Shown: one piece after another, positions 1 through 64,000 of the stretch
How the letters are laid out: every line of letters begins with the position of its first letter
How positions within the stretch are numbered: the first letter of the stretch is position 1
Source: Spirochaetaceae bacterium
GTDB taxonomy: Bacteria; Spirochaetota; Spirochaetia; DSM-27196; PWMO01
DNA: 64,000 nucleotides
Direction of reading: 5' to 3'
NCBI GenBank assembly: GCA_046541715.1
Contig: JBKHCS010000003.1
Location: 10,759-74,758 of the forward strand
Program-made: the position numbers and the translations under genes
The notes under the pieces: model-generated
Seen by the model: only the letters and a program-made list of their open reading frames with translations
Told to the model about the DNA's origin: nothing
The model's database searches: none

Positions 1-2
1 CC

Positions 3-2177
3 GAATGCGGCGCCGAGCCGGACGAGATTCGAACCGAGGTCGACGGCCACCTTACGGAGAAGGTTCCCGTCGTCGAGGATACGGATCCTTTCCAGTCTCT
101 CGGGTTCCAGAGTGTCATCGAGCGGGCGGTGTTCCACACCGAGAGCGCCTCGAAGGAGGAAGTCGATATCGGCGATATCCTCGTCTCCATCTTCGACGAG
201 GAGGAGTCCTTCGGGGCCTACTACCTGAGGAAAGCCGGTATCACCCGGATCGAACTCCTCCACGTTATCTCCCATGGCCTGTCGAGGGTGGAAGCGGAGG
301 ACGAAAACGGATCCACCGAGGACGAGTTGGGGGAAGACGCCTTCGAAGAAACCGCCGAGGACGAGGAAGGGGAGGAGAAGCGGGGGGACAAGCGCCGTCG
401 CCGGGATCCCTTGAGCCAGTTCACCACCGACCTGACGAAGGCCGCTAGGGAAGGACGCCTCGAGCCGCTGATCGGCCGGGAGGATATTCTCGAGCGGACC
501 ATGCAGGTTCTCTGCCGGCGGCTCAAGAACAACCCGATTCATCTCGGAGACCCCGGTGTCGGAAAGACCGCCATTACCGAAGGTCTCGCCCAGCGAATCG
601 CCGACGGCACCGTGCCCCCGGCCTTGCGGGACTACACGGTCCTCGCCCTGGATATGGGGGGCATGATAGCCGGAACCCGCTATCGGGGCGACTTCGAAGA
701 ACGGATGAAGCAGGTGATGAAGGCCCTCGAGAAGCGTACCGACATCATTCTGTTTATCGACGAGATCCATACCCTCGTGGGTGCCGGGGCGGTATCCGGA
801 GGCTCGATGGACGCCTCTAACATGTTGAAGCCTGCGCTCGCGACCGGACGAATCCGGTGCATCGGCTCCACGACCTACGAGGAGTACCGTCGCTTTTTCG
901 AAAAGGACCGGGCCCTCTCACGGCGATTTCAGAAGATCGAAGTCCTCGAGCCGACCGAGGACGAAACCGTCGAGATTCTCAAGGGTCTCCGAAGCAAGTA
1001 CGAGGAGTACCACAACGTCCGGTACACCGACGAAGCCCTTAAGTCGGCGGTACATCTCTCGGCGCAGTATATAAACGACCGTCACCTTCCGGACAAGGCG
1101 ATAGACGTTATCGACGAATGCGGCGCCTTTACCCGGATGAAACTCGAAGCCTCCGAGGCTCAAGGAGAGCCGGTGGTCATCACCGAGCATCAGGTAGAGC
1201 GGGTCGTCTCGAAGATGGCCAAAATCCCGGAGAAGAGTGTTTCCGTTTCGGAGAAGGACCGGCTCAAGGGCCTCGAGACAGACCTAAAGGCCGTCGTCTT
1301 CGGCCAGGACCCGGCCGTAGAGTCGGTCGTCGAGGCGGTAAAACGCTCCCGGGCCGGGTTCCGGCACCCGGACAAGCCCGTGGCCTCCTTTCTCTTCGTC
1401 GGCCCCACCGGAGTCGGCAAGACCGAGCTCGCCCGGCAGCTTTCCGACACCCTCGGCATCTCGCTGCACCGATTCGATATGAGCGAGTATCAGGAAAAGC
1501 ACACCGTCAGTAGGCTTATCGGTTCGCCCCCGGGGTACGTCGGGTACGAAGAGGGTGGACAGCTCTCCGAAGCGATCCGGAAAGAGCCCCACGCCGTGCT
1601 CCTTCTCGACGAGATCGAGAAGGCGCATCCGGATATCTTCAACATTTTGCTTCAGGTGATGGACTACGCGACCATTACCGACAACACCGGCAAGAAGGCC
1701 GATTTCCGGAACGTTATTCTTATCATGACCTCCAACGCCGGTGCCCGGGAGCTCGGCCGACCGTTGATCGGCTTCGGGGAACGTCAGATTACCAGCGAAG
1801 CGGTCAACGACGCGGTGGAGAAGATCTTCTCCCCGGAGTTTCGAAACCGCCTCGACAAGGTCGTGCAGTTCCAGCGGCTCCCGGAAGAGGTTATCCGGAA
1901 CATCGTTCGGAAGGAGATAGCCGCTTTCAACGAGCAACTCTCCGACAAGAACGTAACCCTCGAAGCCACCGACGAATGTGTAGCCTGGCTCGCGGAAAAG
2001 GGCTATTCCGACGAGTTCGGGGCGCGGAACATCGCGCGTCTGGTGGAGGAGAAGCTGAAGCGCTACTTCGTCGACGCCGTGCTCTTCGGCGATCTAGCCG
2101 ACGGAGGAACCGCCGTCGCGGATATCGAGGACGGAGAGGTGGTCATCCGAACCGAGGTGCCGAAGCCGGAGGGGTAA
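3..2177 (+). CDS. clpA: ATP-dependent Clp protease ATP-binding subunit ClpA (5' end outside window)
   Basis: Reading frame is open back to the window start, and the ORF-track start at 129 is an internal GTG. Has ClpA N-domain-like [11 protein letters not shown] and two AAA+ modules with Walker A GDPGVGKT and GPTGVGKT. Confidence 0.9.
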
Positions 2178-2180
2178 GCC

Positions 2181-2885
2181 GTGCCCTTCCCCTACCTCGA
2201 CGAGAACCAAAGCGTACGGTTCCCTTCTCTGGACGAGGCGACCCCCGAGGGTGTGGTGGCCGTCGGGGGCAATCTCTCCCCGGGAATGCTGCTCTCCGCG
2301 TACCGCCAGGGAATCTTTCCCTGGTTCTCGGACGACGAGGAGCCGATTCTTTGGTGGAGCCCGGACCCCCGGTACGTCCTCTTCGTGGACGAGCTGTCGG
2401 TCCCTAAACGCCTCACCCGGAGCCTGAAGAAGCTACCTTTCGACATAACCTTCGACAGCGCCTTCAACGCGGTTATCCGTTCCTGTGCCACGGTGTTCCG
2501 TCCGAGGGAGATGGGAACCTGGATTACCGCGGAGATGTTCCGTGCCTACACCCGGCTCCACGAGTTGGGGTACGCCCATTCGGTGGAGGCGTGGCGGGAC
2601 GGCGAGTTGGCCGGCGGGCTCTACGGCGTCTGTCTCGGGGGCGTCTTCTACGGAGAGAGCATGTTCCACCGTACGACCAACGCCTCGAAGGCGGCTTTCG
2701 TGGCCCTGGTTCGGGGCCTCGAAGCCCACGGCGTCCGGTTGATCGACTGTCAGATGGAAACGCCGCTCCTCTCCTCCTTCGGTGCCAGGTATATACCCCG
2801 AGAGGAATTCGCCGGTCACCTCATCGCACTCTTGGCCGAGGAGACCCGCCGGGGTAGTTGGAAATCCTGGTCACCTGCCTCGTAA
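2181..2885 (+). CDS. aat: leucyl/phenylalanyl-tRNA--protein transferase
   Basis: GTG start 4 nt after the clpA stop. Carries GIFPWF, WWSPDPR and GESMFH motifs typical of L/F-transferase. Confidence 0.85.
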   Translation: MPFPYLDENQSVRFPSLDEATPEGVVAVGGNLSPGMLLSAYRQGIFPWFSDDEEPILWWSPDPRYVLFVDELSVPKRLTRSLKKLPFDITFDSAFNAVIRSCATVFRPREMGTWITAEMFRAYTRLHELGYAHSVEAWRDGELAGGLYGVCLGGVFYGESMFHRTTNASKAAFVALVRGLEAHGVRLIDCQMETPLLSSFGARYIPREEFAGHLIALLAEETRRGSWKSWSPAS

Positions 2886-3336
2886 TTCCTTACAAGACGA
2901 CTCAAGACCGGACTATGTTTTGGGTACGGCACGCTAATGGACACTACCGAGGTAATCGGCTGGGCTGTTCCGACCATAATCGGGGTGGTACCGATGTTTC
3001 TCTACACGCCCCTGAGGGCGAAGAACATGAGGAACATCCTCTTAACGCACGATGGTGGACCCCAAAGCTCTCTTCGATCGGGGGACTCGCCCAGATAGCC
3101 GCCGGGACTGCGGTCTTCTTCGTTCCCGCTCTCATCGGGCCCCAGCGATGTCTTTGCTTACGGCCGAATGGGGGGCCGCCGTCGATAATGGTTGACGCTT
3201 AGAGTCAATGTTGCAGCGTGGGGAACCACCGGGCCCGGGGCATGTTCGGCGCCTTTGTGGTCGTCGCGGATTAGTCGCCTGCGGAGTTTCCCGAGCCACC
3301 CGGGAACCCGAGCCTTGGGACGAGACAGTCCGATTC

Positions 3337-5001
3337 CTAGTAGTCAAACCCGCTCTGTCCGATAAACTCCCGGAGTATCGAGTCGTAAGGAACGTTGCGC
3401 TCCGGAATTCCGACGAAGTTGTCGAGGAATCCCATCAGGCGGATTGCCTCGTGGTAGACGTCGTGATGCGGCTTGACCATGGTCAACAGAGGCCAGGCGT
3501 AGTTTCTCAAGACCGCCAGCTCGTAGTCGAGGGCCGAATTAAAGGCTACGTCGGCAGAATCCTGGTACGGGAAGATGTTGCGGTTTTCTCCCCGGCGAAC
3601 CGAAGGCCACATGTGCAGAGTATCTAAGGCGCTGTGGCCCCTAAACTGGTAGTCCCGGACCATTCGACGGATAAGCCGGTTATCCGTGGTGGGGATACGG
3701 GTGTGGTCGTCAAGGTTCAGCTGGGTCAACGCCGAAACGTAAACCTTGAACTTGTTCTGCGCGCTTACCCGGGGAGTCAGTTGATCGTTTAGCCCGTGGA
3801 TTCCTTCGAGAATCAGGATCCCGTTATCCCGCAGACGAATCGGGGTATCGCTCGTAACCCGGCTGCCGGTCTTGAAGTCGAACACCGGCATACGAACCTC
3901 TTCCCCTTCGAATAGCGCCAGTAGCTGCTCGTTCAAGAGGGTGACGTCGATTGCTTTGAGGCTCTCGAAATCGTAGTTCCCCTCTTCGTCCCGGGGCGTC
4001 TGCTCCCGGGGAACAAAGTAATCGTCGAGAGAAACGGCGACCGGGACTCGGCCTGCGGCCCGGAGCTGGATTTCGAGTTTCTTCGCGAAGGTCGTCTTTC
4101 CCGACGACGAGGGACCCGCTATCAAGACCATCCGAACCTGGCTCTCGGCGACGATTCTGTCGCCGATTTCGGCGATCCGTTTGTTCTGAAGCGCTTCGGC
4201 TACCCAGATGAACTCACGGATGCCTCCTGACACCACGCGGTCGTTCAAGCGCCCGGCTGAACCGACGTCGAGAATTCGGCCCCACTCCTTGTGTTCTTGA
4301 TACACCGAGAAGAGGAGGGGGCTACCCCGGAAGGTGCCGAGCTCTCTCGGGTCACCCTCTCCCCCGGGAAACCGGAGAATAAAGCCCCCCTCGTAGATTT
4401 CGAGGGCAAAGGTCTTGAGGACACCGGTCCTAGGCGCCAAGGGACCATGGGCAAGATCCATGATTCCGCCGCAGGTATACACCGCCACTTTCGAAGCATT
4501 CTTGTGTTTTACCAGGAGTGCCGTATCCATCATGCCGCGGTCTTCGAAGGAACGGATGGCGTCTTCGTAGGCTAGATAGCAGCGTGTTATCTCCAAGTCC
4601 TCTTGGACCAGGCTCCTCATCCGCTTCTCGACCTGAGCCAACGTCGCGGCGTCGACGGTCTGTTCCTCCCCGAGGGTATAGTAGTAGCTATCCCCGAGGC
4701 TGTGGCCGATCACAAGGTGCATCTGTGGCGCGATCTCGTGGAAGGCCATGGCCAGCAGAAAGCAGAGGCTCCGGCGATAGACTCGGCGACCCTCGGTCGA
4801 ATCGATCGTGACCGGTTCTAAGCGGGCGTTCACCTCCAAGGGGTACGAGAGGCTGGTAATCTCGTTATTGACCCGCATAGCCATAAGGTTTATGTCCGCC
4901 GGATCGGTACCTGCGGCGCGCATAGCCTCCGAAATACGAATTCCGGCAGGAGCCGAAAAGGGTCCCGCTGTTCCAAGATGATAGGTGATGTTCGAAATCA
5001 T
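3337..5001 (-). CDS. TGS / ThrRS-like SAD domain fused to a uridine-kinase-type P-loop kinase
   Basis: N-terminal half resembles the ThrRS N-terminal TGS plus second additional domain (DLAHGP). C-terminal half has P-loop GPSSSGKTT and Udk/PRK-like motifs. ATGA start/stop overlap with the upstream HD-GYP gene. Confidence 0.7.
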   Translation of the reverse strand: MISNITYHLGTAGPFSAPAGIRISEAMRAAGTDPADINLMAMRVNNEITSLSYPLEVNARLEPVTIDSTEGRRVYRRSLCFLLAMAFHEIAPQMHLVIGHSLGDSYYYTLGEEQTVDAATLAQVEKRMRSLVQEDLEITRCYLAYEDAIRSFEDRGMMDTALLVKHKNASKVAVYTCGGIMDLAHGPLAPRTGVLKTFALEIYEGGFILRFPGGEGDPRELGTFRGSPLLFSVYQEHKEWGRILDVGSAGRLNDRVVSGGIREFIWVAEALQNKRIAEIGDRIVAESQVRMVLIAGPSSSGKTTFAKKLEIQLRAAGRVPVAVSLDDYFVPREQTPRDEEGNYDFESLKAIDVTLLNEQLLALFEGEEVRMPVFDFKTGSRVTSDTPIRLRDNGILILEGIHGLNDQLTPRVSAQNKFKVYVSALTQLNLDDHTRIPTTDNRLIRRMVRDYQFRGHSALDTLHMWPSVRRGENRNIFPYQDSADVAFNSALDYELAVLRNYAWPLLTMVKPHHDVYHEAIRLMGFLDNFVGIPERNVPYDSILREFIGQSGFDY

Positions 5002-6161
5002 GATCTGGGGTCGAGGAGCTCCTGACTCTCCTCCGGACTCAGGGTCCGGACTATCTTGTACTGCTCTTCCACGGTTCTAACGCTCGGCTGATCGGCATAA
5101 CGGTGCCCCTCGGCCGATACGATCAACCGGACGATCGGGGCTCGGGGGTTGTCATTGTTGCTCTCGACCACCATGCCACGGTAGCCGTTGGTGAGCTCGA
5201 CGTAGGTTCCCAAGGGAAAGATCGACAGGTTCGAGACGAGGGCTCTCAGAACGTGCTCGTCGTACTTGGTGCCGCGGCCCTGTATGAGCTCGAGAATCGC
5301 CTGGTGCGGATCGCCGGCCGTCCGGAAGGGCCGTTCGGCCGTCTGGGCGGCGTAGGAACCGGCGACCGCAATTATTTTGGCGTACTGGGAGATCCGTTCG
5401 GCCGTAAGGCCCCGGGGGTAACCCGTGCCGTCGAGGTTCTCCCGGCATTCGAGAACCGCGAGACATACGCTCAAGGGAAAGGAGTACTGCTTAAGAATCT
5501 TAAACCCCAACACGGTGTGTGCCAGAATGGCCTTTCGTTCCTGGGGCGTAAGCTCCTTGGAAGACATGTAGACTTGAGGGGGAAGGCGGATCATTCCGAT
5601 CTCGTGCAGGATGGCCGCCGTACCGAGCTCGATAAGCTTGTGGGCCGGAATTCTCAAGGTGGCACCGATAGCCGTGCTCAGAATGGTGGTCCGTACGGAA
5701 TGCTCGACGATGTAGTTCTTATCGAGATTTCGCAAGGCGCTGAATCGCAAGAGGTACTTTCGGTGCGACTTCACCATCTCGACGAGCTCCTTGATCCGTT
5801 CGGACACGGTCCGCTGGGAAAGCTCGTTCTTCGTGACGAAGTTGGTAAAGGTCTTCTCGGTAAAGTTGAGCATCTGGGCGTAGGTGCTCTGGGCTTCCTT
5901 GAGGAGCTCGCGTTCCTTTACCCCCTGCTCGAGATCGATGAGGGGTGCATCCTCCGCAGCGTCGGTAATCGGGGCCGTGGGTGATTCGTCCACCGGATTT
6001 CCTTCGCAGAGAAGAGAGGAGTAACCCCACTTGACGAGTCTATTGCGCAGCTCGTCGGTCAGAGGAGTCTCCGGTGAGAGAAGGATGTACTTCTCGTCGA
6101 GGAAGACGGGTTGGGTAAAGTATTTTCCACTCGTGGCGTTCTGCAATGCTAAGCGGTTCAT
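4998..6161 (-). CDS. HD-GYP domain protein with degenerate catalytic motifs
   Basis: DGTGYPRGL (GYP) motif is present. The HD position reads LHEIGM, the HHE position reads CRE, and the ADxxDA position reads AGSYAA. Confidence 0.7.
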   Translation of the reverse strand: MNRLALQNATSGKYFTQPVFLDEKYILLSPETPLTDELRNRLVKWGYSSLLCEGNPVDESPTAPITDAAEDAPLIDLEQGVKERELLKEAQSTYAQMLNFTEKTFTNFVTKNELSQRTVSERIKELVEMVKSHRKYLLRFSALRNLDKNYIVEHSVRTTILSTAIGATLRIPAHKLIELGTAAILHEIGMIRLPPQVYMSSKELTPQERKAILAHTVLGFKILKQYSFPLSVCLAVLECRENLDGTGYPRGLTAERISQYAKIIAVAGSYAAQTAERPFRTAGDPHQAILELIQGRGTKYDEHVLRALVSNLSIFPLGTYVELTNGYRGMVVESNNDNPRAPIVRLIVSAEGHRYADQPSVRTVEEQYKIVRTLSPEESQELLDPRS

Positions 6162-6224
6162 CCCGCTCCCGTTGACCCCCTATATCGTTTTACTTATGCT
6201 AGCGCTATTATAGAGCACTTCCTT

Positions 6225-7061
6225 ATGAAGTTTAAGATTATCTTCATCATCTTCAATATCGTCATTGTCGCCTCTTTCCTCTTCATTTTCTTTATGCCGG
6301 CGATATTCCTCGGTTGGGAGTACAGTCGTCTCTTTTGGTCGAGTAACTGGATCCTCGGAGCCGCCTTTGTTGCGGTGCTCGGAGGGCTCAACGCGTACTT
6401 TCTGTCGAATTGGAAACTCTTCGCGTACCTCGAGCGGGAGGAATGGCCGCGGCTGATCGACTATCTCGAAGACCAGGTCTACCGGAAACGACGGTTCAAT
6501 CGCCAGCGGATACGCATCCTCATCAACGCCTACATCGTGTCCTCCAGGACAGATGCTATTACGAAGCTGGAAGAGTTCCTCCGGACCGAGAAACCGCAGA
6601 TTATTCCCCGGTTTTCCCTTGCTCTCGGGGTTCCTCACCTTCTCAGGAACGATCCTATCGATATGGAGCTTTACTACGGGGAGCTGAAAGACAAGAAACA
6701 GACGAATGACCCACTCTGGGTTCGCTGGAGTTACGCCTTTGCGCTCATGCTCGGAAAAAAGGCGGAGCCGGCGCGAAACGAGCTTTTGAGCATCGCCGGC
6801 GACGCAAAGGATCCTATCTTGCGTCTTCTGACTGCCTACCTTCTCGACGCCTACGCGTCCCAGGATCAGGATGTCCAGAATGTCGTGGTCGAGACGGTTC
6901 GAGCCGTCACCGGCAGCTACACCCTCGCCGCCTGGCGAAAGGAAGTCGAACGCCGGCGGAGCAATATCCAAATCGTGGTCCTCTCCAAACTAATCGACGA
7001 TGCCACCGCCTGGGCCTTCGAGACGAAGAGTCCCGGTGGCTCTCCCGGCGCAGCGCGCTGA
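6225..7061 (+). CDS. membrane protein (two N-terminal TM helices plus helical-repeat cytoplasmic domain)
   Basis: Hydrophobic N-terminus MKFKIIFIIFNIVIVASFLFIFF. Protein-like composition, unlike the overlapping antisense ORF 6180..6971. No family recognised. Confidence 0.5.
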   Translation: MKFKIIFIIFNIVIVASFLFIFFMPAIFLGWEYSRLFWSSNWILGAAFVAVLGGLNAYFLSNWKLFAYLEREEWPRLIDYLEDQVYRKRRFNRQRIRILINAYIVSSRTDAITKLEEFLRTEKPQIIPRFSLALGVPHLLRNDPIDMELYYGELKDKKQTNDPLWVRWSYAFALMLGKKAEPARNELLSIAGDAKDPILRLLTAYLLDAYASQDQDVQNVVVETVRAVTGSYTLAAWRKEVERRRSNIQIVVLSKLIDDATAWAFETKSPGGSPGAAR

Positions 7062-7095
7062 TATTTCCAGCCTCTCGGCAACAAGGACAGAGAAA

Positions 7096-8328
7096 GTGGC
7101 GGACACGATCAAACCAGGAACCTACATCAAGTCTCACAAATTGGACGAAGTCCTCTACGACATCCGAGGCCCGGTTCTTTCCGAAGCCCAGCGCCTCGAG
7201 GAGGAGGGCTTCAAGGTCCTCAAACTGAACATCGGAAACCCCGCGCCCTTTGGCTTCGACGCCCCGGACGAGCTTTTCCACGACGTTATCGTGAATCTCC
7301 GGAACGCCCAGGGGTACAGCGACAGCAAGGGGCTCTTTAGCGCCCGAAAAGCCGTCATGCAGGACTACCAGCAGAAGGGGATCCTCGGGGTCGAGATCGA
7401 CGACATCTACATCGGCAACGGGGTTAGCGAGCTTATCGTCATGGCGATGCAGGGTCTTTTGAACGGCGGGGACGAGATTCTCGTTCCTTCCCCGGATTAC
7501 CCGCTGTGGACCGCGGCGGTCACCCTCTCCGGGGGGAAGGCCGTCCACTACCTCTGCGACGAGTCTTCCGATTGGGTTCCGGACATGGAAGACATCCGGA
7601 GCAAGATAACCGGCCGAACCAAGGGTATCGTCGTGATCAACCCGAACAACCCGACGGGAAGCGTCTATCCCCTCGAGATTCTCGAGGAGATTCACAAGAC
7701 CGCCTACGAGCACGGCCTGATCGTCTTCGGGGACGAGATCTACGAGAAGATTACCTACGACGAAGCCGAGCACGTCAGCCTGGCGACGATTTGCGATGAT
7801 TTGTTCTGCGTCACCTTCAACGGGCTCTCGAAGGCGTACCGGGCCGCAGGCTTCCGGGCCGGGTGGATGGTCATTACCGGGCGGAAGATGCTCGGAACCG
7901 ACTACCGGGACGGCCTCGATCTCTTGGCCAACATGCGCCTCTGCTCGAACGTACCGGCTCAGTTCGCCATCCAGGCTGCCCTTGGGGGATATCAGAGCGT
8001 CAACGAGCTGGTCCTCCCGGGAGGACGCCTCTTCGAGCAGCGAAATCTCGCCCACCGGATGCTCAACGAGATCCCCGGGGTGAGCTGTACGCTTCCCAAG
8101 GGAGCCCTCTATCTCTTTCCGAAGCTCGATCCGGGACATTTCGGGATTACCGACGACGCCCGCTTCGTTTTCGACCTCTTGACCGAAACGAAGGTACTGG
8201 TTGTGCAGGGGAGCGGATTCCACGCCGCGGATAGACACCACTTCCGGATCGTCTTTCTTCCGGACACGAAGACCTTATCAGCGGCAATCGAAGGGATCGC
8301 GGACTTTCTCTCCTGGTACCGCCAGTAG
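7096..8328 (+). CDS. PLP-dependent aminotransferase, AlaA/class I type
   Basis: KLDEVLYDIRGPVLSEAQRLEEEG matches the AlaA N-terminus, and the SKAYRAAGFR lysine motif is present. GTG at 7096 follows AAGGA; the upstream extension from 7000 is Arg/Pro-rich. Confidence 0.8.
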   Translation: MADTIKPGTYIKSHKLDEVLYDIRGPVLSEAQRLEEEGFKVLKLNIGNPAPFGFDAPDELFHDVIVNLRNAQGYSDSKGLFSARKAVMQDYQQKGILGVEIDDIYIGNGVSELIVMAMQGLLNGGDEILVPSPDYPLWTAAVTLSGGKAVHYLCDESSDWVPDMEDIRSKITGRTKGIVVINPNNPTGSVYPLEILEEIHKTAYEHGLIVFGDEIYEKITYDEAEHVSLATICDDLFCVTFNGLSKAYRAAGFRAGWMVITGRKMLGTDYRDGLDLLANMRLCSNVPAQFAIQAALGGYQSVNELVLPGGRLFEQRNLAHRMLNEIPGVSCTLPKGALYLFPKLDPGHFGITDDARFVFDLLTETKVLVVQGSGFHAADRHHFRIVFLPDTKTLSAAIEGIADFLSWYRQ

Positions 8329-8366
8329 AAAGAGCCTGGGAGGACAAACCCGCGTCATACCTCGCC

Positions 8367-8396
8367 TTGACCGCAGCCTCGGCGCATCGGTACAAT
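8367..8396 (+). promoter_or_regulatory. sigma70-type promoter for gltX (TTGACC-N18-TACAAT)
   Basis: -35 at 8367-8372 and -10 at 8391-8396, 18 nt upstream of the ATG at 8415. Confidence 0.45.
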
Positions 8397-8414
8397 GCGC
8401 GAGCACAAGGAAAC

Positions 8415-9890
8415 ATGAAGGTACGAGTACGATACGCGCCGTCGCCGACCGGTCTCCAACACATTGGAGGGGTCAGGACCGCCCTTTTTAACTACTTTTT
8501 TGCTCGCAGCGCCGGCGGCGCCTTTATCCTCCGTATCGAGGATACGGACCAGGAGCGTTTCGACCCCCGGGCTCTCGAGGACATCTACGAGACCTTTGAC
8601 TGGCTCGGGATCTCCTGGGACGAAGGGCCGGATGTCGGCGGCGACTACGGTCCCTACGTACAGTCCGAGCGGGTGGAGCTCTACCGGAAGTATGCCGACC
8701 AGCTGGTCGACGCCGGAAAGGCGTACTGGGCCTACGATACCGCCGAAGAGCTCGAAGCAATGCGGGCCGCCCAGGGCGGGAAGGGACCGGGGTACGACCG
8801 CCGGGGCCGCGACCGGAGTACCGAGGAAAACGAGCGGAGAAAGGCCGAGGGTGTCCCGGGGGTGGTGCGCTTTAGAGTGCCCCTCGAAGGCACAACCGAG
8901 ACGCAGGATCTGATCCTCGGCCGGATTAAGCGTAAGAACGCCGATATCCCGCCGGACCCGGTGCTCCTGAAGTCCGACGGTTTTCCCACCTACCACCTCG
9001 CGAACGTCATCGACGACCATTCCATGGAGATAAGCCACATCCTCCGGGCCCAGGAGTGGGTCTCTTCGGCCACTCTCCACGTGCAACTCTACCGTGCCTT
9101 CGGGTGGCAGCCTCCGGAGTATTGCCATCTCCCCATGGTCCTCGGGAAGGACGGGCAGAAGCTCTCGAAGCGACACGGCGCCACCCAGGCCCTGGAGTTT
9201 CGAAAAGCCGGCTACCTCCCTGAGGCGGTCTTGAACTACGTGACCCTCCTCGGATGGTCCTACGACGACAAGCGGGAGTTCTTTACCAAGAGCGACCTCG
9301 AAGAGCTCTTCTCTCTGGAAAAGATCAACAAGGCACCGGCGGTCTTCGACTACAAGAAGCTCGAGTGGTTCAACGGCAACTACATCCGGGAGCTCTCCCC
9401 GGAGGAGCTCTACCGGCGGATTCTTCCCTACCTGGTGGAAACGCGGCTGGTTGCCGATCCGCCTAGGGAGGCGGAGAAAGACACAATCTTCGGAGCACTC
9501 CCTTTGATCCACGAGCGGCTAAAGCTGCTCTCGGACGCCCCGGACCTGCTGCGCTTTATACTGACCGAGCCACCGACGGCACCGCCGGAAGAGTTTCTCG
9601 GCAAAGGGATGACCCTCACCGAAGCCTACGAGTATCTTAAGATCTCCCGGGAGCTTCTGGTCGACTTCGACTCCCGGACCGAAGAAGAAAACGAGGAGAT
9701 CTTCCGCCGGAAGGCCGAGGAAATCGACGCGAAGGTCGGTCGGCTCTTGACGCCCCTCCGGGTAGCTGTTACCGGTTCCAAGGTCTCGCCGCCGCTTTTC
9801 GGCTCGATAGCACTCCTGGGAGGCGAGGCCGCCCTCCGGCGGGTCGACACCGCCCTTACGATTCTGAAAAACGAGGAACTAGATGGCTGA
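8415..9890 (+). CDS. gltX: glutamyl-tRNA synthetase
   Basis: MKVRVRYAPSPTGLQHIGG (HIGH region) and KLSKRHG (KMSKS region). Start moved to the ATG at 8415. Confidence 0.9.
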   Translation: MKVRVRYAPSPTGLQHIGGVRTALFNYFFARSAGGAFILRIEDTDQERFDPRALEDIYETFDWLGISWDEGPDVGGDYGPYVQSERVELYRKYADQLVDAGKAYWAYDTAEELEAMRAAQGGKGPGYDRRGRDRSTEENERRKAEGVPGVVRFRVPLEGTTETQDLILGRIKRKNADIPPDPVLLKSDGFPTYHLANVIDDHSMEISHILRAQEWVSSATLHVQLYRAFGWQPPEYCHLPMVLGKDGQKLSKRHGATQALEFRKAGYLPEAVLNYVTLLGWSYDDKREFFTKSDLEELFSLEKINKAPAVFDYKKLEWFNGNYIRELSPEELYRRILPYLVETRLVADPPREAEKDTIFGALPLIHERLKLLSDAPDLLRFILTEPPTAPPEEFLGKGMTLTEAYEYLKISRELLVDFDSRTEEENEEIFRRKAEEIDAKVGRLLTPLRVAVTGSKVSPPLFGSIALLGGEAALRRVDTALTILKNEELDG

Positions 9891-11229
9891 ACAGGTTACG
9901 AACGATACAAAGACAATGGAGAGCATCGTCTCCCTCTGTAAGCGGCGAGGGTTCGTCTTCCAGAGCTCGGATATCTACGGCGGGCTCTCTTCCGCATGGG
10001 ACTACGGTCCCATGGGCGTCGAGCTCAAGAACAACATCCAAGCCTTCTGGTGGAAGGAGATGACGCAGCTCCACGACAACATCGTCGGGCTCGACGCGGC
10101 CATTATGATGCACCCCCGGGTCTGGGAAGCCTCGGGGCACGTCGAAAGCTTCTCCGACGTCATGGTCGAAGACACCGTCACCAACGAGCGTTACCGCCTC
10201 GATCTTCTGACCGAAGAAGAGCAACGGACCATGACAAGCCCGAACGGCAATCCGCTCTCGGAGCCGAAGCAGTTCAATCTGATGTTCAAGACCCACCTCG
10301 GGCCCGTGGTCGATTCGGGGTCCGTCGTCTACCTCCGGCCGGAGACCGCCCAGGGCATCTACGTCAACTACAAGAACGTCCTGCAGACCGCCCGGGTCCG
10401 CATTCCCTTCGGGATCGCCCAGGTCGGAAAGGCCTTTCGGAACGAGATCGTCACCAAGAACTTTATCTTTAGGACCTGCGAGTTCGAACAGATGGAGATG
10501 CAGTACTTCGTCCATCCTTCGGAAGACCAGAAGTGGTTCGACTTCTGGCGGGAGCAACGGATAGACTATTACAAGCGGATGGGCGTCCGGCCGGAGAAGC
10601 TCCGTTGGCGGGAGCACGGCCCCGACGAGCTCGCCCACTACGCCAAGGCGGCCTTTGACATCGAATACGAGTTTCCCTTTGGGTGGAAGGAGCTCGAAGG
10701 CGTCCACAACCGGACCGACTTCGACTTAAAGCGCCACATGGAATACTCCGGAAAGGACCTGGAATATCTCGACGACCAGAGCCGGGAGCGCTACGTCCCC
10801 TACATCATAGAAACTTCCGCCGGACTGACCCGAAGCGTGTTGATGGTCCTTGCGGACGCCTACGAAGAGCAGGAGATCGGGGAGAACGATGTCCGGACGG
10901 TGCTTCATCTACATCCCCTGGTCGCTCCGGTCACCGTCGCGGTCTTTCCCCTGGTCAAGAAGGACGGCCTCGCAGAGAAGGCTCAGGAGATTCAGAAGGC
11001 CCTCAAGGCGCACTTCATGACCTTCTACGACCAGAGCGGCGCCATAGGCCGTCGCTACCGTCGGCAGGACGAAGTGGGTACGCCCTTCTGCGTAACCGTC
11101 GACTACGAGACGATGGAAAAGGGGACCGTAACGGTTCGCCACCGCGACTCCATGGAACAGACCCGGGTTCCGGTTGATGAGCTCGTTTCGACGATTCGCA
11201 CCGCCATCGACAACTACCGGCGGACCTGA
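9883..11229 (+). CDS. glyQS: glycyl-tRNA synthetase (dimeric GlyQS type)
   Basis: CKRRGFVFQSSDIYGG and WDYGPMGVELKNN N-terminus with class II motifs. Overlaps the gltX end by 8 nt. Confidence 0.9.
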   Translation: MAEQVTNDTKTMESIVSLCKRRGFVFQSSDIYGGLSSAWDYGPMGVELKNNIQAFWWKEMTQLHDNIVGLDAAIMMHPRVWEASGHVESFSDVMVEDTVTNERYRLDLLTEEEQRTMTSPNGNPLSEPKQFNLMFKTHLGPVVDSGSVVYLRPETAQGIYVNYKNVLQTARVRIPFGIAQVGKAFRNEIVTKNFIFRTCEFEQMEMQYFVHPSEDQKWFDFWREQRIDYYKRMGVRPEKLRWREHGPDELAHYAKAAFDIEYEFPFGWKELEGVHNRTDFDLKRHMEYSGKDLEYLDDQSRERYVPYIIETSAGLTRSVLMVLADAYEEQEIGENDVRTVLHLHPLVAPVTVAVFPLVKKDGLAEKAQEIQKALKAHFMTFYDQSGAIGRRYRRQDEVGTPFCVTVDYETMEKGTVTVRHRDSMEQTRVPVDELVSTIRTAIDNYRRT

Positions 11230-11241
11230 GGCGTCGCAAGG

Positions 11242-12483
11242 ATGATTCTTGAAGAGCTCCGGGCTCGGGGCTTTTTTCAGCAGTGTACCGATTTCGACGC
11301 CCTCGGAGCCCAGCTGGAGAAGGAGCCGACCACGGCCTACGTCGGCGTAGATCCGACGGGTCCGAGTCTTCACGCCGGCCATCTGGTCCCCATTATGGCG
11401 ATGATCCACTTTGCCCGGGCAGGGCACAAGCCGATCATCCTGATCGGCGGCGGCACCGCGAAAATCGGCGACCCCTCTGGGAAGACCGAGATACGCAAGA
11501 TGCAGACCGAAGAGACCATCGCCGGGAACGCCGCCGCAATCCGGAAGCAGATAGAGGATCTCTGCAGAAGTCTCGACGTGGACCTTACCTTTCTGAACAA
11601 CGCCGAATGGCTCGACTCCCTCAACTACATCGCCTTTTTGCGGGACATCGGGCGCCACTTCTCGGTGAACCGGATGCTCTCCTTCGAAACCTACAAGCGC
11701 CGATTGGAGACCGGCCTCTCCTTTATCGAGTTCAACTATCAGTTGCTCCAGTCCTACGATTTCTTGGTGCTCCACGACCGACATGGCTGCCGCCTCCAGG
11801 TAGGGGGGGACGACCAATGGGGCAATATCGTCGCCGGGGCGGACCTGATACGCCGGACCACCGGGGACGACAACATATACGGACTTACCTTCCCCCTCGT
11901 TACCCGGGCCGACGGAAAGAAGATGGGTAAGACCGAGGAAGGCGCGGTATTTCTCGATCCGGCTCTGTTTCCGCCGTACGACTTTTTTCAGTACTGGCGG
12001 AATGTCCCGGATTCCGACGTTCGGCGGTTCCTATGCCTCTACACCTTCCTCCCGATGACCGAGATCGACGCCTTGGCGTCCGGCGACATAAACCAGGCGA
12101 AGGAACGTCTGGCATACGAGCTGACCCGGCTGATCCACGGCGAGACCGAGGCCACCGCGGCCCGGGACGCGGCGAAGGCCGCCTTTAGCGACGCGGGAGG
12201 CGGCGACCGCTCCGCGATTCCGGCGACCCCGGTCGACGCACGGGAGCTCGATGGGGGAATACCGGCCCTGGAGGTCTTTACCCGTTCCGGGCTTTCCGCC
12301 TCGAAATCCGAGGCCCGGAGGCTGATCCGCCAAGGGGGCGCCCGGATCAACGACCGGAAGATCGAAAACGAGGAGACCCTCATCGACGCGACCTGGCTCG
12401 AATCCGGGGAATTGCTCCTTCGGGCGGGAAAGAAGCGGTACCATCGGATGACCGTCGATTCGGAAGAAGACACCGGGAGGTAG
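11242..12483 (+). CDS. tyrS: tyrosyl-tRNA synthetase
   Basis: HAGHLVP (HIGH), KMGKT (KMSKS) and a C-terminal S4-like domain. Confidence 0.9.
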   Translation: MILEELRARGFFQQCTDFDALGAQLEKEPTTAYVGVDPTGPSLHAGHLVPIMAMIHFARAGHKPIILIGGGTAKIGDPSGKTEIRKMQTEETIAGNAAAIRKQIEDLCRSLDVDLTFLNNAEWLDSLNYIAFLRDIGRHFSVNRMLSFETYKRRLETGLSFIEFNYQLLQSYDFLVLHDRHGCRLQVGGDDQWGNIVAGADLIRRTTGDDNIYGLTFPLVTRADGKKMGKTEEGAVFLDPALFPPYDFFQYWRNVPDSDVRRFLCLYTFLPMTEIDALASGDINQAKERLAYELTRLIHGETEATAARDAAKAAFSDAGGGDRSAIPATPVDARELDGGIPALEVFTRSGLSASKSEARRLIRQGGARINDRKIENEETLIDATWLESGELLLRAGKKRYHRMTVDSEEDTGR

Positions 12484-12484
12484 C

Positions 12485-13315
12485 ATGGCCCTGGTTGGCC
12501 GCAGAAGCTCCGGGTGGAGAAACGCCCTTCTCTTCGCCGTCTCCATCGGCCTACTTCTGGCGCTCTGGTTTCTTTCGGCACGGCTTCTCTCCTCGTCGAT
12601 CCTGCTACCGGGACCGGGAGAAGTCCTCCGGGCCACCGCCAATCTCTTTCGAGGGGACGACTTTCTCGGACATGTTGGGGCTACCCTTTGGCGTTCCCTC
12701 GTGGCGTTTGCCTTCGCGACCGCCGGCGCCGGTGTTCTGGGAATCGCTGCCGGGATCTTTCCCTCTCTCGAACTCCTGCTCCGCCCCTGGGTCCTGATCG
12801 TCCGGTCGACCCCGGTTATCTCCATCATTCTTCTGACCCTCGTGCTCCTGAGAAGCGGCGTGGTTCCCGCGGTTGTCGCGCTGCTCATAACCTTCCCCCT
12901 GGTCTACGTTACCGTGGTCGAGGGGGTGAGCTCCGTCGACCCCGCCCTTGAAGAGATGAGCCGTCTGTATCGCGTTCCCCTGGGCCGGAGGATCCGGCGT
13001 CTCTACATCCCCTCCGTGGCTCCCTTCTTTCTCTCGGGCCTCCATGCGGCTCTGGGGCTCACTTTTAAGGTGGTGGCCGCAGCCGAGGTTCTGGCGCAAC
13101 CGCGCGCGGGAGTCGGAAGCGCGATGCAGGAAGCGCGGATTCTCCTGAAGACCGCCGAAGTCCTCGCCTGGACGGTGGTTCTTCTGGTTCTCAGCGCCCT
13201 CGGGGAGCTGCTCTTCCGGGGGCTCCGTAGGGGTCTCGGCCCTAGGCCGGCGACGGAAACCGTCGGGACAGAGGCTACGGGCGGTCGGACTCCGGCTGCG
13301 GTTCGGGAGCTCTAA
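12485..13315 (+). CDS. ABC transporter permease (NitT/TauT-like)
   Basis: Multi-TM protein starting 1 nt after the tyrS stop and followed by an ATPase. No binding protein is adjacent. Confidence 0.7.
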   Translation: MALVGRRSSGWRNALLFAVSIGLLLALWFLSARLLSSSILLPGPGEVLRATANLFRGDDFLGHVGATLWRSLVAFAFATAGAGVLGIAAGIFPSLELLLRPWVLIVRSTPVISIILLTLVLLRSGVVPAVVALLITFPLVYVTVVEGVSSVDPALEEMSRLYRVPLGRRIRRLYIPSVAPFFLSGLHAALGLTFKVVAAAEVLAQPRAGVGSAMQEARILLKTAEVLAWTVVLLVLSALGELLFRGLRRGLGPRPATETVGTEATGGRTPAAVREL

Positions 13316-13316
13316 G

Positions 13317-14024
13317 GTGAACAATCGAGGGGTCGGCTTCGACCGAATCGAAAAGGCATACGGTGCCACCCGCGTACTCGACGGCGTGACCCTCTCCCTC
13401 GTGGAAGGGGGCATCACCGTCGTTCTCGGACCCTCCGGGTGCGGGAAGACGACGCTCCTTAGGATTGCCGCAGGACTTCTCTCCCCGGACCAAGGGTCGC
13501 TTCCTGGTATAGAGGGGAAGGCCGTAAGCTTCGCCTTTCAGGAGCCGCGGCTCCTTCCCTGGCTCTCGGCCCGGGAAAACCTTCGCTATGTCCTGCAAGA
13601 CGTCGACGAAACGGCGATCGACGAAGTCATATCGATCCTGGAGCTTACGGGGTTTGAGGGTTTCTTTCCGGGACAGCTGTCCGGCGGCATGCAGCACCGT
13701 CTTGCGCTGGCCCGATGCTATCTCTACCCGAGCGAGCTGGTGCTCCTCGACGAACCCTTCCGGGGGCTCGACCTTCCGAGGAAGGTGCGGATGATGGAGG
13801 TCTTTTCGAGGCTCTGGGCCCGGGACCGCCGGACCGTCCTTATGGTGACTCACGATATCCAAGAGGCAGCCGTGTTGGGGGATCTGATAGCGATTCTGAG
13901 CGACCGTCCTGCGACGGTCCGTGCAAGGGTGGCACCCGAGGAGCCCCGGAGCGAACGCCGCCTCGGGGACGGAGCCCTCGAGGAGCTGCAACGGGAGTTG
14001 ACGACGCTACTGCTGGCGGAATAG
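13317..14024 (+). CDS. ABC transporter ATP-binding protein
   Basis: Walker A GPSGCGKTT, signature LSGGMQHR and Walker B LVLLDEPF. Confidence 0.8.
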   Translation: MNNRGVGFDRIEKAYGATRVLDGVTLSLVEGGITVVLGPSGCGKTTLLRIAAGLLSPDQGSLPGIEGKAVSFAFQEPRLLPWLSARENLRYVLQDVDETAIDEVISILELTGFEGFFPGQLSGGMQHRLALARCYLYPSELVLLDEPFRGLDLPRKVRMMEVFSRLWARDRRTVLMVTHDIQEAAVLGDLIAILSDRPATVRARVAPEEPRSERRLGDGALEELQRELTTLLLAE

Positions 14025-14066
14025 AAACCCGGGGCCTTCGGGTCCGGCATCTTCCGAGGGCCGGGG

Positions 14067-14714
14067 CTATTCGACGACCGCGCTCGCTCGAAGGCGCAGC
14101 TTGACCGAAAGGACCGCGTAGCCGGAGGAGAGATCCTCCTTCTGTACGACGACCCGCTCGGGCACCTTGAGCCTTACGTTGGTAAAGTTCCAGATCGCGT
14201 CGATTCCCGCCTTGATCAGAAGATCCGCCACGGCCTGGGCATGGGAGGATGGGACGGTGAGAATTGCGATCGTTATCTTCAGCTCCTGAATCTTCTCCGC
14301 CATCTGGTGGAGAGTGAAGACCGGCGTCTCGTGGATGCTCTTCCCGATCTTCTTCTTATCCATATCGAAGGAGGCGACGATGTTAAGCCCTCGTCGGCGG
14401 AACTCCCGGTAACCCATAAGCGCCGTTCCGAGGTTACCGGCACCGACGATCGCCGCCCGGTGGTCCTTTTGCCATTCCAGAAACGAATAGATCGATTCGA
14501 TCAGCTTGTCGACCGGGAAGCCGATCCGAGGCTTGCCGACAATACCGGTAACCGCCAGATCCTTTCTGACTTGGATCGGCTCGAGCTCCAACTCTTCCGC
14601 GATCGTGGTACCGGAGATAAACTCCTTGCCCTCTCTCTGGGCGTTCTCTATGACGTGCAGATATGAAGGGAGCCGCTTTATCGTCGGCTGGCTTCCAAGC
14701 TTGGGTCTGCTCAT
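14067..14714 (-). CDS. rex: redox-sensing transcriptional repressor Rex
   Basis: KRLPSYLHV winged-helix N-terminus and Rossmann motif IVGAGNLG. Start set to the ATG at 14714, which is preceded by GGAGG; the ORF-track TTG at 14738 is unlikely. Confidence 0.85.
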   Translation of the reverse strand: MSRPKLGSQPTIKRLPSYLHVIENAQREGKEFISGTTIAEELELEPIQVRKDLAVTGIVGKPRIGFPVDKLIESIYSFLEWQKDHRAAIVGAGNLGTALMGYREFRRRGLNIVASFDMDKKKIGKSIHETPVFTLHQMAEKIQELKITIAILTVPSSHAQAVADLLIKAGIDAIWNFTNVRLKVPERVVVQKEDLSSGYAVLSVKLRLRASAVVE

Positions 14715-14831
14715 AGATCGAACCTCCAGAGAGTGCAATGATTCCGGTTTTCACCGGGTGCGTCTGCGCTATGCAACAAACGCCGGGAGCCCGGCGTATT
14801 GCGCTTGAGTATAACGCAGTGTGCCTCTTTT

Positions 14832-14840
14832 TGGTAGGAT
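14832..14840 (+). promoter_or_regulatory. extended -10 element (TGgTAGGAT) 6 nt before the ATG at 14847
   Basis: No SD lies between it and the start codon, and no good -35 is present. Confidence 0.3.
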
Positions 14841-14846
14841 CAGACA

Positions 14847-16526
14847 ATGGCCAAGCGGCATCTGAGGTATGCATTCCTTACGCTCTTGTTCTTCTCGGCG
14901 GCCGGCGTGCCTCTCTTCGGGCAGACCGGCGTCCTGCGTTATGTAACCGGGGGGCTTTCTCCGGGGCCTCCCGCGTCCGTCGACGATCAGCTCTACGTTG
15001 TCTCCGAAGACCGCTATCTCTACGCCTTCGACTACGACGGTCTACGCCTCTGGCGTGCGGATCTGCGGCGGCGTCCCATCGGGCCCGCCGTACTAGGCCC
15101 CGACGGTACCATCTACGTGGCCCGGGACAACCGGGGGATTTCGGCGTACAACCGGCGGGGAGACCCTCTCTGGGACGCGGCGATTCGGGACATAACCTCC
15201 CCGCCGACGGTCACCCCCCGGGGTCTCCTGGTAGTTTCGCGAAACGGCGGCCGGATCTCCGTTCTTTCGCCCTCCGGCCGGCTTCTCAATTCCTTCCGGG
15301 GCCCCGGGACGTTTGGGGCCGAGCCGCTTCTTTCCTCGGACGGCTACCTGGTGCTTCGTGGGTCCGGAGGCGATCTCTCGATTGTCGACGGGGCCGGGAA
15401 TCTTGTCCGGCAGACCTCGTTCTCCCGGGCCCCCTCAGCGGTCGCGGTTATCGAGGAAGGGGGCCTCGCCCTCGGTTTTGACGACGGTAGGCTACTCTTC
15501 CTCGACGCCGACGGCCAGCTCTCCGGAGAGTGGAGGGCCCCGGCGGGGATTCGGGATCTCCGAATCGGAGGAACGACCGTCGCCGTCATCCTGACCGACG
15601 GGGTCCTCTGGGTCCTGGACCGGGAAGACGGCCGGGTCTGGCAGGCGAAACCTCCTGATGCGTTTCTCTCCGGAGTAGCTGTCGGAGAGCAATTGATCGC
15701 GGCGGTGTCCCAGGGGGGACACCTCTTCTACTATTCCCCCGTGGGGGATCTCCTGAGGGAATATCAGCTTCCGGAGAAGCCCGGTCTCGGCGACCCGACT
15801 ATTCTCGCCGGTGGCGGGGTCGCGGCGGTTGGGTCGAACTGGGTCGTCTACCTCTTTTCGACCGACGAGGAGAGCTGTGCGGCGCCATGGGGCTGTTATC
15901 GAGGGGGCCCGGAGCTACCCGGCCGAAGCAACGATCCAGGCGCCCGAGACCTCTTCTTACCCTCGGGCGTCGAAGGGAGCCTCGAGAGGATCTACTTCGA
16001 AAGGCTTCTCTTGTCCGACGATCCGGAGGAGCGCCGGACCGGTCTCGACGCCGTCGCCTCGCGGCTCGAGGAGGGACGCCTGGGGTCCATCCGGGTATAC
16101 ATCGTTCCCCTCCTTCGGAGCCTTGCCTTGGAGACACGAGGGCTCGGTAGATCCGCCGAAGAACGGCGCCGGGCTATCGGTATCCTCGGCCGGATTGGCA
16201 CCTACGAGGCCACAGGGGCCCTCTCGGACCTCGTTACGGGAGTCGAGGTGGATCTTCTCGAAAGCCTTGCCGAAGCGCTGGGAGGGCTTGGGAGCGATCC
16301 TACCGGGAGGGCGGCACGCTCCCTCCACCGGGTTCTTCTGCGAGAACCGAGTCCCCGTGTCGCCGGGGCTGTGGTCGAGGCTGCCGGCCGCTTGGTGGCG
16401 TACGCCGGAAGGATCTATTCGCCGTCGATCGAGGACATCATCTTGGAAATCTCGCAAGGTCGCTACCCGCTATCCCTAAAGAGGCGGGCATACCGCATCG
16501 GCTCCCTTGAATCCCTTGAGCCCTGA
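14847..16526 (+). CDS. secreted beta-propeller (PQQ-like repeat) / HEAT-like repeat protein
   Basis: Signal peptide LTLLFFSAAGVPLFGQ. N-terminal half has repeated G..Y(A/V)...G.L.A.D blocks; C-terminal half is helical and Leu/Arg-rich. Confidence 0.5.
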   Translation: MAKRHLRYAFLTLLFFSAAGVPLFGQTGVLRYVTGGLSPGPPASVDDQLYVVSEDRYLYAFDYDGLRLWRADLRRRPIGPAVLGPDGTIYVARDNRGISAYNRRGDPLWDAAIRDITSPPTVTPRGLLVVSRNGGRISVLSPSGRLLNSFRGPGTFGAEPLLSSDGYLVLRGSGGDLSIVDGAGNLVRQTSFSRAPSAVAVIEEGGLALGFDDGRLLFLDADGQLSGEWRAPAGIRDLRIGGTTVAVILTDGVLWVLDREDGRVWQAKPPDAFLSGVAVGEQLIAAVSQGGHLFYYSPVGDLLREYQLPEKPGLGDPTILAGGGVAAVGSNWVVYLFSTDEESCAAPWGCYRGGPELPGRSNDPGARDLFLPSGVEGSLERIYFERLLLSDDPEERRTGLDAVASRLEEGRLGSIRVYIVPLLRSLALETRGLGRSAEERRRAIGILGRIGTYEATGALSDLVTGVEVDLLESLAEALGGLGSDPTGRAARSLHRVLLREPSPRVAGAVVEAAGRLVAYAGRIYSPSIEDIILEISQGRYPLSLKRRAYRIGSLESLEP

Positions 16527-16534
16527 GCTATAAT
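16507..16534 (+). promoter_or_regulatory. sigma70-type promoter (TTGAAT-N16-TATAAT)
   Basis: Consensus -10 at 16529-16534, SD AAGGAGG at 16553-16559, ATG at 16569. Confidence 0.5.
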
Positions 16535-16568
16535 CGAAGTACGAACGACGCCAAGGAGGCTCCACATA

Positions 16569-18089
16569 ATGCTTGCGAAACGTTTCTTGCGACGCCCGGC
16601 TCTTACCGCGGTCCTCCTTGCGTTGCTCTGGCCCCTCTCGGTTCTCGGGCAGACCTCCCTCGAGGTAGATGAAGAGGAGCTCGAGTCTCAGATCGACCGG
16701 TCGGTAGAGTTTCAGAACTATACCGGCCCCTACGACCGGATCGATCCGGCGCAGGAGATCTTCGATATCGGTCGTTCTCTCGCCGCCCAAGCCACCGCCC
16801 CGGGGGGCCGGGGACGGATCGGGAATAGCTACCGGATAGTGCGGGCGACGGACCCGGAAGTCCTCGAAGGGCTCGACGGCGACATTCTCTACATCCTGCC
16901 GGAGGGGCGGGTGGACCACATCGATAATGTTCGTCGAATTCTCGCCGGGTACCTCGAGGAGGCCTACGACTACAGCCGCCCCGACGCCTTGCTTCTCGCG
17001 GAGCTTGTTACCATCTATAACGCCATTTACCGGGGCGATCTCGATTTCTACCGGGGTCGGTACAAGGACGTGGTCATCCGCAATCTGTCGCCGAATAACG
17101 TCGGGATCTCGACCCTCTATTCCGACTGGCCCGGGGCCACCGAACTGGTTACCCCCCTCGACCGCGGCGCCGAGCCGGGGCGCCTAAGGTCCATCGATCC
17201 GGTCGAGCTGACCGACGAAAACGTCGAACAGGAGCTCCGGGAGCGGGAGGACCGGGGCATCGAGACCCGGGAGGATGCCGTCGACCTGATGGAGCGGGCG
17301 ATCGACCAGGAAGAAGAGCGCGTCCGGGAGGAGGAAGAGGCCATCGCCGAGGCAGAGGAGGAGCTCCGGCGGCGGGAGGAGGAGCTCCGGCAGGACGCCG
17401 AGGAGGCTACCACCGAAGAGGAACGGCAGCGCATCGACGAGGAACAAGCGGAAACCGACGAGGAGCGCCAAGAGCTATCGGAGCGTCGTGAAGCGGTAGA
17501 GGAGGAGCGGGAGGACGTCGAGGAGCTCACCGAGGCGGTAAGGGAGCGTCGCGAGCGTATCGCCGAAGACCGGCGGGAGCTTTTGGGCGCCGCGGAGAGC
17601 GCCGCCGAGGCCGGTCAGGTGCTCTTTCTCCGGGTCGGGGAACGGGGAGACGGGCCTCTCGGTCAGCTGGTCTACGTCGATGCGGAGACGGGACGGGTGG
17701 AAACCGAGTCGCCGGTCGCGACGGTTACCAGCCGTGCCTATGAGCGCATTTCGGGGGACCTTCTCCTCGTCGGGGAATCCGACGGTCGCTCACGGTTGCT
17801 CCTCTTCAACTCCGAAGACTTGACCGTTCGCCTCTCGGGAGAGGACGAGATCTTCCCGCGAAGCATTCTCGTCGTGCGGGACGGGGGCCGGGAGATCTAC
17901 GCGGTTGTCCGGGCCGACGGGGGGTGGCATCTTGGCCGGTTCGACGATACCCTGTCGCTCCGGGAGCGCTCGACACTGGTGGTAACCCCCTACACGAACG
18001 TCGAGTTCGGCGAAGAACGGGTCTGGGTTCAGGGGCAGGACGGGGGAATAGTCGGTCTCGATTCTGGGACCTTGGATCGGCTTCCGTAG
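16569..18089 (+). CDS. secreted protein with Glu/Arg-rich coiled-coil, possibly P83/100 family
   Basis: Signal peptide present. The N-terminal domain (DGDILYILPEGRVDHIDNVRRILAGYL, ELVTIYNAIYRGD) resembles the Borrelia P83/100 antigen family as I recall it. The central segment is about 110 aa of E/R-rich sequence. Confidence 0.45.
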   Translation: MLAKRFLRRPALTAVLLALLWPLSVLGQTSLEVDEEELESQIDRSVEFQNYTGPYDRIDPAQEIFDIGRSLAAQATAPGGRGRIGNSYRIVRATDPEVLEGLDGDILYILPEGRVDHIDNVRRILAGYLEEAYDYSRPDALLLAELVTIYNAIYRGDLDFYRGRYKDVVIRNLSPNNVGISTLYSDWPGATELVTPLDRGAEPGRLRSIDPVELTDENVEQELREREDRGIETREDAVDLMERAIDQEEERVREEEEAIAEAEEELRRREEELRQDAEEATTEEERQRIDEEQAETDEERQELSERREAVEEEREDVEELTEAVRERRERIAEDRRELLGAAESAAEAGQVLFLRVGERGDGPLGQLVYVDAETGRVETESPVATVTSRAYERISGDLLLVGESDGRSRLLLFNSEDLTVRLSGEDEIFPRSILVVRDGGREIYAVVRADGGWHLGRFDDTLSLRERSTLVVTPYTNVEFGEERVWVQGQDGGIVGLDSGTLDRLP

Positions 18090-18100
18090 CAGGTTTCGAT

Positions 18101-18122
18101 GTATCAACAAGCTTGTTGATAC
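18101..18122. repeat. perfect 22-bp palindrome GTATCAACAAGCTTGTTGATAC (family copy A)
   Basis: Read directly. Sits in the 39-nt gap between the convergent stops at 18089 and 18129. Confidence 0.9.
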
Positions 18123-18128
18123 GTAGGG

Positions 18129-18575
18129 CTACTTCTTGCCCCGGCGGAAGATCTTGCGGAATAGGCTTACGATCGCCTGCCAGATCTTCTTGAAAAGGCC
18201 GGGATTTTTCAGGCGGTCGAGACGAATGTAGGCATCCGCAAGCTCGTCGGTACTCAGGTTCTTGCGCTGGGTGTTCTCGTCGATTTCAACCTCGAGGAGC
18301 GCCGTTTCTTGGTTGGTGTCGATAATAGATGCCGTAATCCGCTGCCACCCAAGGCGGCGGGCCGCCTCTAATCGACGATGCCCCGCGACCAGCTGCCGGT
18401 CTCGGGTAATCACGATGGGATTCAGAAGCCCGTGGCGCCGCATGCTGTCCATGAGCAAGGTCAAGTCTCCCAGGTTCTTCCGTATCCGCTTACGGATAAG
18501 GACATCTCCCACCGCGATCTGCACGAGCTCCCGCTCGGAAGAGGGGAGGTTATCCTTTGCCGGTTGTCTTTTCAT
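18129..18575 (-). CDS. ParB/Srx N-terminal-domain protein lacking an HTH, with a C-terminal amphipathic helix
   Basis: GHRRLEAARRLG (GxxRxxA box) and IDENTQRKNL (ENxxR box). Only 148 aa. Tail is GLFKKIWQAIVSLFRKIFRRGKK. Starts 17 nt after the mrcA stop on the same strand. Confidence 0.7.
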   Translation of the reverse strand: MKRQPAKDNLPSSERELVQIAVGDVLIRKRIRKNLGDLTLLMDSMRRHGLLNPIVITRDRQLVAGHRRLEAARRLGWQRITASIIDTNQETALLEVEIDENTQRKNLSTDELADAYIRLDRLKNPGLFKKIWQAIVSLFRKIFRRGKK

Positions 18576-18592
18576 GATCCATCCGATGGCTC

Positions 18593-21127
18593 TTAGTCGA
18601 GAAGAGGATTCCCTTCCTCCGCTGAACGGTTTCCGTCCTCGGAACTCAACCCCGGGTCGAGATCCAGGGTAAAGTCGAGTTCGAAGGAACCGCGGTCAAA
18701 ATCCTCGCCGAGCTCCGGAGAGCCTGTGCTGAGTGAAAAATTCTGATTCGTGATGCTTCGCCGCAGCCTGTCCACGAGGACCGGCTGCTGCTCCCGCTCA
18801 AAGTCCTCGAGTCGATCGAACTCCTTCGGTTGCGTTCCCGACAGGAAGACCTCTTCGATTACGCGGCCGGTGTAGTTCTCCGTCGGCAGGAGGCCCGACC
18901 GGGCGGTAACGCGAACCCGGGTTATTCCGGAGGTCGGCTCGGGAAACTCCCGGGGCTCGAGGCCTTCGTGTATCTCTTTCATGTATCGGGCCCAGACGGG
19001 ACCCGCGGTTACGGCCCCGGTCTGGTTGGTTCCCAACGAGTTGCTGCCACCCCGGTCGAATCCGAACCAGATTGCCGTCGTGTAGTACGGGGTAAAGCCG
19101 AGGGTCCAGGCGTCGGCCCAATTCTGGGTGGTTCCGGTCTTTCCGGCGGTCGGCTGATCGAATCCGTCGACGAGCGATTCGGCCCACCTCAAGGTCCCGC
19201 TTTCGACGGTGGTCTGGAGCATATCGGTCATAATGTACGCCGTCTGGGGGCTGATAATCTGGGCGTCTTGGCCTTTCCGTTGCTGGTCTATCCGAAGGTC
19301 CTGTTCCGGCTCCATGATGATGCGGCCGTTGCGGTCCTCGATGTAGCGAATGCCGATGGGTACTACCTCTTGGCCTTGGTTCGCGATAGTGGCGAACGCC
19401 TTCGCCATCTCGATCGGGGCAACTTCGACGATGCCGAGACCCACGGGATACCGGCGTACCAGGTTACGACGCACCATGTCCTCTTCGGGAATGCCGAGGA
19501 GGCGCCGGGTGGTCGTGAGAGCCTCGGTAAACCCAACTCGCTCGAGAATTCTCAAGGAAGGCACGTTCATTGACTGCGCCAGGGCGTGCCGGACGAGGAC
19601 CGGCCCCTTCCATTCGCCCCGGTAGTTCTGAGGCGTGTAGGGGGTCCCGTCGTCGTTCCAGAAGACCACCGGAGAGTCGTAGATCATCGTGGCGGGTGTT
19701 ATGACTTTGTTCTCGATCGCCGCCGAGTAGTACAACGGTTTGAAGGAGGACCCCGGTTCTACGGAGGCGTCGACCGCCCGGTTGAACTGGTTCCGGGCTT
19801 CGAAGCGGCTACCTCCTACCATGGCCAGTATACGGCCCGTGCCGTTCTCCAGAGTAATCAGCGCCCCTTCGACGGTCGTGCGTCTTGCCTCGAGTTCGGT
19901 CGTCGCGTAGGACACCTGGACGGCGTCCCGAATCTCGGTGTCGTCGCTCCCGAAGAGGAGGGCGACGGCGTCGACGATCGGGTTGAGCTCTTCCCGGTAG
20001 TAGGATTTGGCCTCCTGGAGCTGCTTCGCGTTGCCGATTCGGAAGTCGCCGATATTGAACGCCAAGGACAAGAGATCTATGACCGGGACGAGATCGTTTC
20101 CCTCCGTCGACCGCCGAGAGGAGTTGCTCTGGTAGATCCGGTTTGCCGATTCGAGGCCCTCTTGCATGTAGCGGTCCGCCGCCGCCTGGTAGTCCAGGTC
20201 GAGGGTGGTGTAGACGGTAAACCCGTCCCGGTTTATGTCGAGGCTCCCGAGTAGCAGCTCGTTTTCCAGTTGATAGCGAACGTACTCGCTAAAGAAGGGG
20301 GCTCGGTCCTCCCGCTCAAAGAACGCCGTCGAGGTGCTCGCCCGCGTGAAATCGTAGTTGCTCCAGTACGCCTCGAATGATTCGTCGACCCGGGACTGGG
20401 TGGTGTATCCCAGCTCGACCATCTGATCGAGGATTGTCCGTTGCATTCTCCGAGCCTCGTTCGGCCGACGTATCGGCGAGTAGAGCGACGGGTTGGCCAA
20501 CTGGATAACCAGAAGGGCCGATTCGGCGATGGTGATGTCCCGGGCCGAGTGGCCGAAGTAATACTGGCTTGCGGCTTCCACGCCGTAGTTTCCATGACCG
20601 AAGAACATTGTGTTCAGGTACTTCTCGAGAATCTCGTACTTGGTCCAGTGCCGTTCGAGTTGTAGGGCCCACCAAAGCTCCCGGAGCTTCCGAGTTACCG
20701 AAAACTCGCTTCGGTCGGCGTAAAGGTGGCCCGCAAGCTGTTGCGTAAGGGTACTTCCGCCGCCGGAGTAGGAACCCCTCAACAGGTCGAAGGCCGCCTT
20801 TGAAGTCCGGACGAAGTCGAATCCGTTGTGATCGAAGAATCGCCTGTCTTCCCGGGTAATCAGGGCGTAGATAAGATGCCTCGGAAGCTCGTCGATCGTA
20901 ACGAGCTCCCGGTTTTCATCCGAAAAGAACTCGGTAATCAGGCGGCCTTTGACATCCAGAATCTCGGATGGGAGCGCCGCAACTTGAGTTCCGACGCTCT
21001 CGAGGTCGCCGACGTTTCTCACGGAGGCTATGGCTAATCCGGTCGTAATCCCGAGGGTCAGCGCCATCGCCCCGGCGACGGCAAGGGCAACTCGGAGAAC
21101 CACCCGGCGTTTTCTCTTTGGACTCAT
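18593..21127 (-). CDS. mrcA: class A penicillin-binding protein (PBP1A-type transglycosylase/transpeptidase)
   Basis: GT51 motifs (REDRRFFDHNGFD, GGSTLTQQLA) and transpeptidase SSFKP (SxxK). N-terminal TM anchor. Confidence 0.9.
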   Translation of the reverse strand: MSPKRKRRVVLRVALAVAGAMALTLGITTGLAIASVRNVGDLESVGTQVAALPSEILDVKGRLITEFFSDENRELVTIDELPRHLIYALITREDRRFFDHNGFDFVRTSKAAFDLLRGSYSGGGSTLTQQLAGHLYADRSEFSVTRKLRELWWALQLERHWTKYEILEKYLNTMFFGHGNYGVEAASQYYFGHSARDITIAESALLVIQLANPSLYSPIRRPNEARRMQRTILDQMVELGYTTQSRVDESFEAYWSNYDFTRASTSTAFFEREDRAPFFSEYVRYQLENELLLGSLDINRDGFTVYTTLDLDYQAAADRYMQEGLESANRIYQSNSSRRSTEGNDLVPVIDLLSLAFNIGDFRIGNAKQLQEAKSYYREELNPIVDAVALLFGSDDTEIRDAVQVSYATTELEARRTTVEGALITLENGTGRILAMVGGSRFEARNQFNRAVDASVEPGSSFKPLYYSAAIENKVITPATMIYDSPVVFWNDDGTPYTPQNYRGEWKGPVLVRHALAQSMNVPSLRILERVGFTEALTTTRRLLGIPEEDMVRRNLVRRYPVGLGIVEVAPIEMAKAFATIANQGQEVVPIGIRYIEDRNGRIIMEPEQDLRIDQQRKGQDAQIISPQTAYIMTDMLQTTVESGTLRWAESLVDGFDQPTAGKTGTTQNWADAWTLGFTPYYTTAIWFGFDRGGSNSLGTNQTGAVTAGPVWARYMKEIHEGLEPREFPEPTSGITRVRVTARSGLLPTENYTGRVIEEVFLSGTQPKEFDRLEDFEREQQPVLVDRLRRSITNQNFSLSTGSPELGEDFDRGSFELDFTLDLDPGLSSEDGNRSAEEGNPLLD

Positions 21128-21134
21128 CAGGGGT

Positions 21135-21164
21135 AGGGTAGGGAGAGCCGCAAAGCTTTGTCAA
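21135..21164 (-). promoter_or_regulatory. sigma70-type promoter for mrcA (TTGACA-N18-TACCCT), 7 nt before the ATG
   Basis: On the minus strand: TTGACAaagctttgcggctctcccTACCCTacccctgATG. No SD. Confidence 0.4.
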
Positions 21165-21169
21165 GCGAG

Positions 21170-21200
21170 AAAAAAAGAGGGCCGGCCAAAAGGCCGGCCC
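21170..21200 (-). terminator. intrinsic terminator (GGGCCGGCC-UUUU-GGCCGGCCC followed by U7)
   Basis: Perfect 9-bp GC stem, 4-nt loop and a 7-nt T run on the minus strand. Ends the 28103->21305 operon. Confidence 0.8.
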
Positions 21201-21250
21201 AGACGATCGGTTATCGGCTAATATAGTAAACTGGGAGGGGAACTATATTA
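21170..21250 (-). ncRNA. candidate 3'UTR-derived small RNA (AU stem with a C-rich loop plus terminator)
   Basis: 9-bp inverted repeat TAATATAGT/ACTATATTA (21219-21250) encloses loop UCCCCUCCCAGUUU on the minus strand. An 18-nt linker and the terminator follow. Confidence 0.25.
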
Positions 21251-21304
21251 AGTAACCGACACTCTATTTATCGTCTCACGACGATGCTTGCTTAACTAAG
21301 ATCT

Positions 21305-22300
21305 TTACTCTTCTCTTACCATTATATCAAGAGACAGAACAATTTCGTAGTCTTTCTTCGGCTCAACTTGAAATCGGCGACTCACCGAAAAATCTCCGAG
21401 CTCGAAGAGAATCGTGTGAGTCCCGGGATCCAGCGAGAGCGGCTCGTTTCGATTCCAGGGGATCCCGTTGACGAAGAGCTCGGCGTCCCGGGGGGCGTCG
21501 ACGGTAATCTCCGACTTCGGTCGCTTGAGCTCGATGGTCATTTCCGCTATCGTGCCGCGCTCGACTCCGAACGTGACGGTCTCGTTTTCGAATAGCTGAG
21601 ACTCGAGGGAGAGTCGATGGAGCCCCGTCGCGAGGACGATATCGTCTCCCGTGTAGTCGACCTCTTCCCCGTCGATCGAGAGGGAGAAGTTCCGAAACGC
21701 TCCCTGGGCCTCCCGGATCTCCTCACCCTCGGGAGTCATTATCGAAAGCCTCAATGCTCCCCGGTCCAAGAGGAGCGGTCGGGCTGTGACGATAAAGCGG
21801 CCCTCCGCCGCTGCGGGGGTAATCCCCTTCATAACCGGGATAATGGAGAACACCAGAGGATAGGATTCGACACCAAGGGGGGCCGGCGCGACCCGGGCAT
21901 CCACGGTGGACCGGAGCCGGTGGTCCGAGACGGCAGGGACGCTGTAGAAGAACCGGGCGCCGAGTGGAATCGGCTCGAGGGCGACCCGGGTACCCTGAAG
22001 GGTCATCACCGAGGGTTCCGGTTCCGGGGAGACGTCCCGGAGAACGTAGAGAGCGAAACTCCCGGGAAACTCTTGGGCCGATGCGGGAACCTGAATTTCC
22101 AACTGAACCCCCCGAAGAAATCGGTGGTCCCCCTCTATGTCGAGAGCGCCGAGATCGTTCATTCCGAGGTCGAATCGTTTCGCGGTGCCGGCTTCAATCA
22201 CCAGGGTCTCAACCCGCTCTACGCTACCCCGCAGGGTCTCACTGAATCCTGATTGAAACGAAGAAAGGAGGAATAGGATAAGAAGAGCGAACGACTTCAT
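21305..22300 (-). CDS. secreted/lipoprotein with a C-terminal PEGA-like domain
   Basis: Signal peptide MKSFALLILFLLSSF. C-terminus DAELFVNGIPWNRNEPLSLDPGTHTILFE resembles the PEGA fold signature. Confidence 0.45.
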   Translation of the reverse strand: MKSFALLILFLLSSFQSGFSETLRGSVERVETLVIEAGTAKRFDLGMNDLGALDIEGDHRFLRGVQLEIQVPASAQEFPGSFALYVLRDVSPEPEPSVMTLQGTRVALEPIPLGARFFYSVPAVSDHRLRSTVDARVAPAPLGVESYPLVFSIIPVMKGITPAAAEGRFIVTARPLLLDRGALRLSIMTPEGEEIREAQGAFRNFSLSIDGEEVDYTGDDIVLATGLHRLSLESQLFENETVTFGVERGTIAEMTIELKRPKSEITVDAPRDAELFVNGIPWNRNEPLSLDPGTHTILFELGDFSVSRRFQVEPKKDYEIVLSLDIMVREE

Positions 22301-23268
22301 CGGTTCAGGCCCGGCAAATGCAAGAGGGGATCCCGCGGTATCCCGTCCAGTCGAACTTCAAAGTGAAGATGAGAACCGGTCGAAAGACCGGTGTTCCCTA
22401 CGGCGCCAATGATACTACCCGATGAGACCTTATCATTCAACCGTACATCGACGTGGTCGAGATGCCCGTAGAAGGTGTGGTAGTCGCCGTCGTGAGCCAG
22501 GAGGACATAGTTGCCCATAATCGGGTCTACGCCGATCGCCTCGACCACACCGGCCCGGGCTGCGAGAACGTCGGTTCCGATCGGAGCGGCAAAGTCGACC
22601 CCCGCATGGACCGTCATAAGCCCTGTAAAGGGACTCCGCCGGGGACCGAAGTGGGACGAGATGCGAACGTTCTGCACCGGCCGTCGAAACAGAATCCCCA
22701 GAAAAGAAAGACGTTCGACCCGGTCGAAATCTGCCCCCGGATGGAAGTCGTAGCTGACCGTCCTGTCCCGCCGGTGTACCCGCACCTCCAGCGAGGCCGG
22801 GTCCCCCTCGGATCGCAGCTCTCTCATCAGCCGCTCGAGGTCCGTCTCCGGCTCCCGGGGCACGAAGATTCCGGGAATACTCGGAATCAACAGCTCGTCT
22901 ACCGTTGGGGAAAGCTCCGCCGAGGGAAGGCGGTTCAGACTTGCCAAGGCGCCGTAGGATATCGAGAAACGGGAGGCTACCTGAATGAGGCTTTCCTCCG
23001 GCTGGGGCCGGTAGCTGTATATGACCAAGGGCGGCAGCGGGTCGCCGGATCTCTCCGCCGCGTAGTAGCGCCGGAGAGACTCCTGGTGCTGCTGAAAAAG
23101 CACATCCTGAGGCGACGTCCTCCCGATGAGCGGATAGTCTGCCTGGGCTTGCACCGAAACAAGCGTCAAGACAACAAGGAAAAAGACGTTCCGGATTCTT
23201 CGCTGTTCATGCCTGGTTACCCGGTTTCCGGCTCGACCGACCTGAAACGCGGCGACCGAAGGACGCAC
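22297..23268 (-). CDS. LysM-like / M23 family peptidoglycan endopeptidase
   Basis: M23 motifs HAGVDFAAPIGT and GSHLHFEV, with a LysM-like segment (LIQVASRFSISYGALASLNRL). Start is uncertain: GTG at 23268 was chosen because the ORF-track N-terminus overlaps the upstream gene. Confidence 0.7.
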   Translation of the reverse strand: MRPSVAAFQVGRAGNRVTRHEQRRIRNVFFLVVLTLVSVQAQADYPLIGRTSPQDVLFQQHQESLRRYYAAERSGDPLPPLVIYSYRPQPEESLIQVASRFSISYGALASLNRLPSAELSPTVDELLIPSIPGIFVPREPETDLERLMRELRSEGDPASLEVRVHRRDRTVSYDFHPGADFDRVERLSFLGILFRRPVQNVRISSHFGPRRSPFTGLMTVHAGVDFAAPIGTDVLAARAGVVEAIGVDPIMGNYVLLAHDGDYHTFYGHLDHVDVRLNDKVSSGSIIGAVGNTGLSTGSHLHFEVRLDGIPRDPLLHLPGLNR

Positions 23269-23653
23269 CGAGCCAAACCAGGTAGAGCAGTCCCAGAACC
23301 ACAGCGCCCCAAATATGCCCCTCCCAAACCAGAACCGCAAAGGCGTATACTCCTCCCAGGCCGACGGCACCAACGCCGGTCTTTCTTAGTATCGGCAAAA
23401 GTGACCGAAGGGTTTGCCCCCGGAGTCGCCTCAGGAGCCCGAGAACAACAAGCCCAAGAACAAGCAGTCCGACGAGGACGTTGTAGGTCCCGGTAGCCCG
23501 AGAGGCGAGAAGCCACAAGGGCAAAACGATGATGCCCCCGAGGGCTGCGGCGCACAGTACCCCGAGAAAGAGAGCCCCGACGACCCGACCGAGGCCCAAC
23601 CAACCCGAGACTACCCGTTGCGAGAAGTCGGAAAGTCCTCTATATGTCTTCAA
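23207..23653 (-). CDS. small integral membrane protein (about 4 TM)
   Basis: Four hydrophobic Gly/Leu/Val-rich segments. TTG start, exact position uncertain. Confidence 0.45.
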   Translation of the reverse strand: MKTYRGLSDFSQRVVSGWLGLGRVVGALFLGVLCAAALGGIIVLPLWLLASRATGTYNVLVGLLVLGLVVLGLLRRLRGQTLRSLLPILRKTGVGAVGLGGVYAFAVLVWEGHIWGAVVLGLLYLVWLGASFGRRVSGRSSRKPGNQA

Positions 23654-24569
23654 GCCGTTCCCGTTGCCGTCGATACTCCTCGGCCTGTTCTTCCTCCCCG
23701 GCCCGGCGAGAAAGTGCCTCCAACGTCTCGAGTGTCTCTGCGGTTTCCCTGACCATGTTCAGGGCCACGTAGACCTCGAGTGCCCGCCGCGTGTAATCGA
23801 GGGCCGCCGGATACTCCTCCATTCCGGCGTGGATCGCCCCGAGGGCTCGCAAATCCTTCGCGATGCCGAGGGAGTTCTCCATCTGCTTATCGAGCTCCAG
23901 GGCCCTCCGGGCGTAGTCGGCCGCTTCGGGATAATCCCCCTGCCGGGACCTCAGGGAGGCCAGCATGTACCAATTGGCCGCAGCCTCCGCCTTGCGCGTT
24001 TCCGCTTCGTTGAGGGAGAGAGCCTGCCGGAAGGAGACCTCGGCCGCCTCGAGGCTATTCTGCCGCAGAAGGGCAACCCCCAGATTATGCCGGATAATCG
24101 CTTCCTGGGCCCGGCCCTCAGGAGAGACATAGTCTAGGGCAGCTTCGAAGGATTCTACGGCCTCCGCGGGCTCCCCCCGCCGGAGGGCGAGCTCCCCGGC
24201 GTTGTTGTAGCTCAACGCCAATAGGGCCGGGTCCTCGAGCTTATCGGCAATGGCGATGGCGTCGTCAAAGTTACGCTCCGCCGCATCGAGGTGCCCCGCC
24301 GCGAGATAGACGCTCCCTAGGGAGTTGAGACTACGGCAAATCCCCACCTCGTTGTCCACGGCACGGTGCTCGTTGAGAGCGAGTTGGAAGAAGTAGAGAG
24401 CTCGTGGGTACTGCCCCTGGGCGAAGTACGCGTTCCCGAAGTCGGCGAAAGAGGCCCCCTGGTTCTGCCTGTCGAAAACCTCTTCCGGTTGGTCCGGGGC
24501 GCTCGAACACCCGAGAAGCAGAAGCATAATGCCGAAGGCTGCCGCCGGGAATCGAGCCGTTCTTCTCAA
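23640..24569 (-). CDS. TPR-repeat lipoprotein
   Basis: Lipobox LLLLGCSS and multiple TPR units (AxxxxG.YxxAxxxFxxAL). TTGA start/stop overlap with mlaD. Confidence 0.7.
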   Translation of the reverse strand: MRRTARFPAAAFGIMLLLLGCSSAPDQPEEVFDRQNQGASFADFGNAYFAQGQYPRALYFFQLALNEHRAVDNEVGICRSLNSLGSVYLAAGHLDAAERNFDDAIAIADKLEDPALLALSYNNAGELALRRGEPAEAVESFEAALDYVSPEGRAQEAIIRHNLGVALLRQNSLEAAEVSFRQALSLNEAETRKAEAAANWYMLASLRSRQGDYPEAADYARRALELDKQMENSLGIAKDLRALGAIHAGMEEYPAALDYTRRALEVYVALNMVRETAETLETLEALSRRAGEEEQAEEYRRQRERLEDI

Positions 24570-25588
24570 AACTCTGCGTCCCTGTAGCTCTGGAAGGTGC
24601 TAGGCTGCTCGATCGTCGCGGGGATACCTCCCCGGAGAAGCGGATTGTTTCGGAGACCGACGAGCACCTCCTGCCCGGTTGAGATAGCCTGGCGCCCCTC
24701 CTCGAGGAGCCCGGCCAGTTGAGGCGTCGAGTCGTTGAAGAACTCGGTGATTTCCTGCACCTCGCCGACCGTCTGATTCAACCCGGTCAGTATGCCCTCG
24801 ATTTGATCGTAGAGAGCGTTGTTGTCGTCCAGAAGCGTTTCGAGGGAACCGTCCGCTCCGAGGAGCAGGGGAACCATCCCCCGGGGATCCCGAAGTTCCG
24901 TGGTGGTCGTGGCTATGTTGTCGCTGATGGTTTCCGAATTGTCGAGGATGATGTTGATGCTTTCGAGGGCCTCGTCGGTCTGCAGGAGTATGCTCCCGAC
25001 GGGACCGACGCCGGTCCCGGCGAAGGCCTCGGACATCTGGTTCATCACCTCGTCGAGGGAGATCAGAACGCGGTTGACGTTACCCAGAACCGGCTCGACC
25101 TGGGCGAGAATAGCCGCGATCTGGTCGTCCTGCCGTGGAACGATTACCAGGTTCTCTTGGATCAGAGCCCTGGCTTCCTTGGTGTCCCAGGAAGGAATGG
25201 TCGTTCCTTCCGGTGGAGGCTCGCTCTGTGACCGTCCCTGATGAAAAATCAACCCGCCCCCGAGACCCAGGGGATTCGACACCAGCTGAAGAATCGAATG
25301 CTCGTAAACCTTGTCGATGTAGTTGTCTTGGATATAGAAACGGACGTCCACCAGGTTTTCGTCGTTCAACGTTATCTCGGTTATCTTACCGATCTCGAAG
25401 CCCTTGAACTGAATCGGCATCCCGACATCGAGACCGTTCGCCGAGGGAAAGGTAGTCTGGTAAAAGTAGTTCTTTGCGAACCATCGCTGGTTGGCCCCGA
25501 TGGAAATCAGGATAACCACGAGAAAACCGATAGCGGCAAGGATGAAAGCGCCGACCACCTGATTCGCAAAACGGATTCGAAACTTCAT
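24566..25588 (-). CDS. mlaD: MCE-domain protein (MlaD-like)
   Basis: N-terminal TM followed by an MCE domain (GLDVGMPIQFKGFEIGKITEI). Confidence 0.8.
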   Translation of the reverse strand: MKFRIRFANQVVGAFILAAIGFLVVILISIGANQRWFAKNYFYQTTFPSANGLDVGMPIQFKGFEIGKITEITLNDENLVDVRFYIQDNYIDKVYEHSILQLVSNPLGLGGGLIFHQGRSQSEPPPEGTTIPSWDTKEARALIQENLVIVPRQDDQIAAILAQVEPVLGNVNRVLISLDEVMNQMSEAFAGTGVGPVGSILLQTDEALESINIILDNSETISDNIATTTTELRDPRGMVPLLLGADGSLETLLDDNNALYDQIEGILTGLNQTVGEVQEITEFFNDSTPQLAGLLEEGRQAISTGQEVLVGLRNNPLLRGGIPATIEQPSTFQSYRDAEF

Positions 25589-25631
25589 CCGGGGGCCACT
25601 CTAGTCCGAAACTCCGTTATTCGTCAATTAA

Positions 25632-26468
25632 TCAATCTATCGAGTCCCCGGAAATCGAGTCTCCGGGGGCGTCGGCGTCGAGGAGCGAAAGGATGTCCCC
25701 GTCGTAGGTCGCCGCTTGGCTCAACACATCGGTAAGAATGTTCGAGACCTCTCGATCGTTGGATCGGACGACCTCGTCGAATCGATCGAAAGCGAGGACA
25801 CGCCCATCCTTCAAGATCAAAAGATAATCCGCCAATTGGGATGCGAGTTGGGGACTGTGGCTTGCCGAAACGATGGTTCGCCCCCGGCTCTTGAGCTCTC
25901 GGATGGAGGCGGTAATTCTCTGTCCCGCCTGATAATCCACACTCGAGAGCGGCTCGTCGAGAAACAGCACCTCGGGCTCGAGCATCAGGGCCCGGAGGTA
26001 GGAGACGATCTTCCGCTCTCCCGAGGAAAGGTCCGAAGGCCGGGAGTTCTGAGCAGCAGCCATTCCGTACGGTTCGAGCAGGTTGTAGATGCGCCGCCGG
26101 AGGTGGACGTCCTTGATGCTCGGGTCGTGGTAGCGGATCGGAAGGGAGAGGTTCTGATAAACGGTCATGTTTTGCCAGAGGGCAGCGTCTTGGAAAGAAA
26201 ACCCCGTTCTCCGGCGGGCCTCGACCTCCTCCCGGTGCGACAGGCCGATCAACGGCCGGCCGAACTGTTCCACGGTTCCCCGGGTCGGAGGGATCAGACC
26301 ACAGGCAACTTTAAGCAGGACGCTCTTCCCCGACCCGGAGCGTCCCATCACCAGGGTGAAGCTCCCTCCGGGAAACGATAGTGAGATGCCGTCGAGGACC
26401 GTCTCCTCTTTGTTCTCGAGGAAGACGTCCTTCAAAACAATGGGGTCGGACATTACAGGGTCAGACAT
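25632..26468 (-). CDS. mlaF: ABC transporter ATP-binding protein (MlaF-like)
   Basis: Walker A GRSGSGKS, signature LSSGERK and Walker B LFLDEPL. ATGTCTGA overlap with mlaE. Confidence 0.8.
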   Translation of the reverse strand: MSDPVMSDPIVLKDVFLENKEETVLDGISLSFPGGSFTLVMGRSGSGKSVLLKVACGLIPPTRGTVEQFGRPLIGLSHREEVEARRRTGFSFQDAALWQNMTVYQNLSLPIRYHDPSIKDVHLRRRIYNLLEPYGMAAAQNSRPSDLSSGERKIVSYLRALMLEPEVLFLDEPLSSVDYQAGQRITASIRELKSRGRTIVSASHSPQLASQLADYLLILKDGRVLAFDRFDEVVRSNDREVSNILTDVLSQAATYDGDILSLLDADAPGDSISGDSID

Positions 26469-27270
26469 AGTAGACCAGCGTCAGAACCGCATTCGCGACA
26501 ATCAACAGCGTGAATCCCTGGCCGACCGACTTTATCGCCATTTGGGGGACCTCGGTGTAGGAGCGCTCTACTTTGAAGCCGTAATAGGTCGCGACCGTCG
26601 AGATAATCGCTCCGAAGACGAGGCTCTTGATGAGAGACGAGACCACGTCGACGACGGCAATGGTGCTCAAGAGGTTCGAGAAGTATTCGGCGAAGCCGAT
26701 TGACCGAACGAATTGAGTCACAATATAGCTTCCGAGAAGGCCGAAGATGTTGAAATAGAGGTTCAGGACCACCATGGAGATGGTGACGCCCAAGAACCGC
26801 GGAACGACGAGGTACGAGATAGGATCGATCCCGGCGGAGACGTACGCCTCGATCTCGTGACTCGTCACCATGTTTCCGAGCTCCGTTGCAATCGCCGTTC
26901 CCGATCGTGCGGCGATGATAAACGCCGTAAGAATCGGGCCGAGCTCTCGGGTGATTACCGTTATCAGGATGCTGTAGATAAGGCGGCCCTGTCCGAACTG
27001 GGGAAGAAGGCTCAAGCCCTGGACGATTATGACGGCACCGAGGGCTACCGAGAGAACCGCGACGACGCTCAACGCCTCGACGCCGGTAAAAAGAATCTGC
27101 ATCGTGAGGACCCGGTTCCCGAGGGGGCTCTTTCGGATAGAGCGGAACGTCTCCACAATTACTCGGAAGAAGAATCCGATCGCGTAGAGCCCCTCGCGGA
27201 AACGGGCAATCCACCGGGCTCCGAGACGTTCGACAAAACCAGGCCGTTCCGCCGCGTGACGATCGGTCAA
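26461..27270 (-). CDS. mlaE: ABC transporter permease (MlaE-like)
   Basis: Multi-TM protein of about 270 aa when started at the TTG that overlaps the PHP stop (TTGA). The ORF-track extension to 27489 overlaps the PHP gene. Confidence 0.75.
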   Translation of the reverse strand: MTDRHAAERPGFVERLGARWIARFREGLYAIGFFFRVIVETFRSIRKSPLGNRVLTMQILFTGVEALSVVAVLSVALGAVIIVQGLSLLPQFGQGRLIYSILITVITRELGPILTAFIIAARSGTAIATELGNMVTSHEIEAYVSAGIDPISYLVVPRFLGVTISMVVLNLYFNIFGLLGSYIVTQFVRSIGFAEYFSNLLSTIAVVDVVSSLIKSLVFGAIISTVATYYGFKVERSYTEVPQMAIKSVGQGFTLLIVANAVLTLVYYV

Positions 27271-28103
27271 TTCAGATGCTCCAGGAACGGCGCCGCGAAC
27301 CGGTCCTCGATTATGCGGCCTCCGGCAGTACGCCCGAGGGCCCGGTCCGTCCGATACGGTCCGTGATAGTCCGACCCGGCGGTGGCAATGAGTCCGTGCT
27401 TTGCGGCCAACCGCTCGAGTCGGAGGCACTCCTGCCACTTGGCGTTTGAGTGGTACGCCTCGACCCCGTCGAGGCCATACTCCTTCCACTCCGACAGGGC
27501 CTCGTCAAAATCGGAAAGCGAAAGGCCGAGGGTCATCGGATGGGCCACTACCGCCTTCCCCCCGACCGAGTGGATCAGCGCCGTCGCCTCTTCTACCGGC
27601 AGACTCGGTTTCGGTTCGTAGGCCTGCTTACCGTCCCCTAGGTAGCGGTAGAAGGCCTCCCGGATGTCTTTGACCGCCCCAATCGATACCAGGTACCGGG
27701 CGAAGTGGGGCCTCCCGACGACCGTGCCTCCGGCTTCCCGGGAGATATCGTCGTAATCGGCGGGAATGCCGATGTGCCGGAGCTTGTCGACCATCCGAAG
27801 GTTCCGTTGGGTTCGTTTTTCCCGCAGCTTCCCGAGGGAGGCGGAGAAGTCGTGCCCGACATCGGTTAGTCCGAGGCCGAGCATGTGGAATATTCCCGGG
27901 CGGAAGGCAATCTCGAGCTCTATTCCGGGAATCAGGGTTACGCCCCCGCGGTTCGCTTCTTCGACTGCCTCCGGGACGCCCTCTATGGTATCGTGATCCG
28001 TCAGGGCCAGGACTCGAATCGATAGCCGTCGCGCTTCGCGGACGAGCTCCGTCGGCGTCAGCGTTCCGTCGGAACAGGTAGAATGGGCATGTAAATCAAC
28101 CAC
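27267..28103 (-). CDS. PHP-domain metal-dependent phosphoesterase (TrpH/YciV-like)
   Basis: VDLHAHSTCSDG and LALTDHD motifs. GTG start. Confidence 0.8.
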   Translation of the reverse strand: MVDLHAHSTCSDGTLTPTELVREARRLSIRVLALTDHDTIEGVPEAVEEANRGGVTLIPGIELEIAFRPGIFHMLGLGLTDVGHDFSASLGKLREKRTQRNLRMVDKLRHIGIPADYDDISREAGGTVVGRPHFARYLVSIGAVKDIREAFYRYLGDGKQAYEPKPSLPVEEATALIHSVGGKAVVAHPMTLGLSLSDFDEALSEWKEYGLDGVEAYHSNAKWQECLRLERLAAKHGLIATAGSDYHGPYRTDRALGRTAGGRIIEDRFAAPFLEHLN

Positions 28104-28211
28104 CGCGTGTGATCTTCCGGCTTTTTTTAGCCGATGGTCAATACTGATGCCAATTCGCCTTGCTTGAACTAATGGTCTGAGTCGTTTTAGAGTTTACGTT
28201 GGAGGCAATGA

Positions 28212-29234
28212 GTGCCACGGCCAATGCAGTACAAGGCCAACTCGGTTATCTACTTCAAAGGAGATGCCGGGGACAAGATCTTCATTCTCAAATCCGGTCG
28301 GGTCAGCCTGACGTCCAACGATATTGAGACGGGTCAGGAGATCCACGATTACATCCAGACCGGGGAGTTCTTCGGGGTAAAGTCGGCTATGGGGCGCTAT
28401 CCCCGGGAGGAGAATGCTGTCGTCCTGTCGGATGCGCACGTCATTATGTTCACGGTCCCCGAGTTCGAGGCTGTCGTCGCTCAGAATACCCGGGTTATTA
28501 TGAAGATGCTCAAGGTGTTCTCCAACCAACTTCGGCGGCTCCACGCCAAGGTTCGGAGCCTCCTTTCCCAGGACGAGCAGGTCGATCCCGAGGAGGGGCT
28601 CTTCCGGAACGGGGAGTACTTCATGAAACGGAAGCAGTACTCTCACGCCCTCTACGCCTTCAACAAGTACCTTACCTACTACCCCTCCGGTCGGTTTCAC
28701 GTGGATGCGAACAAGCTCGCTCAGACTGCCGAAGATTACGCCCAGCGCTACGGCCACGGAAAAGGACCCGCCGCACCGGGTCTCGATTCCGGCGGCGGGA
28801 TCGGGGCCGGAAGCTCCGGCGGCGCCGGCGCCGGCAAGCCGAAGCTGACCGACGCTGCCAAGCGCTACTACGAGGCGGTGAGCCTCTTCTCGCAACAGCG
28901 GTATAACGAGGCGCTCCGAGAATTCAAGGAGATCGTCAAGGAATCAGACGACGAGGAGTACCATGTTAAGTCGCTCTTCGAGATCGGCCGGTGTCTCTAC
29001 AGCATGACGCAGTACGACGCGGCGATAAAGCATTTTACCGGGGTGATTCAACGGTATCCCAAGTTGCCGGATCTCAAGGACGCCCTCTACTACGTGGGGC
29101 AGTGCTATCAGGCAAAGGGGGACAATACCCGGGCCGAAAGCTTCTACCGGAAGATTCTCTCCATGCCCCAGGTGGAAGAGGGACTCAAGCGAAAGGTTAA
29201 CAAGGCCATCAGGACGCTGGAGGCGGCGAGTTAG
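28212..29234 (+). CDS. cyclic-nucleotide-binding domain protein with C-terminal TPR repeats
   Basis: cNMP-binding fold (IYFKGDAGDKIFILKSGRV, GEFFG), a Gly-rich linker, then TPR units. GGAGG lies 6 nt before the GTG. Confidence 0.7.
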   Translation: MPRPMQYKANSVIYFKGDAGDKIFILKSGRVSLTSNDIETGQEIHDYIQTGEFFGVKSAMGRYPREENAVVLSDAHVIMFTVPEFEAVVAQNTRVIMKMLKVFSNQLRRLHAKVRSLLSQDEQVDPEEGLFRNGEYFMKRKQYSHALYAFNKYLTYYPSGRFHVDANKLAQTAEDYAQRYGHGKGPAAPGLDSGGGIGAGSSGGAGAGKPKLTDAAKRYYEAVSLFSQQRYNEALREFKEIVKESDDEEYHVKSLFEIGRCLYSMTQYDAAIKHFTGVIQRYPKLPDLKDALYYVGQCYQAKGDNTRAESFYRKILSMPQVEEGLKRKVNKAIRTLEAAS

Positions 29235-29872
29235 TGGAGCCGAACCTTCAGGCCTTCGAGCGCTTTGCGGTCAACTTTCCTAAAGGCGACTTAATCTTCT
29301 GCGAGTACGAGCCCGGGGATTCTTTCTACCTTATTCAGGAGGGGAGGGTACAGATCTCCCGCATCATGGGGGACATCGAGAAGACCATCGATATTCTCCA
29401 CCCCGGCGAAATCTTCGGCGAGATGGCGATTCTCGAAGAGGCTCCTCGCTCGGCGAACGCCATAGCCCTTGACCCCGTAAAGGCGCTGGAGTTCAACCGC
29501 GAAAACTTCGAGATCCTGATGCGGGGAAACCCGCAGATAGCTCTTAAGCTCCTTCGCCTCTTTACCAAGCGAATCTACGACCAGCGCCGCCGGTTTATGA
29601 TTCTTACTCTCGACGATACCCAGGCAAAGGTCGCAGACGTTTTTCTAATGCTGAACGAGCTCAAGCCGGAGCCGGAAGAGGATACCGGGGAGCGGGAGTT
29701 TCACACTACCGTGGAGGACATCGCCCACTGGGCCGGAATCTCGCCGGAGCAGAGCCGCAGTGTCTTGAGCCATTTCAACTCCCAACGGCGCATCGAGATC
29801 TCAAACGACAAGATCGTTGTAAAGAACATTAACGACTTCGCCCGGTTCGTGAGTAGCCGAAGGAAGACCTAA
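29234..29872 (+). CDS. Crp/Fnr-family transcriptional regulator (cNMP-binding plus HTH)
   Basis: GDSFYLIQEGRV and GEIFGEMA motifs with a C-terminal HTH (VEDIAHWAGISPEQSRSVL). GTG overlaps the upstream TAG by 1 nt. Confidence 0.75.
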   Translation: MEPNLQAFERFAVNFPKGDLIFCEYEPGDSFYLIQEGRVQISRIMGDIEKTIDILHPGEIFGEMAILEEAPRSANAIALDPVKALEFNRENFEILMRGNPQIALKLLRLFTKRIYDQRRRFMILTLDDTQAKVADVFLMLNELKPEPEEDTGEREFHTTVEDIAHWAGISPEQSRSVLSHFNSQRRIEISNDKIVVKNINDFARFVSSRRKT

Positions 29873-29952
29873 GGGCGACACCCTTCGACGCCGCCGGCCG
29901 GGTCGTCGACTACGAGCCCGGCGGCCGGCGGAGCCGTTAAAGCTCCGGTTAT

Positions 29953-30741
29953 CTAGAGTGGCTTCCGGCCGCGAATGATCGCCGAGTAAACCGGCGGAGC
30001 CCCTGCGCTTCCAGCGGCGTCTGTTTCAAAGCCGGTTGCGTCGCCGTTCCACCCCTGGTTGGCCGCCGGAGACTTTGATTCAACGGCGGCCTCTTCGAAA
30101 CCGACTGCCCGTAAACCTTTCAAGAGTCGATCTGCGGTTTCCGCGCCGGTGATGCACTCGCTGTAACGCCTGGCATCGGCGCGCTCCGGTTCGGAGAAGG
30201 GGCGGAGTGCGACGAGGTCCGAAATGGCCAGGCGTCCGCCGGGTTTCAGGACGCGAAAGACCTCTCCGAAGACCCGGTCTTTCTCCGGCGAGAGATTGAC
30301 CACGCAGTTGGAGATGATTACGTCCACACTCGCGTCTTCCAGAGGAATCTCTTCTATCAACCCTTTCCGGAACTCTACGTTGTCGAAACCGGCCCTGGCT
30401 GCGTTTTCCCGGGCCCGTTCGAGCATCTCGTCGGTCATATCTACACCGATTACCCGGCCTTCGGGGCCGACCCGCCGGGCCGCCAAGAAACAGTCGATTC
30501 CGGCGCCGCTCCCCAGATCCAGGACGACCTCTCCCGGTTGTAGCTCCGCCACTAGGGTCGGGTTTCCGCATCCGAGACCCAGGTCTGCGCCCCCGGGGAC
30601 TAATGCCAATTCTTCGAAGGTGTAGCCGCCCCCGCAACAGTCGGACGATGCCTCTTCAGGCTTGCAGCAGGCGGCCGCGGATTTGGCTTTGGCCGCATAG
30701 TGCTCTCGGACGGTATCCCGGATCACGCTGCTCTGATTCAT
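29953..30741 (-). CDS. arsM: arsenite S-adenosylmethionine methyltransferase
   Basis: Cys-rich N-terminus (AACCKPEEASSDCCGGG), SAM motif VLDLGSGAGID and NCVVNL. Confidence 0.8.
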   Translation of the reverse strand: MNQSSVIRDTVREHYAAKAKSAAACCKPEEASSDCCGGGYTFEELALVPGGADLGLGCGNPTLVAELQPGEVVLDLGSGAGIDCFLAARRVGPEGRVIGVDMTDEMLERARENAARAGFDNVEFRKGLIEEIPLEDASVDVIISNCVVNLSPEKDRVFGEVFRVLKPGGRLAISDLVALRPFSEPERADARRYSECITGAETADRLLKGLRAVGFEEAAVESKSPAANQGWNGDATGFETDAAGSAGAPPVYSAIIRGRKPL

Positions 30742-30781
30742 GTGGTTCCTCCTCGTTCGCCTTTATCGTCCGGTCTTTGTC

Positions 30782-31225
30782 TCATAGCCGTCCCTCGGAC
30801 AGGTCCCGACAGAAGTCCGCGACCTTCTCCTTGATCTGATCGCGAATAGGACGAACGTAGGCAAGCCGCTCTTCCATCGACCCTTCGGCCTTTGAGGGAT
30901 CGGGGAACGGCCAATGCAGCCGCTTCTTCTCCGCCGGAAAGATGGGACACCGTTCCGCGGCCTCCGGGTCACAGACGGCGATAACGTAGTCGAACGCGTT
31001 CCCGGCTTCGTGCAGGTCGTAGACGCTTCGAGTCGCTTTACCCGTGATGTCGATTCCATCCTCTTTGAGGAGCTCGACGACGACGGGATTCAGGTTTCCC
31101 GGCTCGATACCGGCGCTCTCCACCTCCAGGTCCGGGCCACCGCAGGCATGCCGGAGGTACTCCTCCGTCATTTGGCTTCGAGCGCTGTTGTGGATACAGA
31201 TGGCGAGAACGCGTGTTTTAGGCAC
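30782..31225 (-). CDS. arsC: arsenate reductase, LMW-PTP (thioredoxin-coupled) type
   Basis: CX5R loop CIHNSARS, distal Cys pair VCDPEAAERCP and WPFPDPS. GTG start preceded by AAGGAG. Confidence 0.8.
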   Translation of the reverse strand: MPKTRVLAICIHNSARSQMTEEYLRHACGGPDLEVESAGIEPGNLNPVVVELLKEDGIDITGKATRSVYDLHEAGNAFDYVIAVCDPEAAERCPIFPAEKKRLHWPFPDPSKAEGSMEERLAYVRPIRDQIKEKVADFCRDLSEGRL

Positions 31226-32102
31226 CCGCTTGCTCCTTCGACTTATCCTTTTCTCTGATCGCCTCTACGAATTGGCGCACCGCCTCTTTGATGACATCAC
31301 GCACTTCCCGCGTCTTGTGGAGAATCTCGTCCGGGGTTCCTTCGAACTTGGACGGGTCCGGGAACGGCCAGTTCAGCCTTCTCACCGGTCCCGGAAAGAT
31401 CGGACAGCCCTCTTCGGCCTCTCGACTGCAGACCGTCACGACATAGGCAAACGTTTTTCCGGAGTTGTAGACGTCGAAGACGCTTCGGGTTTGCTTGTCG
31501 GAAATATCGATACCTTCTTCCTTCATCACCTTTACCACATTTGCGTTCAGTTCCCCGGGCTCGAGCCCCGCGCTTTCGACCTCGAAGAGGTCGCCGGCAA
31601 AGTGGCGTAGGTATTCCTCCGCCATCTGGCTCCGGGCGCTGTTGTGAACACAGACGAAGAGAACCGACTGCTTGTCGTCCGCCATTTTTTTCTCCTTGTG
31701 CTGGTATTCCGGCGGGTTATACCCCGCCGTATAGGTCACGATGCAGCGGTCGCCTTGCCGCAGGTCGAGTCGCCATCGAAGTCGATCGAGGTCCTGGTTG
31801 AAGGGGGCGTCTTCTCGAGGAATCGTCGCGATGGTATCGAAGAGCCGTAGGGCAAAGGGATCCTCCGTGAGCCGGTAGTACATCAATCTGCCGCGACGGT
31901 CCTCTTCGACTAGGCCCGCCGAACGCAGTTGTCCCATGATGCGACTAACCGCGTACTGCGGACGCCGGAGGACGTCGACGAGCTCGCAGACACACAACGG
32001 CTCCCCGGCGGCCACGAGGACGCGGAGCGCCCGGAGTCGTGTTTCTTCGGACGAGGCCTTAAGCATGTCCACGTACCGGCTCATATATGCAGTATAGTGC
32101 AT
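31218..32102 (-). CDS. ArsR-family repressor fused in frame to a second LMW-PTP arsenate reductase
   Basis: N-terminal winged HTH with the metalloid-site motif LCVCEL. C-terminal CVHNSARS, VCSREAEEGCP and WPFPDPS. No stop at the junction. Confidence 0.75.
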   Translation of the reverse strand: MHYTAYMSRYVDMLKASSEETRLRALRVLVAAGEPLCVCELVDVLRRPQYAVSRIMGQLRSAGLVEEDRRGRLMYYRLTEDPFALRLFDTIATIPREDAPFNQDLDRLRWRLDLRQGDRCIVTYTAGYNPPEYQHKEKKMADDKQSVLFVCVHNSARSQMAEEYLRHFAGDLFEVESAGLEPGELNANVVKVMKEEGIDISDKQTRSVFDVYNSGKTFAYVVTVCSREAEEGCPIFPGPVRRLNWPFPDPSKFEGTPDEILHKTREVRDVIKEAVRQFVEAIREKDKSKEQAGA

Positions 32103-32108
32103 AGGTGC

Positions 32109-32136
32109 ATAATAAGCAAGCTATAGGAAGTATCAA
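32109..32136 (-). promoter_or_regulatory. sigma70-type promoter for arsR::arsC (TTGATA-N16-TATTAT), 6 nt before the ATG
   Basis: The -35 hexamer lies inside palindrome copy B. The predicted TSS coincides with the ATG at 32102. Confidence 0.45.
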
Positions 32137-32151
32137 CGAGCGTGTTGATGA
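32130..32151. repeat. palindrome family copy B GTATCAACGAGCGTGTTGATGA
   Basis: Shares TATCAAC...GTTGAT arms with copy A. Its near edge is 28 nt upstream of the arsR::arsC ATG. Confidence 0.85.
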
Positions 32152-32253
32152 GAATTCAGTTAACTCTTTTAGATAAAGATAATTAGCGACGGTTTTTAGA
32201 GGTCTTTTCGCTTTTTCGAAACAACAGACGACGGCTAAAGAAGTTAGAGCGAA

Positions 32254-32275
32254 ATATCAACAGGCTTGTTGACAC
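32254..32275. repeat. palindrome family copy C ATATCAACAGGCTTGTTGACAC
   Basis: Shares the arms and the flanking cga.. / ..ACGT with copy A. Begins 4 nt past the tRNA-Thr 3' end. Confidence 0.85.
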
Positions 32276-32278
32276 GTT

Positions 32279-32350
32279 AGCCAAGACGGGGATTCGAACC
32301 CCGGACCTGCTCATTACGAGTGAGCTGCTCTACCACTGAGCTATCTTGGC
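32279..32350 (-). tRNA. tRNA-Thr (anticodon CGU)
   Basis: Manual cloverleaf: acceptor GCCAAGA/TCTTGGC, D arm GCTC..GAGC, anticodon stem GCTCA/TGAGC with loop CTCGTAA, T arm CGGGG-TTCGAAT-CCCCG. No encoded CCA. Confidence 0.9.
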
Positions 32351-32354
32351 ACGT

Positions 32355-32383
32355 TTGAGCTGTTTACAAGCCGGAAATATACA
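32355..32383 (+). promoter_or_regulatory. possible promoter for ndh (TTGAGC-N17-TATACA)
   Basis: Hexamers read directly, about 78 nt upstream of the ATG at 32461. Confidence 0.3.
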
Positions 32384-32460
32384 CCAAAGCGACACCGGAG
32401 AAAAAGGCCCTTCGCGGAAAGTTGTCGTCACGACAAAGCGTAAGTACCATTGTCGGGAAT

Positions 32461-33672
32461 ATGAGTGCCAAACGGATATGCGTCGTCGGGGGGGGCTTCG
32501 CCGGGGTGGCGGCGGCCCGGACTATTCTCGATCGTTACTCGGATCTCCGGGTTACCCTTGTCGACCGCACGGGTCTTGCGACAATGGTTCCCGCACTTCC
32601 CGACGTTCTCTCGGGACGGGTTTCTAAAGAAGCCTTTGCCCGCCCCTTGGTGGAGGTCTTTAGGAGACATACGCCGGACCGTTTCTCGTTGGCTACCGAC
32701 GAGATTACCGGGATCGACCTGGCCGAACGGAAGCTGACGGGGAACGAGGGGACCTACCAGTACGATGGTCTGGTCGTCGCAACCGGCTCGACCCCTGAGT
32801 ATTACGGGTTTGCTCCGGAGAACGGCCGGCTACACACGGTGCATACCCTAACGGCGGCTCTTGCTTTTCGCGACGCCGTAGCCCGGCGTCTGGAGAAAGG
32901 CCCCGTCGAGGTCATAGTCGTCGGGGGCGGCTACACCGGTCTCGAAGTCGCCGCCTCTCTTCGGAAAGGGGCGAAGAGCGGTGCCCACCGCCTCGGCATT
33001 ACGGTGGTCGAAGCCGCACCGGAGGTTGTTACCTTCCTGGACGCCAAGATTCGGCAGCGTATCGCAGACTACTTCGCCGGGTTGGATATACCCATCCGAA
33101 CGGGCACGACCCTCAAAGAGTATGCCGACGAGACGGCGGTGCTTTCCGACGGCAGCCGGGTAGAGAAATGCCTCGTCTGTTGGTCCGCCGGCATGCGGGC
33201 TCCCGAAACCAAAATCTCCGGGGCTCTAGAGCGGGAGAAAGACGGACGGATTTGTGTTTCCGAGCATCTGCAGCTCCCGGGCCACCCGGAAGTGTTCGTC
33301 GCCGGGGACACCGCGGCTCTCGAGAAAGAGGGGAGGGTGCTCCGACGGGCGGTGAACTTCTCTTACTATTCCGGAAAAGCTGCGGGGCGTAACGTAGCCG
33401 CCTACCTATCCGGGAAACGACTGCGTCCCTTTCGGCCCATCGACTTGGGATGGATTATCCCCCTCGGAGACGTCAGCACCGGCCGCATCTTCGGCTCGAT
33501 GCGGGTGGGAGACGCGTTCGGGCTACGGCTTCACTACACGATGTGCGGATTTCGTCATTTCGGCGCCAAGGAGGCCTGGGAGTTCTACCGAACGGCCCTT
33601 CACCTCGGCCGCTCTCCGGAGCCCTTGTCCTCGCCCTCCTCCCGACCGGAAAGCGGTCCGGCTCCCGGATGA
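32461..33672 (+). CDS. ndh: type II NADH:quinone oxidoreductase
   Basis: Two dinucleotide folds (ICVVGGGFAG and VIVVGGGYTGLE). Start moved to the ATG at 32461. Confidence 0.85.
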   Translation: MSAKRICVVGGGFAGVAAARTILDRYSDLRVTLVDRTGLATMVPALPDVLSGRVSKEAFARPLVEVFRRHTPDRFSLATDEITGIDLAERKLTGNEGTYQYDGLVVATGSTPEYYGFAPENGRLHTVHTLTAALAFRDAVARRLEKGPVEVIVVGGGYTGLEVAASLRKGAKSGAHRLGITVVEAAPEVVTFLDAKIRQRIADYFAGLDIPIRTGTTLKEYADETAVLSDGSRVEKCLVCWSAGMRAPETKISGALEREKDGRICVSEHLQLPGHPEVFVAGDTAALEKEGRVLRRAVNFSYYSGKAAGRNVAAYLSGKRLRPFRPIDLGWIIPLGDVSTGRIFGSMRVGDAFGLRLHYTMCGFRHFGAKEAWEFYRTALHLGRSPEPLSSPSSRPESGPAPG

Positions 33673-34634
33673 CTCCTTTGAATGGTTCCGGGGGACCGGA
33701 TCGGGCTCCGAGGGACCCCGGTGCGGCTGGTGGCGACTCTTTTCTCCGGCGGTGGGTACGGTCGCTGCGTCCCTATTCGTTTACCGCCTCGGTTATGCCG
33801 GTACTCTTAGCCGCCGCAATTGCTTCTACGATCCCGTCGGAAGCCGCGTGGTGGTGCTTGGTGCCCTTTGGCATCGCCGCGGTGCTGCTCCACGCCGGGA
33901 CAAACGTACTCAACGACTACTACGACTATCTTCACGGAGTCGACACGATCGGCGACCGGGACACCAGCCACGTCATTACCCAAGGCGTTATGACACCGAG
34001 GTTCATGAAGATATCGGGGCACCTCTACTTTCTCGCCGGAATTGCCGTCGGCAGCACGATTGCCGTAACCCGGGGGCCTCTCTACTTCGTGGCCGGACTC
34101 TTGGGGGCCCTCGGGGCCTACTCCTACACGAACGCCCGGCTGAGCCTTAAGTACCACGCCCTCGGGGATCTCGCGGTATTCGTGTTAATGGGGCCGGCGC
34201 TCGTCGTCATGGGCGTCTGGGCTCTCGAGGGGACCCTGGTCGCCACGGCACCTCTTGCCTCAATTCCGGTCGCCATGCTGGTTACAGCGATTCTTCACGG
34301 TAACAACACGCGGAATATCGCCGAAGACACGGCCGCGGGAATCAGTACCCTGGCAGGGCTTTTAGGCTTCGGTCCCTCGAAGCTCTTGTTTGCCGGACTC
34401 GTCGGCGCCTCCTATGCGGTTACAGTGGCACTGGTGTCATTCGGGACGGTCGGGTTGGGAGCCCTCCTGGCCTTTCTGAGCCTTCCCTTCGGGGTCTCCC
34501 TCGTCCGGACCGTTTTGTCGGCGGAGAGCCCTACCTTGCTCCTGCGGCTCCCGATGTCTACGGCTCAGGTTCACCTGGTTTTTTCCGTATTCTACGTTCT
34601 TGGGATCTTTCTTGGTGGCCTCACGGGTCTCTGA
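33669..34634 (+). CDS. menA: UbiA-family prenyltransferase, MenA-like (1,4-dihydroxy-2-naphthoate polyprenyltransferase)
   Basis: NDYYDYLHGVD Asp-rich motif and multi-TM topology. ATGA overlap with the ndh stop. Confidence 0.7.
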   Translation: MTPLNGSGGPDRAPRDPGAAGGDSFLRRWVRSLRPYSFTASVMPVLLAAAIASTIPSEAAWWCLVPFGIAAVLLHAGTNVLNDYYDYLHGVDTIGDRDTSHVITQGVMTPRFMKISGHLYFLAGIAVGSTIAVTRGPLYFVAGLLGALGAYSYTNARLSLKYHALGDLAVFVLMGPALVVMGVWALEGTLVATAPLASIPVAMLVTAILHGNNTRNIAEDTAAGISTLAGLLGFGPSKLLFAGLVGASYAVTVALVSFGTVGLGALLAFLSLPFGVSLVRTVLSAESPTLLLRLPMSTAQVHLVFSVFYVLGIFLGGLTGL

Positions 34635-34651
34635 CCAATTATCTTAGCTTT

Positions 34652-35365
34652 ATGCGACGAGTTGGTAAGATTGCGTTGGGGATTTTTGGGGTTCTCGCTG
34701 TTGGGCTTATCGGTTTTCTCGGCTATATCTGGTTCTCCGGGGGAACCGCAGAGCCGTCGCGGGAGACGGAAGCCGAAGAGGTCGCGCCCGGTCAACCGGA
34801 ATCGGTGGTCTACTCCGCGGTTCCCGGAGAGTCGGAGGCTCGGTTCATTATCGAGGAGGTCCTCCGAGGACAACCGAATACAGTGGTCGGCGTTACCGAT
34901 CAGGTAGACGGTTCGCTTTCCCTCCGGTTTCAGCCCCCGGATGTTGAGATCGGGCAGTTCGTTATCAACGTGAGGAGCGTCGAGACCGACGACGAAGTGC
35001 GGGATCGGACAATTCGATCCCTCATCCTCGAGTCGAACAAAGACGAATTCGAGTTTTCGACCTTTCAGCCGGCATCGATAGCCGGGGTTCCTGAATCGAT
35101 CGCAACCGGGGACACCCTCGACCTCGAGGTTACCGGGGATCTAACCGTTCGGGACGTTACCCGCCCGGTTGTCTTTGACATGGCCCTCGAGGTCTCCTCC
35201 CGCGAAGAGATTCGGGGCACCGCAAACACGACGATCACCTGGGACGATTTCGATATCACCATTCCCTACGTCGGGGGAGACTCTATCGTCGCGAGCGTCG
35301 GGGACGAGGTGCGTCTCGAGCTCGACTTTCTCGCCCGGGCAACCGAGAACTCGTCTCGGGAGTAA
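34652..35365 (+). CDS. YceI-like (polyisoprenoid-binding) periplasmic protein
   Basis: N-terminal TM/signal followed by YceI-like beta-barrel motifs (VETDDEVRDRTIRS, VTGDLTVRDVTRPVVF). Confidence 0.7.
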   Translation: MRRVGKIALGIFGVLAVGLIGFLGYIWFSGGTAEPSRETEAEEVAPGQPESVVYSAVPGESEARFIIEEVLRGQPNTVVGVTDQVDGSLSLRFQPPDVEIGQFVINVRSVETDDEVRDRTIRSLILESNKDEFEFSTFQPASIAGVPESIATGDTLDLEVTGDLTVRDVTRPVVFDMALEVSSREEIRGTANTTITWDDFDITIPYVGGDSIVASVGDEVRLELDFLARATENSSRE

Positions 35366-35483
35366 ATCGCGCAGTTTAATCCAAACAGTCTACTCCACTT
35401 CTCTCCGTGAGGTTGGATACTCTAGGTGGGTTCCTCGCTCCCGAGGGTATTCGGAAAATGAGGACTCCCGGAGGATAGTCAAC

Positions 35484-36470
35484 ATGAAGAAACAATCTGA
35501 CCGTCGCCTCTTTATCGCGTCGGCCATCCTGCTAACCCTTGTGGCCGCCGGAATCCTTGCTTCCTGCGCCCCGGCGGAAGAGGGGGATCAGCCGGTGTCC
35601 GTGACGTTCGGCGATATGACCTGGGATAGCGTCCGGGTACACAATCGCATCGTCGCATTCATTCTCGAGGAGGGATACGGCGACTACACCATCGATTACA
35701 CCGAAGGAGCCACGACGGCGATGGCCACCGGACTTCGACAGGGAGACCTCGACGTAATTCTCGAGTCCTGGCACAACAATTGGAACGACGCCTACGACGA
35801 GGCGATGGCGGCGGGCGAGTTTCTCGACCTTGGACCGAACTACCCGGAAGCGCCCCAGGGCTGGTACGTCCCGACCTACGTTATCGAAGGGGACGCCGAG
35901 CGCGAAATCGAGCCGATGGCTCCGGATCTCGAAACCATCGAAGATCTTCCCGAATACTGGGAGGTCTTCAAAGACCCGGAAGAGCCGGACAAGGGCCGAA
36001 TTATGGTGGGCCCCCCGGGATGGGAAGTTACCGAAACAAACGAGGAAGTGATGGAGGAGCACGGGCTCACCGATTACTACACCGCCTTCTTGCCCGGAAG
36101 CGACGCCGCCCTGAAGGCCTCCATGGAATCGGCCTACCGCCGGGAAGACCCCTGGCTCGGCTACCATTGGGAACCGACGTGGATCCTCGGAAAGCTCGAC
36201 ATGACGATGATCGAAGGCGTCGGTCTCTCAAGCGGACTGGTCCACAAGCTCGTTCATCCGAGCATGGAGGAACAGGCACCCGAGTTGGTAGAACTCCTCG
36301 AGCGCTACGAGACGACCCTGGAGCAGAACAACGCCTTTTTGGCCCAGATGCAGGAAAACGACTGGGACTACGATGACGCTGCCCAATGGTACCTCCGGGA
36401 GTACGAAAGCGATTGGACCACCTGGGTCGATGACGAGGTGGCGGAGCGGGTGCGAAGCGCGCTGGAATAG
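35484..36470 (+). CDS. glycine betaine/proline betaine ABC transporter substrate-binding lipoprotein
   Basis: Lipobox ILASCA and OpuAC-like sequence with aromatic residues (WDSVRV, ESWHNNW). Start moved to the ATG at 35484. Confidence 0.75.
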   Translation: MKKQSDRRLFIASAILLTLVAAGILASCAPAEEGDQPVSVTFGDMTWDSVRVHNRIVAFILEEGYGDYTIDYTEGATTAMATGLRQGDLDVILESWHNNWNDAYDEAMAAGEFLDLGPNYPEAPQGWYVPTYVIEGDAEREIEPMAPDLETIEDLPEYWEVFKDPEEPDKGRIMVGPPGWEVTETNEEVMEEHGLTDYYTAFLPGSDAALKASMESAYRREDPWLGYHWEPTWILGKLDMTMIEGVGLSSGLVHKLVHPSMEEQAPELVELLERYETTLEQNNAFLAQMQENDWDYDDAAQWYLREYESDWTTWVDDEVAERVRSALE

Positions 36471-36475
36471 AGCTT

Positions 36476-37681
36476 ATGAGCGAAGAGAGTCCCATTGTCC
36501 GCATCGAGGGCATTTGGAAGATTTTCGGTGCCGAACCGAAACGAATCCTAAGAGACGAAGACCGTCACGCGGATAAGGAGGATATTCTGTCTCGAACGGG
36601 GCACGTCGTTGCCCTTCGGGACATCAGCCTTACCGTAGACGCCGGAGAGTTCTATGTAATCATGGGGCTCTCCGGGAGCGGTAAGTCCACCCTTATCCGG
36701 ATTATCGAGCGTTTGATCGAGCCGACGGAGGGGAGGGTTATCGTCAAGGGGGAGGATGTCACCTCTTTCGGCAAGGAGCGGCTGGCGGATTTTCGCAAGC
36801 GCACGGTCAGTATGGTCTTTCAGAACTTCGGTCTTCTACCCCATTACACGGTGCTCCAGAACGCCGCCTACGGCCTCAAAGCCCGGGGGGAGGATCGCGA
36901 GTCCCGAGAGGAGAAGGCCCGGGAGATTCTCAAAACCGTCGGCCTCAAAGGGTGGGAGGACTACTTCCCCTCATCTTTGAGCGGCGGGATGCAGCAGCGG
37001 GTTGGGATTGCCCGGGCTCTCGCAACCGAACCGGATATCCTTCTGATGGACGAGCCCTTCAGCGGCCTCGATCCGCTGATCCGGCGGAACATGCAGGACG
37101 AGATGGTCGACCTCCAGGCGTCCCTGAACAAGACCATCGTATTCGTCACCCACGATCTCCACGAAGCCCTCAAGCTGGGGGACCGCATCGCCATCATGCG
37201 CAGCGGGGAAATCGTCCAGATCGGTACCCCGGAGGAGATCGTCTCCGAGCCTGCCGACGATTACGTCCAGCTATTCGTTCAGGACGCTTCCCCCGCACGG
37301 GTTTTCTCCGCCCAGAGCATCATGCAGGAGCCGACGATCACCGTCTATCGATGGCAGGGTCCGAGCGTCGCCCGCCGGATGATGGTCGACGCCAACCGTG
37401 AATGGGCCTACGTTCTCGACCGCCGGCAAAAGTTCTTAGGCGTCGTGCATCTCGACGACATCGAGGAACATCCCAAGGGGAAAGGGCAGGACTTCATGGA
37501 TATTATTTCCGATGACGTGAGGAGCTGTTCCCCGGAAACCGTCGTCGAAGACCTCTTCCCCCTGGTCAGCGAGTCGAGCTTTCCGGTGGCGGTCCTCGAC
37601 GAGCAAGACCACCTCCTCGGAGAGGTGCGGCCCCGGCATCTCTTCGAGATCATGAGCAAACAGGAGCAGACCGATGATTGA
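36476..37681 (+). CDS. glycine betaine ABC transporter ATP-binding protein with tandem CBS domains (OpuAA/ProV)
   Basis: Walker A GLSGSGKST, signature LSGGMQQR and Walker B LLMDEPF, with a CBS-pair C-terminus. Confidence 0.9.
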   Translation: MSEESPIVRIEGIWKIFGAEPKRILRDEDRHADKEDILSRTGHVVALRDISLTVDAGEFYVIMGLSGSGKSTLIRIIERLIEPTEGRVIVKGEDVTSFGKERLADFRKRTVSMVFQNFGLLPHYTVLQNAAYGLKARGEDRESREEKAREILKTVGLKGWEDYFPSSLSGGMQQRVGIARALATEPDILLMDEPFSGLDPLIRRNMQDEMVDLQASLNKTIVFVTHDLHEALKLGDRIAIMRSGEIVQIGTPEEIVSEPADDYVQLFVQDASPARVFSAQSIMQEPTITVYRWQGPSVARRMMVDANREWAYVLDRRQKFLGVVHLDDIEEHPKGKGQDFMDIISDDVRSCSPETVVEDLFPLVSESSFPVAVLDEQDHLLGEVRPRHLFEIMSKQEQTDD

Positions 37682-38543
37682 GTTCCCAGGGTTTCTCAAG
37701 GTACCGCTGGCGGCCTGGGTGGATACGGCCATGGATTGGGTCCTGGACAACCTGGGTCCGTTCTTCGACTTTGTGGGTACGGTGGGTCTGCAGATCCTCC
37801 TGGCAGTGGAAACGGCGCTCCTCTGGATTCCCTGGTTCGTCGTCATTCTCGGCGTCGCCATCCTCGGCTGGAAGACCCTAGAAAAGTGGTCCTACGGGGT
37901 GATTATGGCGGTAATGCTCCTGTCGATCGGAAGCTTCGGCTACTGGGAGCTCGCGATGCGCACCCTCGCCATCGTCTTAGTCTCCGTCGTAATCTCGCTG
38001 ATCATCGGGATACCCCTCGGCATCCTGATGGCCTGGAACGACCGCTTTCAGGCGTTTATCAAGCCCATCCTCGACGCGATGCAGACCCTCCCGACCTTCG
38101 TCTACCTCATCCCGGCCCTGATGCTCTTCGGTCTGGGAAAGGTACCCGCGACCTTCGCTACCATTATTTACGCCGTGCCGCCGGTCATCCGGCTTACCAA
38201 CGTCGGCATCCGAGAGGTGCCTAAGGACGTCATCGAGGCCGCCCGGGCCTTCGGGTCCAACCGGCGCGAAGTCCTCTTCGACGTCCAGCTCCCCCTCGCG
38301 CGGCCTTCGATCCTGGTCGGGGTAAACCAGACGACGATGATGGCCCTTGCCATGGTCGTTATCGGATCGATGATCGGCGCCCGGACCCTCGGTATGGAGG
38401 TGCTGGTTGCCATCAACCGTATCGAAATCGGACAGGGCTTCGAGGCCGGTATAAGCATCGTCTTTATGGCGATTATCATCGACCGGATTACCCACGCCTT
38501 CGCCGAGCAGGAACACCAACAAACTCAGAAGGCGGAGTCTTAG
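37674..38543 (+). CDS. glycine betaine ABC transporter permease (OpuAB/ProW)
   Basis: Multi-TM protein with an EAA-like loop (IEAARAFGSNRREVLFDVQLP). Overlaps the ATPase gene by 8 nt. Confidence 0.85.
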   Translation: MIEFPGFLKVPLAAWVDTAMDWVLDNLGPFFDFVGTVGLQILLAVETALLWIPWFVVILGVAILGWKTLEKWSYGVIMAVMLLSIGSFGYWELAMRTLAIVLVSVVISLIIGIPLGILMAWNDRFQAFIKPILDAMQTLPTFVYLIPALMLFGLGKVPATFATIIYAVPPVIRLTNVGIREVPKDVIEAARAFGSNRREVLFDVQLPLARPSILVGVNQTTMMALAMVVIGSMIGARTLGMEVLVAINRIEIGQGFEAGISIVFMAIIIDRITHAFAEQEHQQTQKAES

Positions 38544-38564
38544 GGCGCCTCGGCCCGAGTGATC

Positions 38565-38592
38565 CTTAAGAAAGCCCCGGGGCCACCGATAA
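38565..38592 (+). promoter_or_regulatory. possible sigma28 (FliA) promoter TTAAGAAA-N12-ACCGATAA upstream of flgF
   Basis: The -10 matches GCCGATAA at 7 of 8 positions; the -35 region is weak. It ends 7 nt before the ATG at 38600. Confidence 0.3.
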
Positions 38593-38599
38593 TGAGTAC

Positions 38600-39463
38600 A
38601 TGGTAAGAGGCACCTACACTGCCGCGAGCGGTATGGCCGCGCAGGAACACCGATTCAACGCGATCGCGAACAATCTGGCGAACGCCGATACCCACGGGTA
38701 CAAGCGCGACCTGGCCGTGCAGAAAGCCTTTCCGCAGCTTCTTCTGCGGCGAATGAGCGACGACGGGGTTCTTCGGGTTCCCTACCGGGACCAGGGGATA
38801 GGCTCGGTCGACAAGGCGCCGGTTATCGGCGTTCTCGGCACCGGGGTCGAGGAAAACGAGGTCTTTACCGTGTTCGAGCAGGGTTCCTTGGAGCAGACGG
38901 AGAACAGCTTCGACCTCGCGCTTCAGGGGGAGGGGTTCTTCGTAGTCCGGACGCCCGGCGGTGAGCGCTACACCCGGAACGGGAGCTTTCTTATCGGCCC
39001 CGAAGGGCTTCTGGTTACCAAACAGGGCTACCCGGTTCTTGGGGAGAACGGTCCCATCCGCATAAAACTGAACAATTTCGTCGTCGACGAGAACGGCCGC
39101 ATCTTCGAAAACGACTCCTTCGGGGACGACCCCGAGCGGCTTATCTCGGTCCGGGAAAACGAATGGCAGAACACCGAAGAGGTGGACCGCCTGAGGATCG
39201 TCGACGTCCGCGAGACTCGGTACCTGAGAAAGCAGGGGGATAGCCTCTGGCGATCGACCCGGGAAAGCGGAGACGCGGAGACCATCTACGGCGACAGCAG
39301 GCCGAAGGTGCGGCAGGGCTTTCTCGAGACGGCGAATGTAAACCCGGTTACCGAAATGGTTCAAATGATCGAGGTCAACCGCGCTTACGAGGCCAACCAG
39401 AAGGTTATCCAATCCCAGGACGACAGCACCAGCCGCCTGATCAACCAGGCCCTACGGATCTAG
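38600..39463 (+). CDS. flgF: flagellar basal-body rod protein FlgF
   Basis: Rod N-terminal motif YTAASGMAAQEHRFNAIANNLANADTHGYK and C-terminal EANQKVIQSQD. Confidence 0.8.
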   Translation: MVRGTYTAASGMAAQEHRFNAIANNLANADTHGYKRDLAVQKAFPQLLLRRMSDDGVLRVPYRDQGIGSVDKAPVIGVLGTGVEENEVFTVFEQGSLEQTENSFDLALQGEGFFVVRTPGGERYTRNGSFLIGPEGLLVTKQGYPVLGENGPIRIKLNNFVVDENGRIFENDSFGDDPERLISVRENEWQNTEEVDRLRIVDVRETRYLRKQGDSLWRSTRESGDAETIYGDSRPKVRQGFLETANVNPVTEMVQMIEVNRAYEANQKVIQSQDDSTSRLINQALRI

Positions 39464-39475
39464 GAGTAGCGCGCC

Positions 39476-40270
39476 ATGATGCGATCGCTGTACACCGCAG
39501 CCTCCGGGATGACCGGACAGCAGTTCAACATTGACACCATTGCCAACAACCTGTCGAACGTGAATACAACCGGATTCAAAAAGAACCGTCCGGACTTCGA
39601 GGATCTTCTCTACCAGACCGCTCGGGTAGCCGGAACACCGGCGACCGAAGAGACCCTTGTGCCCGTCGGCGTCCAGGTCGGCCACGGCGTCCGGGTCGCG
39701 GCTACACAAAAGATCTTTACCCAAGGCTCCCTCCAGAACACCGGAAACGTAGGCGACATCGCCATATCCGGGGAGGGCTTCTACCGGGTGCTTCTCTACG
39801 ACGGAAGCTTCGGCTATACCAGAGACGGCGCCTTCAAGATCGACGCGAACGGCCAGTTTGTGACGTCGAACGGCTACCGGATGATGCCGGAGATCATCCT
39901 TCCCGAGGGCTTTATCCGGGAAAGCGTCACCGTGAACCAGGACGGCCGGGTAACGGTCCTGGTGCCCGGAAGCGACGATCCGATAGAGGTCGGGCAGGTC
40001 GAGCTCTACCGTTTCGTGAACCCCGCGGGGCTTCAGGCGGTGGGGGAAAACGTCTTCAAGGTCTCCAGCGCTTCCGGGGAAGCCATAGGGGGACGTCCCG
40101 GCTTCGACGGGATGGGAAGCCTCGAGCACCGCTTTATCGAGGCGTCCAACGTCGAAGTCGTTCAAGAAATGGTAAACATGATCGTCGCCCAGCGGGCCTA
40201 CGAGCTCAACTCGAAGGCGATCCAGACGAGCGATTCGATGCTCGGTATAGCAAACAACTTGAAGCGATAG
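39476..40270 (+). CDS. flgG: flagellar basal-body distal rod protein FlgG
   Basis: MMRSLYTAASGMTGQQFNIDTIANNLSNVNTTGFKK and C-terminal MIVAQRAYELNSKAIQTSD. Confidence 0.9.
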   Translation: MMRSLYTAASGMTGQQFNIDTIANNLSNVNTTGFKKNRPDFEDLLYQTARVAGTPATEETLVPVGVQVGHGVRVAATQKIFTQGSLQNTGNVGDIAISGEGFYRVLLYDGSFGYTRDGAFKIDANGQFVTSNGYRMMPEIILPEGFIRESVTVNQDGRVTVLVPGSDDPIEVGQVELYRFVNPAGLQAVGENVFKVSSASGEAIGGRPGFDGMGSLEHRFIEASNVEVVQEMVNMIVAQRAYELNSKAIQTSDSMLGIANNLKR

Positions 40271-40279
40271 GGGTAGCCG

Positions 40280-40654
40280 ATGGATCCAATGAGCCTGATC
40301 GATCCCACCATTCGGCGGGATCCGAATAGCATCGCGCCCACCGCGACCCCCCGGACCGAAGGACTCGGTGCCGGTACCGAGGACGCTCGGCTAAAGGAAG
40401 TAAGCCGGGAGTTCGAATCGATCTTCGTGGAACAGATGCTTTCCGCGATGCGTGATACATTAGATCCGGAGAGTCGACTCCTCCACGGCGGTTTTGCGGA
40501 GGAGGTATTCGACGACATGCTATACCGGGAGTATTCCCGGATAATCTCCAAGTCCGGCGGTTTCGGCCTGGCGGAGCTCGTTTACGATCAGCTCTCCGGT
40601 CGAGCGTATCAGGGGGAGCTGTCCCCCCAGGGTCCCGGGGACTCTGTGCAATAA
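40280..40654 (+). CDS. rod-binding protein (FlgJ N-terminal domain only)
   Basis: EFESIFVEQMLSAMR motif of the FlgJ rod-binding domain. No muramidase domain. Confidence 0.7.
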   Translation: MDPMSLIDPTIRRDPNSIAPTATPRTEGLGAGTEDARLKEVSREFESIFVEQMLSAMRDTLDPESRLLHGGFAEEVFDDMLYREYSRIISKSGGFGLAELVYDQLSGRAYQGELSPQGPGDSVQ

Positions 40655-40682
40655 ACTATACACTTGGTCCTCGAATGGACAA

Positions 40683-40699
40683 TGACTCCCCGGGAGTCA
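40683..40699. repeat. 17-bp perfect palindrome TGACTCCCCGGGAGTCA
   Basis: Read directly. A T7 run (40707-40713) follows after 7 nt. Centre lies about 67 bp upstream of the -24 element. Confidence 0.85.
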
Positions 40700-40756
40700 C
40701 CACCTATTTTTTTATTCTGAAACAATTTAAAGCACAGACTGTCTCGGCCGACCGCT

Positions 40757-40772
40757 TGGCACACTGATTGCA
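40757..40772 (+). promoter_or_regulatory. sigma54 -24/-12 promoter TGGCACactgaTTGCA
   Basis: Exact match to the TGGCAC-N5-TTGCA core. Intergenic and correctly oriented, 21 nt before the ATG at 40793. Confidence 0.75.
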
Positions 40773-40792
40773 ACATTGTGCCGGAGAGGCGT

Positions 40793-41638
40793 ATGACCAC
40801 GAAGAAAAGAAAAGCCGACTACGAAGACAACACCCTCAAGGCGTACTTCGATCAGATAAAGCACTCAGATTTGCTCTCCTTCGAGGAAGAAAAAGACCTG
40901 TCGAAGCGGATTCAGAAGGGAGACGATGCGGCAAAGACAAAGCTTATCGAGTCGAACCTGCGGCTGGTCGTAAAGATCGCCAAGGGCTATGTAACCCCGG
41001 AGGTAAGCCTCCTCGACCTGATTCAGGAGGGAAACTTGGGGCTCCTCCGCGCCGCCGGCAAGTACGATTATCGAAAGCAGGTTCGCTTTAGCACCTACGC
41101 CTCCTGGTGGATCAAGCAGGCGATCACCCGGGCCCTCAGCAACAAACGGCGCCACATCCGCCTTCCCCACCGGAAGGAAGACGCTCTTCGGAAGATCCAG
41201 CGGAGTTACACGATGCTCAGCCAGAAGCTGATGCGCTCTCCCTCGGTGGAAGAGGTCGCCGAAGAAGTGGGGCTCAAGCGGGAAGAAGTCGTCCAGATCC
41301 TCAACGTCTCCTCCGGGATGGTTAGTCTCGACAGCGACATAAACGAGGATTCGGGTACCTTTCACGACATTATTGAGGATTACTCGTACTCCCCGGACGC
41401 GGAGTTTATTCAGCGCTCCTTTCGGGAGCAGACCTTGCAGTTCCTCGATCGTCTGAAAGAGAAGGAACGGCAAATACTTCTCTACCGTTTTGCCTTCCAT
41501 GGGGGCAAGAAATACACCCTCAAGAGCATTAGCGACGAGATGGGGATCTCTCCCGAAACCGTTCGGCAAATAGAGATTCGCGCGCTAAAAAAGCTAAAGG
41601 AACACGCCGAAGAGCTTCGAGAATACGTATACGAGTAG
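40793..41638 (+). CDS. group-2 (RpoS/RpoD-like) sigma-70 family sigma factor
   Basis: Region 2 NLRLVVKIAKGY and FSTYASWWIKQAITRAL. Region 4 HTH ISDEMGISPETVRQIEIRALKKL. 281 aa with no region 1.1. ATG at 40793 follows GGAGAGG. Confidence 0.8.
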   Translation: MTTKKRKADYEDNTLKAYFDQIKHSDLLSFEEEKDLSKRIQKGDDAAKTKLIESNLRLVVKIAKGYVTPEVSLLDLIQEGNLGLLRAAGKYDYRKQVRFSTYASWWIKQAITRALSNKRRHIRLPHRKEDALRKIQRSYTMLSQKLMRSPSVEEVAEEVGLKREEVVQILNVSSGMVSLDSDINEDSGTFHDIIEDYSYSPDAEFIQRSFREQTLQFLDRLKEKERQILLYRFAFHGGKKYTLKSISDEMGISPETVRQIEIRALKKLKEHAEELREYVYE

Positions 41639-41662
41639 TATTCTTCTCCCCAGGAGGCTCTA

Positions 41663-42631
41663 ATGGCTACCGGCGGCACCTCTCCCGGTGCTAAGACCCG
41701 CGTACTGCGACTCTCTCTGCTTGCTATTGCGGTAGCCCTCGGTCTTCTGCCGGCGCTGCTTCCGAGAGAGCGGGAAGAAGCCGCCCGGGGACCGGATGAG
41801 GTTCTCTCGGTTCCGGAGACCACAGAGCCGGCCCCCGAAGCGGAACCGCCTGAACCGGCTCCCCCGGAGGTCCCGGCGCCGGTTCCGGAAGGACCCGAGG
41901 CGGAGGATCCGGTACCGCCGGCTCCTCTCTCCCCCCAGCCGGAGGCGATTGCGCGCCTCTACCTCGTAGTGGATGACGTGGGAAACCGGCGGGAGGACTT
42001 AGACCCGTACCTGAGCCTCGACATTCCGATTACCTTCGCGGTGCTCCCGCAACTTCCGTTCTCCGAGGAATCCGCCGTACGGATTTCCACCCGGGGACAG
42101 GAGCTTATTCTGCACCTGCCGATGGAAGCCGAGAGCGGGAAGTATCCCGGTCCGGGGACCATCTACGTCGGCGACTCCCACCGCAGCATTACCGAAACCC
42201 TCCGGGCGAATCTCCGGAGCGTTCCCGGAGCCAAAGGAATCAACAACCACATGGGATCCAAGGCCACCGCGGACCGGAACACCATGAACGCCGCCCTCGA
42301 GTTCGCCCGGAGAGAGGGACTCTTCTTTCTCGATTCCCGGACAACCCACAATACGGTCGCCCTCGAAGTGGCCCGGGAAAAGAGGGTACCCGCGGCGGAG
42401 CGCCACGTCTTTCTCGATAACGTCCGGGAGGTCGAGGCGATCCGGGAGGCCTTAATCCAGGGCGTCGCCCTGGCCCGGGAACAGGGGTACGCCGTTCTTA
42501 TCGGCCACGCGACAAGCCCGGAGCTCGCCACGGTGCTCCGGGAAGAGGCGTCGGCTCTAGAAGATGCGGGGATCCGGTTCTTCCATCTTTCGGCGTTGTT
42601 AGGGACTCCTCATGTTGGTTCTGGGGATTGA
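41663..42631 (+). CDS. divergent polysaccharide deacetylase family protein (YibQ-like)
   Basis: N-terminal anchor plus a Pro/Glu-rich linker, with motifs LVVDDVGN, INNHMGSKAT and FLDSRTT. Confidence 0.7.
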   Translation: MATGGTSPGAKTRVLRLSLLAIAVALGLLPALLPREREEAARGPDEVLSVPETTEPAPEAEPPEPAPPEVPAPVPEGPEAEDPVPPAPLSPQPEAIARLYLVVDDVGNRREDLDPYLSLDIPITFAVLPQLPFSEESAVRISTRGQELILHLPMEAESGKYPGPGTIYVGDSHRSITETLRANLRSVPGAKGINNHMGSKATADRNTMNAALEFARREGLFFLDSRTTHNTVALEVAREKRVPAAERHVFLDNVREVEAIREALIQGVALAREQGYAVLIGHATSPELATVLREEASALEDAGIRFFHLSALLGTPHVGSGD

Positions 42632-43625
42632 AACTTCCTGCGACGAGTGCTCCGTCGCCTTGGTCGAAGACGGTGTCTCGCTTTCGGGTATGCTCATCGC
42701 GACCCAGGACGAGGTTCACGCGCCCTACAGCGGTGTAGTCCCCGAGCTGGCCTCCCGACGGCACGTCGAAACCATCTTCCCTATCTACCAGGAAGTCCTT
42801 AAGGGGGCCGGATGCCGACCTGCGGACATTGATCTTGTCGCGGTAACGGTCCAGCCGGGCCTCGCCGGCTCCCTCGCGGTTGGGGTCGCCTTCGCGAAGG
42901 CGCTCGCTTTGGGATTGGGGCGCCCGGTCGTCGGGGTGGACCACATTTCCGCCCACCTCTACGCGATACAACTCGAACGGAAGGTCGCCTATCCCTTTCT
43001 CGGCCTCGTCATATCCGGGGGGCACACCCTGATCGCCCGGTGTCTGAGCCCAACGGAGTTTGAGGTCCTCGGGACGACCATAGACGATGCCTGTGGTGAG
43101 GCCTTCGACAAGGTGGCAAAGCATCTCGAGCTGGGCTACCCCGGGGGCGTCGCCATAGACCGTCTTGCCCGTCGGGGGGACCCGAGGGCTTTTCGTTTTC
43201 CGGTTCCTTCTCTCCACAAGGGAGACCACCGGTACGATGTTTCCTATTCGGGCCTCAAGACGGCGGTTGTCAACCAGCTCGAGCAGTTCCGGAATCCCGG
43301 TTACGAGGCCACACCGGAGAACATCGCCGCCGGCTTCGAGGCCTCCGCCGTCGACATGGCACTAAACCGCCTCCGGAAGGCCCAAAAAGACACCAGGATG
43401 GGCCGGATTGTCGTAGCCGGGGGAGTAGCCTCGAACAGCTATCTCCGGAGCCGTTTGAGCGATTGGAAGGGTGCCGAGGTCTTTGTTCCGTCGAAGCGCC
43501 TCTGTACGGACAACGGCGCGATGGTCGCGGGGCTCGGATACCACGTCTACCGGGAGCGGGGCGCCGGGAATCTGGATCTCGATATTTTGCCGAAAGTTCC
43601 GGAGTTCCGGGGAAACTATCCCTGA
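42612..43625 (+). CDS. tsaD: tRNA N6-adenosine threonylcarbamoyltransferase TsaD
   Basis: LGIETSCDE, HLYA and GGVASN motifs. Confidence 0.9.
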   Translation: MLVLGIETSCDECSVALVEDGVSLSGMLIATQDEVHAPYSGVVPELASRRHVETIFPIYQEVLKGAGCRPADIDLVAVTVQPGLAGSLAVGVAFAKALALGLGRPVVGVDHISAHLYAIQLERKVAYPFLGLVISGGHTLIARCLSPTEFEVLGTTIDDACGEAFDKVAKHLELGYPGGVAIDRLARRGDPRAFRFPVPSLHKGDHRYDVSYSGLKTAVVNQLEQFRNPGYEATPENIAAGFEASAVDMALNRLRKAQKDTRMGRIVVAGGVASNSYLRSRLSDWKGAEVFVPSKRLCTDNGAMVAGLGYHVYRERGAGNLDLDILPKVPEFRGNYP

Positions 43626-43633
43626 GCCTGGAC

Positions 43634-44611
43634 CTAAGAACGGCCCCAGGCTAGGGATTCCTCTTTGAGCTCCGCCAACTCGTCGTCCGCTTCGAAGAGC
43701 TTCCAGAGGCCCGGTAGACGCGTCTGGATAATCCGCTCCGCGAGGCGATGAACCGATTGTGAGAAGTCGCAATTCGGATGGGACGCGATAACCGGACGGC
43801 GCCGAAGAATCGACTCCGGCACGAGTGGGTTGGTCGGCAGGTAGCCAACGTACTGCGTCTCCACGTCGAGGTTCTTTTCGACGATCGCCTTGAGCTTCGA
43901 TCCGACCTGAATGTCCTGATCCGATCGCCCCATGTTCATAACGATCCGCGGCTTGAAGGCGTCGAGGTGCGCCGCCGCCCGTTGGCCGGCCTCCGGGTCG
44001 ATTCGCGCCAATCCGTCAACCAGTCGCCGGAAGCTCTCGGGCCCCCCCTCGAGGCGCTGGGACACGAACTCCGACACGAGGTGGCGTTCCCGGCTCTTAC
44101 GGGGAAAGCTGCGGTAGAGGAGTCGGTAGAGGGCGGTCTTGAGAAAGCTGTAGGCGTTCAGAATAGCCGTGGTTTCCGGAATCACGACCATTATTCCGTC
44201 GGAGGTCGTCAGAAAAAAGTCGACGGTGTTGTACGACGAGCCGGAACCGAGGTCCAGAATCACGTAGTCCGCCACCAGGTTGTTCAAGCCCTTCAGAAGA
44301 CGGAGTTTCTGATAGTACGGGAGGTTCGCGGTTCCCGGGAGAAGCGAGTCGCCGGGAATAAAATGGAGGCGTCGCTCCTCGGTCTCTACCAAGAGCGATT
44401 CCAGATTGTCCTCCTGCTTGTAGATGAGGTTTCCGATTCCCGCCTTGTTGTTTCGGATACCGAGGCAGGTGTGGAGGTTCGCCCCACCGAGATCCAAGTC
44501 GACAAGGACGACGGTCTTCCCCGTCCGGGCGAGGGCTATTCCGAGATTCGAGGAGAGAATCGACTTGCCGACACCGCCCTTGCCGGAGGCAATCGGGAGG
44601 AGAGTAACCAT
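43634..44611 (-). CDS. MinD/ParA-family P-loop ATPase (orphan)
   Basis: Deviant Walker A ASGKGGVGKS and Walker B VILDLGSG. About 325 aa with a C-terminal extension. Confidence 0.75.
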   Translation of the reverse strand: MVTLLPIASGKGGVGKSILSSNLGIALARTGKTVVLVDLDLGGANLHTCLGIRNNKAGIGNLIYKQEDNLESLLVETEERRLHFIPGDSLLPGTANLPYYQKLRLLKGLNNLVADYVILDLGSGSSYNTVDFFLTTSDGIMVVIPETTAILNAYSFLKTALYRLLYRSFPRKSRERHLVSEFVSQRLEGGPESFRRLVDGLARIDPEAGQRAAAHLDAFKPRIVMNMGRSDQDIQVGSKLKAIVEKNLDVETQYVGYLPTNPLVPESILRRRPVIASHPNCDFSQSVHRLAERIIQTRLPGLWKLFEADDELAELKEESLAWGRS

Positions 44612-44620
44612 ACGAAAACC

Positions 44621-44649
44621 ATAATAAGTCTAAAGTATGAGAAATGCAA
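44621..44649 (-). promoter_or_regulatory. sigma70-type promoter (TTGCAT-N17-TATTAT), 9 nt before the ATG at 44611
   Basis: Hexamers read on the minus strand. No SD. Confidence 0.45.
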
Positions 44650-44680
44650 GGTGCACCGTGACGCTATCCCTCCCGGACGA

Positions 44681-44709
44681 TTGACCGGCTGGGGGCGCGT
44701 CGGTACTCT
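44681..44709 (+). promoter_or_regulatory. sigma70-type promoter for apt (TTGACC-N17-TACTCT), 8 nt before the ATG at 44718
   Basis: Hexamers read directly. No SD. Confidence 0.5.
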
Positions 44710-44717
44710 GTCCTCCG

Positions 44718-45248
44718 ATGGACGCACCTGATCTCGACAAAGCCATACGAAAAGTCCCGGACTTCCCCCACGAGGGAATTCTCTTTTACGACATCACCGG
44801 AGTTCTCAACGATCCGGCCGCCTTCGGCTACTGCATAGACGAGGCGGTTCGGCGCTATTCCGGAAAGGCATTTGGGGCCGTCGCCGGGGTAGAGGCCCGG
44901 GGGTTCGCCTTCGCCGCTCCGATCGCCCTCCGGTTGGGCCTTCCCCTGATTCTCGTCCGCAAGAAGGGGAAACTTCCGGGAGAGACCATCTCCGAGGCGT
45001 TCGACCTCGAGTATGGGAAAGCCGTGGTAGAGATACAGCCCGTCGAGGTGCCCGGGGGTGCGAAGGTGCTCCTCGTCGACGACCTGATCGCCACCGGCGG
45101 CACCCTGAAGGCGGCGATGCGGCTCTTCGAGCGAGTCGGGGCGAAGGTTACCGACATCTTCGCGGTTATTGGGTTGCCCTTTCTGAATTTCTCCGACCAA
45201 CTCACCGGTGTCGAGATTCAAACGCTTTTGGACTACGCCGGCGAGTAG
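44718..45248 (+). CDS. apt: adenine phosphoribosyltransferase
   Basis: FPHEGILFYDIT and the PRPP motif VLLVDDLIATGGT. Confidence 0.9.
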   Translation: MDAPDLDKAIRKVPDFPHEGILFYDITGVLNDPAAFGYCIDEAVRRYSGKAFGAVAGVEARGFAFAAPIALRLGLPLILVRKKGKLPGETISEAFDLEYGKAVVEIQPVEVPGGAKVLLVDDLIATGGTLKAAMRLFERVGAKVTDIFAVIGLPFLNFSDQLTGVEIQTLLDYAGE

Positions 45249-45281
45249 ACCGCTCCAGGGTCGCTTACTCGGCCTCCTTAC

Positions 45282-45310
45282 TTGACATAACAATGGCGGC
45301 TCAATACTCT
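45282..45310 (+). promoter_or_regulatory. sigma70-type promoter for the tRNA-Gln/tRNA-Glu operon (TTGACA-N17-TACTCT)
   Basis: Consensus -35, with the -10 ending 18 nt before the tRNA-Gln 5' end. Confidence 0.55.
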
Positions 45311-45327
45311 CTGCGAAGAAAGAGCGA

Positions 45328-45398
45328 TTCCCGGTTGTGTAATGGTAGCACCGCAGATTCTGGCTCTGCTAGTGGGGGTTCGAATCCTCCCCGGGAAG
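45328..45398 (+). tRNA. tRNA-Gln (anticodon CUG)
   Basis: Manual cloverleaf: acceptor TTCCCGG/CCGGGAA (U1-A72, G73), anticodon stem GCAGA/TCTGC with loop TTCTGGC, T arm GGGGG-TTCGAAT-CCTCC. Confidence 0.85.
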
Positions 45399-45403
45399 CG
45401 GAA

Positions 45404-45475
45404 GGCCCCTTCGTCTATCGGCTAGGACGGTAGATTCTCAGTCTACAAAGAGGGGTTCGATTCCCCTAGGGGCTA
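45404..45475 (+). tRNA. tRNA-Glu (anticodon CUC)
   Basis: Manual cloverleaf: acceptor GGCCCCT/AGGGGCT (G1-U72 wobble), anticodon stem GTAGA/TCTAC with loop TTCTCAG, T arm AGGGG-TTCGATT-CCCCT. Confidence 0.85.
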
Positions 45476-45488
45476 AACTCTTTGCGAA

Positions 45489-45514
45489 GGCCGGCGTTCA
45501 CGCCGGCTTTTTTT
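45489..45514 (+). terminator. intrinsic terminator after the tRNA pair
   Basis: GGCCGGCG-TTCA-CGCCGGCT followed by T7. Confidence 0.75.
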
Positions 45515-45556
45515 ATTCTATTGTGTACTACGTGCGTAGGAATGGGAGCACTCGTA

Positions 45557-46744
45557 ATGATACCGGCACTTCTCGTTCTTCAAGACGGTACCGCCTACCC
45601 CGGCTACTCCTTCGGGGCTCCGCCTCTGACGCCGGAGGAGCTAAAGCGGCGGGTAGAAGAGGCGCCTGCCGCAGCCACGGGTATCGGCGAAGTCATCTTC
45701 AATACCGCGATGAGCGGCTACCACGAGATTCTCACCGACCCCTCCTACGTGGGACAGATGGTCGTGATGACGCATCCCCACGTCGGCAATTACGGCACCG
45801 ACCCAGTCTGGCAGGAGCATCATCGTCAGGGCGTCGTGGTGCAGCCGTCGGGGTTCGTGATCCGGGAGAACTACGCCGGCCGTCTGCCCTTCGGGAGGAC
45901 CTCCCTCGGGGCCTTTCTTCAGGAGTCGCGCGTTCCGGGTATCTGCGACGTCGACACCCGGCGTCTGACCCTCTCCCTACGGAGCGAGGGAAGCCTGACG
46001 GGAGCCATTGTCGCGATGCCCGAGGGCGTCACCCGGTGGGAGCGTCCCGAGGCTTTCGCCGGCTACGCCCGGGAGATTGCCGCGATGGTCGGTGCCTTTC
46101 CGGGAATGGAGGGCAGGAACCTGGTCGAGCCCTTTGTTTCGCCGGAGAAGGGAACCGCCGAAGCCGCCTCGGAGGCCTTGAGGACCGGGCGTGGGCTTAT
46201 CGCCGTCGTCGACTACGGGGCTAAGGCGAGCATCGTGGAGAACATTACCCGGCGCGGTCACGAGGTAGTCGTATTCCCGGCCTCCGCCGGGGCACAAGAG
46301 ATTCTCGCCGCCCGGCCGAAAGGGGTCGTTCTGTCGAACGGTCCCGGCGACCCGGCGGTTCTTACCGGACCCATCGAGACCGCCGGAAACCTTATCGGAA
46401 AGGTGCCCCTCCTCGGCATCTGTCTCGGGCACCAGCTTATCGGCCTCGGTCTCGGAGGCAAGACCTACAAGATGAAGTTCGGCCACCACGGGGCAAACCA
46501 CCCCGTCCGAAACCAGGAAACCGGGAGCGTTCAGGTTACCTCCCAGAACCACGGATTCGCCGTCGACGAGAAGAGCCTTCCGCCGGGGGTCACCGTGTGG
46601 CTGCGAAACGCGAACGACGGCAGTGTCGAAGGCCTCAAATCGGAAGAGCGGGGGATGCTTTCGGCTCAGTTTCACCCCGAGGCCGCCCCGGGGCCCCGGG
46701 ACGCCGAATGGATCTTCGACGAGTTCCTAAAGAGGACCCAGTAA
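45557..46744 (+). CDS. carA: carbamoyl-phosphate synthase small (glutaminase) subunit
   Basis: MIPALLVLQDGT N-terminus and the GICLGHQ catalytic Cys motif. The ORF-track start at 45482 would run through the terminator. Confidence 0.9.
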   Translation: MIPALLVLQDGTAYPGYSFGAPPLTPEELKRRVEEAPAAATGIGEVIFNTAMSGYHEILTDPSYVGQMVVMTHPHVGNYGTDPVWQEHHRQGVVVQPSGFVIRENYAGRLPFGRTSLGAFLQESRVPGICDVDTRRLTLSLRSEGSLTGAIVAMPEGVTRWERPEAFAGYAREIAAMVGAFPGMEGRNLVEPFVSPEKGTAEAASEALRTGRGLIAVVDYGAKASIVENITRRGHEVVVFPASAGAQEILAARPKGVVLSNGPGDPAVLTGPIETAGNLIGKVPLLGICLGHQLIGLGLGGKTYKMKFGHHGANHPVRNQETGSVQVTSQNHGFAVDEKSLPPGVTVWLRNANDGSVEGLKSEERGMLSAQFHPEAAPGPRDAEWIFDEFLKRTQ

Positions 46745-49700
46745 TGCCGGCACGACGAGACATTTCCAAGATCATGGTTTTGGGTTCCGGTCCCATCGTT
46801 ATCGGGCAGGCGTGTGAGTTCGACTACTCCGGGAACCAGGCGGTTCGGGCCCTCAAGGAAGAGGGGTACCAGGTAGTCCTCGTCAACCCGAACCCCGCGA
46901 GCTTTATGACGACCCCGGGGCTGGCCGATTCGGTCTACGTCGACCCCCTCGAGCCGGAGTTCCTCGAGGCGATTATCCGCCGGGAGGCCCCGGAGGCCCT
47001 CTTGCCGACCATGGGGGGACAGACGGCGCTCAACGTCGCCCGGAGCCTCCACCACCAGGGGATTCTGAGCCGCTACGGCGTGGAGCTTATCGGCGCCGGA
47101 ATCGACGCGATAGAAGCCGCAGAAGACCGGCTCCGGTTTAAGGAGATCTGCCGGTCCATCGGTCTCGACGTGGCTCGTTCGGCCCTCGTCGGCCACGTTT
47201 CCGAAGCCCGGGATTTCTTGACCCAGACGAGGCTTCCGCTGATTATCCGCCCGAGCTACACCCTCGGCGGAAAGGGCGGAAGCATAGCCTACACCGAGGA
47301 AGAGCTCGAGGGGCTCGTCTCCCGTGCCCTCGACGAAAGCCCGATCCATACCGCGCTTCTCGAGGAGTCGCTTCTCGGGTGGCAGGAGTTCGAGCTCGAG
47401 GTAATGCGGGATAGCCAGGACAACGCGGTCGTCGTCTGCTCGATAGAGAATATCGACCCGATGGGGGTCCACACCGGGGACAGCATTACCGTGGCGCCGA
47501 TCCAGACCCTCCCGGACCGGGAGTATCAAAAGATGCGGACCGATTCCCTCGAGGTGCTCCGGGCCGTCGGTGTCGACTGCGGCGGATCGAACGTCCAGTT
47601 CGCCCTGGACCCGGAGTCCAGACGGCAGGTGGTCATCGAGATGAACCCCCGGGTCTCCCGGTCGAGCGCCTTAGCGAGCAAGGCAACCGGCTTCCCGATC
47701 GCTCGATGCGCAGCCAGGCTCGCCGTGGGCTTCTCTCTCGACGAGGTTATCAACGACATTACCGGGAAAACCGTCTCCTGCTTCGAGCCCGCCCTGGACT
47801 ATTGCGCCGTCAAGGTGCCCCGTTTCGAGACGGACAAGTTTCAAGAGCGGCACGGAACTCTCGGTACTCAGATGAAGTCCGTCGGAGAATCGCTGGCGAT
47901 CGGCCGCTCCTTTCTCGAAGCGTTGAACAAGGCCATTCGGGCCGGAGAGTTCGGTTTCGAGGGTCTCGAGCCCCTGGACCTGGTCTCCACGGCGGTCGAC
48001 GCCATCATCGACTCCCTCCATCCCCGGCGGATCTTCGCCGTCTATACCGAGCTCCTCGAGAAAGGGACGGCCGCGATCGAAGATCTGGCGGCCCGGACCG
48101 GCTACCATCCCTGGGTACTCGAACAGATGGCCCGACAAGCGGAGGTAGAGCGAACCCTCAAGGCCGAGGGAAACGCCGAAGGAAACCGGTTGGCCGGGGC
48201 TTTGGGAGGGGCTGCCGGTACCGAGAACCCGGATCTGCTTATGGAAGCAAAGCGTCTCGGGTACAGTGACCTTCGGCTCGCGTCCCTCTTCGGTATCGAC
48301 GTCCGAGAGATAGAACAGATGCGGAAGGAGCGGGGAATCCGCCGGGCGTATCATATCGTCGACACCTGTGCCGGGGAGTTCGAAGCCGAGACGCCCTATT
48401 TCTATTCGACCTTCGGGGAAATCGACGAGTTCGGAGGTCTCGGAGGCGAGTCAGTTGTTATCGTAGGTTCCGGTCCAAACCGGATCGGACAGGGGCTCGA
48501 GTTCGACACCTGCTGTACGATGGCCTCCTTGTCCTTCCGGGACCGTGGAAGGCCGAGCATCATGGTCAACTCGAATCCCGAGACGGTTTCCACCGACTTC
48601 AACGTCTCCCGGCGTCTCTACCTCGAGCCGGTTACCTTCGAAGAGGTCCAGGAGGTTCTCGAGAAGGAGGGTACCAAGAAGGTCGTGGTGCAACTCGGGG
48701 GGCAGACCGCCTTGAACATGGCCAAACGGCTGGAGGAGCAGGGAGCGGAGATTCTCGGAACGCCCCTGGACGCAATTCTCGGAGCCGAGGACCGCTCCCT
48801 CTTTACCGATATGGTGGCAACCCTAAGTCTCAGGCAGCCGGCGAACCGGGCGGCCCGGTCGGTGGAGGAAGCGATCCGGTCGGTGGAAGAGATCGGATTT
48901 CCGGTGCTCCTGCGCCCCTCCTTTGTCCTCGGAGGGCGCAGTATGGCCGTCGTCTACACCCGGGACGAGCTGACCGCCTTTCTGAACCGGGGGATTCTCG
49001 TTACCCCCGAGAGCCCGGTCCTGGTGGATCAGTTTCTCGAGGACGCCTTCGAGTACGATGTCGACGCCCTCTGTGACGGCGAGAACGTCTACATCGCCGG
49101 GATTCTGCAACACATCGAGGCCGCCGGGGTCCACTCCGGGGACTCCGCCGCGGTGTTCCCTCCGTACAAGGGAGACACCGAGGCGCTCATGCGGATTCGC
49201 GAGGCTACCGCGACCATCGCTCGACGTCTGGGCATTAAGGGTTTTATCAATCTGCAATTCGCGGTCAAAGGGTCCGACGTCTACGTCCTGGAGGTGAATC
49301 CCCGGGCATCGAGGACCGTACCCTTTCTCGCCAAGTCCTCCGGGGTCGACCTGGTCAACCTGGCGGTTGGAATCTGGTCCGGAGAGTCCCTCGCAGACCA
49401 AGGGGTTATGACCGAGGAGGCCCCGGGACTTCCGGGCGTCTCCGAGGGACGCTGCATCTTCGGCTGGGCCGTCAAGGAAGCGGTCTTCTCCTTCGACCGT
49501 TTTGCCGCCGTGGACCCGATTCTCGGACCGGAAATGCGGTCCACCGGAGAGTCGATCGGTCTCGGAAAAAGCTTCGGCGAGGCATTCGCCAAGGCGACCC
49601 TCTCCGCCGGGAGCACGCTCCCCACCCGGGGAAGCGTCTTTGTCTCCGTCCACGACGCGGACAAGGAGACGATTCTTCCGGTAGTCCGGAGTCTGGCGGA

Positions 49701-50046
49701 TATGGGGTTCCATATCGCCGCGACCCGGGGGACCGCCGATTTCCTCTTCCGGAACGGCATGTTCCCCGACGTCATCCTGAAGATCCACGAGGGACACCCG
49801 AATATCGTCGATCACCTCAAGGAGGGAAAGGTGTCCTTGGTCATCAACACGCCCCTCGGGCGCTACACCCAGAAGGACGACGATTACCTTCGCATCGAGG
49901 CGATAAAGGCCAAGGTACCGTACACGACCACCACGAGCGCCGCCGAAGCGGCACTCGAGGGAATCCGCTACTTCCGGAACCAGAGCGCGGATCCCCAAGT
50001 GCTCCCGGATAGCTTGCGATTCGGCCTTTCGAATCTCTTAGGCTGA
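46744..50046 (+). CDS. carB: carbamoyl-phosphate synthase large subunit
   Basis: KIMVLGSGPIVIGQACEFDYSG with duplicated ATP-grasp halves. TAATG overlap with the carA stop. Confidence 0.95.
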   Translation: MPARRDISKIMVLGSGPIVIGQACEFDYSGNQAVRALKEEGYQVVLVNPNPASFMTTPGLADSVYVDPLEPEFLEAIIRREAPEALLPTMGGQTALNVARSLHHQGILSRYGVELIGAGIDAIEAAEDRLRFKEICRSIGLDVARSALVGHVSEARDFLTQTRLPLIIRPSYTLGGKGGSIAYTEEELEGLVSRALDESPIHTALLEESLLGWQEFELEVMRDSQDNAVVVCSIENIDPMGVHTGDSITVAPIQTLPDREYQKMRTDSLEVLRAVGVDCGGSNVQFALDPESRRQVVIEMNPRVSRSSALASKATGFPIARCAARLAVGFSLDEVINDITGKTVSCFEPALDYCAVKVPRFETDKFQERHGTLGTQMKSVGESLAIGRSFLEALNKAIRAGEFGFEGLEPLDLVSTAVDAIIDSLHPRRIFAVYTELLEKGTAAIEDLAARTGYHPWVLEQMARQAEVERTLKAEGNAEGNRLAGALGGAAGTENPDLLMEAKRLGYSDLRLASLFGIDVREIEQMRKERGIRRAYHIVDTCAGEFEAETPYFYSTFGEIDEFGGLGGESVVIVGSGPNRIGQGLEFDTCCTMASLSFRDRGRPSIMVNSNPETVSTDFNVSRRLYLEPVTFEEVQEVLEKEGTKKVVVQLGGQTALNMAKRLEEQGAEILGTPLDAILGAEDRSLFTDMVATLSLRQPANRAARSVEEAIRSVEEIGFPVLLRPSFVLGGRSMAVVYTRDELTAFLNRGILVTPESPVLVDQFLEDAFEYDVDALCDGENVYIAGILQHIEAAGVHSGDSAAVFPPYKGDTEALMRIREATATIARRLGIKGFINLQFAVKGSDVYVLEVNPRASRTVPFLAKSSGVDLVNLAVGIWSGESLADQGVMTEEAPGLPGVSEGRCIFGWAVKEAVFSFDRFAAVDPILGPEMRSTGESIGLGKSFGEAFAKATLSAGSTLPTRGSVFVSVHDADKETILPVVRSLADMGFHIAATRGTADFLFRNGMFPDVILKIHEGHPNIVDHLKEGKVSLVINTPLGRYTQKDDDYLRIEAIKAKVPYTTTTSAAEAALEGIRYFRNQSADPQVLPDSLRFGLSNLLG

Positions 50047-50072
50047 TGCCTCCGTTAGGCTGATGTCTCCGT
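50039..50072. repeat. 17-nt tandem duplication (TAGGCTGATG[C/T]CTCCGT x2) spanning the convergent carB and cimA stops
   Basis: Read directly; 16 of 17 positions identical. Confidence 0.9.
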
Positions 50073-51644
50073 CGCCTCGGCGACGAAGTTGTTGTAGTAG
50101 TACTCCATACTATCAACCAGAGCCTCCCAGGAGGCCTCGACGATGTTCTCGTGAACGCCGACGGTGTCCCAGGATTGGGTGCCGTCACTGGAAGTAATAA
50201 AGACCCGGACCTTGGCTGCGGCGTGGGATTCGGGGTTCAGCACCCGAACCCGGTAGTCGATCAGGCTGATCGTCCGGAGAAAGGGGTAGAGCGGTTCCAG
50301 GGCGTCCCGGAGCGCGTGGTCGAGGGTCTCGACGGGACCGATCCCCACGGCGGCTCCCATCAGCTCTTGAGCTCCCGAGGCGGTCATAAAGATCCGTCCG
50401 ACGGTTTTCGACGGCGTTTGGCTGCTCTTGAAGGACTCTAGATGATAGTTCTTTAGCTCCATCAACGGCTGATACCGCCCGAGACTCCGGCGCATCAAGA
50501 GGTCGAAAGACGCCTCAGCCGCTTCGTATTCGTAGCCTTCGTTCTCCCGAGTCTTGAGCACCTGGATGAGCTCCCCGACGATGGGGGAGGCTTTTTCGTA
50601 CTCGCCGTACTTTCTGATTTTTTCGAGAATCGTCGATTTACCCGCAAGCTCGCTCAAGAGGATCTTGCGTTTGTTTCCCACGAGAGCCGCGTCGGTGTGT
50701 TCCATGAGGTAGTCCGCCTTGGCCAAGACGTCGGCGTGCTGCCCCGCCTTGTGGCTGAACGCCGCCTCCCCGACGTAGGGTTGCCGCTTGTCGGGAATGA
50801 TGTTGGCCTTCTCGGCTACGTATCGCGACAGGAGCGTTAGATGCTCGAGCTGCGCCGCCATGGCCGGCTTGAGCCCCATCTTGATCACGGCGTTCGGAAC
50901 GAAGACGCAGAGGTTGGCGTTTCCCGACCGCTCTCCCCAACCGTTTATGGTGCCCTGAATATGGATTGCCCCGGCATCTACCGCCGCGAGGGAGTTGGCT
51001 ACCGCGGTCCCGCAGTCGTTGTGAAAGTGGCCTCCGAGGGGGCCGAGGTCCGGCTGGGGGAGGGCGTTCATGATGGAGGTTACCTCCGCCGGCAGGGTGC
51101 CCCCGTTGGTGTCGCAGAGAACCAGAACGTCGGCCCCTGCTTCGGTTCCTCGGCGGAGCACCTGTAGGGCGTAGTCCGGGTCGTCCTTGTAGCCGTCGAA
51201 AAAATGCTCCAAGTCGAAGACGACCTCCCGGCCCTCGTCCTTGAGAAACTTTATCGAGTCGTAGACCATGTTCAGGTTCTCTTCGTAGGTCGTCTGGAGC
51301 ACCTTGTCGACGTGGGCCTTCCAGGTCTTTCCGACCACGACAACCGCCGGCGTTTCCGCCGCCAGAATGGCCCGGATATTCGGGTCGGCGTCCGCCTTGG
51401 TGTTGGGTTTCCGGGTCGACCCGAAAGCCGCCACCCGGGCGTGCTCGAAGTGCTCGTGGCGCACCCGTTCGAAGAAAGCCGCTTCTTTCTCGTTCGAGGC
51501 GGGGAATCCCCCCTCGATGTAGTCGATGCGCATTTCGTCTAGCTTGTGGGCGATCTGGAGCTTGTCCTCCAGCGTGTAGCTGATGCCTGTTCCCTGCATT
51601 CCGTCCCGAAGGGTCGTATCAAAGACGAATAGCTGTTTCTCCAC
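50055..51644 (-). CDS. cimA: (R)-citramalate synthase (LeuA/CimA family)
   Basis: FDTTLRDGMQG with the HMGL-like barrel and a C-terminal regulatory domain. At 529 aa it matches the long CimA type as I recall it. GTG start preceded by AGGAG. Confidence 0.75.
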   Translation of the reverse strand: MEKQLFVFDTTLRDGMQGTGISYTLEDKLQIAHKLDEMRIDYIEGGFPASNEKEAAFFERVRHEHFEHARVAAFGSTRKPNTKADADPNIRAILAAETPAVVVVGKTWKAHVDKVLQTTYEENLNMVYDSIKFLKDEGREVVFDLEHFFDGYKDDPDYALQVLRRGTEAGADVLVLCDTNGGTLPAEVTSIMNALPQPDLGPLGGHFHNDCGTAVANSLAAVDAGAIHIQGTINGWGERSGNANLCVFVPNAVIKMGLKPAMAAQLEHLTLLSRYVAEKANIIPDKRQPYVGEAAFSHKAGQHADVLAKADYLMEHTDAALVGNKRKILLSELAGKSTILEKIRKYGEYEKASPIVGELIQVLKTRENEGYEYEAAEASFDLLMRRSLGRYQPLMELKNYHLESFKSSQTPSKTVGRIFMTASGAQELMGAAVGIGPVETLDHALRDALEPLYPFLRTISLIDYRVRVLNPESHAAAKVRVFITSSDGTQSWDTVGVHENIVEASWEALVDSMEYYYNNFVAEATETSA

Positions 51645-51690
51645 CGTTCTCTCCTTTCACAGGCTTTGCCCGACCCGGTTGGGAAGGCCT

Positions 51691-51722
51691 AAAAAAAGGC
51701 CGCCCCTGCAGGAAGGACGGCC
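51691..51722 (-). terminator. intrinsic terminator inside the cimA leader (attenuator)
   Basis: Minus strand GGCCGTCCT-TCCTGCA-GGGGCGGCC followed by U7, with the U run ending 46 nt upstream of the cimA GTG in the same orientation. Confidence 0.65.
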
Positions 51723-51745
51723 TGATAGTCGCGCTACGTTCGGCG

Positions 51746-51844
51746 CTAAGCCCGCTGCACTTCCTGCCTGGTGCCTCCAGGCGGAATAATGAGACCGATA
51801 ATCTCGATAGCAGCAGTAAGGCATAGGGCCTTGGCTCGTTTCAC
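51746..51844 (-). CDS. candidate Ile-rich leader peptide MKRAKALCLTAAIEIIGLIIPPGGTRQEVQRA
   Basis: 32 codons with 5 Ile and 1 Leu within 8 consecutive codons. Lies between a promoter and the terminator. GTG start without an SD. Confidence 0.4.
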   Translation of the reverse strand: MKRAKALCLTAAIEIIGLIIPPGGTRQEVQRA

Positions 51845-51851
51845 GGGTTAG

Positions 51852-51881
51852 AGAGTAGTCAAACTTTCATGTCGGTGTCAA
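51852..51881 (-). promoter_or_regulatory. sigma70-type promoter for the cimA leader (TTGACA-N18-TACTCT)
   Basis: The -10 ends 7 nt before the leader GTG at 51844. Confidence 0.45.
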
Positions 51882-51952
51882 CTGAGTCTTGACAACGCAA
51901 GACGACAAACTTGAGAGTCAAACTCTTCCCGTGGTAAGCTAAAGGAAGAAGA

Positions 51953-53659
51953 ATGGGAGATTCTGAAGTTTTTGATATCCTCGCACGACAGCTGACCCAT
52001 CAAGAGCGGCGAGACATGCTCGATCGGCTCAACCTCGAGGGCCTCGACGACATTGCGCCTCCTGAGGAAGACGATCGGCCCCCGGAAACCGTCGACCCTC
52101 AAAAGGAGTTCGAGAGCTTTGGCTTCTTCCGGCGTCTAATGGTCTATCTTCAGGCCATCATCGCGGGACGTCCGAAGGAGGAGGTCGTTATCGATCTTCT
52201 CCTCAAGGAGCTCTCGAAGGAGATTCAGGCCGAGCGTCGTGACATCGTCGATTTTCGCCGGGGCCTCGCGCTGCGCCCCTTTGCCCAGGAGCTCGAAGAC
52301 ATCGGCGATGCGGTCGAGCGCCTGAGCCGTGCTCTTACCGGCATCGAGTCGGTTAATCCCGGGGTGCTGTCGGCGGTCATCCTCGGGATAGCTTCCCCGG
52401 ACATCTACTCCCGGTTGCTCATGGAGACCGACCCCTTCGTCGTGGCGGAAGACGAATCGGAGCTGCCCCCCTTTCAGGTCAAGAAGCGCTGCCTCCGGAA
52501 TCTCGACGACGGGCTCCTCTTACTTCCCACGGAGCTGCAGGAGCGCATTTCTTCAGACGAGATGGCACTCTCGGCACTGAAACGTCTGATTCGTCTCGAT
52601 CTATCCCCGGCTCTCCGGCCCTTCGCAGAAGGCGGAACGACCGACGCGCCCCTCCATACCCTCAAGCAGTCGATTGTCGATATCGCCGAACGTTTCCACC
52701 GACGGCAATTCGTCCCTTCGGATCGGCTCCTCAAGGCTATCTACCTGATTCTGAAGCGGACCGAATCCTCGGAGGAACAGATTCCTCCGGATGACTGGGC
52801 CCGCCACGTTACGATGCTCCTGCGGCGTCTGGTGGACCTCCGGGAAGGGATACCCTTTACCCGCCTTGCCCGGTACCTCCGGAGAGAGCTCCACTACGTC
52901 CCCCAGGGCCCCGAATCCCCGGGAGACTGGACGGCGCATCTGAAGCGATTCTGGACCGGCCGACTGGAAAAGCAGTATCAGGCCTTTGTCGCCGAGGAAA
53001 AGAAGCGCGCGATTCTGCTCGAGGCTTCCGAGTGGATAACCACGAACAAGTTTGCCGGCTATCCCGCAGTCGATCCGGGGGATACGGGAACCCATGCCTT
53101 CTCCGTGGCGATTCTCCAGGCGGTCCTTAGAAAGCTCTTTGCGGGTGAGGAGGCCCGGGCCCTCAAAGCGCTCTTGATCGAGGGAGACTTCTACAAGGAA
53201 CAGAACCGTGCCGATTTTACCGACGCCTACAACGGGATCGCTCGCCGCCTCGAAGAGATTTCGGATCTGGAGGCCCGGGTCGCACCGGAAGGGGGCTTGA
53301 CCCGGCGACTCGACGCGGTTGCCAGACAGGGAAGCTCCTTGGGTACCCGCCGGGCCCAGCGGAGGACTACCGTTCGCGCCTTCGATGCCGATGTGGAGAC
53401 CATTATCCGCAGGGGCTTGGAAGACATTCGGATACTCCACGACGTTCTCGCCGGTATCCTCTACGGCGAAATCGGGGGACACTACGACACCCTCGCGAAC
53501 CTCACCGACATCGCCGGCCGGGGGAACAAGGAGCTCATGGCGAAACTGGCGGATCTCGTTACCTTCCTCAAGAAATCGCAGGAAGTTATCGGGGGGGTTT
53601 TTGACGTCGAGCGGAACGCCCTCCGGCGTCTCGAAAACCTCGAGTCGCGTCTCGCCTAA
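51953..53659 (+). CDS. hypothetical protein (helical, 568 aa)
   Basis: Long ORF with protein-like composition, preceded by AGGAAG. No family recognised. Confidence 0.5.
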   Translation: MGDSEVFDILARQLTHQERRDMLDRLNLEGLDDIAPPEEDDRPPETVDPQKEFESFGFFRRLMVYLQAIIAGRPKEEVVIDLLLKELSKEIQAERRDIVDFRRGLALRPFAQELEDIGDAVERLSRALTGIESVNPGVLSAVILGIASPDIYSRLLMETDPFVVAEDESELPPFQVKKRCLRNLDDGLLLLPTELQERISSDEMALSALKRLIRLDLSPALRPFAEGGTTDAPLHTLKQSIVDIAERFHRRQFVPSDRLLKAIYLILKRTESSEEQIPPDDWARHVTMLLRRLVDLREGIPFTRLARYLRRELHYVPQGPESPGDWTAHLKRFWTGRLEKQYQAFVAEEKKRAILLEASEWITTNKFAGYPAVDPGDTGTHAFSVAILQAVLRKLFAGEEARALKALLIEGDFYKEQNRADFTDAYNGIARRLEEISDLEARVAPEGGLTRRLDAVARQGSSLGTRRAQRRTTVRAFDADVETIIRRGLEDIRILHDVLAGILYGEIGGHYDTLANLTDIAGRGNKELMAKLADLVTFLKKSQEVIGGVFDVERNALRRLENLESRLA

Positions 53660-53677
53660 TGCGCACGACGCGCAAGG

Positions 53678-53706
53678 TTGACCTGCCGGGCACCTTGGTC
53701 TACCAT
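53678..53706 (+). promoter_or_regulatory. sigma70-type promoter (TTGACC-N17-TACCAT), 8 nt before the GTG at 53715
   Basis: Hexamers read directly. No SD. Confidence 0.45.
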
Positions 53707-53714
53707 CTCGCCGC

Positions 53715-54416
53715 GTGAGGGACGATGCCCCAATAGCAGCCGAGGTACTCGATTTTCCCGTCCCCTTCTTTCTTTCGAACCGGAGCGCCGGGGATATGGG
53801 ACCGACGAGTCGGCCGAACCACCCGGAGCGAGAAGCTCTCTTGGTCACTTTGGGTATTCGACCGGAACGGCTCAGGATGGTCCGGCAGATCCATTCGCGG
53901 ATCGTCCGGCGGGCGGGTCCCTCGGTTCCGGTGGGAGACGGGCTGATGACCGACGACCCGCGTGATGTCCTCGGGATTACCGTCGCGGATTGCATGCCGA
54001 TCTGCCTCTACGACCGCCGCCGGGGCGTCTTGGCGCTCCTTCACTCCGGGTGGCGAGGGACCGGAATCGTCCGAAACGCCCTCGCCGCGATGAGCGGTGT
54101 CTACGGCTCGAAGCCGCAGGACGTCGTCGCCGCTCTCGGCCCCTCGATCGGTCCCTGCTGCTACCGGGTCGACGAGGCCCGGGGAGAGCTCTTTTCCCGG
54201 CGCTTCGGGGAGGCGTCGGTGGTCCGCCGGGGCGACGGTCCTTGCCTCGATCTGCCGGCGGCGAATCGGGGTCTTTTGGAACGGGCGGGGGTGCCGGAGA
54301 TACGGAACCTCCACCGGTGCACCGTTTGTGACCCGTCCCTCGGTTCCTTCCGTCGTGAAGGGCCCGAAAGCTTTACCCGAATGCTGGCCCTGGCCACCCT
54401 GGGACCACGGAGATGA
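53715..54416 (+). CDS. pgeF: YfiH/PgeF laccase-domain (purine nucleoside phosphorylase-like) protein
   Basis: QIHS, VADCMPI, LLHSGWRG and CTVCD motifs. Confidence 0.8.
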   Translation: MRDDAPIAAEVLDFPVPFFLSNRSAGDMGPTSRPNHPEREALLVTLGIRPERLRMVRQIHSRIVRRAGPSVPVGDGLMTDDPRDVLGITVADCMPICLYDRRRGVLALLHSGWRGTGIVRNALAAMSGVYGSKPQDVVAALGPSIGPCCYRVDEARGELFSRRFGEASVVRRGDGPCLDLPAANRGLLERAGVPEIRNLHRCTVCDPSLGSFRREGPESFTRMLALATLGPRR

Positions 54417-54420
54417 TCGA

Positions 54421-56166
54421 ATGCGACGAGATAGAGAGTACTGGAAGAATGCCATCGCCGGGGCGATCGCCGAGGTTGCAAAGGCCCGGGGAGCGGAACT
54501 CCCCCAAGACTACCGGGAATTGGTGTCTCTGGAAATTCCGCCCCGGCCGGAACTCGGGGATCTCGCAGTTCCGATGTTTCCCTTTGCAAAGCTGCTCCGG
54601 GACGCACCGCCGAGAATCGCCGCAGCTGTTGTCGATGCGGTCGGCGACGACCCCCGGGGCACCCTCGAGGTCGCCGGGCCCTACGTAAACCTGCGCCTCT
54701 TTCGGCCGGCGTACGCCTCGGTGGTCCTTACCGCCCTCTTCGACGGGCACGCCCTCAAGACGGATTCCCGGGCCGGTCGCCGGATAATGGTCGAGTTTTC
54801 GGCGCCGAATACCAACAAGCCGCTCCATCTGGGTCACTTGCGGAATGACGCCCTCGGTGAGAGCATTTCCCGGATCCTCGACGCCGCCGGGGCCGAGGTG
54901 CGCAAAGTAAACCTTATCAACGACCGGGGCATCCACATCTGCAAGTCGATGCTCGCCTACGAGAGATTCTCCGGCGGTGCGACCCCCGAGTCCACGGGTA
55001 CCAAGCCGGACCACTTCGTCGGGGACTACTACGTCAAGTTCAACCAGTGGGCCAAGGAGAACCCCGAGGCCGAAGAGCAGGCCCGGGAGCTCTTACAGCG
55101 GTGGGAAGAGGGCGACAAAGAGGTTGTCGCTCTCTGGAGAACCATGAACGGCTGGACCATGGAGGGGATTCTCGCGACCTACGAACGCACCGGGATCTCC
55201 TTCGACAAGATCTACTACGAGAGCGATCTCTACCAGGCGGGACGAACCGAGGTGTTACGGGGTCTCGACGAGGGGGTCTTCTACAAGGATGACAAAGGGA
55301 CCATCTGGGTGGATCTGGAGGATATCGGCCTCGACAAGAAGGTTCTCCTCCGGGGGGACGGAACCTCCCTCTATCTGACGCAGGACATCGGTACCGCGAT
55401 GACCCGCTACCGGGAGTGGCCCTTCGACCAGTTGGTCTACGTTGTCGGCTCGGAACAGCGCTACCATTTTACCGTCCTCTTCAGCGTTCTAAGTCGCCTC
55501 GGGATGGAATGGGCCGACTCGCTCTATCACCTCGCCTACGGCATGGTCAATCTCCCGGAAGGTAAGATGAAGTCCCGGGAAGGGACGGTCGTCGATGCCG
55601 ACGACCTGCTGGACCGTTTACGGGACCTTGCTTTGGAGGAGATCCGCGAGAAGGAGAGGGAATCGCTCATCGAGAATCCCGAGACGACCGCCGAGGCCAT
55701 CGCCCTCGGGGCCCTGCATTACTACGTCCTCCAGACCAGCCCCGGGAAGGACATGATCTTCGACCCGAAGGAATCCCTCTCCTTTACCGGGAACACCGGT
55801 CCCTACCTGCAGTACACCGGGGCTCGGATTTCGAGCATGATGCGCAAGTACGGCGAAGAGGTTCCCGCAGTGGACGATATCGACCCCGAGGTTCTGAGGG
55901 AGGACGACGAGTGGGAGCTCGTCAAATTGATTGGTGACTTTCCGGATATGCTCGATCAGGCCGCGGAAGGGTTGAACCCATCGGTGCTGGTGGGCTACCT
56001 CTACGAGGTCGGGAGGGTCTTCTCGAAATACTACCACGACCATCCGATTGTCACCCAGGAGGACCGCACCTTGAGGGCCGCCCGGGTCGTCCTCGCCGAA
56101 GCCGTTCGTCGAACCCTCCGCCGGGGTCTCGAGCTCTCGGTGATCCCCTTCCTGGAGATTATGTAG
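54421..56166 (+). CDS. argS: arginyl-tRNA synthetase
   Basis: SAPNTNKPLHLGHLRN (HIGH) and a C-terminal anticodon-binding domain. ATG at 54421 follows GGAGA; the ORF-track start at 54097 overlaps pgeF. Confidence 0.9.
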   Translation: MRRDREYWKNAIAGAIAEVAKARGAELPQDYRELVSLEIPPRPELGDLAVPMFPFAKLLRDAPPRIAAAVVDAVGDDPRGTLEVAGPYVNLRLFRPAYASVVLTALFDGHALKTDSRAGRRIMVEFSAPNTNKPLHLGHLRNDALGESISRILDAAGAEVRKVNLINDRGIHICKSMLAYERFSGGATPESTGTKPDHFVGDYYVKFNQWAKENPEAEEQARELLQRWEEGDKEVVALWRTMNGWTMEGILATYERTGISFDKIYYESDLYQAGRTEVLRGLDEGVFYKDDKGTIWVDLEDIGLDKKVLLRGDGTSLYLTQDIGTAMTRYREWPFDQLVYVVGSEQRYHFTVLFSVLSRLGMEWADSLYHLAYGMVNLPEGKMKSREGTVVDADDLLDRLRDLALEEIREKERESLIENPETTAEAIALGALHYYVLQTSPGKDMIFDPKESLSFTGNTGPYLQYTGARISSMMRKYGEEVPAVDDIDPEVLREDDEWELVKLIGDFPDMLDQAAEGLNPSVLVGYLYEVGRVFSKYYHDHPIVTQEDRTLRAARVVLAEAVRRTLRRGLELSVIPFLEIM

Positions 56167-56182
56167 CGCAGCCGGCGGATGC

Positions 56183-56242
56183 CCTACCGAAATGTAGGAT
56201 TTTGCGTCTTCGGGTCCACATTATTGTAGGACTTTTCCTACC
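56183..56242. promoter_or_regulatory. two dyads built from GTAGG/CCTAC half-sites (candidate enhancer-binding-protein sites)
   Basis: CCTACcgaaatGTAGG at 56183-56198 and GTAGGActttTCCTAC at 56227-56242, 62-121 bp upstream of the sigma54 promoter. Confidence 0.4.
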
Positions 56243-56303
56243 GAATCGTCGTTTTACGCTTCTATTGTCTCCAAAAAAGCTGTAATTACCCGCTATTTCG
56301 CTC

Positions 56304-56319
56304 TGGCACGTAATTTGCA
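56304..56319 (+). promoter_or_regulatory. sigma54 -24/-12 promoter TGGCACgtaatTTGCA for gltBD
   Basis: Exact core match. Intergenic, 35 nt before the gltB ATG at 56354. Confidence 0.75.
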
Positions 56320-56353
56320 TCCTACTCTTACTGAGGTTTCAGGAGAGCAGACA

Positions 56354-59300
56354 ATGAGCTATCGACAACGCCCGGGCCGGCAGGGCCTTTACCACCCCGA
56401 TTACGAGCACGACGCCTGCGGCGTCGGCTTTGTCGCGGATATAAAAGGGCGCCGAAGCCACGACATCGTGGAGAAGGCGAAGACCGTTCTTATCAACATG
56501 ACCCACCGTGGAGCCGTCGGGAGCGACAAGAACTCCGGCGACGGAGCGGGAATCTTAACCGCCTTGCCCCACAGGTTTCTCGAAAAGGTGATGGCGACGG
56601 AGCTCGACGTCTCTCTTCCGGAGCGGGGGCGCTACTCCGCGGGTCTGGTCTTTCTCCCGACGGACCCGGGCCTCGAGAAGCTCTGCATGGAGCGGACCGC
56701 GGAGATCGTTACCCGGGAGGGGCAGAAGCTTCTCGGGTGGCGGGACGTTCCCCGGGACAACAGCATGATCGGGCCCACGGCGCTTGCCGCGGAGCCGACG
56801 ATGAAGCAGCTTTTCGTCGCCGCCGGAGACGGTCTGGCCGACGACGCCTTCGAACGGAAGCTCTACGTTATCCGGAAGCAGATGCAGACCCTAATTCGCG
56901 GAAGCGAGATTGACCCGGAATCGTTCTTCTACGTCTGCAGCCTTTCGACAAAGGTTATCGTGTACAAGGGCATGTTGATGCCCGAGCAGCTCTTCGACTA
57001 CTTCCGCGATCTCGGCGACCCGGCTTACCAGACCCACCTCGCGATGATCCACTCGCGCTTCTCTACGAACACCTTTCCGAGCTGGGACCGGGCGCAGCCC
57101 ATGCGCTTTATGAGCCACAACGGCGAGATCAACACCCTCCGGGGGAACGTGAATAAGATGCGCGCCCGGGAAGGCACCCTATCGACCGAGCTTTTCGGCG
57201 ACGATTTGCAGAAGGCCTTCCCGATTATCGAGGAGGATAGCTCCGACTCCGGAAACTTCGATAACACCCTGGAGCTTCTCTTGCTCTCCGGGCGGGAGCT
57301 GCCGGAAGCGGTCATGATGATGGTTCCCGAAGCCTGGCATCATCACGAGCACATGCCCCGGCACGGGAAGGACGTCTACGAGTACATGAGCTGCGTCATG
57401 GAGCCCTGGGACGGTCCGGCCTCGATCTCCTTTACCGACGGCAGAGTGATAGGCGCGCTTCTCGACCGGAACGGGCTGCGACCGAGCCGGTACTACGTAA
57501 CCAAGGACGACCTGGTCGTGATGGCGAGTGAGGTCGGCGTCCTCGACATACCGCCGGGGGAAATCAAGCTCAAGGGACGCCTTCAGCCGGGGCGCATGTT
57601 CCTCGTAGACTTCGAAAAGGGCAGGATCGTCGACGACGAGGAGCTCAAGGACGGCATCGCCCTGGCACGTCCCTACGGCAAGTGGCTCGAGGAGCAGCGG
57701 ATCCGCTTAGATGAGCTCCCGGAGGTAAGCCACAACGGACAACGGGAGACAGCCGACCTGCTGCCGCTTCTTCGGACATTCGGCTACACCCTCGAGCACC
57801 TGAACATCATCCTGAAGCCGATGGCGGAAGCAGGAAAGGAGCCCCTCGGCTCGATGGGAAACGACTCGCCCCTCGCGGTTCTCTCCGAACGGCCCCGGCT
57901 TCTCTACGACTACTTCAAGCAACTTTTCGCCCAGGTTACCAACCCTCCCATCGATTCGATTCGGGAGGATATTATCATGAGCCTCGGCTCCTACATCGGC
58001 CCGGAGCAGAACCTCCTCGACACCTCGCCGGCCCACTGCCACCGCCTCTGGATCGACCACCCGGTCTTGAGAGACTCGGAGCTCGCGAAGCTGAAGAAGA
58101 TTACCTACCGAGGTTGGAAGTCCAAGACCGTCGACATCACCTTCCCGGTCGACGACGGAGAGGCCGGTCTCCGTCCCGCCCTCGAGCGCATCTCCCGGGA
58201 GGCCGAGGAGGCGATCGCAGAAGGTTATAGCCTCGTCATTCTCTCGGACCGACGGGCAGGGGAAGAACGAGTGCCGGTGCCGGCCCTCATGGCAACAGGG
58301 ACGGTCCACCACCATCTGGTGCGTCGGGCCAAGCGGACCCAGATTGGTCTGGTCGTCGAAAGCGGCGAGCCGAGGGAAGTTCATCATTTCTGCACCCTGG
58401 TTGGGTACGGCGCCGACGCCATCAATCCCTACGGGGCCCTCGACGCGATGCGGATGCTCCGCCGGGACGGCATCATCAATCCCGAGCTGACGACGGCGCA
58501 GATCGAGGAGCACTACTTTCGCGCTTTGGCGTATGGGATGAGGAAGGTCTTCGGGAAGATGGGTATCTCCACCATAGACAGCTACAAGGGCGCACAAATT
58601 TTCGAGATCGTCGGGCTCCACCAGGAGGTCGTGGACCTCTGTTTCGCCGGGACCCCGAGCCGTATCTCCGGGGCCGGCTTCGACACCATCGCCAAAGAAG
58701 CGATTCTGCGGCACGACATGGGGTTTCCGAAGGGGAACGAGCCGATCGGCGCCGAGTACTACAATCCCGGAGACTACCAGTGGCGCTTCGGCGGCGAAAA
58801 GCACATGTGGGACCCCGAGTCCGTCGCCGACCTCCAGGTCGCAGCGAGAAACGAGGACCGGGCCGCCTTTAAGCGGTTTACCGCGCGGCAGAACGAGCGA
58901 TCGAAACAACAGGCGACCATACGGGGCCTTTTAAAGTTCAAGCCGGGGAACCCGATTCCGCTTTCCGAAGTGGAGCCCGCGGCAAACATCGTCCGGCGTT
59001 TCGTAACCGGCGCCATGAGCTTCGGGTCCATCTCCCAAGAGGCCCACGAGACCCTCGCCGTCGCGATGAACCGCCTCGGGGGAAAGTCGAATACCGGGGA
59101 GGGCGGGGAGATGCCCGAGCGCTACCGGAAGCTTCCGAACGGCGACTCCAAGCGCTCGGCGATCAAGCAGGTAGCCTCCGGGCGCTTCGGGGTTACCATC
59201 GAGTACCTCTCGGAGAGCGACGAGCTCCAGATCAAGATGGCCCAAGGCGCGAAACCCGGGGAGGGTGGTGAGCTTCCGGGACACAAGGTTTTCGACATTA

Positions 59301-60895
59301 TCGCCAAGACCCGTTACTCGACCCCGGGGGTGGGCCTTATCAGTCCGCCGCCCCACCACGATATCTACTCTATCGAGGATCTCGCCCAGCTTATCTTCGA
59401 CCTAAAGAACGCGAATCCCAAGGCGCGGATTAGCGTAAAGCTGGTCTCCGAGGTCGGTGTCGGGACGGTAGCCGCCGGAGTTGCCAAGGCCCACGCGGAC
59501 CATATTCTGGTCTCCGGCCAGGACGGAGGCACCGGGGCGTCTCCCCTTACGGGAATCAAGCACGCCGGTCTTCCCTGGGAGCTCGGTCTTTCCGAGACGC
59601 ACCAAACCCTGGTTATGAACGACCTGCGAACCCGGGTGGTGGTGCAGACCGACGGGCAGATAAAGACCGGCCGGGACGTGGTTATCGCCGCAATGCTCGG
59701 CGCCGAGGAGATGGGGTTTTCCACCTCGGCCCTTGTCAGCGTCGGGTGCATTATGATGCGCGTCTGCCACAAGAATACCTGTCCCGTCGGGGTCGCGACC
59801 CAGGACGAAAGCCTTCGAAAGAAGTTTGTCGGTAAGCCGGAGCACGTCGTCACCTTTATGACCTTTCTCGCGGAGGAAGTCCGGGAGTTAATGGCCGAGC
59901 TCGGCTTTAGGACTTTCGACGAAATGGTCGGACGGGTCGACATGCTCGAAGAAGACCCGGACGTCCGGCATTGGAAGAGCGCGGGTATCGACCTCTCGGC
60001 GTTGTTGACTCCGGCGGTTCCCCAGCCCGGGGCCACCGACCGCGTTATTTGCTGCGTCCCCCAGGACCACGGCATCGACACCGTCTTGGATCGACAGCTC
60101 ATCAAGCTCGCCGAGAAGGTGCTCCTCCATCGGGAGCCGCTGCGCCTCGACTTGCCGATCCGGAACACCGACCGGGCCACCGGAACGATGCTCAGCCATC
60201 ATCTGACCACCCGGTGGGGACCGAGGGGGCTTCCCCCGGACACCCTCTGGATAAAATTGACCGGCTCCGCCGGCCAAAGCTTCGGCGCCTGGATGACCAA
60301 CGGTGTCACTCTGGAGCTCGAAGGGGACGCGAACGACTACTGCGGCAAGGGGCTTTCGGGGGGCAAGCTGATCGTCTACCCGCCGAAGGACGCGGGCTTT
60401 GTCCCGGAGGAGAACATCATCATCGGGAACGTGGCCCTCTACGGGGCGACGATGGGCCGGGCCTACTTTCGCGGCCAGGCGGCGGAGCGTTTCTGCGTGC
60501 GGAACTCCGGCGCCTACGTGGTGGTCGAAGGGGTCGGGGACCACGGGTGCGAATACATGACCGGCGGCCGGGCCGTTATTATCGGTCCCACGGGACGGAA
60601 CTTTGCTGCGGGCATGTCCGGGGGCATCGCCTACATATGGGACCCCGAAGATCGCCTCGCGTCCCGGGTCAACAAGGGGATGGTGGAGATCTCTCCGCTC
60701 GAGGAGGAGGAATGCCAAGAGGTGCTCCAACTCTTGCGGGAGCACCAGTTCCACACCGATTCTACCGTGGCGGCGCACATACTTGAGACCTGGGAGGACC
60801 GGAAGTCGGAATTTCGCAAGGTCATTTCCCCGGCGTACCGCCGGATTCTCGAACTGCAGCAGCTGAACAAGCAACAGGAGGTGGCGCATGGGTAA
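56354..60895 (+). CDS. gltB: glutamate synthase large subunit
   Basis: N-terminal CGVGF amidotransferase Cys with FMN and GXGXG domains. ATG at 56354 is preceded by AGGAGAG. Confidence 0.95.
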
Positions 60896-62345
60896 GCCCA
60901 CCGGTTTTATGGAATATCAGCGCCAGGGGGTGGCCGACCGAAACCCCCTCGAGCGCATTCAGGACTTCAACGAGTTTCACAAAGAGATCGATGAACCTGC
61001 GCGACAGGAGCAGGGTGCCCGGTGCATGGACTGCGGCATTCCCTTCTGTCAGTCGAACTACGGTTGCCCGGTTGACAATCTTATTCCCGAGTGGAACGAC
61101 CTGGTCTACCGAGGCCGCTGGGAAGACGCATGGAAGCGTCTGATGAAGACCAACAACTTTCCGGAGTACACCGGGAGGGTCTGTCCGGCGCCCTGCGAGA
61201 GTGCCTGTGTCCTCGGCATCAACGAGCCGGCGGTAACCATAAAAGACAACGAGTGTGCCATTATCGACAAGGCCTACGACGCCGGGCTGATGGTCCCCCG
61301 GATTCCCGAGGTCCGTACCGGAAAACGGGTGGCTATCGTCGGCTCGGGTCCCGCGGGCCTGGCGGCGGCGGACCAGCTGAACCAGGCGGGCCACCTCGTA
61401 ACCGTCTTCGAACGGGACGATCGGATCGGCGGGCTCTTGATGTACGGCATCCCGAACATGAAGCTAGACAAGAGCCTCGTCGAGAAACGAAACGCTCTGA
61501 TGCGGGAAGAGGGCATAGAGTTCCGTCCCGGGGTCAACGTCGGTACCGACATCGATCCGGTGCGGCTCGTCGAGGAATACGACGCCGTGCTCCTCGCCTG
61601 CGGCGCGACAAACCCTCGTGACCTTCCGGCACCGGGGCGGGAAAAATCGGGTATCCACTTTGCGATGGAGTTCTTGCGGGCCAACACCAAGAGTCTTCTC
61701 GATTCGAGCTTTGCCGACGGCAACTACATCTCTGCGAAGGACAAACACGTGGTCGTTATCGGCGGCGGGGACACCGGGAACGACTGCATCGGCACCTCGG
61801 TGCGTCATGGCGCGGCGAGCATCACCAACTTCGAGCTCCTCCCGGAGCCGGCACCCCACCGGACCGAGGAGTATCCCTGGCCGACCTACCCCCGGCTCAA
61901 GAAGATGGATTACGGTCACGAAGAAGTGAACGCCCGGGACGGGGCGGACCCCCGGGTCTACAGTATCCTTACCAAGGAGTTTCTCGGGAACGGGAAGGTC
62001 GAAGGCATCCGCACGGTCCGGGTGGCCTGGAAGAAGGAACCCGGCGAGCGTCCCACCTTCGAAGAGATCCCCGGCAGCGAGGAGGAGTGGAAGGCGGACC
62101 TCGTGCTCCTGGCGATGGGGTTCTTAGGCCCTGAGGCACCTATCGGAGAGGCCCTCGGTGTCGAGACCGACCCCCGGTCCAACTTCAGGGCGGAATACGA
62201 GCGCTTTTCTACGAGCGTGCCGAAGGTCTTCGCCGCCGGAGACGCCCGGCGGGGCCAGTCCCTGGTTGTCTGGGCCATCAAGGAGGGGCGCGGCGCCGCC
62301 CGGGAGATCGACCGCTACCTGATGGGGCGGACCTTGTTGCCCTAG
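60888..62345 (+). CDS. gltD: glutamate synthase small subunit (NADPH)
   Basis: Fe-S Cys clusters and dinucleotide folds [14 protein letters not shown] and [12 protein letters not shown]. Confidence 0.9.
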
Positions 62346-63091
62346 GAGAGCTCGGTACTAAAGGTAACCCGGTCCCCGCGAATCACGCTCCGACGAAACT
62401 CGATAACCTCTCCTTCGGTGCTCCTGGTTATCCGTTCGGTCTGGAAGACCGGGGAGTGGAGGGGTATCCGGAGGATTTCGGATTCGTAAGCGTCGGAGAT
62501 TCTCGGGTAGAGAAACTCTTTGGCCCGCTCTATCGAGCAGTTACACTTGCTTTCGAGAAGATCGTAGAGCGATTGGCCTTCGAGGTCGCTTTCGCTTATC
62601 GAAGGCACGATGCCTTCCGGAACGTAGGAGAACTCTAGAATAAGAGGCTGCTGTTTGTAGTAGCGTAACCGGATTATTTCGTGGGTGCGGCCCTTTCCCG
62701 TCAGCCCGAGCTTCTTCTGCACCTGGGTAGGCGCGAGAATTTGACGTATGGCGATAATGCGCGAAGTGGCCGCCCTCCCGGTAGATCCGATCTCCCGGCC
62801 GAAACTGTAGAACTGGAGCAGGCTCTGTTCGATTCGGGAATTGGCGACGACTGAACCCTTTCCTCGTTCGGTCTTGATGACGCCTTCCCGGCGAAGCTCG
62901 TCCAGAGCTTTGCGAACCGTCGCTCGGGTTACGTCGAACTCCGTCGCCAAGGACTGTTCCGAGGGAAGCGCCATGCCCGGTGTGTAGCGATCGTTTCGCA
63001 TCGCCTCGAGGAGTGCTTCCTTTACCTGGACGTAATAGGGTATGTAACTCTCTTTGTCGATTCGCCTCATCTGCGGGGTCGGTAGAATCAT
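62342..63091 (-). CDS. GntR/HutC-family transcriptional regulator (UTRA effector domain)
   Basis: [25 protein letters not shown] winged HTH. Start may instead be the internal ATG at 63070. Confidence 0.8.
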
Positions 63092-63155
63092 TGACGCCGG
63101 TACCCGTTCTCGTCAAGGCCCGGCGGGTGCCGGGCAATCGTCGTGATATGGAAAG

Positions 63156-63182
63156 GCCGACGCCGGGATTCCCGGCGTCGGC
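63156..63182 (-). terminator. 12-bp GC-rich hairpin downstream of the lipoprotein gene
   Basis: GCCGACGCCGGG-att-CCCGGCGTCGGC. Only a short U tract (CUUUCC) follows on the minus strand. Confidence 0.4.
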
Positions 63183-63206
63183 GGCTTCTGAGTGAGAAGA
63201 AACGGA

Positions 63207-63578
63207 TCAGTTCGACGGGGCGGGAGTCGCCGGCTGCTGTTGCCCGCCGCCACTCGGTGCGGGGGGCTGCTCCTCTACCTCCGGCGGAGCGATTGCTTCC
63301 TCGATCTCTGCGAGTCTCGAGGCAACCGCCTGGACCTCTTCGATGGCGAAGCTCACCGACTCTTCGACGTTTGAGGGTACCTCCTCACCGTTGGAACCGA
63401 CCTCGTCGAGCCTCGCTTCGACCTCCGAGAGTCTTTCCTGCAAGTCCGCTATCTCCGCCTCGTACTCCTCGGCCTCGTCGTAGCTAATCGGGCCACCGCA
63501 GGATGATAGGACTATCACCATCACTACGGCCAGTACACCGAGGCCAACCAGTTTCTTCTTGCCTGCTTTCCCTTCCAT
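63207..63578 (-). CDS. acidic coiled-coil lipoprotein
   Basis: Lipobox VLSSCGG and a Glu-rich helical body. Confidence 0.5.
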   Translation of the reverse strand: MEGKAGKKKLVGLGVLAVVMVIVLSSCGGPISYDEAEEYEAEIADLQERLSEVEARLDEVGSNGEEVPSNVEESVSFAIEEVQAVASRLAEIEEAIAPPEVEEQPPAPSGGGQQQPATPAPSN

Positions 63579-63587
63579 ACTCTCCTC

Positions 63588-64000
63588 CTAATCCATATAG
63601 CGGTCCAGTCGGTTTCGTAGCTCTTCGTCCGAACCAGCGGCCGCTATAATCTCGTTAAACCGGGACACACTCAGCCCGGTCTCTTCGACCATTTCGACCA
63701 TTTCCGTTTGGGACGACTGTTGTGTTTCGGAAATTTCCGAAATAGTCGTCTGGTATTCCTGGAAATCGTTTCGATCGACGCCTTGTGGAGCGCCCTCTCC
63801 CGGCGTCTGCTGAGCCATTTCGTGTATCTGATAGAACTGTTCTTCGCTCAAGTTGGAGTTACCGATGGTCGAATCGATCTCCTCCTGGAGCTCCGCCTGA
63901 ACCTCCTGAACGCCCTCGAGGGCAATGACGAAGTTCTCAAGCTCCGTATCGGACACAGGCTCGATGGACTGCCCTGGGGGCTGCTGGGCCAAGAGCGGCG
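63588..64000 (-). CDS. hypothetical secreted protein (5' end outside window)
   Basis: Frame is open to the window edge. Acidic, Gln/Glu-rich. No family assigned with confidence. Confidence 0.4.
   Translation of the reverse strand, partial: PLLAQQPPGQSIEPVSDTELENFVIALEGVQEVQAELQEEIDSTIGNSNLSEEQFYQIHEMAQQTPGEGAPQGVDRNDFQEYQTTISEISETQQSSQTEMVEMVEETGLSVSRFNEIIAAAGSDEELRNRLDRYMD

What the first reader, a model, noticed from the sequence alone, without database searches (positions are those of the whole stretch)
18129..18575. HTH-less ParB/Srx CTPase-fold mini-protein with a membrane-targeting-like helix, downstream of PBP1A
The 148-aa protein keeps the ParB N-domain nucleotide-binding boxes (LVAGHRRLEAARRLG matching GxxRxxA, and EIDENTQRKNL matching ENxxR). 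It has no HTH or dimerisation domain. Instead it ends in GLFKKIWQAIVSLFRKIFRRGKK, whose hydrophobic residues follow an i/i+3/i+4 pattern with a Lys/Arg face, like MinD/FtsA-type amphipathic membrane anchors. The gene starts 17 nt after the mrcA stop on the same strand, with no terminator between, so it is probably co-transcribed with the class A PBP. The operon ends at the perfect palindrome. A CTP/NTP-switch module tethered to the membrane and linked to peptidoglycan synthesis would be an undescribed use of the ParB fold. An Srx-like or nuclease-like role is equally open.
Basis: partly seen in the sequence, partly recalled or inferred. Interest (0 to 1): 0.6.

Follow-up and report, generated by a model that had tools for sequence, protein, structure and literature searches.

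The report
Membrane-anchored mini-ParB nucleotide switch of spirochaetes
A small spirochaete gene just after the cell-wall synthase PBP1A encodes only the nucleotide-binding module of the chromosome-partition protein ParB plus a membrane-binding helix, which suggests an unstudied, probably CTP-controlled, membrane switch that also occurs in Borrelia and Leptospira.

Summary
Window 18129-18575 on the minus strand encodes a 148-aa protein with a ParB N-terminal domain, no HTH and no dimerisation domain. It ends in a strongly amphipathic cationic helix.

- **Distribution:** it is the founding-type member of a family of about 125-150 aa. About 145 of 301 sampled Spirochaetota genomes carry it, in 36 of 56 family-level groups, including Borrelia turicatae and Leptospira tipperaryensis.
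- **Nucleotide pocket:** all seven positions whose mutation abolishes CTP binding in Caulobacter ParB are invariant in 50 of 50 sequences. Two of the three hydrolysis-linked positions (Gln, and the Glu of GERR) are variable, as in the non-hydrolysing CTP binder PadC.
- **Membrane link:** the tail helix is conserved phylum-wide. In four Treponema-like orthologues it is followed by two predicted transmembrane helices, which independently places the family at the membrane.
- **Gene context:** PBP1A lies directly upstream on the same strand in nine families of class Spirochaetia and in 70 of 72 Spirochaetales loci. It does not in other classes.
- **Rejected readings:** an Srx-like role is excluded because the protein has no cysteine. 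The terminal palindrome is one of 63 dispersed REP/MITE-like copies.

Best reading: an NTP (probably CTP)-driven dimerisation and membrane-binding switch with slow or no hydrolysis. No biochemistry exists and no paper describes it. I class it as a new variant of a known kind.

The parts
21179..21200 (-). Strong intrinsic terminator of the upstream (Mla-like/M23/PEGA) operon. It marks the upstream boundary of the PBP1A-mini-ParB unit.
   Evidence: 9 G-C pairs, a 4-nt loop and a T-run.
21135..21164 (-). Candidate promoter of the two-gene unit. The -35 is TTGACA (21159-21164) and the -10-like element is TAcccT (21135-21140). The ATG lies only about 8 nt further on, so the mRNA may be leaderless. 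This is an inference.
   Evidence: Read from the sequence. The strict consensus scan did not call it.
18593..21127 (-). Class A penicillin-binding protein (PBP1A), 844 aa.
   Evidence: Transgly 2.1e-56, Transpeptidase 2.7e-28; TIGR02074, 587 bits against a cut-off of 508.75.
18576..18592 (-). 17-nt spacer between the PBP1A stop and the mini-ParB ATG. It holds a weak SD-like GGATGG and no terminator or promoter.
18129..18575 (-). Mini-ParB ORF, 148 aa including the stop at 18129-18131.
18207..18524 (-). ParB N-terminal (ParB-CTPase) fold, residues 18-123. It includes helices equivalent to ParB alpha3 and alpha4.
18486..18488 (-). R30, equivalent to the P-motif 1 arginine (C. crescentus R60). 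Invariant in 50 of 50 sequences. R32 is also invariant.
18429..18446 (-). C-motif S44-x4-G49 (SMRRHG), equivalent to C. crescentus S74 and G79, the cytosine contacts. Both are invariant.
18372..18383 (-). Box II / P-motif 2, G65-H66-R67-R68. G, R and R are invariant. Position 66 (Glu in GERR) is variable across the family.
18264..18278 (-). Box III / P-motif 3, E100-N101-T-Q-R104. E, N and R are invariant.
18132..18200 (-). C-terminal cationic amphipathic helix, residues 126-148, after a near-invariant N-P-G hinge. This is the predicted in-plane membrane anchor.
18101..18122 (.). Perfect 22-bp palindrome between the convergent mini-ParB and P83-like genes. It is one member of a 63-copy REP/MITE-like family. 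It forms a hairpin without a U-tract.

Best explanation
The gene encodes a stand-alone nucleotide-binding module of the ParB/Noc type. It has no DNA-binding or C-terminal dimerisation domain. A C-terminal cationic amphipathic helix holds it on the cytoplasmic face of the inner membrane.

Proposed mechanism (inferred, not shown):
1. NTP binding, most likely CTP, makes two N-domains close around two nucleotides, as in the ParB and Noc 'N-gate'.
2. The dimer presents two amphipathic helices, so its membrane avidity rises. This is the logic of MinD and Noc.
3. Release is slow or depends on a partner, because the residues linked to CTP hydrolysis are not conserved.

The gene is co-expressed with the class A PBP. 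It probably acts on a membrane-proximal process of envelope growth rather than on DNA.

Shown by sequence: the fold, the intact binding pocket, the conserved tail, the TM-extended orthologues and the operon structure. Inferred: nucleotide identity, dimerisation, membrane binding and the functional tie to PBP1A.
For: **Fold and family.** ParB_N scores above the Pfam cut-off. Profile matches to solved Noc and ParB structures reach 1e-13. The top Foldseek hits of the AF2 model are ParB-N, Noc, PadC and ParB-CTP.

**Binding pocket.** hhalign against the genome's own ParB fixes the register. On that register, the equivalents of C. crescentus R60, S74, G79, R103, R104, N136 and R139 are R30, S44, G49, R67, R68, N101 and R104. 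Alanine substitution at each of the seven Caulobacter residues abolishes CTP binding (PMC8367383). All seven equivalents are invariant in 50 of 50 sequences across the phylum, and so is E100, the E135 equivalent.

**Dimerisation elements.** Both helices that ParB exchanges between subunits on CTP binding (alpha3 and alpha4) are present.

**Tail.** The hydrophobic moment is 0.83, reached by 1 of 10,000 shuffles. The net charge of the last 32 residues is +6 to +12 in all 30 aligned homologues. The helix is conserved from Borrelia to Leptospira.

**Independent membrane evidence.** Four Treponema-like orthologues add two hydrophobic segments (KD19 2.1-2.7) after the helix, and the same architecture recurs among library representatives of 195-205 aa.

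**Operon.** The gap to PBP1A is 17 nt. A terminator lies upstream of PBP1A and none lies between the genes. PBP1A is directly upstream in families f1-f9 and in 70 of 72 Spirochaetales loci. In Borrelia turicatae only the PBP1A-mini-ParB pair is shared with the window; its other neighbours are pgi and a PlzA-like gene.

**Orphan status.** The genome has a separate canonical parAB.
Against: - No experiment exists for any member.
- Nucleotide specificity of this fold cannot be predicted from sequence or by AlphaFold3 (Kaljevic et al. 2025). The nearest outgroup is phage-type ParB-like proteins (phrog_12047) and ParB_N-methyltransferase fusions. SAM-methyltransferase fusions of this fold were reported to bind ATP.
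- The positions equivalent to Q58 and E102 are variable, so the protein may bind nucleotide without cycling.
- Dimerisation could not be modelled, because no multimer tool was available.
- The model's confidence in the tail is only moderate, with pLDDT around 60-75.
- PBP1A adjacency is absent in most genomes of one Treponema-like genus, in Leptospira-like genomes and in other classes. About half of the sampled genomes lack the gene although they are spirochaetes. Any link to PBP1A is therefore not obligatory and may partly reflect inherited synteny.
Confidence: 0.5

Rival explanations
1. The protein has the same fold and membrane anchor, but its partner is the chromosome machinery and not the cell wall. 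The N-domain heterodimerises with the N-domain of canonical ParB (or with another ParB-like protein). This tethers or titrates ParB-DNA complexes at the membrane, like a Noc split into two polypeptides.
For: All elements of the ParB N-gate interface are retained. Every genome examined also has a canonical ParB. Noc shows that ParB-fold proteins can bridge DNA and membrane.
Against: Identity to the genome's own ParB N-domain is only 36%. No parA, parB or smc linkage was seen in any of 120 or more neighbourhoods. The N-terminal ParA-interaction peptide is absent, by direct reading.
Confidence: 0.12
2. The C-terminal helix is not a membrane anchor. It is a nucleic-acid-binding or self-association helix, and the protein is a soluble nucleotide-binding regulator.
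For: The tail is very basic, with a net charge of +10 over the last 32 residues. Cationic amphipathic helices can bind DNA or RNA or form coiled coils. The AF2 confidence in the tail is moderate.
Against: The hydrophobic face is rich in Phe, Trp, Ile and Leu, which is typical of interfacial helices. Orthologues in two Treponema-like genera extend the tail into two predicted TM helices with positive-inside ends. It is hard to see why a soluble DNA binder would acquire these.
Confidence: 0.12
3. It is an enzyme of the wider ParB/Srx superfamily (nuclease, kinase or sulfiredoxin-like) rather than a switch.
For: The superfamily contains Srx, SerK and proteins annotated as ParB-like nucleases. There are weak matches to Srx (6e-4) and SerK (8e-4), and the PHROG family names say 'partition nuclease'.
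Against: The protein has no cysteine, so Srx chemistry is impossible. Position 66, the only candidate catalytic His, varies among H, Q, E, Y, F, G, R and A. The conserved residues are exactly the nucleotide-binding set of ParB. The 'nuclease' labels are annotation names, not tested functions.
Confidence: 0.05
4. The PBP1A adjacency is inherited synteny without functional meaning, and the protein acts in an unrelated membrane process.
For: In Spirochaetales the whole block M23-PEGA-PBP1A-miniParB-P83-BamB-like-Rex is syntenic. Outside the class the neighbours differ: metK, a lipoprotein with an HExxH motif, or the gcv genes.
Against: The pair survives where all other neighbours have changed, as in Borrelia and in families f7 and f8. 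The gaps are tight, at 5-67 nt, with no internal terminator. PBP1A or an M23 peptidase remains within a few genes in further lineages.
Confidence: 0.2

Closest known systems
Noc (nucleoid occlusion protein, Bacillus subtilis / Geobacillus; PDB 7NFU, 7NG0, 7OL9)
   Same: It has a ParB-CTPase N-domain with the same C-motif and P-motifs. It is the best solved-structure sequence match (1e-13). It combines the nucleotide module with a cationic amphipathic membrane-targeting helix whose membrane binding is controlled by CTP.
   Different: Noc has an HTH that binds NBS DNA and a C-terminal dimerisation domain, and its amphipathic helix is N-terminal. Here there is no DNA-binding or dimerisation domain and the helix is C-terminal. 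TIGR04285 scores 54.5 bits against a cut-off of 315, so this protein is not a Noc.
Chromosomal ParB/Spo0J CTPase clamps (e.g. C. crescentus ParB, 6T1F/7BM8)
   Same: All seven residues essential for CTP binding are conserved, and so are the alpha3 and alpha4 helices that swap on N-engagement.
   Different: There is no ParA-binding peptide, HTH, parS binding or C-terminal domain. The Gln of QPR and the Glu of GERR are not conserved. The gene is not in a parAB operon.
PadC (Myxococcus xanthus bactofilin adaptor, PDB 6RYK)
   Same: It is a ParB-like domain used outside DNA clamping. It binds CTP without detectable hydrolysis. It has non-catalytic residues (Phe) at the Q58 and E102 positions, exactly as in the Borrelia and many other orthologues.
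   Different: PadC is a larger protein that bridges ParA to bactofilin. It has no membrane helix, and sequence similarity to it is weak (9e-4).
MinD / FtsA-type C-terminal membrane-targeting sequences
   Same: They are short C-terminal cationic amphipathic helices. In MinD, nucleotide-dependent dimerisation doubles the helix and drives membrane binding, which is the logic proposed here.
   Different: The nucleotide module is unrelated (P-loop ATPase or actin fold).
Phage-type ParB-like proteins (phrog_12047) and ParB_N-DNA methyltransferase fusions
   Same: This is the best profile match of the N-domain (86.5 bits). These proteins share the N-terminal R-x-R-x3-GD motif in place of QPR.
   Different: They are 270-430 aa with C-terminal coiled-coil, HTH-like or methylase parts and no amphipathic tail. 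The profile match stops at about position 110.

Membership tests
ParB-CTPase fold (Pfam PF02195 ParB_N) | Sequence match above the curated cut-off | tested here: met
   35.8 bits against 26.3. The fold is confirmed by the AF2 model and Foldseek.
ParB-CTPase fold (Pfam PF02195 ParB_N) | Nucleotide-contacting residues: the C-motif Ser and Gly; the P-motif 1 Arg; the GxRR of Box II; the ENxxR of Box III | tested here: met
   R30, S44, G49, G65, R67, R68, E100, N101 and R104 are invariant in 50 of 50 sequences. Their roles are taken from PMC8367383.
ParB-CTPase fold (Pfam PF02195 ParB_N) | Residues linked to CTP hydrolysis (the Gln of QPR and the Glu of GERR) | tested here: not met
   Position 28 is K, R, G and others. 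Position 66 is H here and Q, E, Y, F, G, R or A elsewhere.
ParB-CTPase fold (Pfam PF02195 ParB_N) | Binding and hydrolysis of CTP | not testable with these tools
   This needs DRaCALA or ITC and a phosphate-release assay. Specificity cannot be predicted from sequence.
Canonical ParB/Spo0J partition protein | HTH parS-binding domain, C-terminal dimerisation domain, N-terminal ParA-binding peptide and a parAB operon | tested here: not met
   The protein ends one helix after the N-domain. No other Pfam domain matches. TIGR00180 scores 52.8 bits against a cut-off of 58.45. The genome's true parAB is on another contig.
Noc | Equivalog-level match, an NBS-binding HTH and an N-terminal amphipathic helix | tested here: not met
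   TIGR04285 scores 54.5 bits against 315. There is no HTH. The helix is C-terminal.
Sulfiredoxin | Catalytic Cys in the GCHR motif | tested here: not met
   The 148-aa sequence has no cysteine. The Srx match is only 6e-4.
Amphipathic in-plane membrane anchors (MinD/FtsA/Noc type) | Terminal helix with a high hydrophobic moment, a cationic face and conservation across homologues | tested here: met
   The hydrophobic moment is 0.83, reached by 1 of 10,000 shuffles. The helix is conserved in 30 of 30 and 50 of 50 aligned sequences.
Amphipathic in-plane membrane anchors (MinD/FtsA/Noc type) | Actual membrane binding | not testable with these tools
   The only support is indirect: orthologues with an added two-TM hairpin.

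The most novel reading that the evidence does not exclude
This is a MinD-like switch built on the ParB fold with no role in DNA. CTP-dependent dimerisation drives reversible membrane binding. The membrane-bound form positions or regulates the class A PBP, or the zones of peptidoglycan insertion, in spirochaetes, and so couples envelope growth to the CTP pool. It would be the first ParB-type nucleotide switch that works entirely without DNA, and it would be conserved in the Lyme disease, relapsing fever and leptospirosis agents.
Probability: 0.22. Interest if true: 0.85.

Novelty: new variant of a known kind. Interest (0 to 1): 0.62.

Why it matters
CTP switches of the ParB type are known only from DNA-bound clamps (ParB, Noc, KorB, VirB, BisD) and from the adaptor PadC. 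A 2025 survey of the fold found short single-domain forms mainly in phages and archaea. In the full-text search it mentions neither spirochaetes nor an amphipathic helix.

This family is ancient, vertically inherited and chromosomal. It keeps the complete nucleotide pocket but replaces the DNA-binding half with a membrane anchor. It sits in an operon with the main peptidoglycan synthase in Borrelia, in many Treponema-like genomes and in free-living spirochaetes.

If the proposed mechanism holds, it shows that the ParB fold can work as a general membrane-recruitment switch. It would also give a handle on how spirochaetes organise cell-wall growth. Because the protein is small, the question is directly testable: nucleotide binding, liposome binding, localisation and depletion.

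Tried and rejected
2. **Literature.** No paper in the library mentions BB0731. The one BB0732 paper only lists PBP1a. Searches for ParB, CTP, amphipathic helix and spirochaete terms, and for 'ParB-CTPase', found nothing on this family.
3. **Defence-system membership.** PADLOC gave only a weak ParB_N-methylase cross-hit. Rejected.
4. **The palindrome as a dedicated terminator, operator or parS-like site.** Rejected. There are 63 dispersed copies, 13 doublets at 123-134 bp spacing and no U-tract.
5. **A single conserved partner outside class Spirochaetia.** Clustering of neighbours in 21 loci gave lineage-specific contexts only. These were an HExxH lipoprotein without a Pfam match in five families, metK/ClpS in Leptospira-like genomes, and gcvT/gcvP between PBP1A and the mini-ParB in two families.
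6. **Srx or nuclease reading.** Rejected (see the rival explanations).
7. **Homodimer or heterodimer modelling.** Not possible with the single-chain predictor.
8. **An alternative downstream start at V18.** Not adopted. The N-terminal extension is conserved in the closest relatives, and the ATG sits 17 nt after the PBP1A stop.

Full report
**Observation**

The ORF is on the minus strand at 18129-18575 and is 148 aa long.
- Pfam finds only ParB_N, at 35.8 bits against a cut-off of 26.3.
- NCBIfam gives partial sub-threshold matches to the N-terminal part of Noc and of ParB.
- The gene upstream on the same strand (18593-21127) is a bona fide PBP1A.
- The gap between the two genes is 17 nt and contains no terminator-like or promoter-like site.
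- A strong terminator at 21179-21200 closes the preceding operon. It is followed by a perfect TTGACA about 30 nt before the PBP1A ATG.

PBP1A and the mini-ParB therefore look like a self-contained bicistronic unit.

**Family and distribution**

The protein has 199 significant relatives among size-matched candidates. All the named ones are Spirochaetota, and the source annotations are only generic ('ParB N-terminal domain-containing protein' or 'ParB family').

A profile scan of 301 Spirochaetota genomes gave a bimodal result.
- About 145 genomes, from 36 of 56 family-level groups, have a full-length hit at E of 1e-26 or better, in an open frame of about 125-150 aa.
- Canonical ParBs score only 1e-12 to 1e-18.

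Exact-sequence look-up identifies two of the genomes as Borrelia turicatae and Leptospira tipperaryensis.

In the 1.8-billion-protein representative library, about 100 clusters at 50% identity cover the whole profile including the tail. The next-best hits (1e-24 to 1e-28) are proteins of 270-430 aa that match only profile positions 1 to about 110. They belong to phage-type ParB-like proteins (phrog_12047), and one is a ParB_N-N6/N4 methylase fusion. The window protein itself scores 86.5 bits on phrog_12047. That is higher than its score on Pfam ParB_N or the Noc model, so its nearest outgroup is this phage-type clade. The window's genome also has an ordinary parA-parB pair on another contig.

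**Nucleotide pocket**

A profile-profile alignment to the genome's own ParB fixes the register. I mapped it onto the alanine scan of C. crescentus ParB (Jalal et al. 2021, PMC8367383). That study sorts the pocket residues into two sets.

Residues whose mutation abolishes or weakens CTP binding, with their equivalents here:

| C. crescentus ParB | Mini-ParB |
|---|---|
| R60 | R30 |
| S74 | S44 |
| G79 | G49 |
| R103 | R67 |
| R104 | R68 |
| N136 | N101 |
| R139 | R104 |

All seven are invariant in a 50-sequence alignment that spans Borrelia-, Treponema- and Leptospira-like genomes and many uncultured lineages.

Residues whose mutation leaves binding intact but stops hydrolysis:
- E135 corresponds to E100, which is invariant.
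- Q58 corresponds to position 28, which is K, R, G and others.
- E102 corresponds to position 66, which is H in 4 sequences, Q in 9, E in 9, Y in 16, F in 9, and G, R and A in 1 each.

The same paper notes that PadC binds CTP but does not hydrolyse it, and that it has Phe at both of these positions. The helices equivalent to ParB alpha3 and alpha4, which swap between subunits on CTP binding, are both present.

I therefore infer nucleotide binding and N-domain dimerisation, with slow, absent or partner-dependent hydrolysis. CTP is the most likely ligand: the cytosine-contacting Ser and Gly are kept and Box III is retained. However, Kaljevic et al. 2025 show that this fold can bind ATP or GTP and that specificity cannot be predicted from sequence.

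Srx-type chemistry is excluded because the protein has no cysteine. A catalytic role for His66 is unlikely because the position is not conserved.

**Tail and membrane**

- Residues 127-144 have a hydrophobic moment of 0.83, reached by 1 of 10,000 shuffles of the same residues.
- The helix follows a near-invariant Asn-Pro-Gly hinge.
- The consensus FRRxWxAIxxFFRRLF is kept throughout the phylum.
- AF2 models a single helix at 125-144 after the ParB fold, with moderate confidence.
- The window protein has no segment hydrophobic enough to span a bilayer (maximum KD19 of 0.7).
- Four orthologues from two Treponema-like genera, and several library representatives of 195-205 aa, continue after the amphipathic helix into two strongly hydrophobic segments (KD19 2.1-2.7) with basic ends.

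This fusion-type evidence is independent of the helix argument. It places the family at the cytoplasmic face of the membrane.

**Gene context**

- PBP1A lies directly upstream on the same strand in families f1-f9 of class Spirochaetia. These include the Borrelia locus, where the order is pgi - mini-ParB - PBP1A - divergent PlzA-like gene. This matches the B. burgdorferi numbering in which PBP1a is BB_0732. The orthologue there should be BB_0731, which is an inference from position.
- PBP1A is also directly upstream in 70 of 72 Spirochaetales loci from GTDB genomes.
- In Borrelia and in two further families, no other neighbour is shared with the window, so the pair itself is what is conserved.
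- The adjacency is absent in most genomes of one Treponema-like genus. There an M23 peptidase and a lipoprotein precede the gene.
- It is also absent in Leptospira-like genomes and in other classes. In two families, gcvT and gcvP sit between PBP1A and the mini-ParB on the same strand.

I read this as moderate support for a functional tie to envelope synthesis, not proof.

**The palindrome**

The 22-bp palindrome at 18101-18122 folds into a hairpin of -13.7 kcal/mol on the mRNA strand, but no U-tract follows it.
- A degenerate version occurs 63 times in the 3.3-Mb genome, against 0 for the reversed control.
- 13 pairs are spaced 123-134 bp apart.
- 13 copies lie within 200 nt of contig ends.

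It is a REP/MITE-like repeat. It may stabilise or end the transcript, but it is not specific to this operon.

**Comparison with known systems and novelty**

In working logic the protein is closest to three systems:
- Noc, where a ParB-fold CTP switch controls an amphipathic membrane helix;
- MinD, where nucleotide-driven dimerisation doubles a C-terminal helix;
- PadC, where a ParB fold binds CTP without hydrolysing it and has no DNA-clamp function.

It is not a member of the Noc, canonical ParB or Srx families, because defining features were tested and not met (see the membership table). No paper in the searchable library describes it.

Other windows of this scan flagged the same family in other genomes, and one follow-up reached a similar reading. 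Those notes are not independent evidence. This report adds five things:
- the residue-by-residue mapping to the Caulobacter mutational classes;
- the variable hydrolysis positions;
- the orthologues extended by two TM helices;
- the phylum-wide census;
- the phage-type outgroup.

**Verdict**

This is a real, conserved and uncharacterised variant of the ParB nucleotide-switch fold. My confidence is about 0.75 that it is a membrane-associated NTP-binding module. It is about 0.5 for the full model of a dimerisation-driven membrane switch co-expressed with PBP1A, and about 0.2-0.35 for a direct role in PBP1A or peptidoglycan control.

Noticed in passing
window 18101-18122; also 32254-32275 and 62 other places in the genome (e.g. 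G000:C204:4081/4205, C57:7431/7555): The palindrome TATCAACANGCNTGTTGATA is a dispersed repeat with 63 copies at 2 mismatches or fewer, against 0 for the reversed control. There are 13 doublets spaced 123-134 bp, and 13 copies lie within 200 nt of contig ends. It looks like a REP/MITE-like element and not a three-copy operator family.
   Followed up: partly
window 21135-21164 (minus strand): A perfect -35 TTGACA and a TAcccT -10-like hexamer end about 8 nt before the PBP1A ATG, directly after the upstream terminator. The PBP1A mRNA may be leaderless or nearly so.
   Followed up: no
L016, L021, L026, L028 (Treponema-like genomes G054, G235, G250, G152): These mini-ParB orthologues carry a C-terminal extension of 70-100 aa with two predicted transmembrane helices after the amphipathic helix.
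   Followed up: partly
L037, L040, L041, L043, L050 (five family-level groups outside class Spirochaetia): The mini-ParB is followed on the same strand by a lipoprotein of 620-660 aa with an HExxH motif and no Pfam match. A related 585-aa protein in L045 gives a faint Peptidase_M1 hit.
   Followed up: partly
L046 and L049 (families f25, f33): The same-strand gene order is PBP1A - gcvT-like - two glycine-dehydrogenase-sized genes - mini-ParB. This suggests an insertion into an ancestral PBP1A-mini-ParB pair.
   Followed up: no
window 16569-18089 (+) and 14847-16526 (+): A Borrelia P83/100-family protein (2.3e-81) and a BamB-like beta-propeller/HEAT protein converge on the mini-ParB. The block M23-PEGA-PBP1A-miniParB-P83-propeller-Rex is syntenic in most Spirochaetales loci.
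   Followed up: partly
proteins P0193-P0266 (representative library): The nearest outgroup of the family consists of ParB_N proteins of 270-430 aa of phage type (phrog_12047). They share the R-x-R-x3-GD motif. One is a ParB_N-N6/N4 DNA methylase fusion.
   Followed up: partly

Follow-up and report, generated by a model that had tools for sequence, protein, structure and literature searches.

The DNA analyzed here, a 64-kb stretch of a Spirochaetaceae contig (referred to below as the window), carries a run of flagellar rod genes followed by a gene for an RpoS-like σ factor, all on the + strand. The flgF gene (38600 to 39463), for the proximal rod protein, scored 189.6 bits against TIGR02490 (cutoff, 178.5), and its product has the Pfam domains Flg_bb_rod, D1, and Flg_bbr_C; flgG (39476 to 40270), for the distal rod protein, scored 467.5 bits against the FlgG model NF009456 (cutoff, 416). 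Next comes a flgJ-like gene (40280 to 40654) encoding a rod-binding protein of 124 aa with the N-terminal FlgJ domain only (PF10135, Rod-binding; 56.6 bits). The NCBIfam and Pfam matches confirm the gene order given in the initial annotation, which placed the σ gene behind flgF, flgG, and a flgJ-like gene; relatives such as locus L009 (CP070696.1) also have flgA-flgI between flgG and flgJ. The σ gene itself (40793 to 41638) is followed 24 nt downstream by a gene for a divergent polysaccharide deacetylase (41663 to 42631; PF04748, 234 bits), with which it is possibly cotranscribed, and then by tsaD (42612 to 43625; TIGR03723, 385.4 bits; cutoff, 296.1), a tRNA t6A synthesis gene that overlaps the end of the deacetylase gene. 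The σ-deacetylase-tsaD order is kept in most of the spirochete loci that we compared, including Treponema-type loci without upstream flg genes.

Within the 138-nt gap between the flgJ-like stop codon (ending at 40654) and the σ ATG (40793) lies an exact σ54-type −24/−12 element, TGGCACactgaTTGCA (40757 to 40772, + strand), in the sense orientation. All 11 core positions of TGGCACACTGATTGCA match; the GG (40758-40759) and GC (40770-40771) doublets are 10 bp apart, as in the consensus YTGGCACG-N4-TTGCW, and the base after TGGCAC is A, the preferred G being found in 83% of relatives. The ATG begins 21 nt after the end of the element and 22 nt after its −12 C. From the standard spacing to −12, transcription is predicted to start at about 40783. 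A Shine-Dalgarno sequence, GGAGAGG, can be read at 40783 to 40789, on or beside the point where the mRNA is predicted to begin, so that the leader would be unusually short, about 10 to 12 nt; in the aligned spirochete promoters, positions +28 to +30, counted from the promoter T, form a G-rich block. An inverted repeat spanning the promoter (40758-40766/40774-40782) was absent from the other loci inspected by eye and was set aside.

The initial annotation had described this arrangement (an intergenic, correctly oriented exact core with GGAGAGG and the ATG just downstream), and every element of it is present in the sequence. It had further noted two copies of the motif, both in front of genes and more than chance would supply. 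We found exactly two matches to TGGCAC-N5-TTGCA in the window (40757-40772 and 56304-56319), each of them on the + strand, and none in any of 100 dinucleotide-preserving shuffles. The second match, TGGCACGTAATTTGCA, lies 34 nt before the ATG (56354) of the glutamate synthase gene gltB (56354 to 60895, + strand), which is followed by gltD (60888 to 62345). Two dyads upstream of it, CCTAC-N6-GTAGG (56183-56198) and GTAGG-N6-CCTAC (56226-56241), were seen by eye, their 5-bp arms having escaped the repeat finder; they differ from the dyad at the σ gene described below. The gltBD promoter appears to be independent evidence that this organism uses σ54. We found no signatures of rpoN or of an enhancer-binding protein (EBP), namely GAFTGA, Walker A, or the RpoN box, in the 64-kb window. 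The flanks of the spirochete loci held no EBP gene, and an RpoN signature occurred there only in locus L042, where the σ gene has a full-length rpoN 2.2 kb away.

The σ factor (281 aa) consists of regions 1.2, 2, 3, and 4, as assigned by Pfam and NCBIfam (Pfam Sigma70 r1_2, residues 14 to 46; r2, 51 to 120; r3, 131 to 200; r4, 218 to 270). Only 13 residues precede region 1.2, and Pfam found neither region 1.1 nor the nonconserved insert of primary σ factors. The ORF contains FSTYASWWIKQAITRAL and, in region 3.0 (residues 123 to 129), the signature RLPHRKE of the spirochete σ clade. RpoS and RpoD are its best NCBIfam matches, and SigA and RpoS its best PDB matches; the top 25 NCBIfam families comprise RpoS, RpoD, SigA, SigB/F/G, and RpoH, with no FliA or ECF family among them. 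These assignments agree with the earlier view of the protein as a group 1/2-type rather than a FliA or ECF σ, with group 2 motifs and region 4 but without region 1.1.

The further label "RpoS-like" stands for domain layout and best-matching family but not for descent. In layout (regions 1.2, 2, 3, and 4 but no region 1.1) the protein equals proteobacterial RpoS (σ38; TIGR02394), to which it is also similar in size; RpoS is its top NCBIfam match and is represented among its best PDB matches. However, its score against TIGR02394 (247.2 bits) is below the cutoff (378.7), and among genome-derived loci the spirochete σ factors formed a clade separate from 42 other σ factors, including E. coli RpoS and RpoD, in 99 of 100 neighbor-joining bootstraps; the value was only 26 of 100 when all divergent database representatives were forced into the clade. 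E. coli RpoS fell outside the spirochete clade and grouped with short σ factors of non-spirochete loci (L062 to L080). Region 3.0 also differs, reading RLPHRKED here and RLPIHIVKE in proteobacterial RpoS, so that our alignment puts an acidic residue opposite E. coli K173; and the spirochete σ gene sits behind a σ54 promoter, unlike E. coli rpoS. The protein belongs to a spirochete-specific clade and is not an orthologue of proteobacterial RpoS, and because the two are separate, the name RpoS is only an analogy. A 100% identical protein is annotated in "MAG: Spirochaetaceae bacterium."

To place the promoter in a wider context, we compared 59 related spirochete loci with upstream sequence from Spirochaetales and Treponematales (48 to 73% protein identity; 29 to 69% GC). 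A −24/−12 element is present at the orthologous position in all 59, with GG...GC in 57 and GG...GT in two (L027 and L031). The GG-N10-GC element mostly lies 20 to 27 nt before the start codon (range, 8 to 52 nt; 112 nt in one locus). When 58 promoters were aligned on the motif, T-TGGCA-Y-G-N4-T-TGC-W was invariant or nearly so and equaled the published σ54 consensus; the 4-nt spacer and the flanks were randomized, with no information content. Across 752 kb of spirochete loci, both strands included, the strict motif occurred 42 times at the promoter position and nowhere else, and none of 19 non-spirochete loci had a −24/−12 element before the related σ gene. The promoter stays with the σ gene in Treponema-type loci without upstream flg genes, and it is under strong purifying selection.

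A second conserved element lies farther upstream. The sequence TGTGCAATAAACTATACA (40645 to 40662, + strand), a TGT-N12-ACA dyad that overlaps the flgJ stop codon (40652-40654), begins 112 bp before the T that opens TGGCAC and is a candidate enhancer (UAS). The family consensus is TGTATA-N6-TATACA, found at −99 to −113 in most loci; about half have a second dyad at −140 to −147, about 33 bp further upstream, and even L017, in which the promoter call is ambiguous, has dyads at −113 and −147 from its candidate promoter. In a cross-validation, a model trained on half of the loci placed a site above the 95th percentile of controls in 29 of 29 held-out loci, and the reciprocal model did so in 29 of 29. 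The −60 to −21 region is 75 to 78% A+T across loci; we recognized no IHF-like consensus. Classical enhancer-dependent σ54 promoters likewise have dyad UASs, such as the TGT-N10-ACA bound by NifA and the NtrC sites at glnAp2. The spirochete promoters resemble these in having a TGT...ACA dyad about 100 to 150 bp upstream of −24/−12, often with a second copy about three helical turns off, and in the AT-rich, bendable nature of the spacer; they differ from NifA sites in having N12 rather than N10 and the half-site TGTATA. While an enhancer role would suit the dyad best, it might instead bind a protein other than an EBP.

A hairpin, TGACTCC-CCG-GGAGTCA (40683-40699), followed 7 nt later by seven T residues (40707-40713), also lies between the UAS and the promoter, where the DNA is rich in A+T. 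The 7-bp stem was detected as an inverted repeat and is all that the centroid fold retains. This feature (40683 to 40713, + strand) may serve as terminator of the flg operon; the distance between stem and T-run was too large for the terminator scan to call it. A hairpin with a T-run was present in just 8 of 56 loci, and we therefore claim no conserved terminator. Rfam matched no RNA family in 40200 to 41200.

We propose that 40757-40772 is a functional σ54-dependent promoter dedicated to the σ gene at 40793-41638. The σ54 holoenzyme would bind the −24 GG and −12 GC and stay closed until remodeled by an ATP-hydrolyzing EBP, which most likely would occupy the TGT-N12-ACA dyad and loop to the promoter across the AT-rich spacer. 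Transcription from near 40783 would yield a leader of about 10 nt that opens at the Shine-Dalgarno sequence. The RpoS-like σ would then redirect core polymerase to its own regulon, making this a two-step σ cascade gated by a signal-sensing activator. The dyad, the promoter, and the σ gene would form a module, usually with the deacetylase gene and tsaD behind it and often with flgJ before it, that is common to Spirochaetales and Treponematales; the Rrp2-RpoN-RpoS cascade of Borrelia is most likely its homologue. We assign this model as a whole (σ54 promoter, dyad-bound EBP, RpoS-like σ cascade, shared module, and Borrelia homology) a probability of about 0.8.

Other readings of the locus fit less well. 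The σ gene is co-oriented with the flg genes and begins 138 nt behind them, and the hairpin with its T-run is no canonical terminator, so most σ transcripts could come by read-through from flgF-flgG-flgJ, or from an unrecognized σ70 or σ28 promoter, with the −24/−12 element giving only a conditional boost. A longer Borrelia rpoS transcript from an upstream promoter was reportedly found by Lybecker and Samuels (2007). Such a source is also favored by the putative promoters that Burtnick et al. drew upstream of the σ54 promoter in the flgI-flgJ-rpoS region of Borrelia (PMC1976401). However, our promoter scan of the flgJ-σ gap saw no σ70-type site on its + strand. Moreover, the −24/−12 element and the dyad are invariantly conserved, also in loci without upstream flg genes, and therefore both are probably used; we regard read-through as the main source as quite unlikely. 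Chance, or a site for some unrelated protein, has only the small size of the motif in its favor, and the absence of shuffle matches, the exact σ54 consensus pattern in 59 of 59 loci, and the lack of the strict motif elsewhere in them effectively refute it.

The σ factor could also be a FliA-type flagellar σ or a housekeeping σ instead of one for stress or adaptation, as its position beside flagellar rod genes and its public annotation as "RpoD/SigA" or "primary sigma factor" would suggest. Against this stand the presence of regions 1.2 and 3, best matches to RpoS and RpoD with FliA missing from the 25 best families, the missing region 1.1 and nonconserved insert of primary σ factors, and the Treponema-type loci that have no flagellar linkage. 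A housekeeping role would also be hard to square with an activator-gated promoter, and we consider either assignment very improbable. The σ54-driven, RpoS-like σ of our model would carry a practical rule: spirochete proteins of 270 to 290 aa annotated as "RpoD/SigA" are to be read as alternative, not primary, σ factors.

The initial annotation stated that Borrelia burgdorferi rpoS (BB0771) lies next to flagellar rod genes behind a −24/−12 promoter, and the literature agrees: the gene order is flgI-flgJ-rpoS, with a σ54 promoter mapped by primer extension in the flgJ-rpoS gap, and the mapped start site is lost in an rpoN mutant (PMC1976401). The native promoter, AAATTGGCACAGTTTTTGCATG in published data, shares with ours the core TGGCAC-N5-TTGCA directly upstream of a short RpoS-like σ gene (PMC1976401, PMC6719511), the T that flanks this core, and the A/T that follows TTGC. 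Both σ genes directly follow flgJ, and the flgI-flgJ order of many relatives matches flgI-flgJ-rpoS. The differences are as follows. The leader is predicted to be about 10 to 12 nt here versus about 50 nt in Borrelia, where 59 bp separate the rpoS promoter from the end of the reporter fragment (PMC1976401). About 110 bp upstream, the σ gene here has a conserved TGT-N12-ACA dyad. In Borrelia, by contrast, a minimal promoter lacking the upstream DNA suffices for normal rpoS expression (PMC3037356, PMC1976401), and an enhancer is therefore no known part of the Borrelia system. BosR sites, TAAATTAAAT, flank the Borrelia rpoS promoter, whereas none of these direct repeats was visible by eye upstream of our σ gene. 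Finally, the host here is an environmental Spirochaetaceae MAG of 60.6% GC and not a tick-borne pathogen.

We deduced 28 residues of B. burgdorferi RpoS (within residues 72 to 102) from published quantitative PCR oligonucleotides. Thirty-six of the best 40 matches to this fragment are members of the spirochete σ clade, and five of its six discriminating positions (A, Y, N, S, and K) agree with that clade. Once the I79 register is applied, the reported Borrelia residues R121 and K122 correspond to the RK of the clade motif RLPxRKE. Searches for the complete protein returned other sequences: a profile search of 1.84 billion representatives gave 150 unnamed proteins, and the cluster names of 20 AT-rich or short candidates were Treponema, Spirochaetota MAG, or none, with no Borrelia; the AT-rich representative P0169, used as a query, likewise brought up no Borrelia sequence; a padded 43-aa query built from the oligonucleotides matched only fragments of ≤75 aa; and a metagenome scan with the Borrelia promoter 21-mer gave 19 unrelated contigs of 50 to 65% GC without the σ gene. 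Taken together, the 28 published residues, the two reported positions, and the shared synteny and promoter suggest that BB0771 is most likely homologous to the spirochete σ genes.

The arrangement could instead have arisen independently in Borrelia, or BB0771 might not be an orthologue, in which case the cascade would not be ancestral. Such convergence would suit the differing leader length and enhancer dependence, and the K at column 20 of the fragment, one of the six discriminating positions, favors σ factors outside the family. It would leave unexplained the shared promoter core with its flanking bases, the shared place directly after flgJ, with flgI also present in relatives, the other five fragment positions, and the fitting RK register; in addition, Borreliaceae belong to Spirochaetales in the NCBI taxonomy, beside families that carry the module. 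We therefore think convergence unlikely, and homology remains our preferred reading. The module occurs in Spirochaetaceae, Breznakiellaceae, Rectinemataceae, and Treponema-type genomes (cultured carriers include Alkalispirochaeta alkalica DSM 8900 and Gracilinema caldarium) and so, by parsimony, is older than Borrelia. This supports the proposal in the initial annotation that the same synteny and promoter type in this GC-rich, free-living type of spirochete make the cascade ancestral.

A fuller version of that proposal seems to us only a little better than an even bet. It holds that the cascade is an ancestral module of Spirochaetia (Spirochaetales plus Treponematales, including Borreliaceae) whose layout is fixed: about 110 bp upstream stands a TGT-N12-ACA enhancer, often joined by another some 33 bp beyond it, and then come AT-rich DNA, a consensus −24/−12 element, and a minimal leader. 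The host-adaptation switch of Borrelia would be a rewired form of this inheritance in which dependence on the enhancer was lost, control by BosR and small RNAs was gained, and the leader grew longer. The dyad would supply the DNA site that has long been missing for Rrp2-type activators, of which the Rrp2 of Treponema denticola is an unstudied example.

In the Lyme disease agent, the Rrp2-RpoN-RpoS pathway acts as the central switch for virulence and host adaptation; the abstract of one report on Borrelia calls it "novel" (PMC2940757). We found no published account of a σ54-to-RpoS-like σ arrangement outside Borrelia. Another example of a σ54-to-σ cascade is a predicted σ54 promoter for σ32 in enterobacteria, for which experimental evidence was unreported as of PMC3162934; there too one alternative σ would control transcription of another, but the target belongs to a different σ family. 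From the loci compared here, the σ54-to-RpoS switch looks like an old spirochete feature. If the module is indeed present in dozens of free-living and host-associated spirochetes, the evolutionary answer would be a spirochete-specific σ clade that is always σ54 dependent. The model would also suggest a conserved enhancer sequence open to direct tests with Rrp2-type activators, and tractable nonpathogenic or oral spirochetes in which to ask about the ancestral signal and regulon.

A pattern scan for TGGCAC-N5-TTGCA found exactly two matches in the 64-kb window, both on the + strand: TGGCACACTGATTGCA at 40757-40772, ahead of the gene for a 281-residue RpoS-like σ factor (40793-41638), and TGGCACGTAATTTGCA at 56304-56319, ahead of gltB; 100 dinucleotide-preserving shuffles of the window, whose G+C content is 60.6%, gave none. 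This confirms the initial annotation, which had reported an exact, intergenic and correctly oriented −24/−12 core and two copies in the window, each in front of a gene. The first copy falls in the 138 nt that separate the stop of a flgJ-like gene from the ATG at 40793, and the GGAGAGG that had been noticed just downstream is a Shine-Dalgarno sequence at 40783-40789 (+ strand), between promoter and ATG. The −12 C is 22 nt from the σ start codon (24 nt is the commonest distance among relatives). With the usual σ54 spacing, transcription would start near 40783, so the σ mRNA is predicted to have a leader of only ∼10-12 nt, its 5′ end coinciding with the Shine-Dalgarno sequence or immediately preceding it. 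The flgJ-σ gap showed no + strand σ70-like promoter and no Rfam family match. It does contain a 7-bp hairpin (40683-40699) followed by seven Ts (40707-40713), which could be a terminator of the flg operon; a hairpin of this type, with its T-run, occurs in only 8 of 56 loci. A 9-nt inverted repeat (40758-40766/40774-40782; GGCACACTG/CATTGTGCC; 89% complementary) covers the promoter and predicted start, and was not seen in the other loci that we inspected by eye.

Scanning one genome per species for relatives of the σ protein yielded 80 loci, 61 from spirochetes (48-73% protein identity to the query) and 19 from other phyla. The spirochete loci cover the Spirochaetales and Treponematales, range from 29 to 69% G+C, and include Alkalispirochaeta alkalica, Gracilinema caldarium, Rectinemataceae, Treponemataceae, and Treponema spp. 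A −24/−12 element is present just 5′ of the start codon in all 59 spirochete loci having upstream sequence and absent from all 19 non-spirochete loci. The strict pattern TGGCAY-N5-TTGCW occurs 42 times at the σ promoter position and nowhere else on either strand of 752 kb of spirochete loci. In 58 motif-aligned promoters, information is confined to T-TGGCA-Y-G-N4-T-TGC-W, with none in the spacer or flanks; the published σ54 consensus is the same pattern, with T before TGC and a preference for G after TGGCAC. The GG...GC core is kept in 57 of 59 promoters, the exceptions being two related loci, L027 and L031 (TGGCACG-N4-TTGTT). In these, the −12 GC has become GT, ∼38 nt 5′ of the σ ATG, and the upstream dyad is kept in perfect or nearly perfect form (GTATACAAAAGTATACA); their promoter may be weakened or tuned differently. 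At another spirochete locus, L017, which was initially ambiguous, the candidate TGGCACTGATCCTGCA lies 127 nt upstream and is confirmed by the conserved upstream dyads that accompany it. Treponema-type loci lack upstream flg genes, yet the promoter is still there, as are the deacetylase and tsaD genes that follow the σ gene; judged from these sequences, the promoter moves together with the σ gene. Taken together, the comparative evidence argues strongly for a functional −24/−12 element.

The 220 bp 5′ of the promoters are enriched in GTATACA (20 loci versus 1 among control regions in a k-mer enrichment), which we refined to an 18-bp consensus, TGTATA-N6-TATACA; this dyad has the form TGT-N12-ACA and is A-rich at its center. 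When models trained on half of the loci were applied to the other half, all held-out loci (29 of 29 and 29 of 29) had a site scoring higher than the control-region 95th percentile. Measured from the T of TGGCAC, most dyads lie at −99 to −113, and a second class lies at −141 to −146; in about half of the loci both are present, oppositely oriented and ∼33 bp apart. The proximal dyad of the window (TGTGCAATAAACTATACA; 40645-40662, + strand) overlaps the flgJ stop codon, but because dyads occur both with and without flgJ upstream, they belong to the σ promoter rather than to flgJ. The interval from −60 to −21 is 75-78% A+T across loci. Classical σ54 enhancers include the NifA site, TGT-N10-ACA, and the NtrC sites. 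Since its position, dyad symmetry, duplication, and AT-rich spacer resemble those of such enhancers, we propose that the TGT-N12-ACA dyad is a candidate binding site for the cognate activator.

The second promoter sits 34 nt 5′ of gltB (56354-60895), the first gene of a gltB-gltD pair that extends to 62345; nitrogen assimilation is a classical σ54 target. Two dyads, 43 bp apart and read by eye, precede it on the + strand: CCTAC-N6-GTAGG (56183-56198; ∼113 bp 5′ of the promoter) and GTAGG-N6-CCTAC (56226-56241; ∼70 bp). Their sequence is unlike that of the σ-gene dyad, which suggests that a different activator, probably NtrC-like, acts at gltB. Neither an RpoN box nor enhancer-binding protein signatures (GAFTGA, Walker A, ESELFGH) were found in any frame of the 64-kb window, barring one GAFSGA, dismissed because its reading frame was judged by eye to be non-coding. 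In spirochete locus L042, a full-length rpoN (5749-7140) encoding the σ54 AID, CBD, and DBD domains lies 2.2 kb downstream of the σ gene. Together with the consensus promoter at gltBD, this gives indirect support for rpoN in the genome of the window. In L042 (Spirochaetia bacterium MS502-30, 2746-7140), an opposite-strand gene of 707 codons lies between the σ gene and rpoN.

A protein annotated in "MAG: Spirochaetaceae bacterium" matches the σ factor of the window at 100% identity. The σ factor has Pfam Sigma70 regions 1.2, 2, 3, and 4, and region 1.2 is preceded by only 13 residues, in agreement with the earlier view that it lacks region 1.1. Its top NCBIfam match is proteobacterial RpoS, but the score (247 bits) is far under the curated cutoff (378.7) and nearly equaled by RpoD, SigA, and cyanobacterial group-2 models; matches to solved structures are likewise similar (SigA, 206; RpoS, 178-188; E. 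coli RpoD, 165 bits). In a neighbor-joining tree (266 trimmed columns), the σ factors of the spirochete loci form one clade (99/100 bootstraps against 42 outgroup sequences) that leaves out E. coli RpoS and RpoD, RpoD-like representatives, and the best non-spirochete relatives; support drops to 26/100 when the clade is made to include very divergent database representatives. E. coli RpoS clusters outside it, with the short σ factors of the non-spirochete loci (Nitrospirota and others). The family also has a signature in region 3.0, RLPxRKE (RLPHRKE in the window; residues 123-129, 41159-41179), where RpoD has IPVHMVE and RpoS has LPIHIVK; region 3.0 contacts the extended −10 element, and the signature may confer a distinct promoter specificity. 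From its domain layout, family scores, tree position, and region 3.0 signature, we conclude that it is an RpoS-like alternative σ factor of a spirochete-specific clade, and neither a σ38 orthologue nor FliA, an ECF σ, or a primary σ.

The RpoN-to-RpoS-type cascade proposed in the initial annotation is supported: the window appears to encode a σ54-to-RpoS-like σ cascade, a known kind of system. As stated there, B. burgdorferi rpoS adjoins flagellar genes and has a −24/−12 promoter: Burtnick et al. found the order flgI-flgJ-rpoS, with a σ54 promoter between flgJ and rpoS whose primer-extension product disappears when rpoN is mutated (PMC1976401). That promoter, CCATTTTTAAATTAAATTGGCACAGTTTTTGCATG in the primers of the same paper, has a core identical to that in the window (TGGCAC-N5-TTGCA). 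It lies ∼59 bp ahead of the leader-fragment end (PMC1976401), giving a leader of roughly 50 nt, in contrast to the ∼10-12 nt predicted here. In Borrelia, a minimal rpoS promoter without upstream DNA suffices, and BosR sites (TAAATTAAAT) lie on either side (PMC3037356). Residues 72-102 of Borrelia RpoS, deduced from the rpoS qPCR primers and probe (PMC1976401), read QEGNLGLIR-AEKYDPNKNTKF--YASFWIK; 36 of the 40 best alignment matches to this peptide are family members, and it has the family's discriminating residues A, Y, N, S, and K, although at one position, column 20, its K points to non-family σ factors. In the register set by I79, R121/K122 of Borrelia RpoS (residues from Caimano et al., PMC6719511) align with the RK of RLPxRKE. 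The status of BB0771 as a true RpoS was questioned by Chiang and Schellhorn (2010) and Hengge (2011), according to the citing passage in PMC6719511, and reviews describe Leptospira as lacking RpoS (PMC12655853). The searched literature, largely outside subscription journals, yielded no description of a σ54-dependent rpoS-like gene outside Borrelia; what appears to be new here is the module in every spirochete locus examined and its conserved candidate enhancer. Exact matches to a 21-mer of the Borrelia rpoS promoter (AATTGGCACAGTTTTTGCATG) turn up in 19 unrelated metagenome contigs of 50-65% GC, several of them from human gut. No σ gene lies near any of these matches, which may be other σ54 promoters with a shared spacer.

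Family assignments agree that the σ gene stands behind flgF (38600-39463), flgG (39476-40270), and a FlgJ-like rod-binding gene (40280-40654); it is followed by a polysaccharide deacetylase gene (PF04748; 41663-42631) and tsaD (42612-43625), all on the + strand. In many relatives (L009, at 5266-7366, L007, L008, L012, L014, L015, L018, and others), flgG and flgJ are separated by flgA (PF13144) and flgI (P-ring; PF02119), which is the Borrelia order. In the window, flgG and flgJ are just 9 nt apart (40270-40280), so the P-ring genes were lost or moved in its lineage. If BB0769 is gcp/tsaD and BB0777 is apt, synteny between the window and Borrelia reaches further. Directly 5′ of flgF is an ABC transporter cluster (35169-38543) that by eye looks like the glycine-betaine/proline (ProVWX/OpuA) type. 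Its first gene, for the substrate-binding protein, is listed as an ORF from 35169 and probably starts near 35481; next come the genes for an ATPase extended at its C terminus (36476-37681) and for the permease (37674-38543). The closest non-spirochete relatives (L062-L080, for example, L063, 8001-9373, and L066, 8001-9355; Nitrospirota, Verrucomicrobiota, and others) are short σ factors of 280-340 residues, and in 9 of these 19 loci apt lies within ∼420 nt downstream of the σ gene (<80 nt in seven). In spirochetes, apt is 2-5 kb downstream (44718-45248 in the window), which hints that the σ-apt linkage is old.

Follow-up and report, generated by a model that had tools for sequence, protein, structure and literature searches.

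A putative isoleucine-sensing, leaderless transcription attenuator upstream of the citramalate synthase gene in a spirochaete

Leader-peptide attenuation is a textbook mechanism, documented mostly in Proteobacteria, in Actinobacteria and in a small number of further groups. In the Escherichia coli ilvGMEDA (ilvXGMEDA) operon, a 32-codon ORF encodes the leader peptide IlvL (MTALLRVISLVVISVVVIIIPPCGAALGRGKA), the control codons end in II-PP-x-G, a GC-rich stem follows, and an intrinsic terminator lies right before the first structural gene. Starvation leads to read-through and sufficiency to termination. IlvL is multivalent, with 5 Ile, 6 Val and 4 Leu, and its ORF is preceded by a leader 5′ UTR. 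Before the BCAA genes of Firmicutes, T-box RNAs (RF00230) sense tRNA charging and switch a terminator/antiterminator pair; a T-box needs no translation and is marked by a conserved T-box sequence and a specifier loop.

Two further systems are relevant because of how their leaders begin. According to PMC11857589 (citing Morbach et al. 2000), the C. glutamicum ilvBNC leader, MTIIRLVVVTARRLP, is translated without a ribosome-binding site from a transcript starting 1 nt from the start codon, as verified experimentally. For Deinococcus deserti, PMC4007540 describes 5′-AUG and 5′-GUG transcripts for short peptides in which the cognate amino acid is abundant, placed before amino-acid biosynthesis and tRNA synthetase genes; 14 such leader peptides were predicted from mapped transcription starts. 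Three papers (PMC1262725, PMC4007540, PMC5794164) place leader-peptide attenuation outside Proteobacteria in Actinobacteria, Deinococcus and Staphylococcus. An earlier sequence-only reading of the locus described below took attenuation to be mainly proteobacterial; a spirochaete case does extend the range, but it is no big surprise, because the mechanism was already known in these three groups. To our knowledge, RNA-level gene regulation in spirochaetes is poorly charted. Our literature searches on cimA leaders and on amino-acid attenuation in spirochaetes found nothing relevant, although a description in earlier surveys is possible. The mechanism is well known; for the gene (cimA) and the phylum we found no earlier report.

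We analysed a 64,000-nt stretch of a Spirochaetaceae contig (the window), in which cimA is preceded by a leader of about 155 nt. From its sequence and from folding models, we propose, with a probability of roughly 0.85, that this leader is a classical ribosome-mediated transcription attenuator sensing charged tRNA-Ile.

The cimA leader and its counterparts

Citramalate synthase catalyses the first committed step by which isoleucine is made from pyruvate. The window protein matches the TIGR00977 equivalog and contains Pfam HMGL-like and LeuA allosteric domains, so that the proposed sensing of Ile fits the gene. An exact-protein look-up found no identical protein, the closest relatives in a genome-collection scan share only 60-69% identity, and a metagenome scan added few close relatives among the matches listed. 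In the ORF map, cimA is monocistronic and convergent with carB. The features of the locus, all on the minus strand, are as follows.

50055..51644, minus strand: cimA, citramalate synthase, 529 aa (TIGR00977, 622 bits vs a cutoff of 450)
51651..51656, minus strand: Shine-Dalgarno sequence of cimA, AAGGAG (51656..51651), outside the terminator hairpin
51691..51723, minus strand: putative intrinsic terminator (attenuator), AGGCCGUCCUU-CCUGC-AGGGGCGGCCU plus U7, about -19 kcal/mol
51708..51715, minus strand: region 3, CTTCCTGC / CUUCCUGC, terminator 5′ arm and loop
51760..51767, minus strand: region 2, GCAGGAAG, 5′ strand of the predicted antiterminator, pairing with region 3
51766..51782, minus strand: region 1:2 hairpin, GCCUGG-AGGCA-CCAGGC, directly 3′ of the Ile codons
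51785..51808, minus strand: putative control codons Ile13, Ile15, Ile16, Ile19 and Ile20 (ATC, ATT, ATC, ATT, ATT) within IEIIGLII
51746..51844, minus strand: leader ORF MKRAKALCLTAAIEIIGLIIPPGGTRQEVQRA, 32 codons plus TAG, GTG start 7 nt past the -10 hexamer
51852..51857, minus strand: -10 hexamer TACTCT, N18 after the -35 hexamer, a weak 3/6 match to TATAAT
51876..51881, minus strand: -35 hexamer TTGACA, at an invariant distance from the leader start in the window, L081, L082, L166, L170 and L084

Most of this anatomy had been proposed in the sequence-only reading and held up. The promoter TTGACA-N18-TACTCT lies where it had been placed and its layout recurs in five related loci. The 32-codon ORF was found at 51844..51746, with 5 Ile and 1 Leu in the 8 codons of IEIIGLII and 5 Ile, 3 Leu and 1 Val in the whole peptide. 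The hairpin after the Ile codons pairs GCCTGG (51782..51777) with CCAGGC (51771..51766), and its 3′ arm shares 2 bases with the antiterminator strand, of which they are the first two; it is a candidate pause or anti-antiterminator hairpin. The segment said to pair inside the terminator does so perfectly: the 8 bp of GCAGGAAG are complementary to CTTCCTGC, and region 3 can pair either with region 2, as the antiterminator, or with the terminator 3′ arm. Region 2 begins 17 nt past the last Ile codon, and the stop codon lies 11 nt beyond its end. The terminator is as strong as had been claimed, with its U7 ending at 51691 and 46 nt left to the cimA GTG (51644), but its stem (51723..51697) has 11 pairs by scan tool rather than the 9 bp given before, including 2 G.U and 7 G-C. 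Thus the locus carries the hallmarks of an attenuator: a leader ORF, an Ile codon cluster, an intrinsic terminator, a mutually exclusive antiterminator, and suitable spacing of the stall and stop positions.

The parallels with IlvL drawn in the sequence-only reading are also real, and the IlvL sequence given there proved exactly right. Both peptides have 32 aa, the I19 I20 P21 P22 x G24 positions and A32, and 9/32 positions are identical. Unlike ilvGMEDA, the window leader is Ile-specific, apparently leaderless with a GTG start, and directed at a single target, cimA, in another branch of the pathway. The two leaders show no nucleotide similarity, and the window leader has no Rfam match. The Pro (CCN) and Gly (GGN) codons are complementary and may naturally build a GC-rich stem after AU-rich Ile codons. 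Because IIPPxG is not conserved in the sister lineages, being absent from the four other spirochaete versions (L166, L170, L084 and L176), we read the likeness to IlvL as analogy, not homology, and probably as convergence.

The other systems differ in further ways. The C. glutamicum ilvBNC leader is alike in its BCAA control codons and its terminator/antiterminator/anti-antiterminator arrangement; it differs in being actinobacterial, with a 15-codon ORF, mixed Ile/Val/Leu codons and a leader of about 290 nt, and it targets acetohydroxyacid synthase and isomeroreductase, whereas the window element appears Ile-only and targets cimA. The D. deserti leaders belong to another phylum and to other genes, no cimA case having come to our notice among them, and their starts were mapped, whereas ours follow from promoter geometry. 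The window leader does not match the T-box covariance model.

Related spirochaete loci

Seven distinct spirochaete loci were compared (the window, L081, L082, L084/85, L166, L170 and L176-179); the relatives are all MAGs or metagenome contigs. All loci with flanks covered share DUF5312 / cimA / carB synteny. An open frame of 26-33 codons occupies the same place in 7/7 loci despite sequence turnover. L081 and L082 keep the same frame and 32-codon length with a diverged N-terminus. Among the seven loci there are five unrelated versions of the leader peptide, with the following cores.

Window, L081 and L082: AIEIIGLIIPPGG
L166: AAILAMIIIIIS
L170: TGLIIGIIRD
L084/85: RIISLLISLLIISII
L176-179: ASILISIIIV

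Each version contains 4-7 Ile, and in none is another residue more frequent than Ile. The conservation expected by the sequence-only reading was therefore borne out for the Ile run, present in all five versions, but not for PPxG, which is confined to the first. That five unrelated peptides all keep Ile runs suggests selection on codon content, not on peptide sequence.

This turnover also bears on whether the ORF makes a functional small hydrophobic peptide from its own short transcript ending at the terminator, with cimA transcribed independently. The middle of the peptide is hydrophobic, the terminator is strong, and trans-acting leader peptides and attenuator RNAs are known, such as peTrpL and rnTrpL (PMC7298713, PMC6614838). 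However, the five peptide versions are unrelated, a Pfam search with the leader peptide gave no match, the hydrophobic stretch shrinks to 6 residues in L170, and a promoter scan found no promoter-like site in the 46 nt between the U-tract and the cimA start from which independent transcription could begin. Such a peptide would account neither for the antiterminator complementarity nor for its set position with respect to the stop codon, and we consider it very improbable. We also rejected the more specific idea of a small membrane protein, given the lack of peptide conservation and a hydrophobic stretch that is too short in L170.

The promoter and the start of the ORF are held in a fixed register. 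TTGACA-N18-hexamer-N7-start is identical in 6/7 loci (the window, L081, L082, L166, L170 and L084) although the spacers have diverged; GACTACTCT at the -10 is conserved in L081 and L082, and the -10 position in the other loci. In L176, the start lies 5 nt past the N18 hexamer, or 7 nt past a CAAAAT hexamer at N16. A consensus scanner did not call this promoter, because the -10 matches TATAAT at only 3/6 positions; we accept it only because phylogenetic footprinting across the related loci supports it. L166 and L170 have ATG at the equivalent start position, and the ATG of L176 is close to its -10. For L084, an upstream ATG with an AAGGA Shine-Dalgarno was considered and set aside, since the GTG four codons downstream fits the promoter register better, though both are possible.

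At the window locus there is no Shine-Dalgarno sequence upstream of the leader start, and the promoter geometry implies that the leader mRNA is probably leaderless, with transcription starting at the GTG or 1 nt before it. Leaderless 5′-GUG starts are inefficient in E. coli. They are used in Deinococcus, according to PMC4007540. The sequence-only reading had listed the GTG, the missing Shine-Dalgarno and the leaderless layout as caveats. The GTG and the missing Shine-Dalgarno sequence are present, and the layout is probably leaderless; with the register kept in 6/7 loci, comparative sequence evidence points to all three as parts of a conserved design, not as weak points. The fixed promoter-to-start register is a candidate example of leaderless translation serving tight transcription-translation coupling.

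Downstream of the start, the leader is conserved unevenly. The 5′ half shows complete turnover between lineages, yet in every case an open frame containing an Ile run persists, and the best conserved parts are the 3′ half and the terminator/antiterminator pair. The region 1:2 hairpin recurs in L081 and, with 7 bp, in L082; as a sequence it is not conserved in L166, L170, L084 or L176. The antiterminator helix between regions 2 and 3 is present in 7/7 loci, with 8-10 bp. In L084 one of its A-U pairs is replaced by G-C through a compensatory change, and L082, L084 and L170 have G.U wobbles. Because the helix is nearly invariant, its covariation is thin (one compensatory pair). MAFFT misaligned region 2 because spacer lengths vary, and for pair counts the switch-region helices were anchored by hand. 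All related leaders have homologous terminators (-19 to -32.5 kcal/mol) whose stems co-vary. Across the loci, region 2 begins 14-18 nt past the last Ile codon, and its end lies 1-11 nt short of the stop codon, except in L176, where the two overlap.

Strong conservation of the switch raises the alternative that the leader RNA binds a ligand, a protein or a tRNA (riboswitch, RNA-binding protein or T-box-like RNA) and that the pair is switched without translation, the ORF being incidental. The core AIEIIGLIIPPGG is nucleotide-identical in the window, L081 and L082, so RNA-level constraint is possible there, and the free leader RNA folds better than shuffled sequences (z = -2.9). At gathering thresholds Rfam gave no T-box and no leader family anywhere in the window, and at E <= 10 a search of 51500..52100 returned only weak terminator-shaped matches (sX11, 25 bits vs a gathering score of 70), with RF00230 absent at either threshold. 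Across 34 cimA loci only tRNAs were matched, the leaders having no model in Rfam 15. In addition, we found no conserved aptamer-like structure, and the 5′ half, for all its turnover, keeps the Ile frame 14-18 nt before region 2 and the stop at or just after region 2. A switch that ignores translation leaves the Ile-specific codon bias in one frame unexplained. We therefore regard it as improbable and favour attenuation by a translating ribosome.

Chance tests and folding models

The Ile cluster is hard to obtain by accident. Ile makes up 5.5% of residues in three neighbouring proteins, and 0/5000 dinucleotide shuffles of the window leader reached 5 Ile in 8 codons when every open frame of 15 codons or longer was counted. 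In the shuffle tests of the leaders, 0, 8, 4, 48 and 84 shuffles per 5000 attained the observed density. Among 166 cimA upstream regions, an Ile-rich ORF with a terminator was found 10 times in the forward direction and never in the reverse complement; of the amino acids, Ile gave by far the most matches (Leu 2, Ser 1). By loose criteria, terminator-like matches alone are as common as in shuffles (2 found in 1.5 kb vs 1.8 expected), which is what a chance co-occurrence of ORF, Ile cluster and terminator would have in its favour. Given the Ile density, the strand bias and the recurrence of the arrangement in five independent sequence versions, the comparative data effectively refute that explanation.

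Folding of the alternative structures, suggested as a check in the sequence-only reading, gave the expected outcome: stalling at Ile favours the antiterminator, and a ribosome at the stop codon favours the terminator. In folds of the nascent RNA the antiterminator is the MFE structure. With the ribosome stalled at Ile, it reached -19 to -32 kcal/mol and took 8-12 nt of the terminator 5′ arm; with the ribosome at the stop codon, the competing structure amounted to only -2 to -5 kcal/mol. When the ribosome was modelled as a 31-nt footprint on six leaders, regions 2 and 3 formed 8/8 pairs in 5/6 leaders at the Ile stall and 0/8 pairs in 6/6 leaders at the stop codon.

Equilibrium folds of the full-length leader yield the antiterminator only in the window's own clade; in L166, L170 and L084, a stalled ribosome does not keep the complete transcript from favouring the terminator. 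The model therefore relies on kinetics, with the antiterminator forming before the terminator 3′ arm is made. In the footprint model, the free 5′ end pairs long-range with the terminator arm in the window and L084, which is probably an artefact of equilibrium folding.

The preference for the terminator in several homologues whatever the stalling would also suit a different scheme, in which leader translation acts on cimA mainly at another level (Rho-dependent termination, mRNA stability or translational coupling, for example), leaving the hairpin as no more than a pause or stability element. In the full-length MFE structure, too, the segment past the terminator is able to pair with sequence upstream. 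On the other hand, the hairpin with its U7 has the form of a canonical intrinsic terminator and is kept in every homologue, and cimA has its own strong Shine-Dalgarno sequence outside the hairpin. We give this scheme very little weight.

The comparative and folding evidence thus supports the layout of ribosome-mediated attenuation put forward in the sequence-only reading. The analysis shows the sequence anatomy, its conservation and the codon bias, and that both structures are thermodynamically feasible; from these we infer where transcription starts, that the ORF is translated, that ribosomes stall on it, and that termination and read-through take place. In the proposed mechanism, transcription would begin at the GTG of the 32-codon leader ORF or 1 nt before it, and since the mRNA would be leaderless, a ribosome could load once the 5′ end is exposed. 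With Ile-tRNA in short supply, this ribosome would stall on the five Ile codons (51808..51785) with region 2 just past its footprint, and region 2 (GCAGGAAG) would pair with region 3 (CUUCCUGC) once the latter is transcribed. This pairing would sequester the terminator 5′ arm, so that RNA polymerase reads into cimA. When Ile-tRNA is plentiful, the ribosome would reach the TAG, where its footprint would mask the inner antiterminator stems together with region 2; region 3 would then pair with the terminator 3′ arm, and transcription would stop at U7, 46 nt before cimA.

Distribution of cimA leaders

If true, this reading would place attenuation in a free-living spirochaete lineage close to Alkalispirochaetaceae, and it would tie the citramalate pathway to Ile-tRNA charging, besides the allosteric domain of the enzyme. 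Such an element might be used as an Ile-responsive switch and could help in annotating cimA vs leuA in genomes.

The leader is not universal. In many related spirochaetes, cimA lies right behind leuA or a leuD-like gene with no leader directly upstream (L001 and L002 have it directly behind leuA), and in L087 there is only a short AT-rich spacer before cimA. Elsewhere in the window, a scan for further amino-acid-rich leader ORFs followed by terminators gave no convincing second case.

Outside the spirochaetes, we found Ile runs in short ORFs directly upstream of cimA in Desulfobacterota-like sequences (L033, Desulfobacteraceae; L041, L132, L146 and L161). We see an even chance that the window element represents an uncatalogued family of Ile-specific attenuators dedicated to cimA, in which the spirochaete ORFs are obligately leaderless, with -35, -10 and start in a fixed register that makes the transcription start the start codon, and of which the Desulfobacterota-like bacteria have a second, possibly independent, version. 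Should that be so, no ribosome-mediated amino-acid attenuator would have been described before it in Spirochaetota, nor any RNA-level regulator been assigned to cimA, and the element could also mark, in genomes, those TIGR00977 enzymes that truly act in Ile synthesis. The parallel leaders of the Desulfobacterota-like sequences, which match no Rfam 15 family, suggest that the solution is widespread yet uncatalogued. Their Ile runs include IIISNIIIS, TIIIIM and GIIIIS. As in the window leader, an antiterminator strand follows; it is of the GGCCUGG type, and its complement lies in the 5′ arm of a long terminator. These leaders differ in that their sequence and terminator are unrelated to those of the window, and they are longer and often carry extra Leu runs.

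Layout of the leader upstream of cimA

The element upstream of the citramalate synthase gene (cimA) in the window is very probably (about 85%) an isoleucine-specific leader-peptide attenuator of the classical type. Ribosome-mediated attenuation sensing Ile had been proposed in the sequence-only reading, and all features of this mechanism that a sequence can reveal were found. Its individual sequence items were all present, with two corrections: the strong terminator stem, followed by seven U, has 11 bp including two G.U pairs and not 9, and the TTGACA-N18-TACTCT promoter has a weak −10 element (3/6) that a consensus scanner does not call.

Features of the cimA leader and its neighbourhood in the window
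51881..51876, minus: −35 hexamer TTGACA, by sequence
51857..51852, minus: −10 hexamer TACTCT, 18 nt past TTGACA
51844 (GTG) to 51748..51746 (TAG), minus: leader ORF MKRAKALCLTAAIEIIGLIIPPGGTRQEVQRA, 32 codons, 7 nt past TACTCT
51808..51785, minus: Ile run IEIIGLII, codons 13-20, five Ile and one Leu
51782..51766, minus: hairpin GCCUGG-AGGCA-CCAGGC (region 1:2), directly 3' of the Ile run
51767..51760, minus: region 2, GCAGGAAG, overlapped by the hairpin 3' arm; perfect complement of CUUCCUGC
51715..51708, minus: region 3, CUUCCUGC, within the terminator 5' arm and loop
51723..51697, seven U to 51691, minus: intrinsic terminator, 11 pairs, 7 G-C
51953..53659, plus: DUF5312 gene, divergent neighbour upstream of cimA, full-length (PF17239, 238 bits)
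45328..45475, plus: adjacent tRNA gene pair, ~1.1 kb upstream of carB

The cimA start lies 46 nt past the U-tract, preceded by an AAGGAG Shine-Dalgarno sequence. The gene encodes a 529-aa protein that matches the TIGR00977 citramalate synthase equivalog (622 bits vs. a cutoff of 450) and carries the LeuA allosteric domain; it is monocistronic and convergent with carB. The DUF5312 protein had no NCBIfam match, and its start is ~70 nt from the leader −35, a stretch that must hold a divergent promoter. An overlapping 55-codon ATG ORF in another frame (MPYCCYRDYRS..., 51657..51824, minus) crosses the terminator; we rejected it as a gene because its ATG is gone in the related locus L081 (GGCCCTGAGCC).

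Conservation of the Ile run and the switch

No record of the exact CimA of the window was found. Relatives at 73–94% identity, labelled Alkalispirochaetaceae or Spirochaetaceae, are on record, and contigs were recovered for several (L-numbers denote cimA loci on other contigs). The leader is present in all loci with the DUF5312/cimA/carB neighbourhood, in five different peptide versions, and the DUF5312-cimA pairing is kept in all leader-bearing loci with an annotated upstream flank. The tRNA gene pair lies just downstream of cimA in L082 (2589-2735) and L084 (3250-3397), where carB is not adjacent, so local synteny is only partly conserved.

Leader peptides of the related loci, with CimA identity to the window
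Window (reference): MKRAKALCLTAAIEIIGLIIPPGGTRQEVQRA
L081 (94%): MKTKKALSLLAAIEIIGLIIPPGGTRQEVQRA
L082 (87%): MLKRSSLQIVVAIEIIGLIIPPGGSRQEAIRA
L166 (76%): MNKSKVSVQHVNLPAAILAMIIIIISRCAPQEA
L170 (75%): MVANNGPTRSTGLIIGIIRDCQGAQEE
L084/85 (75%): (MVVSV)KKMSFATRIISLLISLLIISIIKGAPERGA
L176-179 (73%): MAGFCSQRPTIAAASILISIIIVHDA

The peptide versions cannot be aligned with one another. Each nevertheless keeps 4–7 Ile in a tight run, with Ile the top or joint-top residue, and the suggested conservation of the Ile run thus held in all five. Such runs are rare by chance: in the window, where G+C is 60.6% and Ile makes up 5.5% of three neighbouring proteins, 0/5000 dinucleotide-preserving shuffles of the leader had as many as five Ile among eight codons when all open frames of 15 codons or more were considered, and for the four other leaders tested the observed density was matched in only 4 to 84 of 5000. 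Together, unalignable peptides, retained Ile runs and shuffle rarity are the signature expected if selection acts on codon content and not on the peptide product.

The switch itself is also kept. In 7/7 loci there is a strand of the GCAGGAAG type and, in the terminator, an arm of the GGCCGUCCUUCCUGC type, and the region 2:3 (antiterminator) helix has 8–10 bp, with a compensatory A-U to G-C change in L084 (GCGGGGAG : CUUCCCGC) and G.U wobbles in L082, L084 and L170. Terminator stems (−19 to −32.5 kcal/mol) co-vary, for example GGCC/GGCC to GAGCC/GGCUC and GUCC/GGAC to GUUC/GAAC. Region 2 starts 14–18 nt past the last Ile codon and ends 1–11 nt before the stop codon, overlapping it in L176. A ribosome stalled at the last Ile codon would thus leave region 2 just past its leading edge, and one terminating at the stop codon would hold it inside its footprint; this spacing follows the rule needed by classical attenuation.

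Folding of the leader RNA

With the ribosome at Ile19/20, the full-length equilibrium fold had the antiterminator as its minimum in the window, L081 and L082, and a very stable terminator won in L166, L170 and L084. Since attenuation is decided before the terminator 3' arm is made, we also folded nascent transcripts that stop at the terminator loop. A ribosome placed on any one of the Ile codons then let the antiterminator form in all six leaders (−19 to −32 kcal/mol), where it took up 8–12 nt of the terminator 5' arm; at the stop codon, only −2 to −5 kcal/mol of structure was left. When a 31-nt footprint was modeled with the RNA behind the ribosome left free, region 2:3 formed 8/8 pairs in five of the six leaders for a ribosome at the last Ile, and 0/8 in each of the six for one at the stop codon, in line with the proposed alternative pairing. 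In this model the free 5' end showed some long-range pairing with the terminator arm in L084 and the window; we take this to be an equilibrium-folding artefact. The window leader RNA folded better than its shuffles (z = −2.9).

The GCCUGG/CCAGGC hairpin occurs only in the clade of the window. In models of a stall at Ile13-16 it is present together with an antiterminator that is slightly shorter, and so, though not conserved, it may be a pause or anti-antiterminator element. A P-P-G-G directly behind the Ile run (51773..51784, minus) is shared with L081 and L082 and not kept in L166, L170, L084 or L176. PPG ranks among the strong EF-P-dependent stalling motifs; at this position, which would put the ribosome over region 1, it could cause a further pause independent of Ile.

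Relation to IlvL, other cimA leaders and the probable leaderless start

The E. coli ilvGMEDA leader peptide (IlvL) is exactly as given in the sequence-only reading, and it does have I19, I20, P21, P22, G24 and A32 in common with the window leader (9/32 positions identical). The window attenuator is predicted to work like classical ilv attenuators; however, its leader is not a homologue of IlvL. We read the resemblance as convergence, because PPxG is absent from the four other spirochaete versions, although the Ile run is in all, because there is no nucleotide similarity, and because IlvL is multivalent (Ile, Val, Leu) whereas the spirochaete leaders are Ile-specific. By inference, the AU-rich Ile codons must precede a stem rich in GC; Pro (CCN) and Gly (GGN) codons can pair with each other, which would favor such likeness.

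Among 166 distinct cimA upstream regions scanned on both strands, a short ORF rich in Ile with a terminator behind it occurred 10 times forward and 0 times in the reverse complement; no other residue came near this number of hits (Leu 2, Ser 1). Clear non-spirochaete cases were L033 (Desulfobacteraceae, 128-340), L041 (delta-proteobacterium, 86-290) and the metagenome contigs L132 (985-1160), L146 (1003-1180) and L161 (1034-1180; all coordinates approximate), all of which combine an Ile run with a long terminator (14–18 bp) and an antiterminator strand of the GGCCUGG type, which is translated into tails like PGLV or GGLV. L030, L077 and L114 are weaker candidates. Rfam 15 had no match to these leaders, nor at gathering thresholds to that of the window, for which E ≤ 10 returned terminator-shaped partial matches only. 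These Desulfobacterota-like leaders form a separate, apparently related set, which looks like an uncatalogued attenuator class.

Many other spirochaetes have cimA directly behind leuA (a leuD-like gene in L089) without a leader of its own; in L001, L002, L063, L083, L086, L088 and L167-L174, a leuA-like gene ends within cimA or right next to it, making a leuA-cimA operon. With no promoter and leader at cimA, any regulation in this operon type must sit upstream of leuA. In L087, just a short AT-rich spacer precedes cimA.

Neither a cimA leader peptide nor amino-acid attenuation in spirochaetes turned up in full-text literature searches, though either may have been predicted earlier; for short upstream ORFs of Spirochaetales there are statistics only (PMC4833913). 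A spirochaete example had been expected to stand out, and no earlier one was found, but leader-peptide attenuation outside Proteobacteria is already established in Actinobacteria (PMC1262725), S. aureus (PMC5794164) and Deinococcus (PMC4007540). The mechanism is known; what would be new is the gene and the phylum, and the layout is a conserved leaderless one.

The GTG start and missing Shine-Dalgarno sequence, raised as caveats, are both real, yet the TTGACA-N18-hexamer-N7-(A/G)TG register is identical in six loci whose spacers and hexamers differ, ATG takes the start position in three lineages, and the L176 ATG is only a few nt away from a hexamer resembling a −10. From this register we infer that transcription starts with the start codon or 1 nt ahead of it, which would make the leader ORF leaderless. 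There are precedents: the Corynebacterium glutamicum ilvBNC leader peptide is translated without a ribosome-binding site (PMC11857589, citing Morbach et al. 2000), and 14 Deinococcus deserti leader peptides on 5'-AUG/5'-GUG transcripts were predicted from mapped starts (PMC4007540). A second identical register in the window (21125..21200, minus; TTGACA-N18-TACCCT-N7-ATG), directly behind a terminator (GGGCCGGCCTTTTGGCCGGCCC plus a T-run), opens an ORF starting MSPKRKRRVVLRVALAVAGAMALTLG, which resembles a signal or transmembrane segment, and hints that this organism may commonly make leaderless mRNAs.
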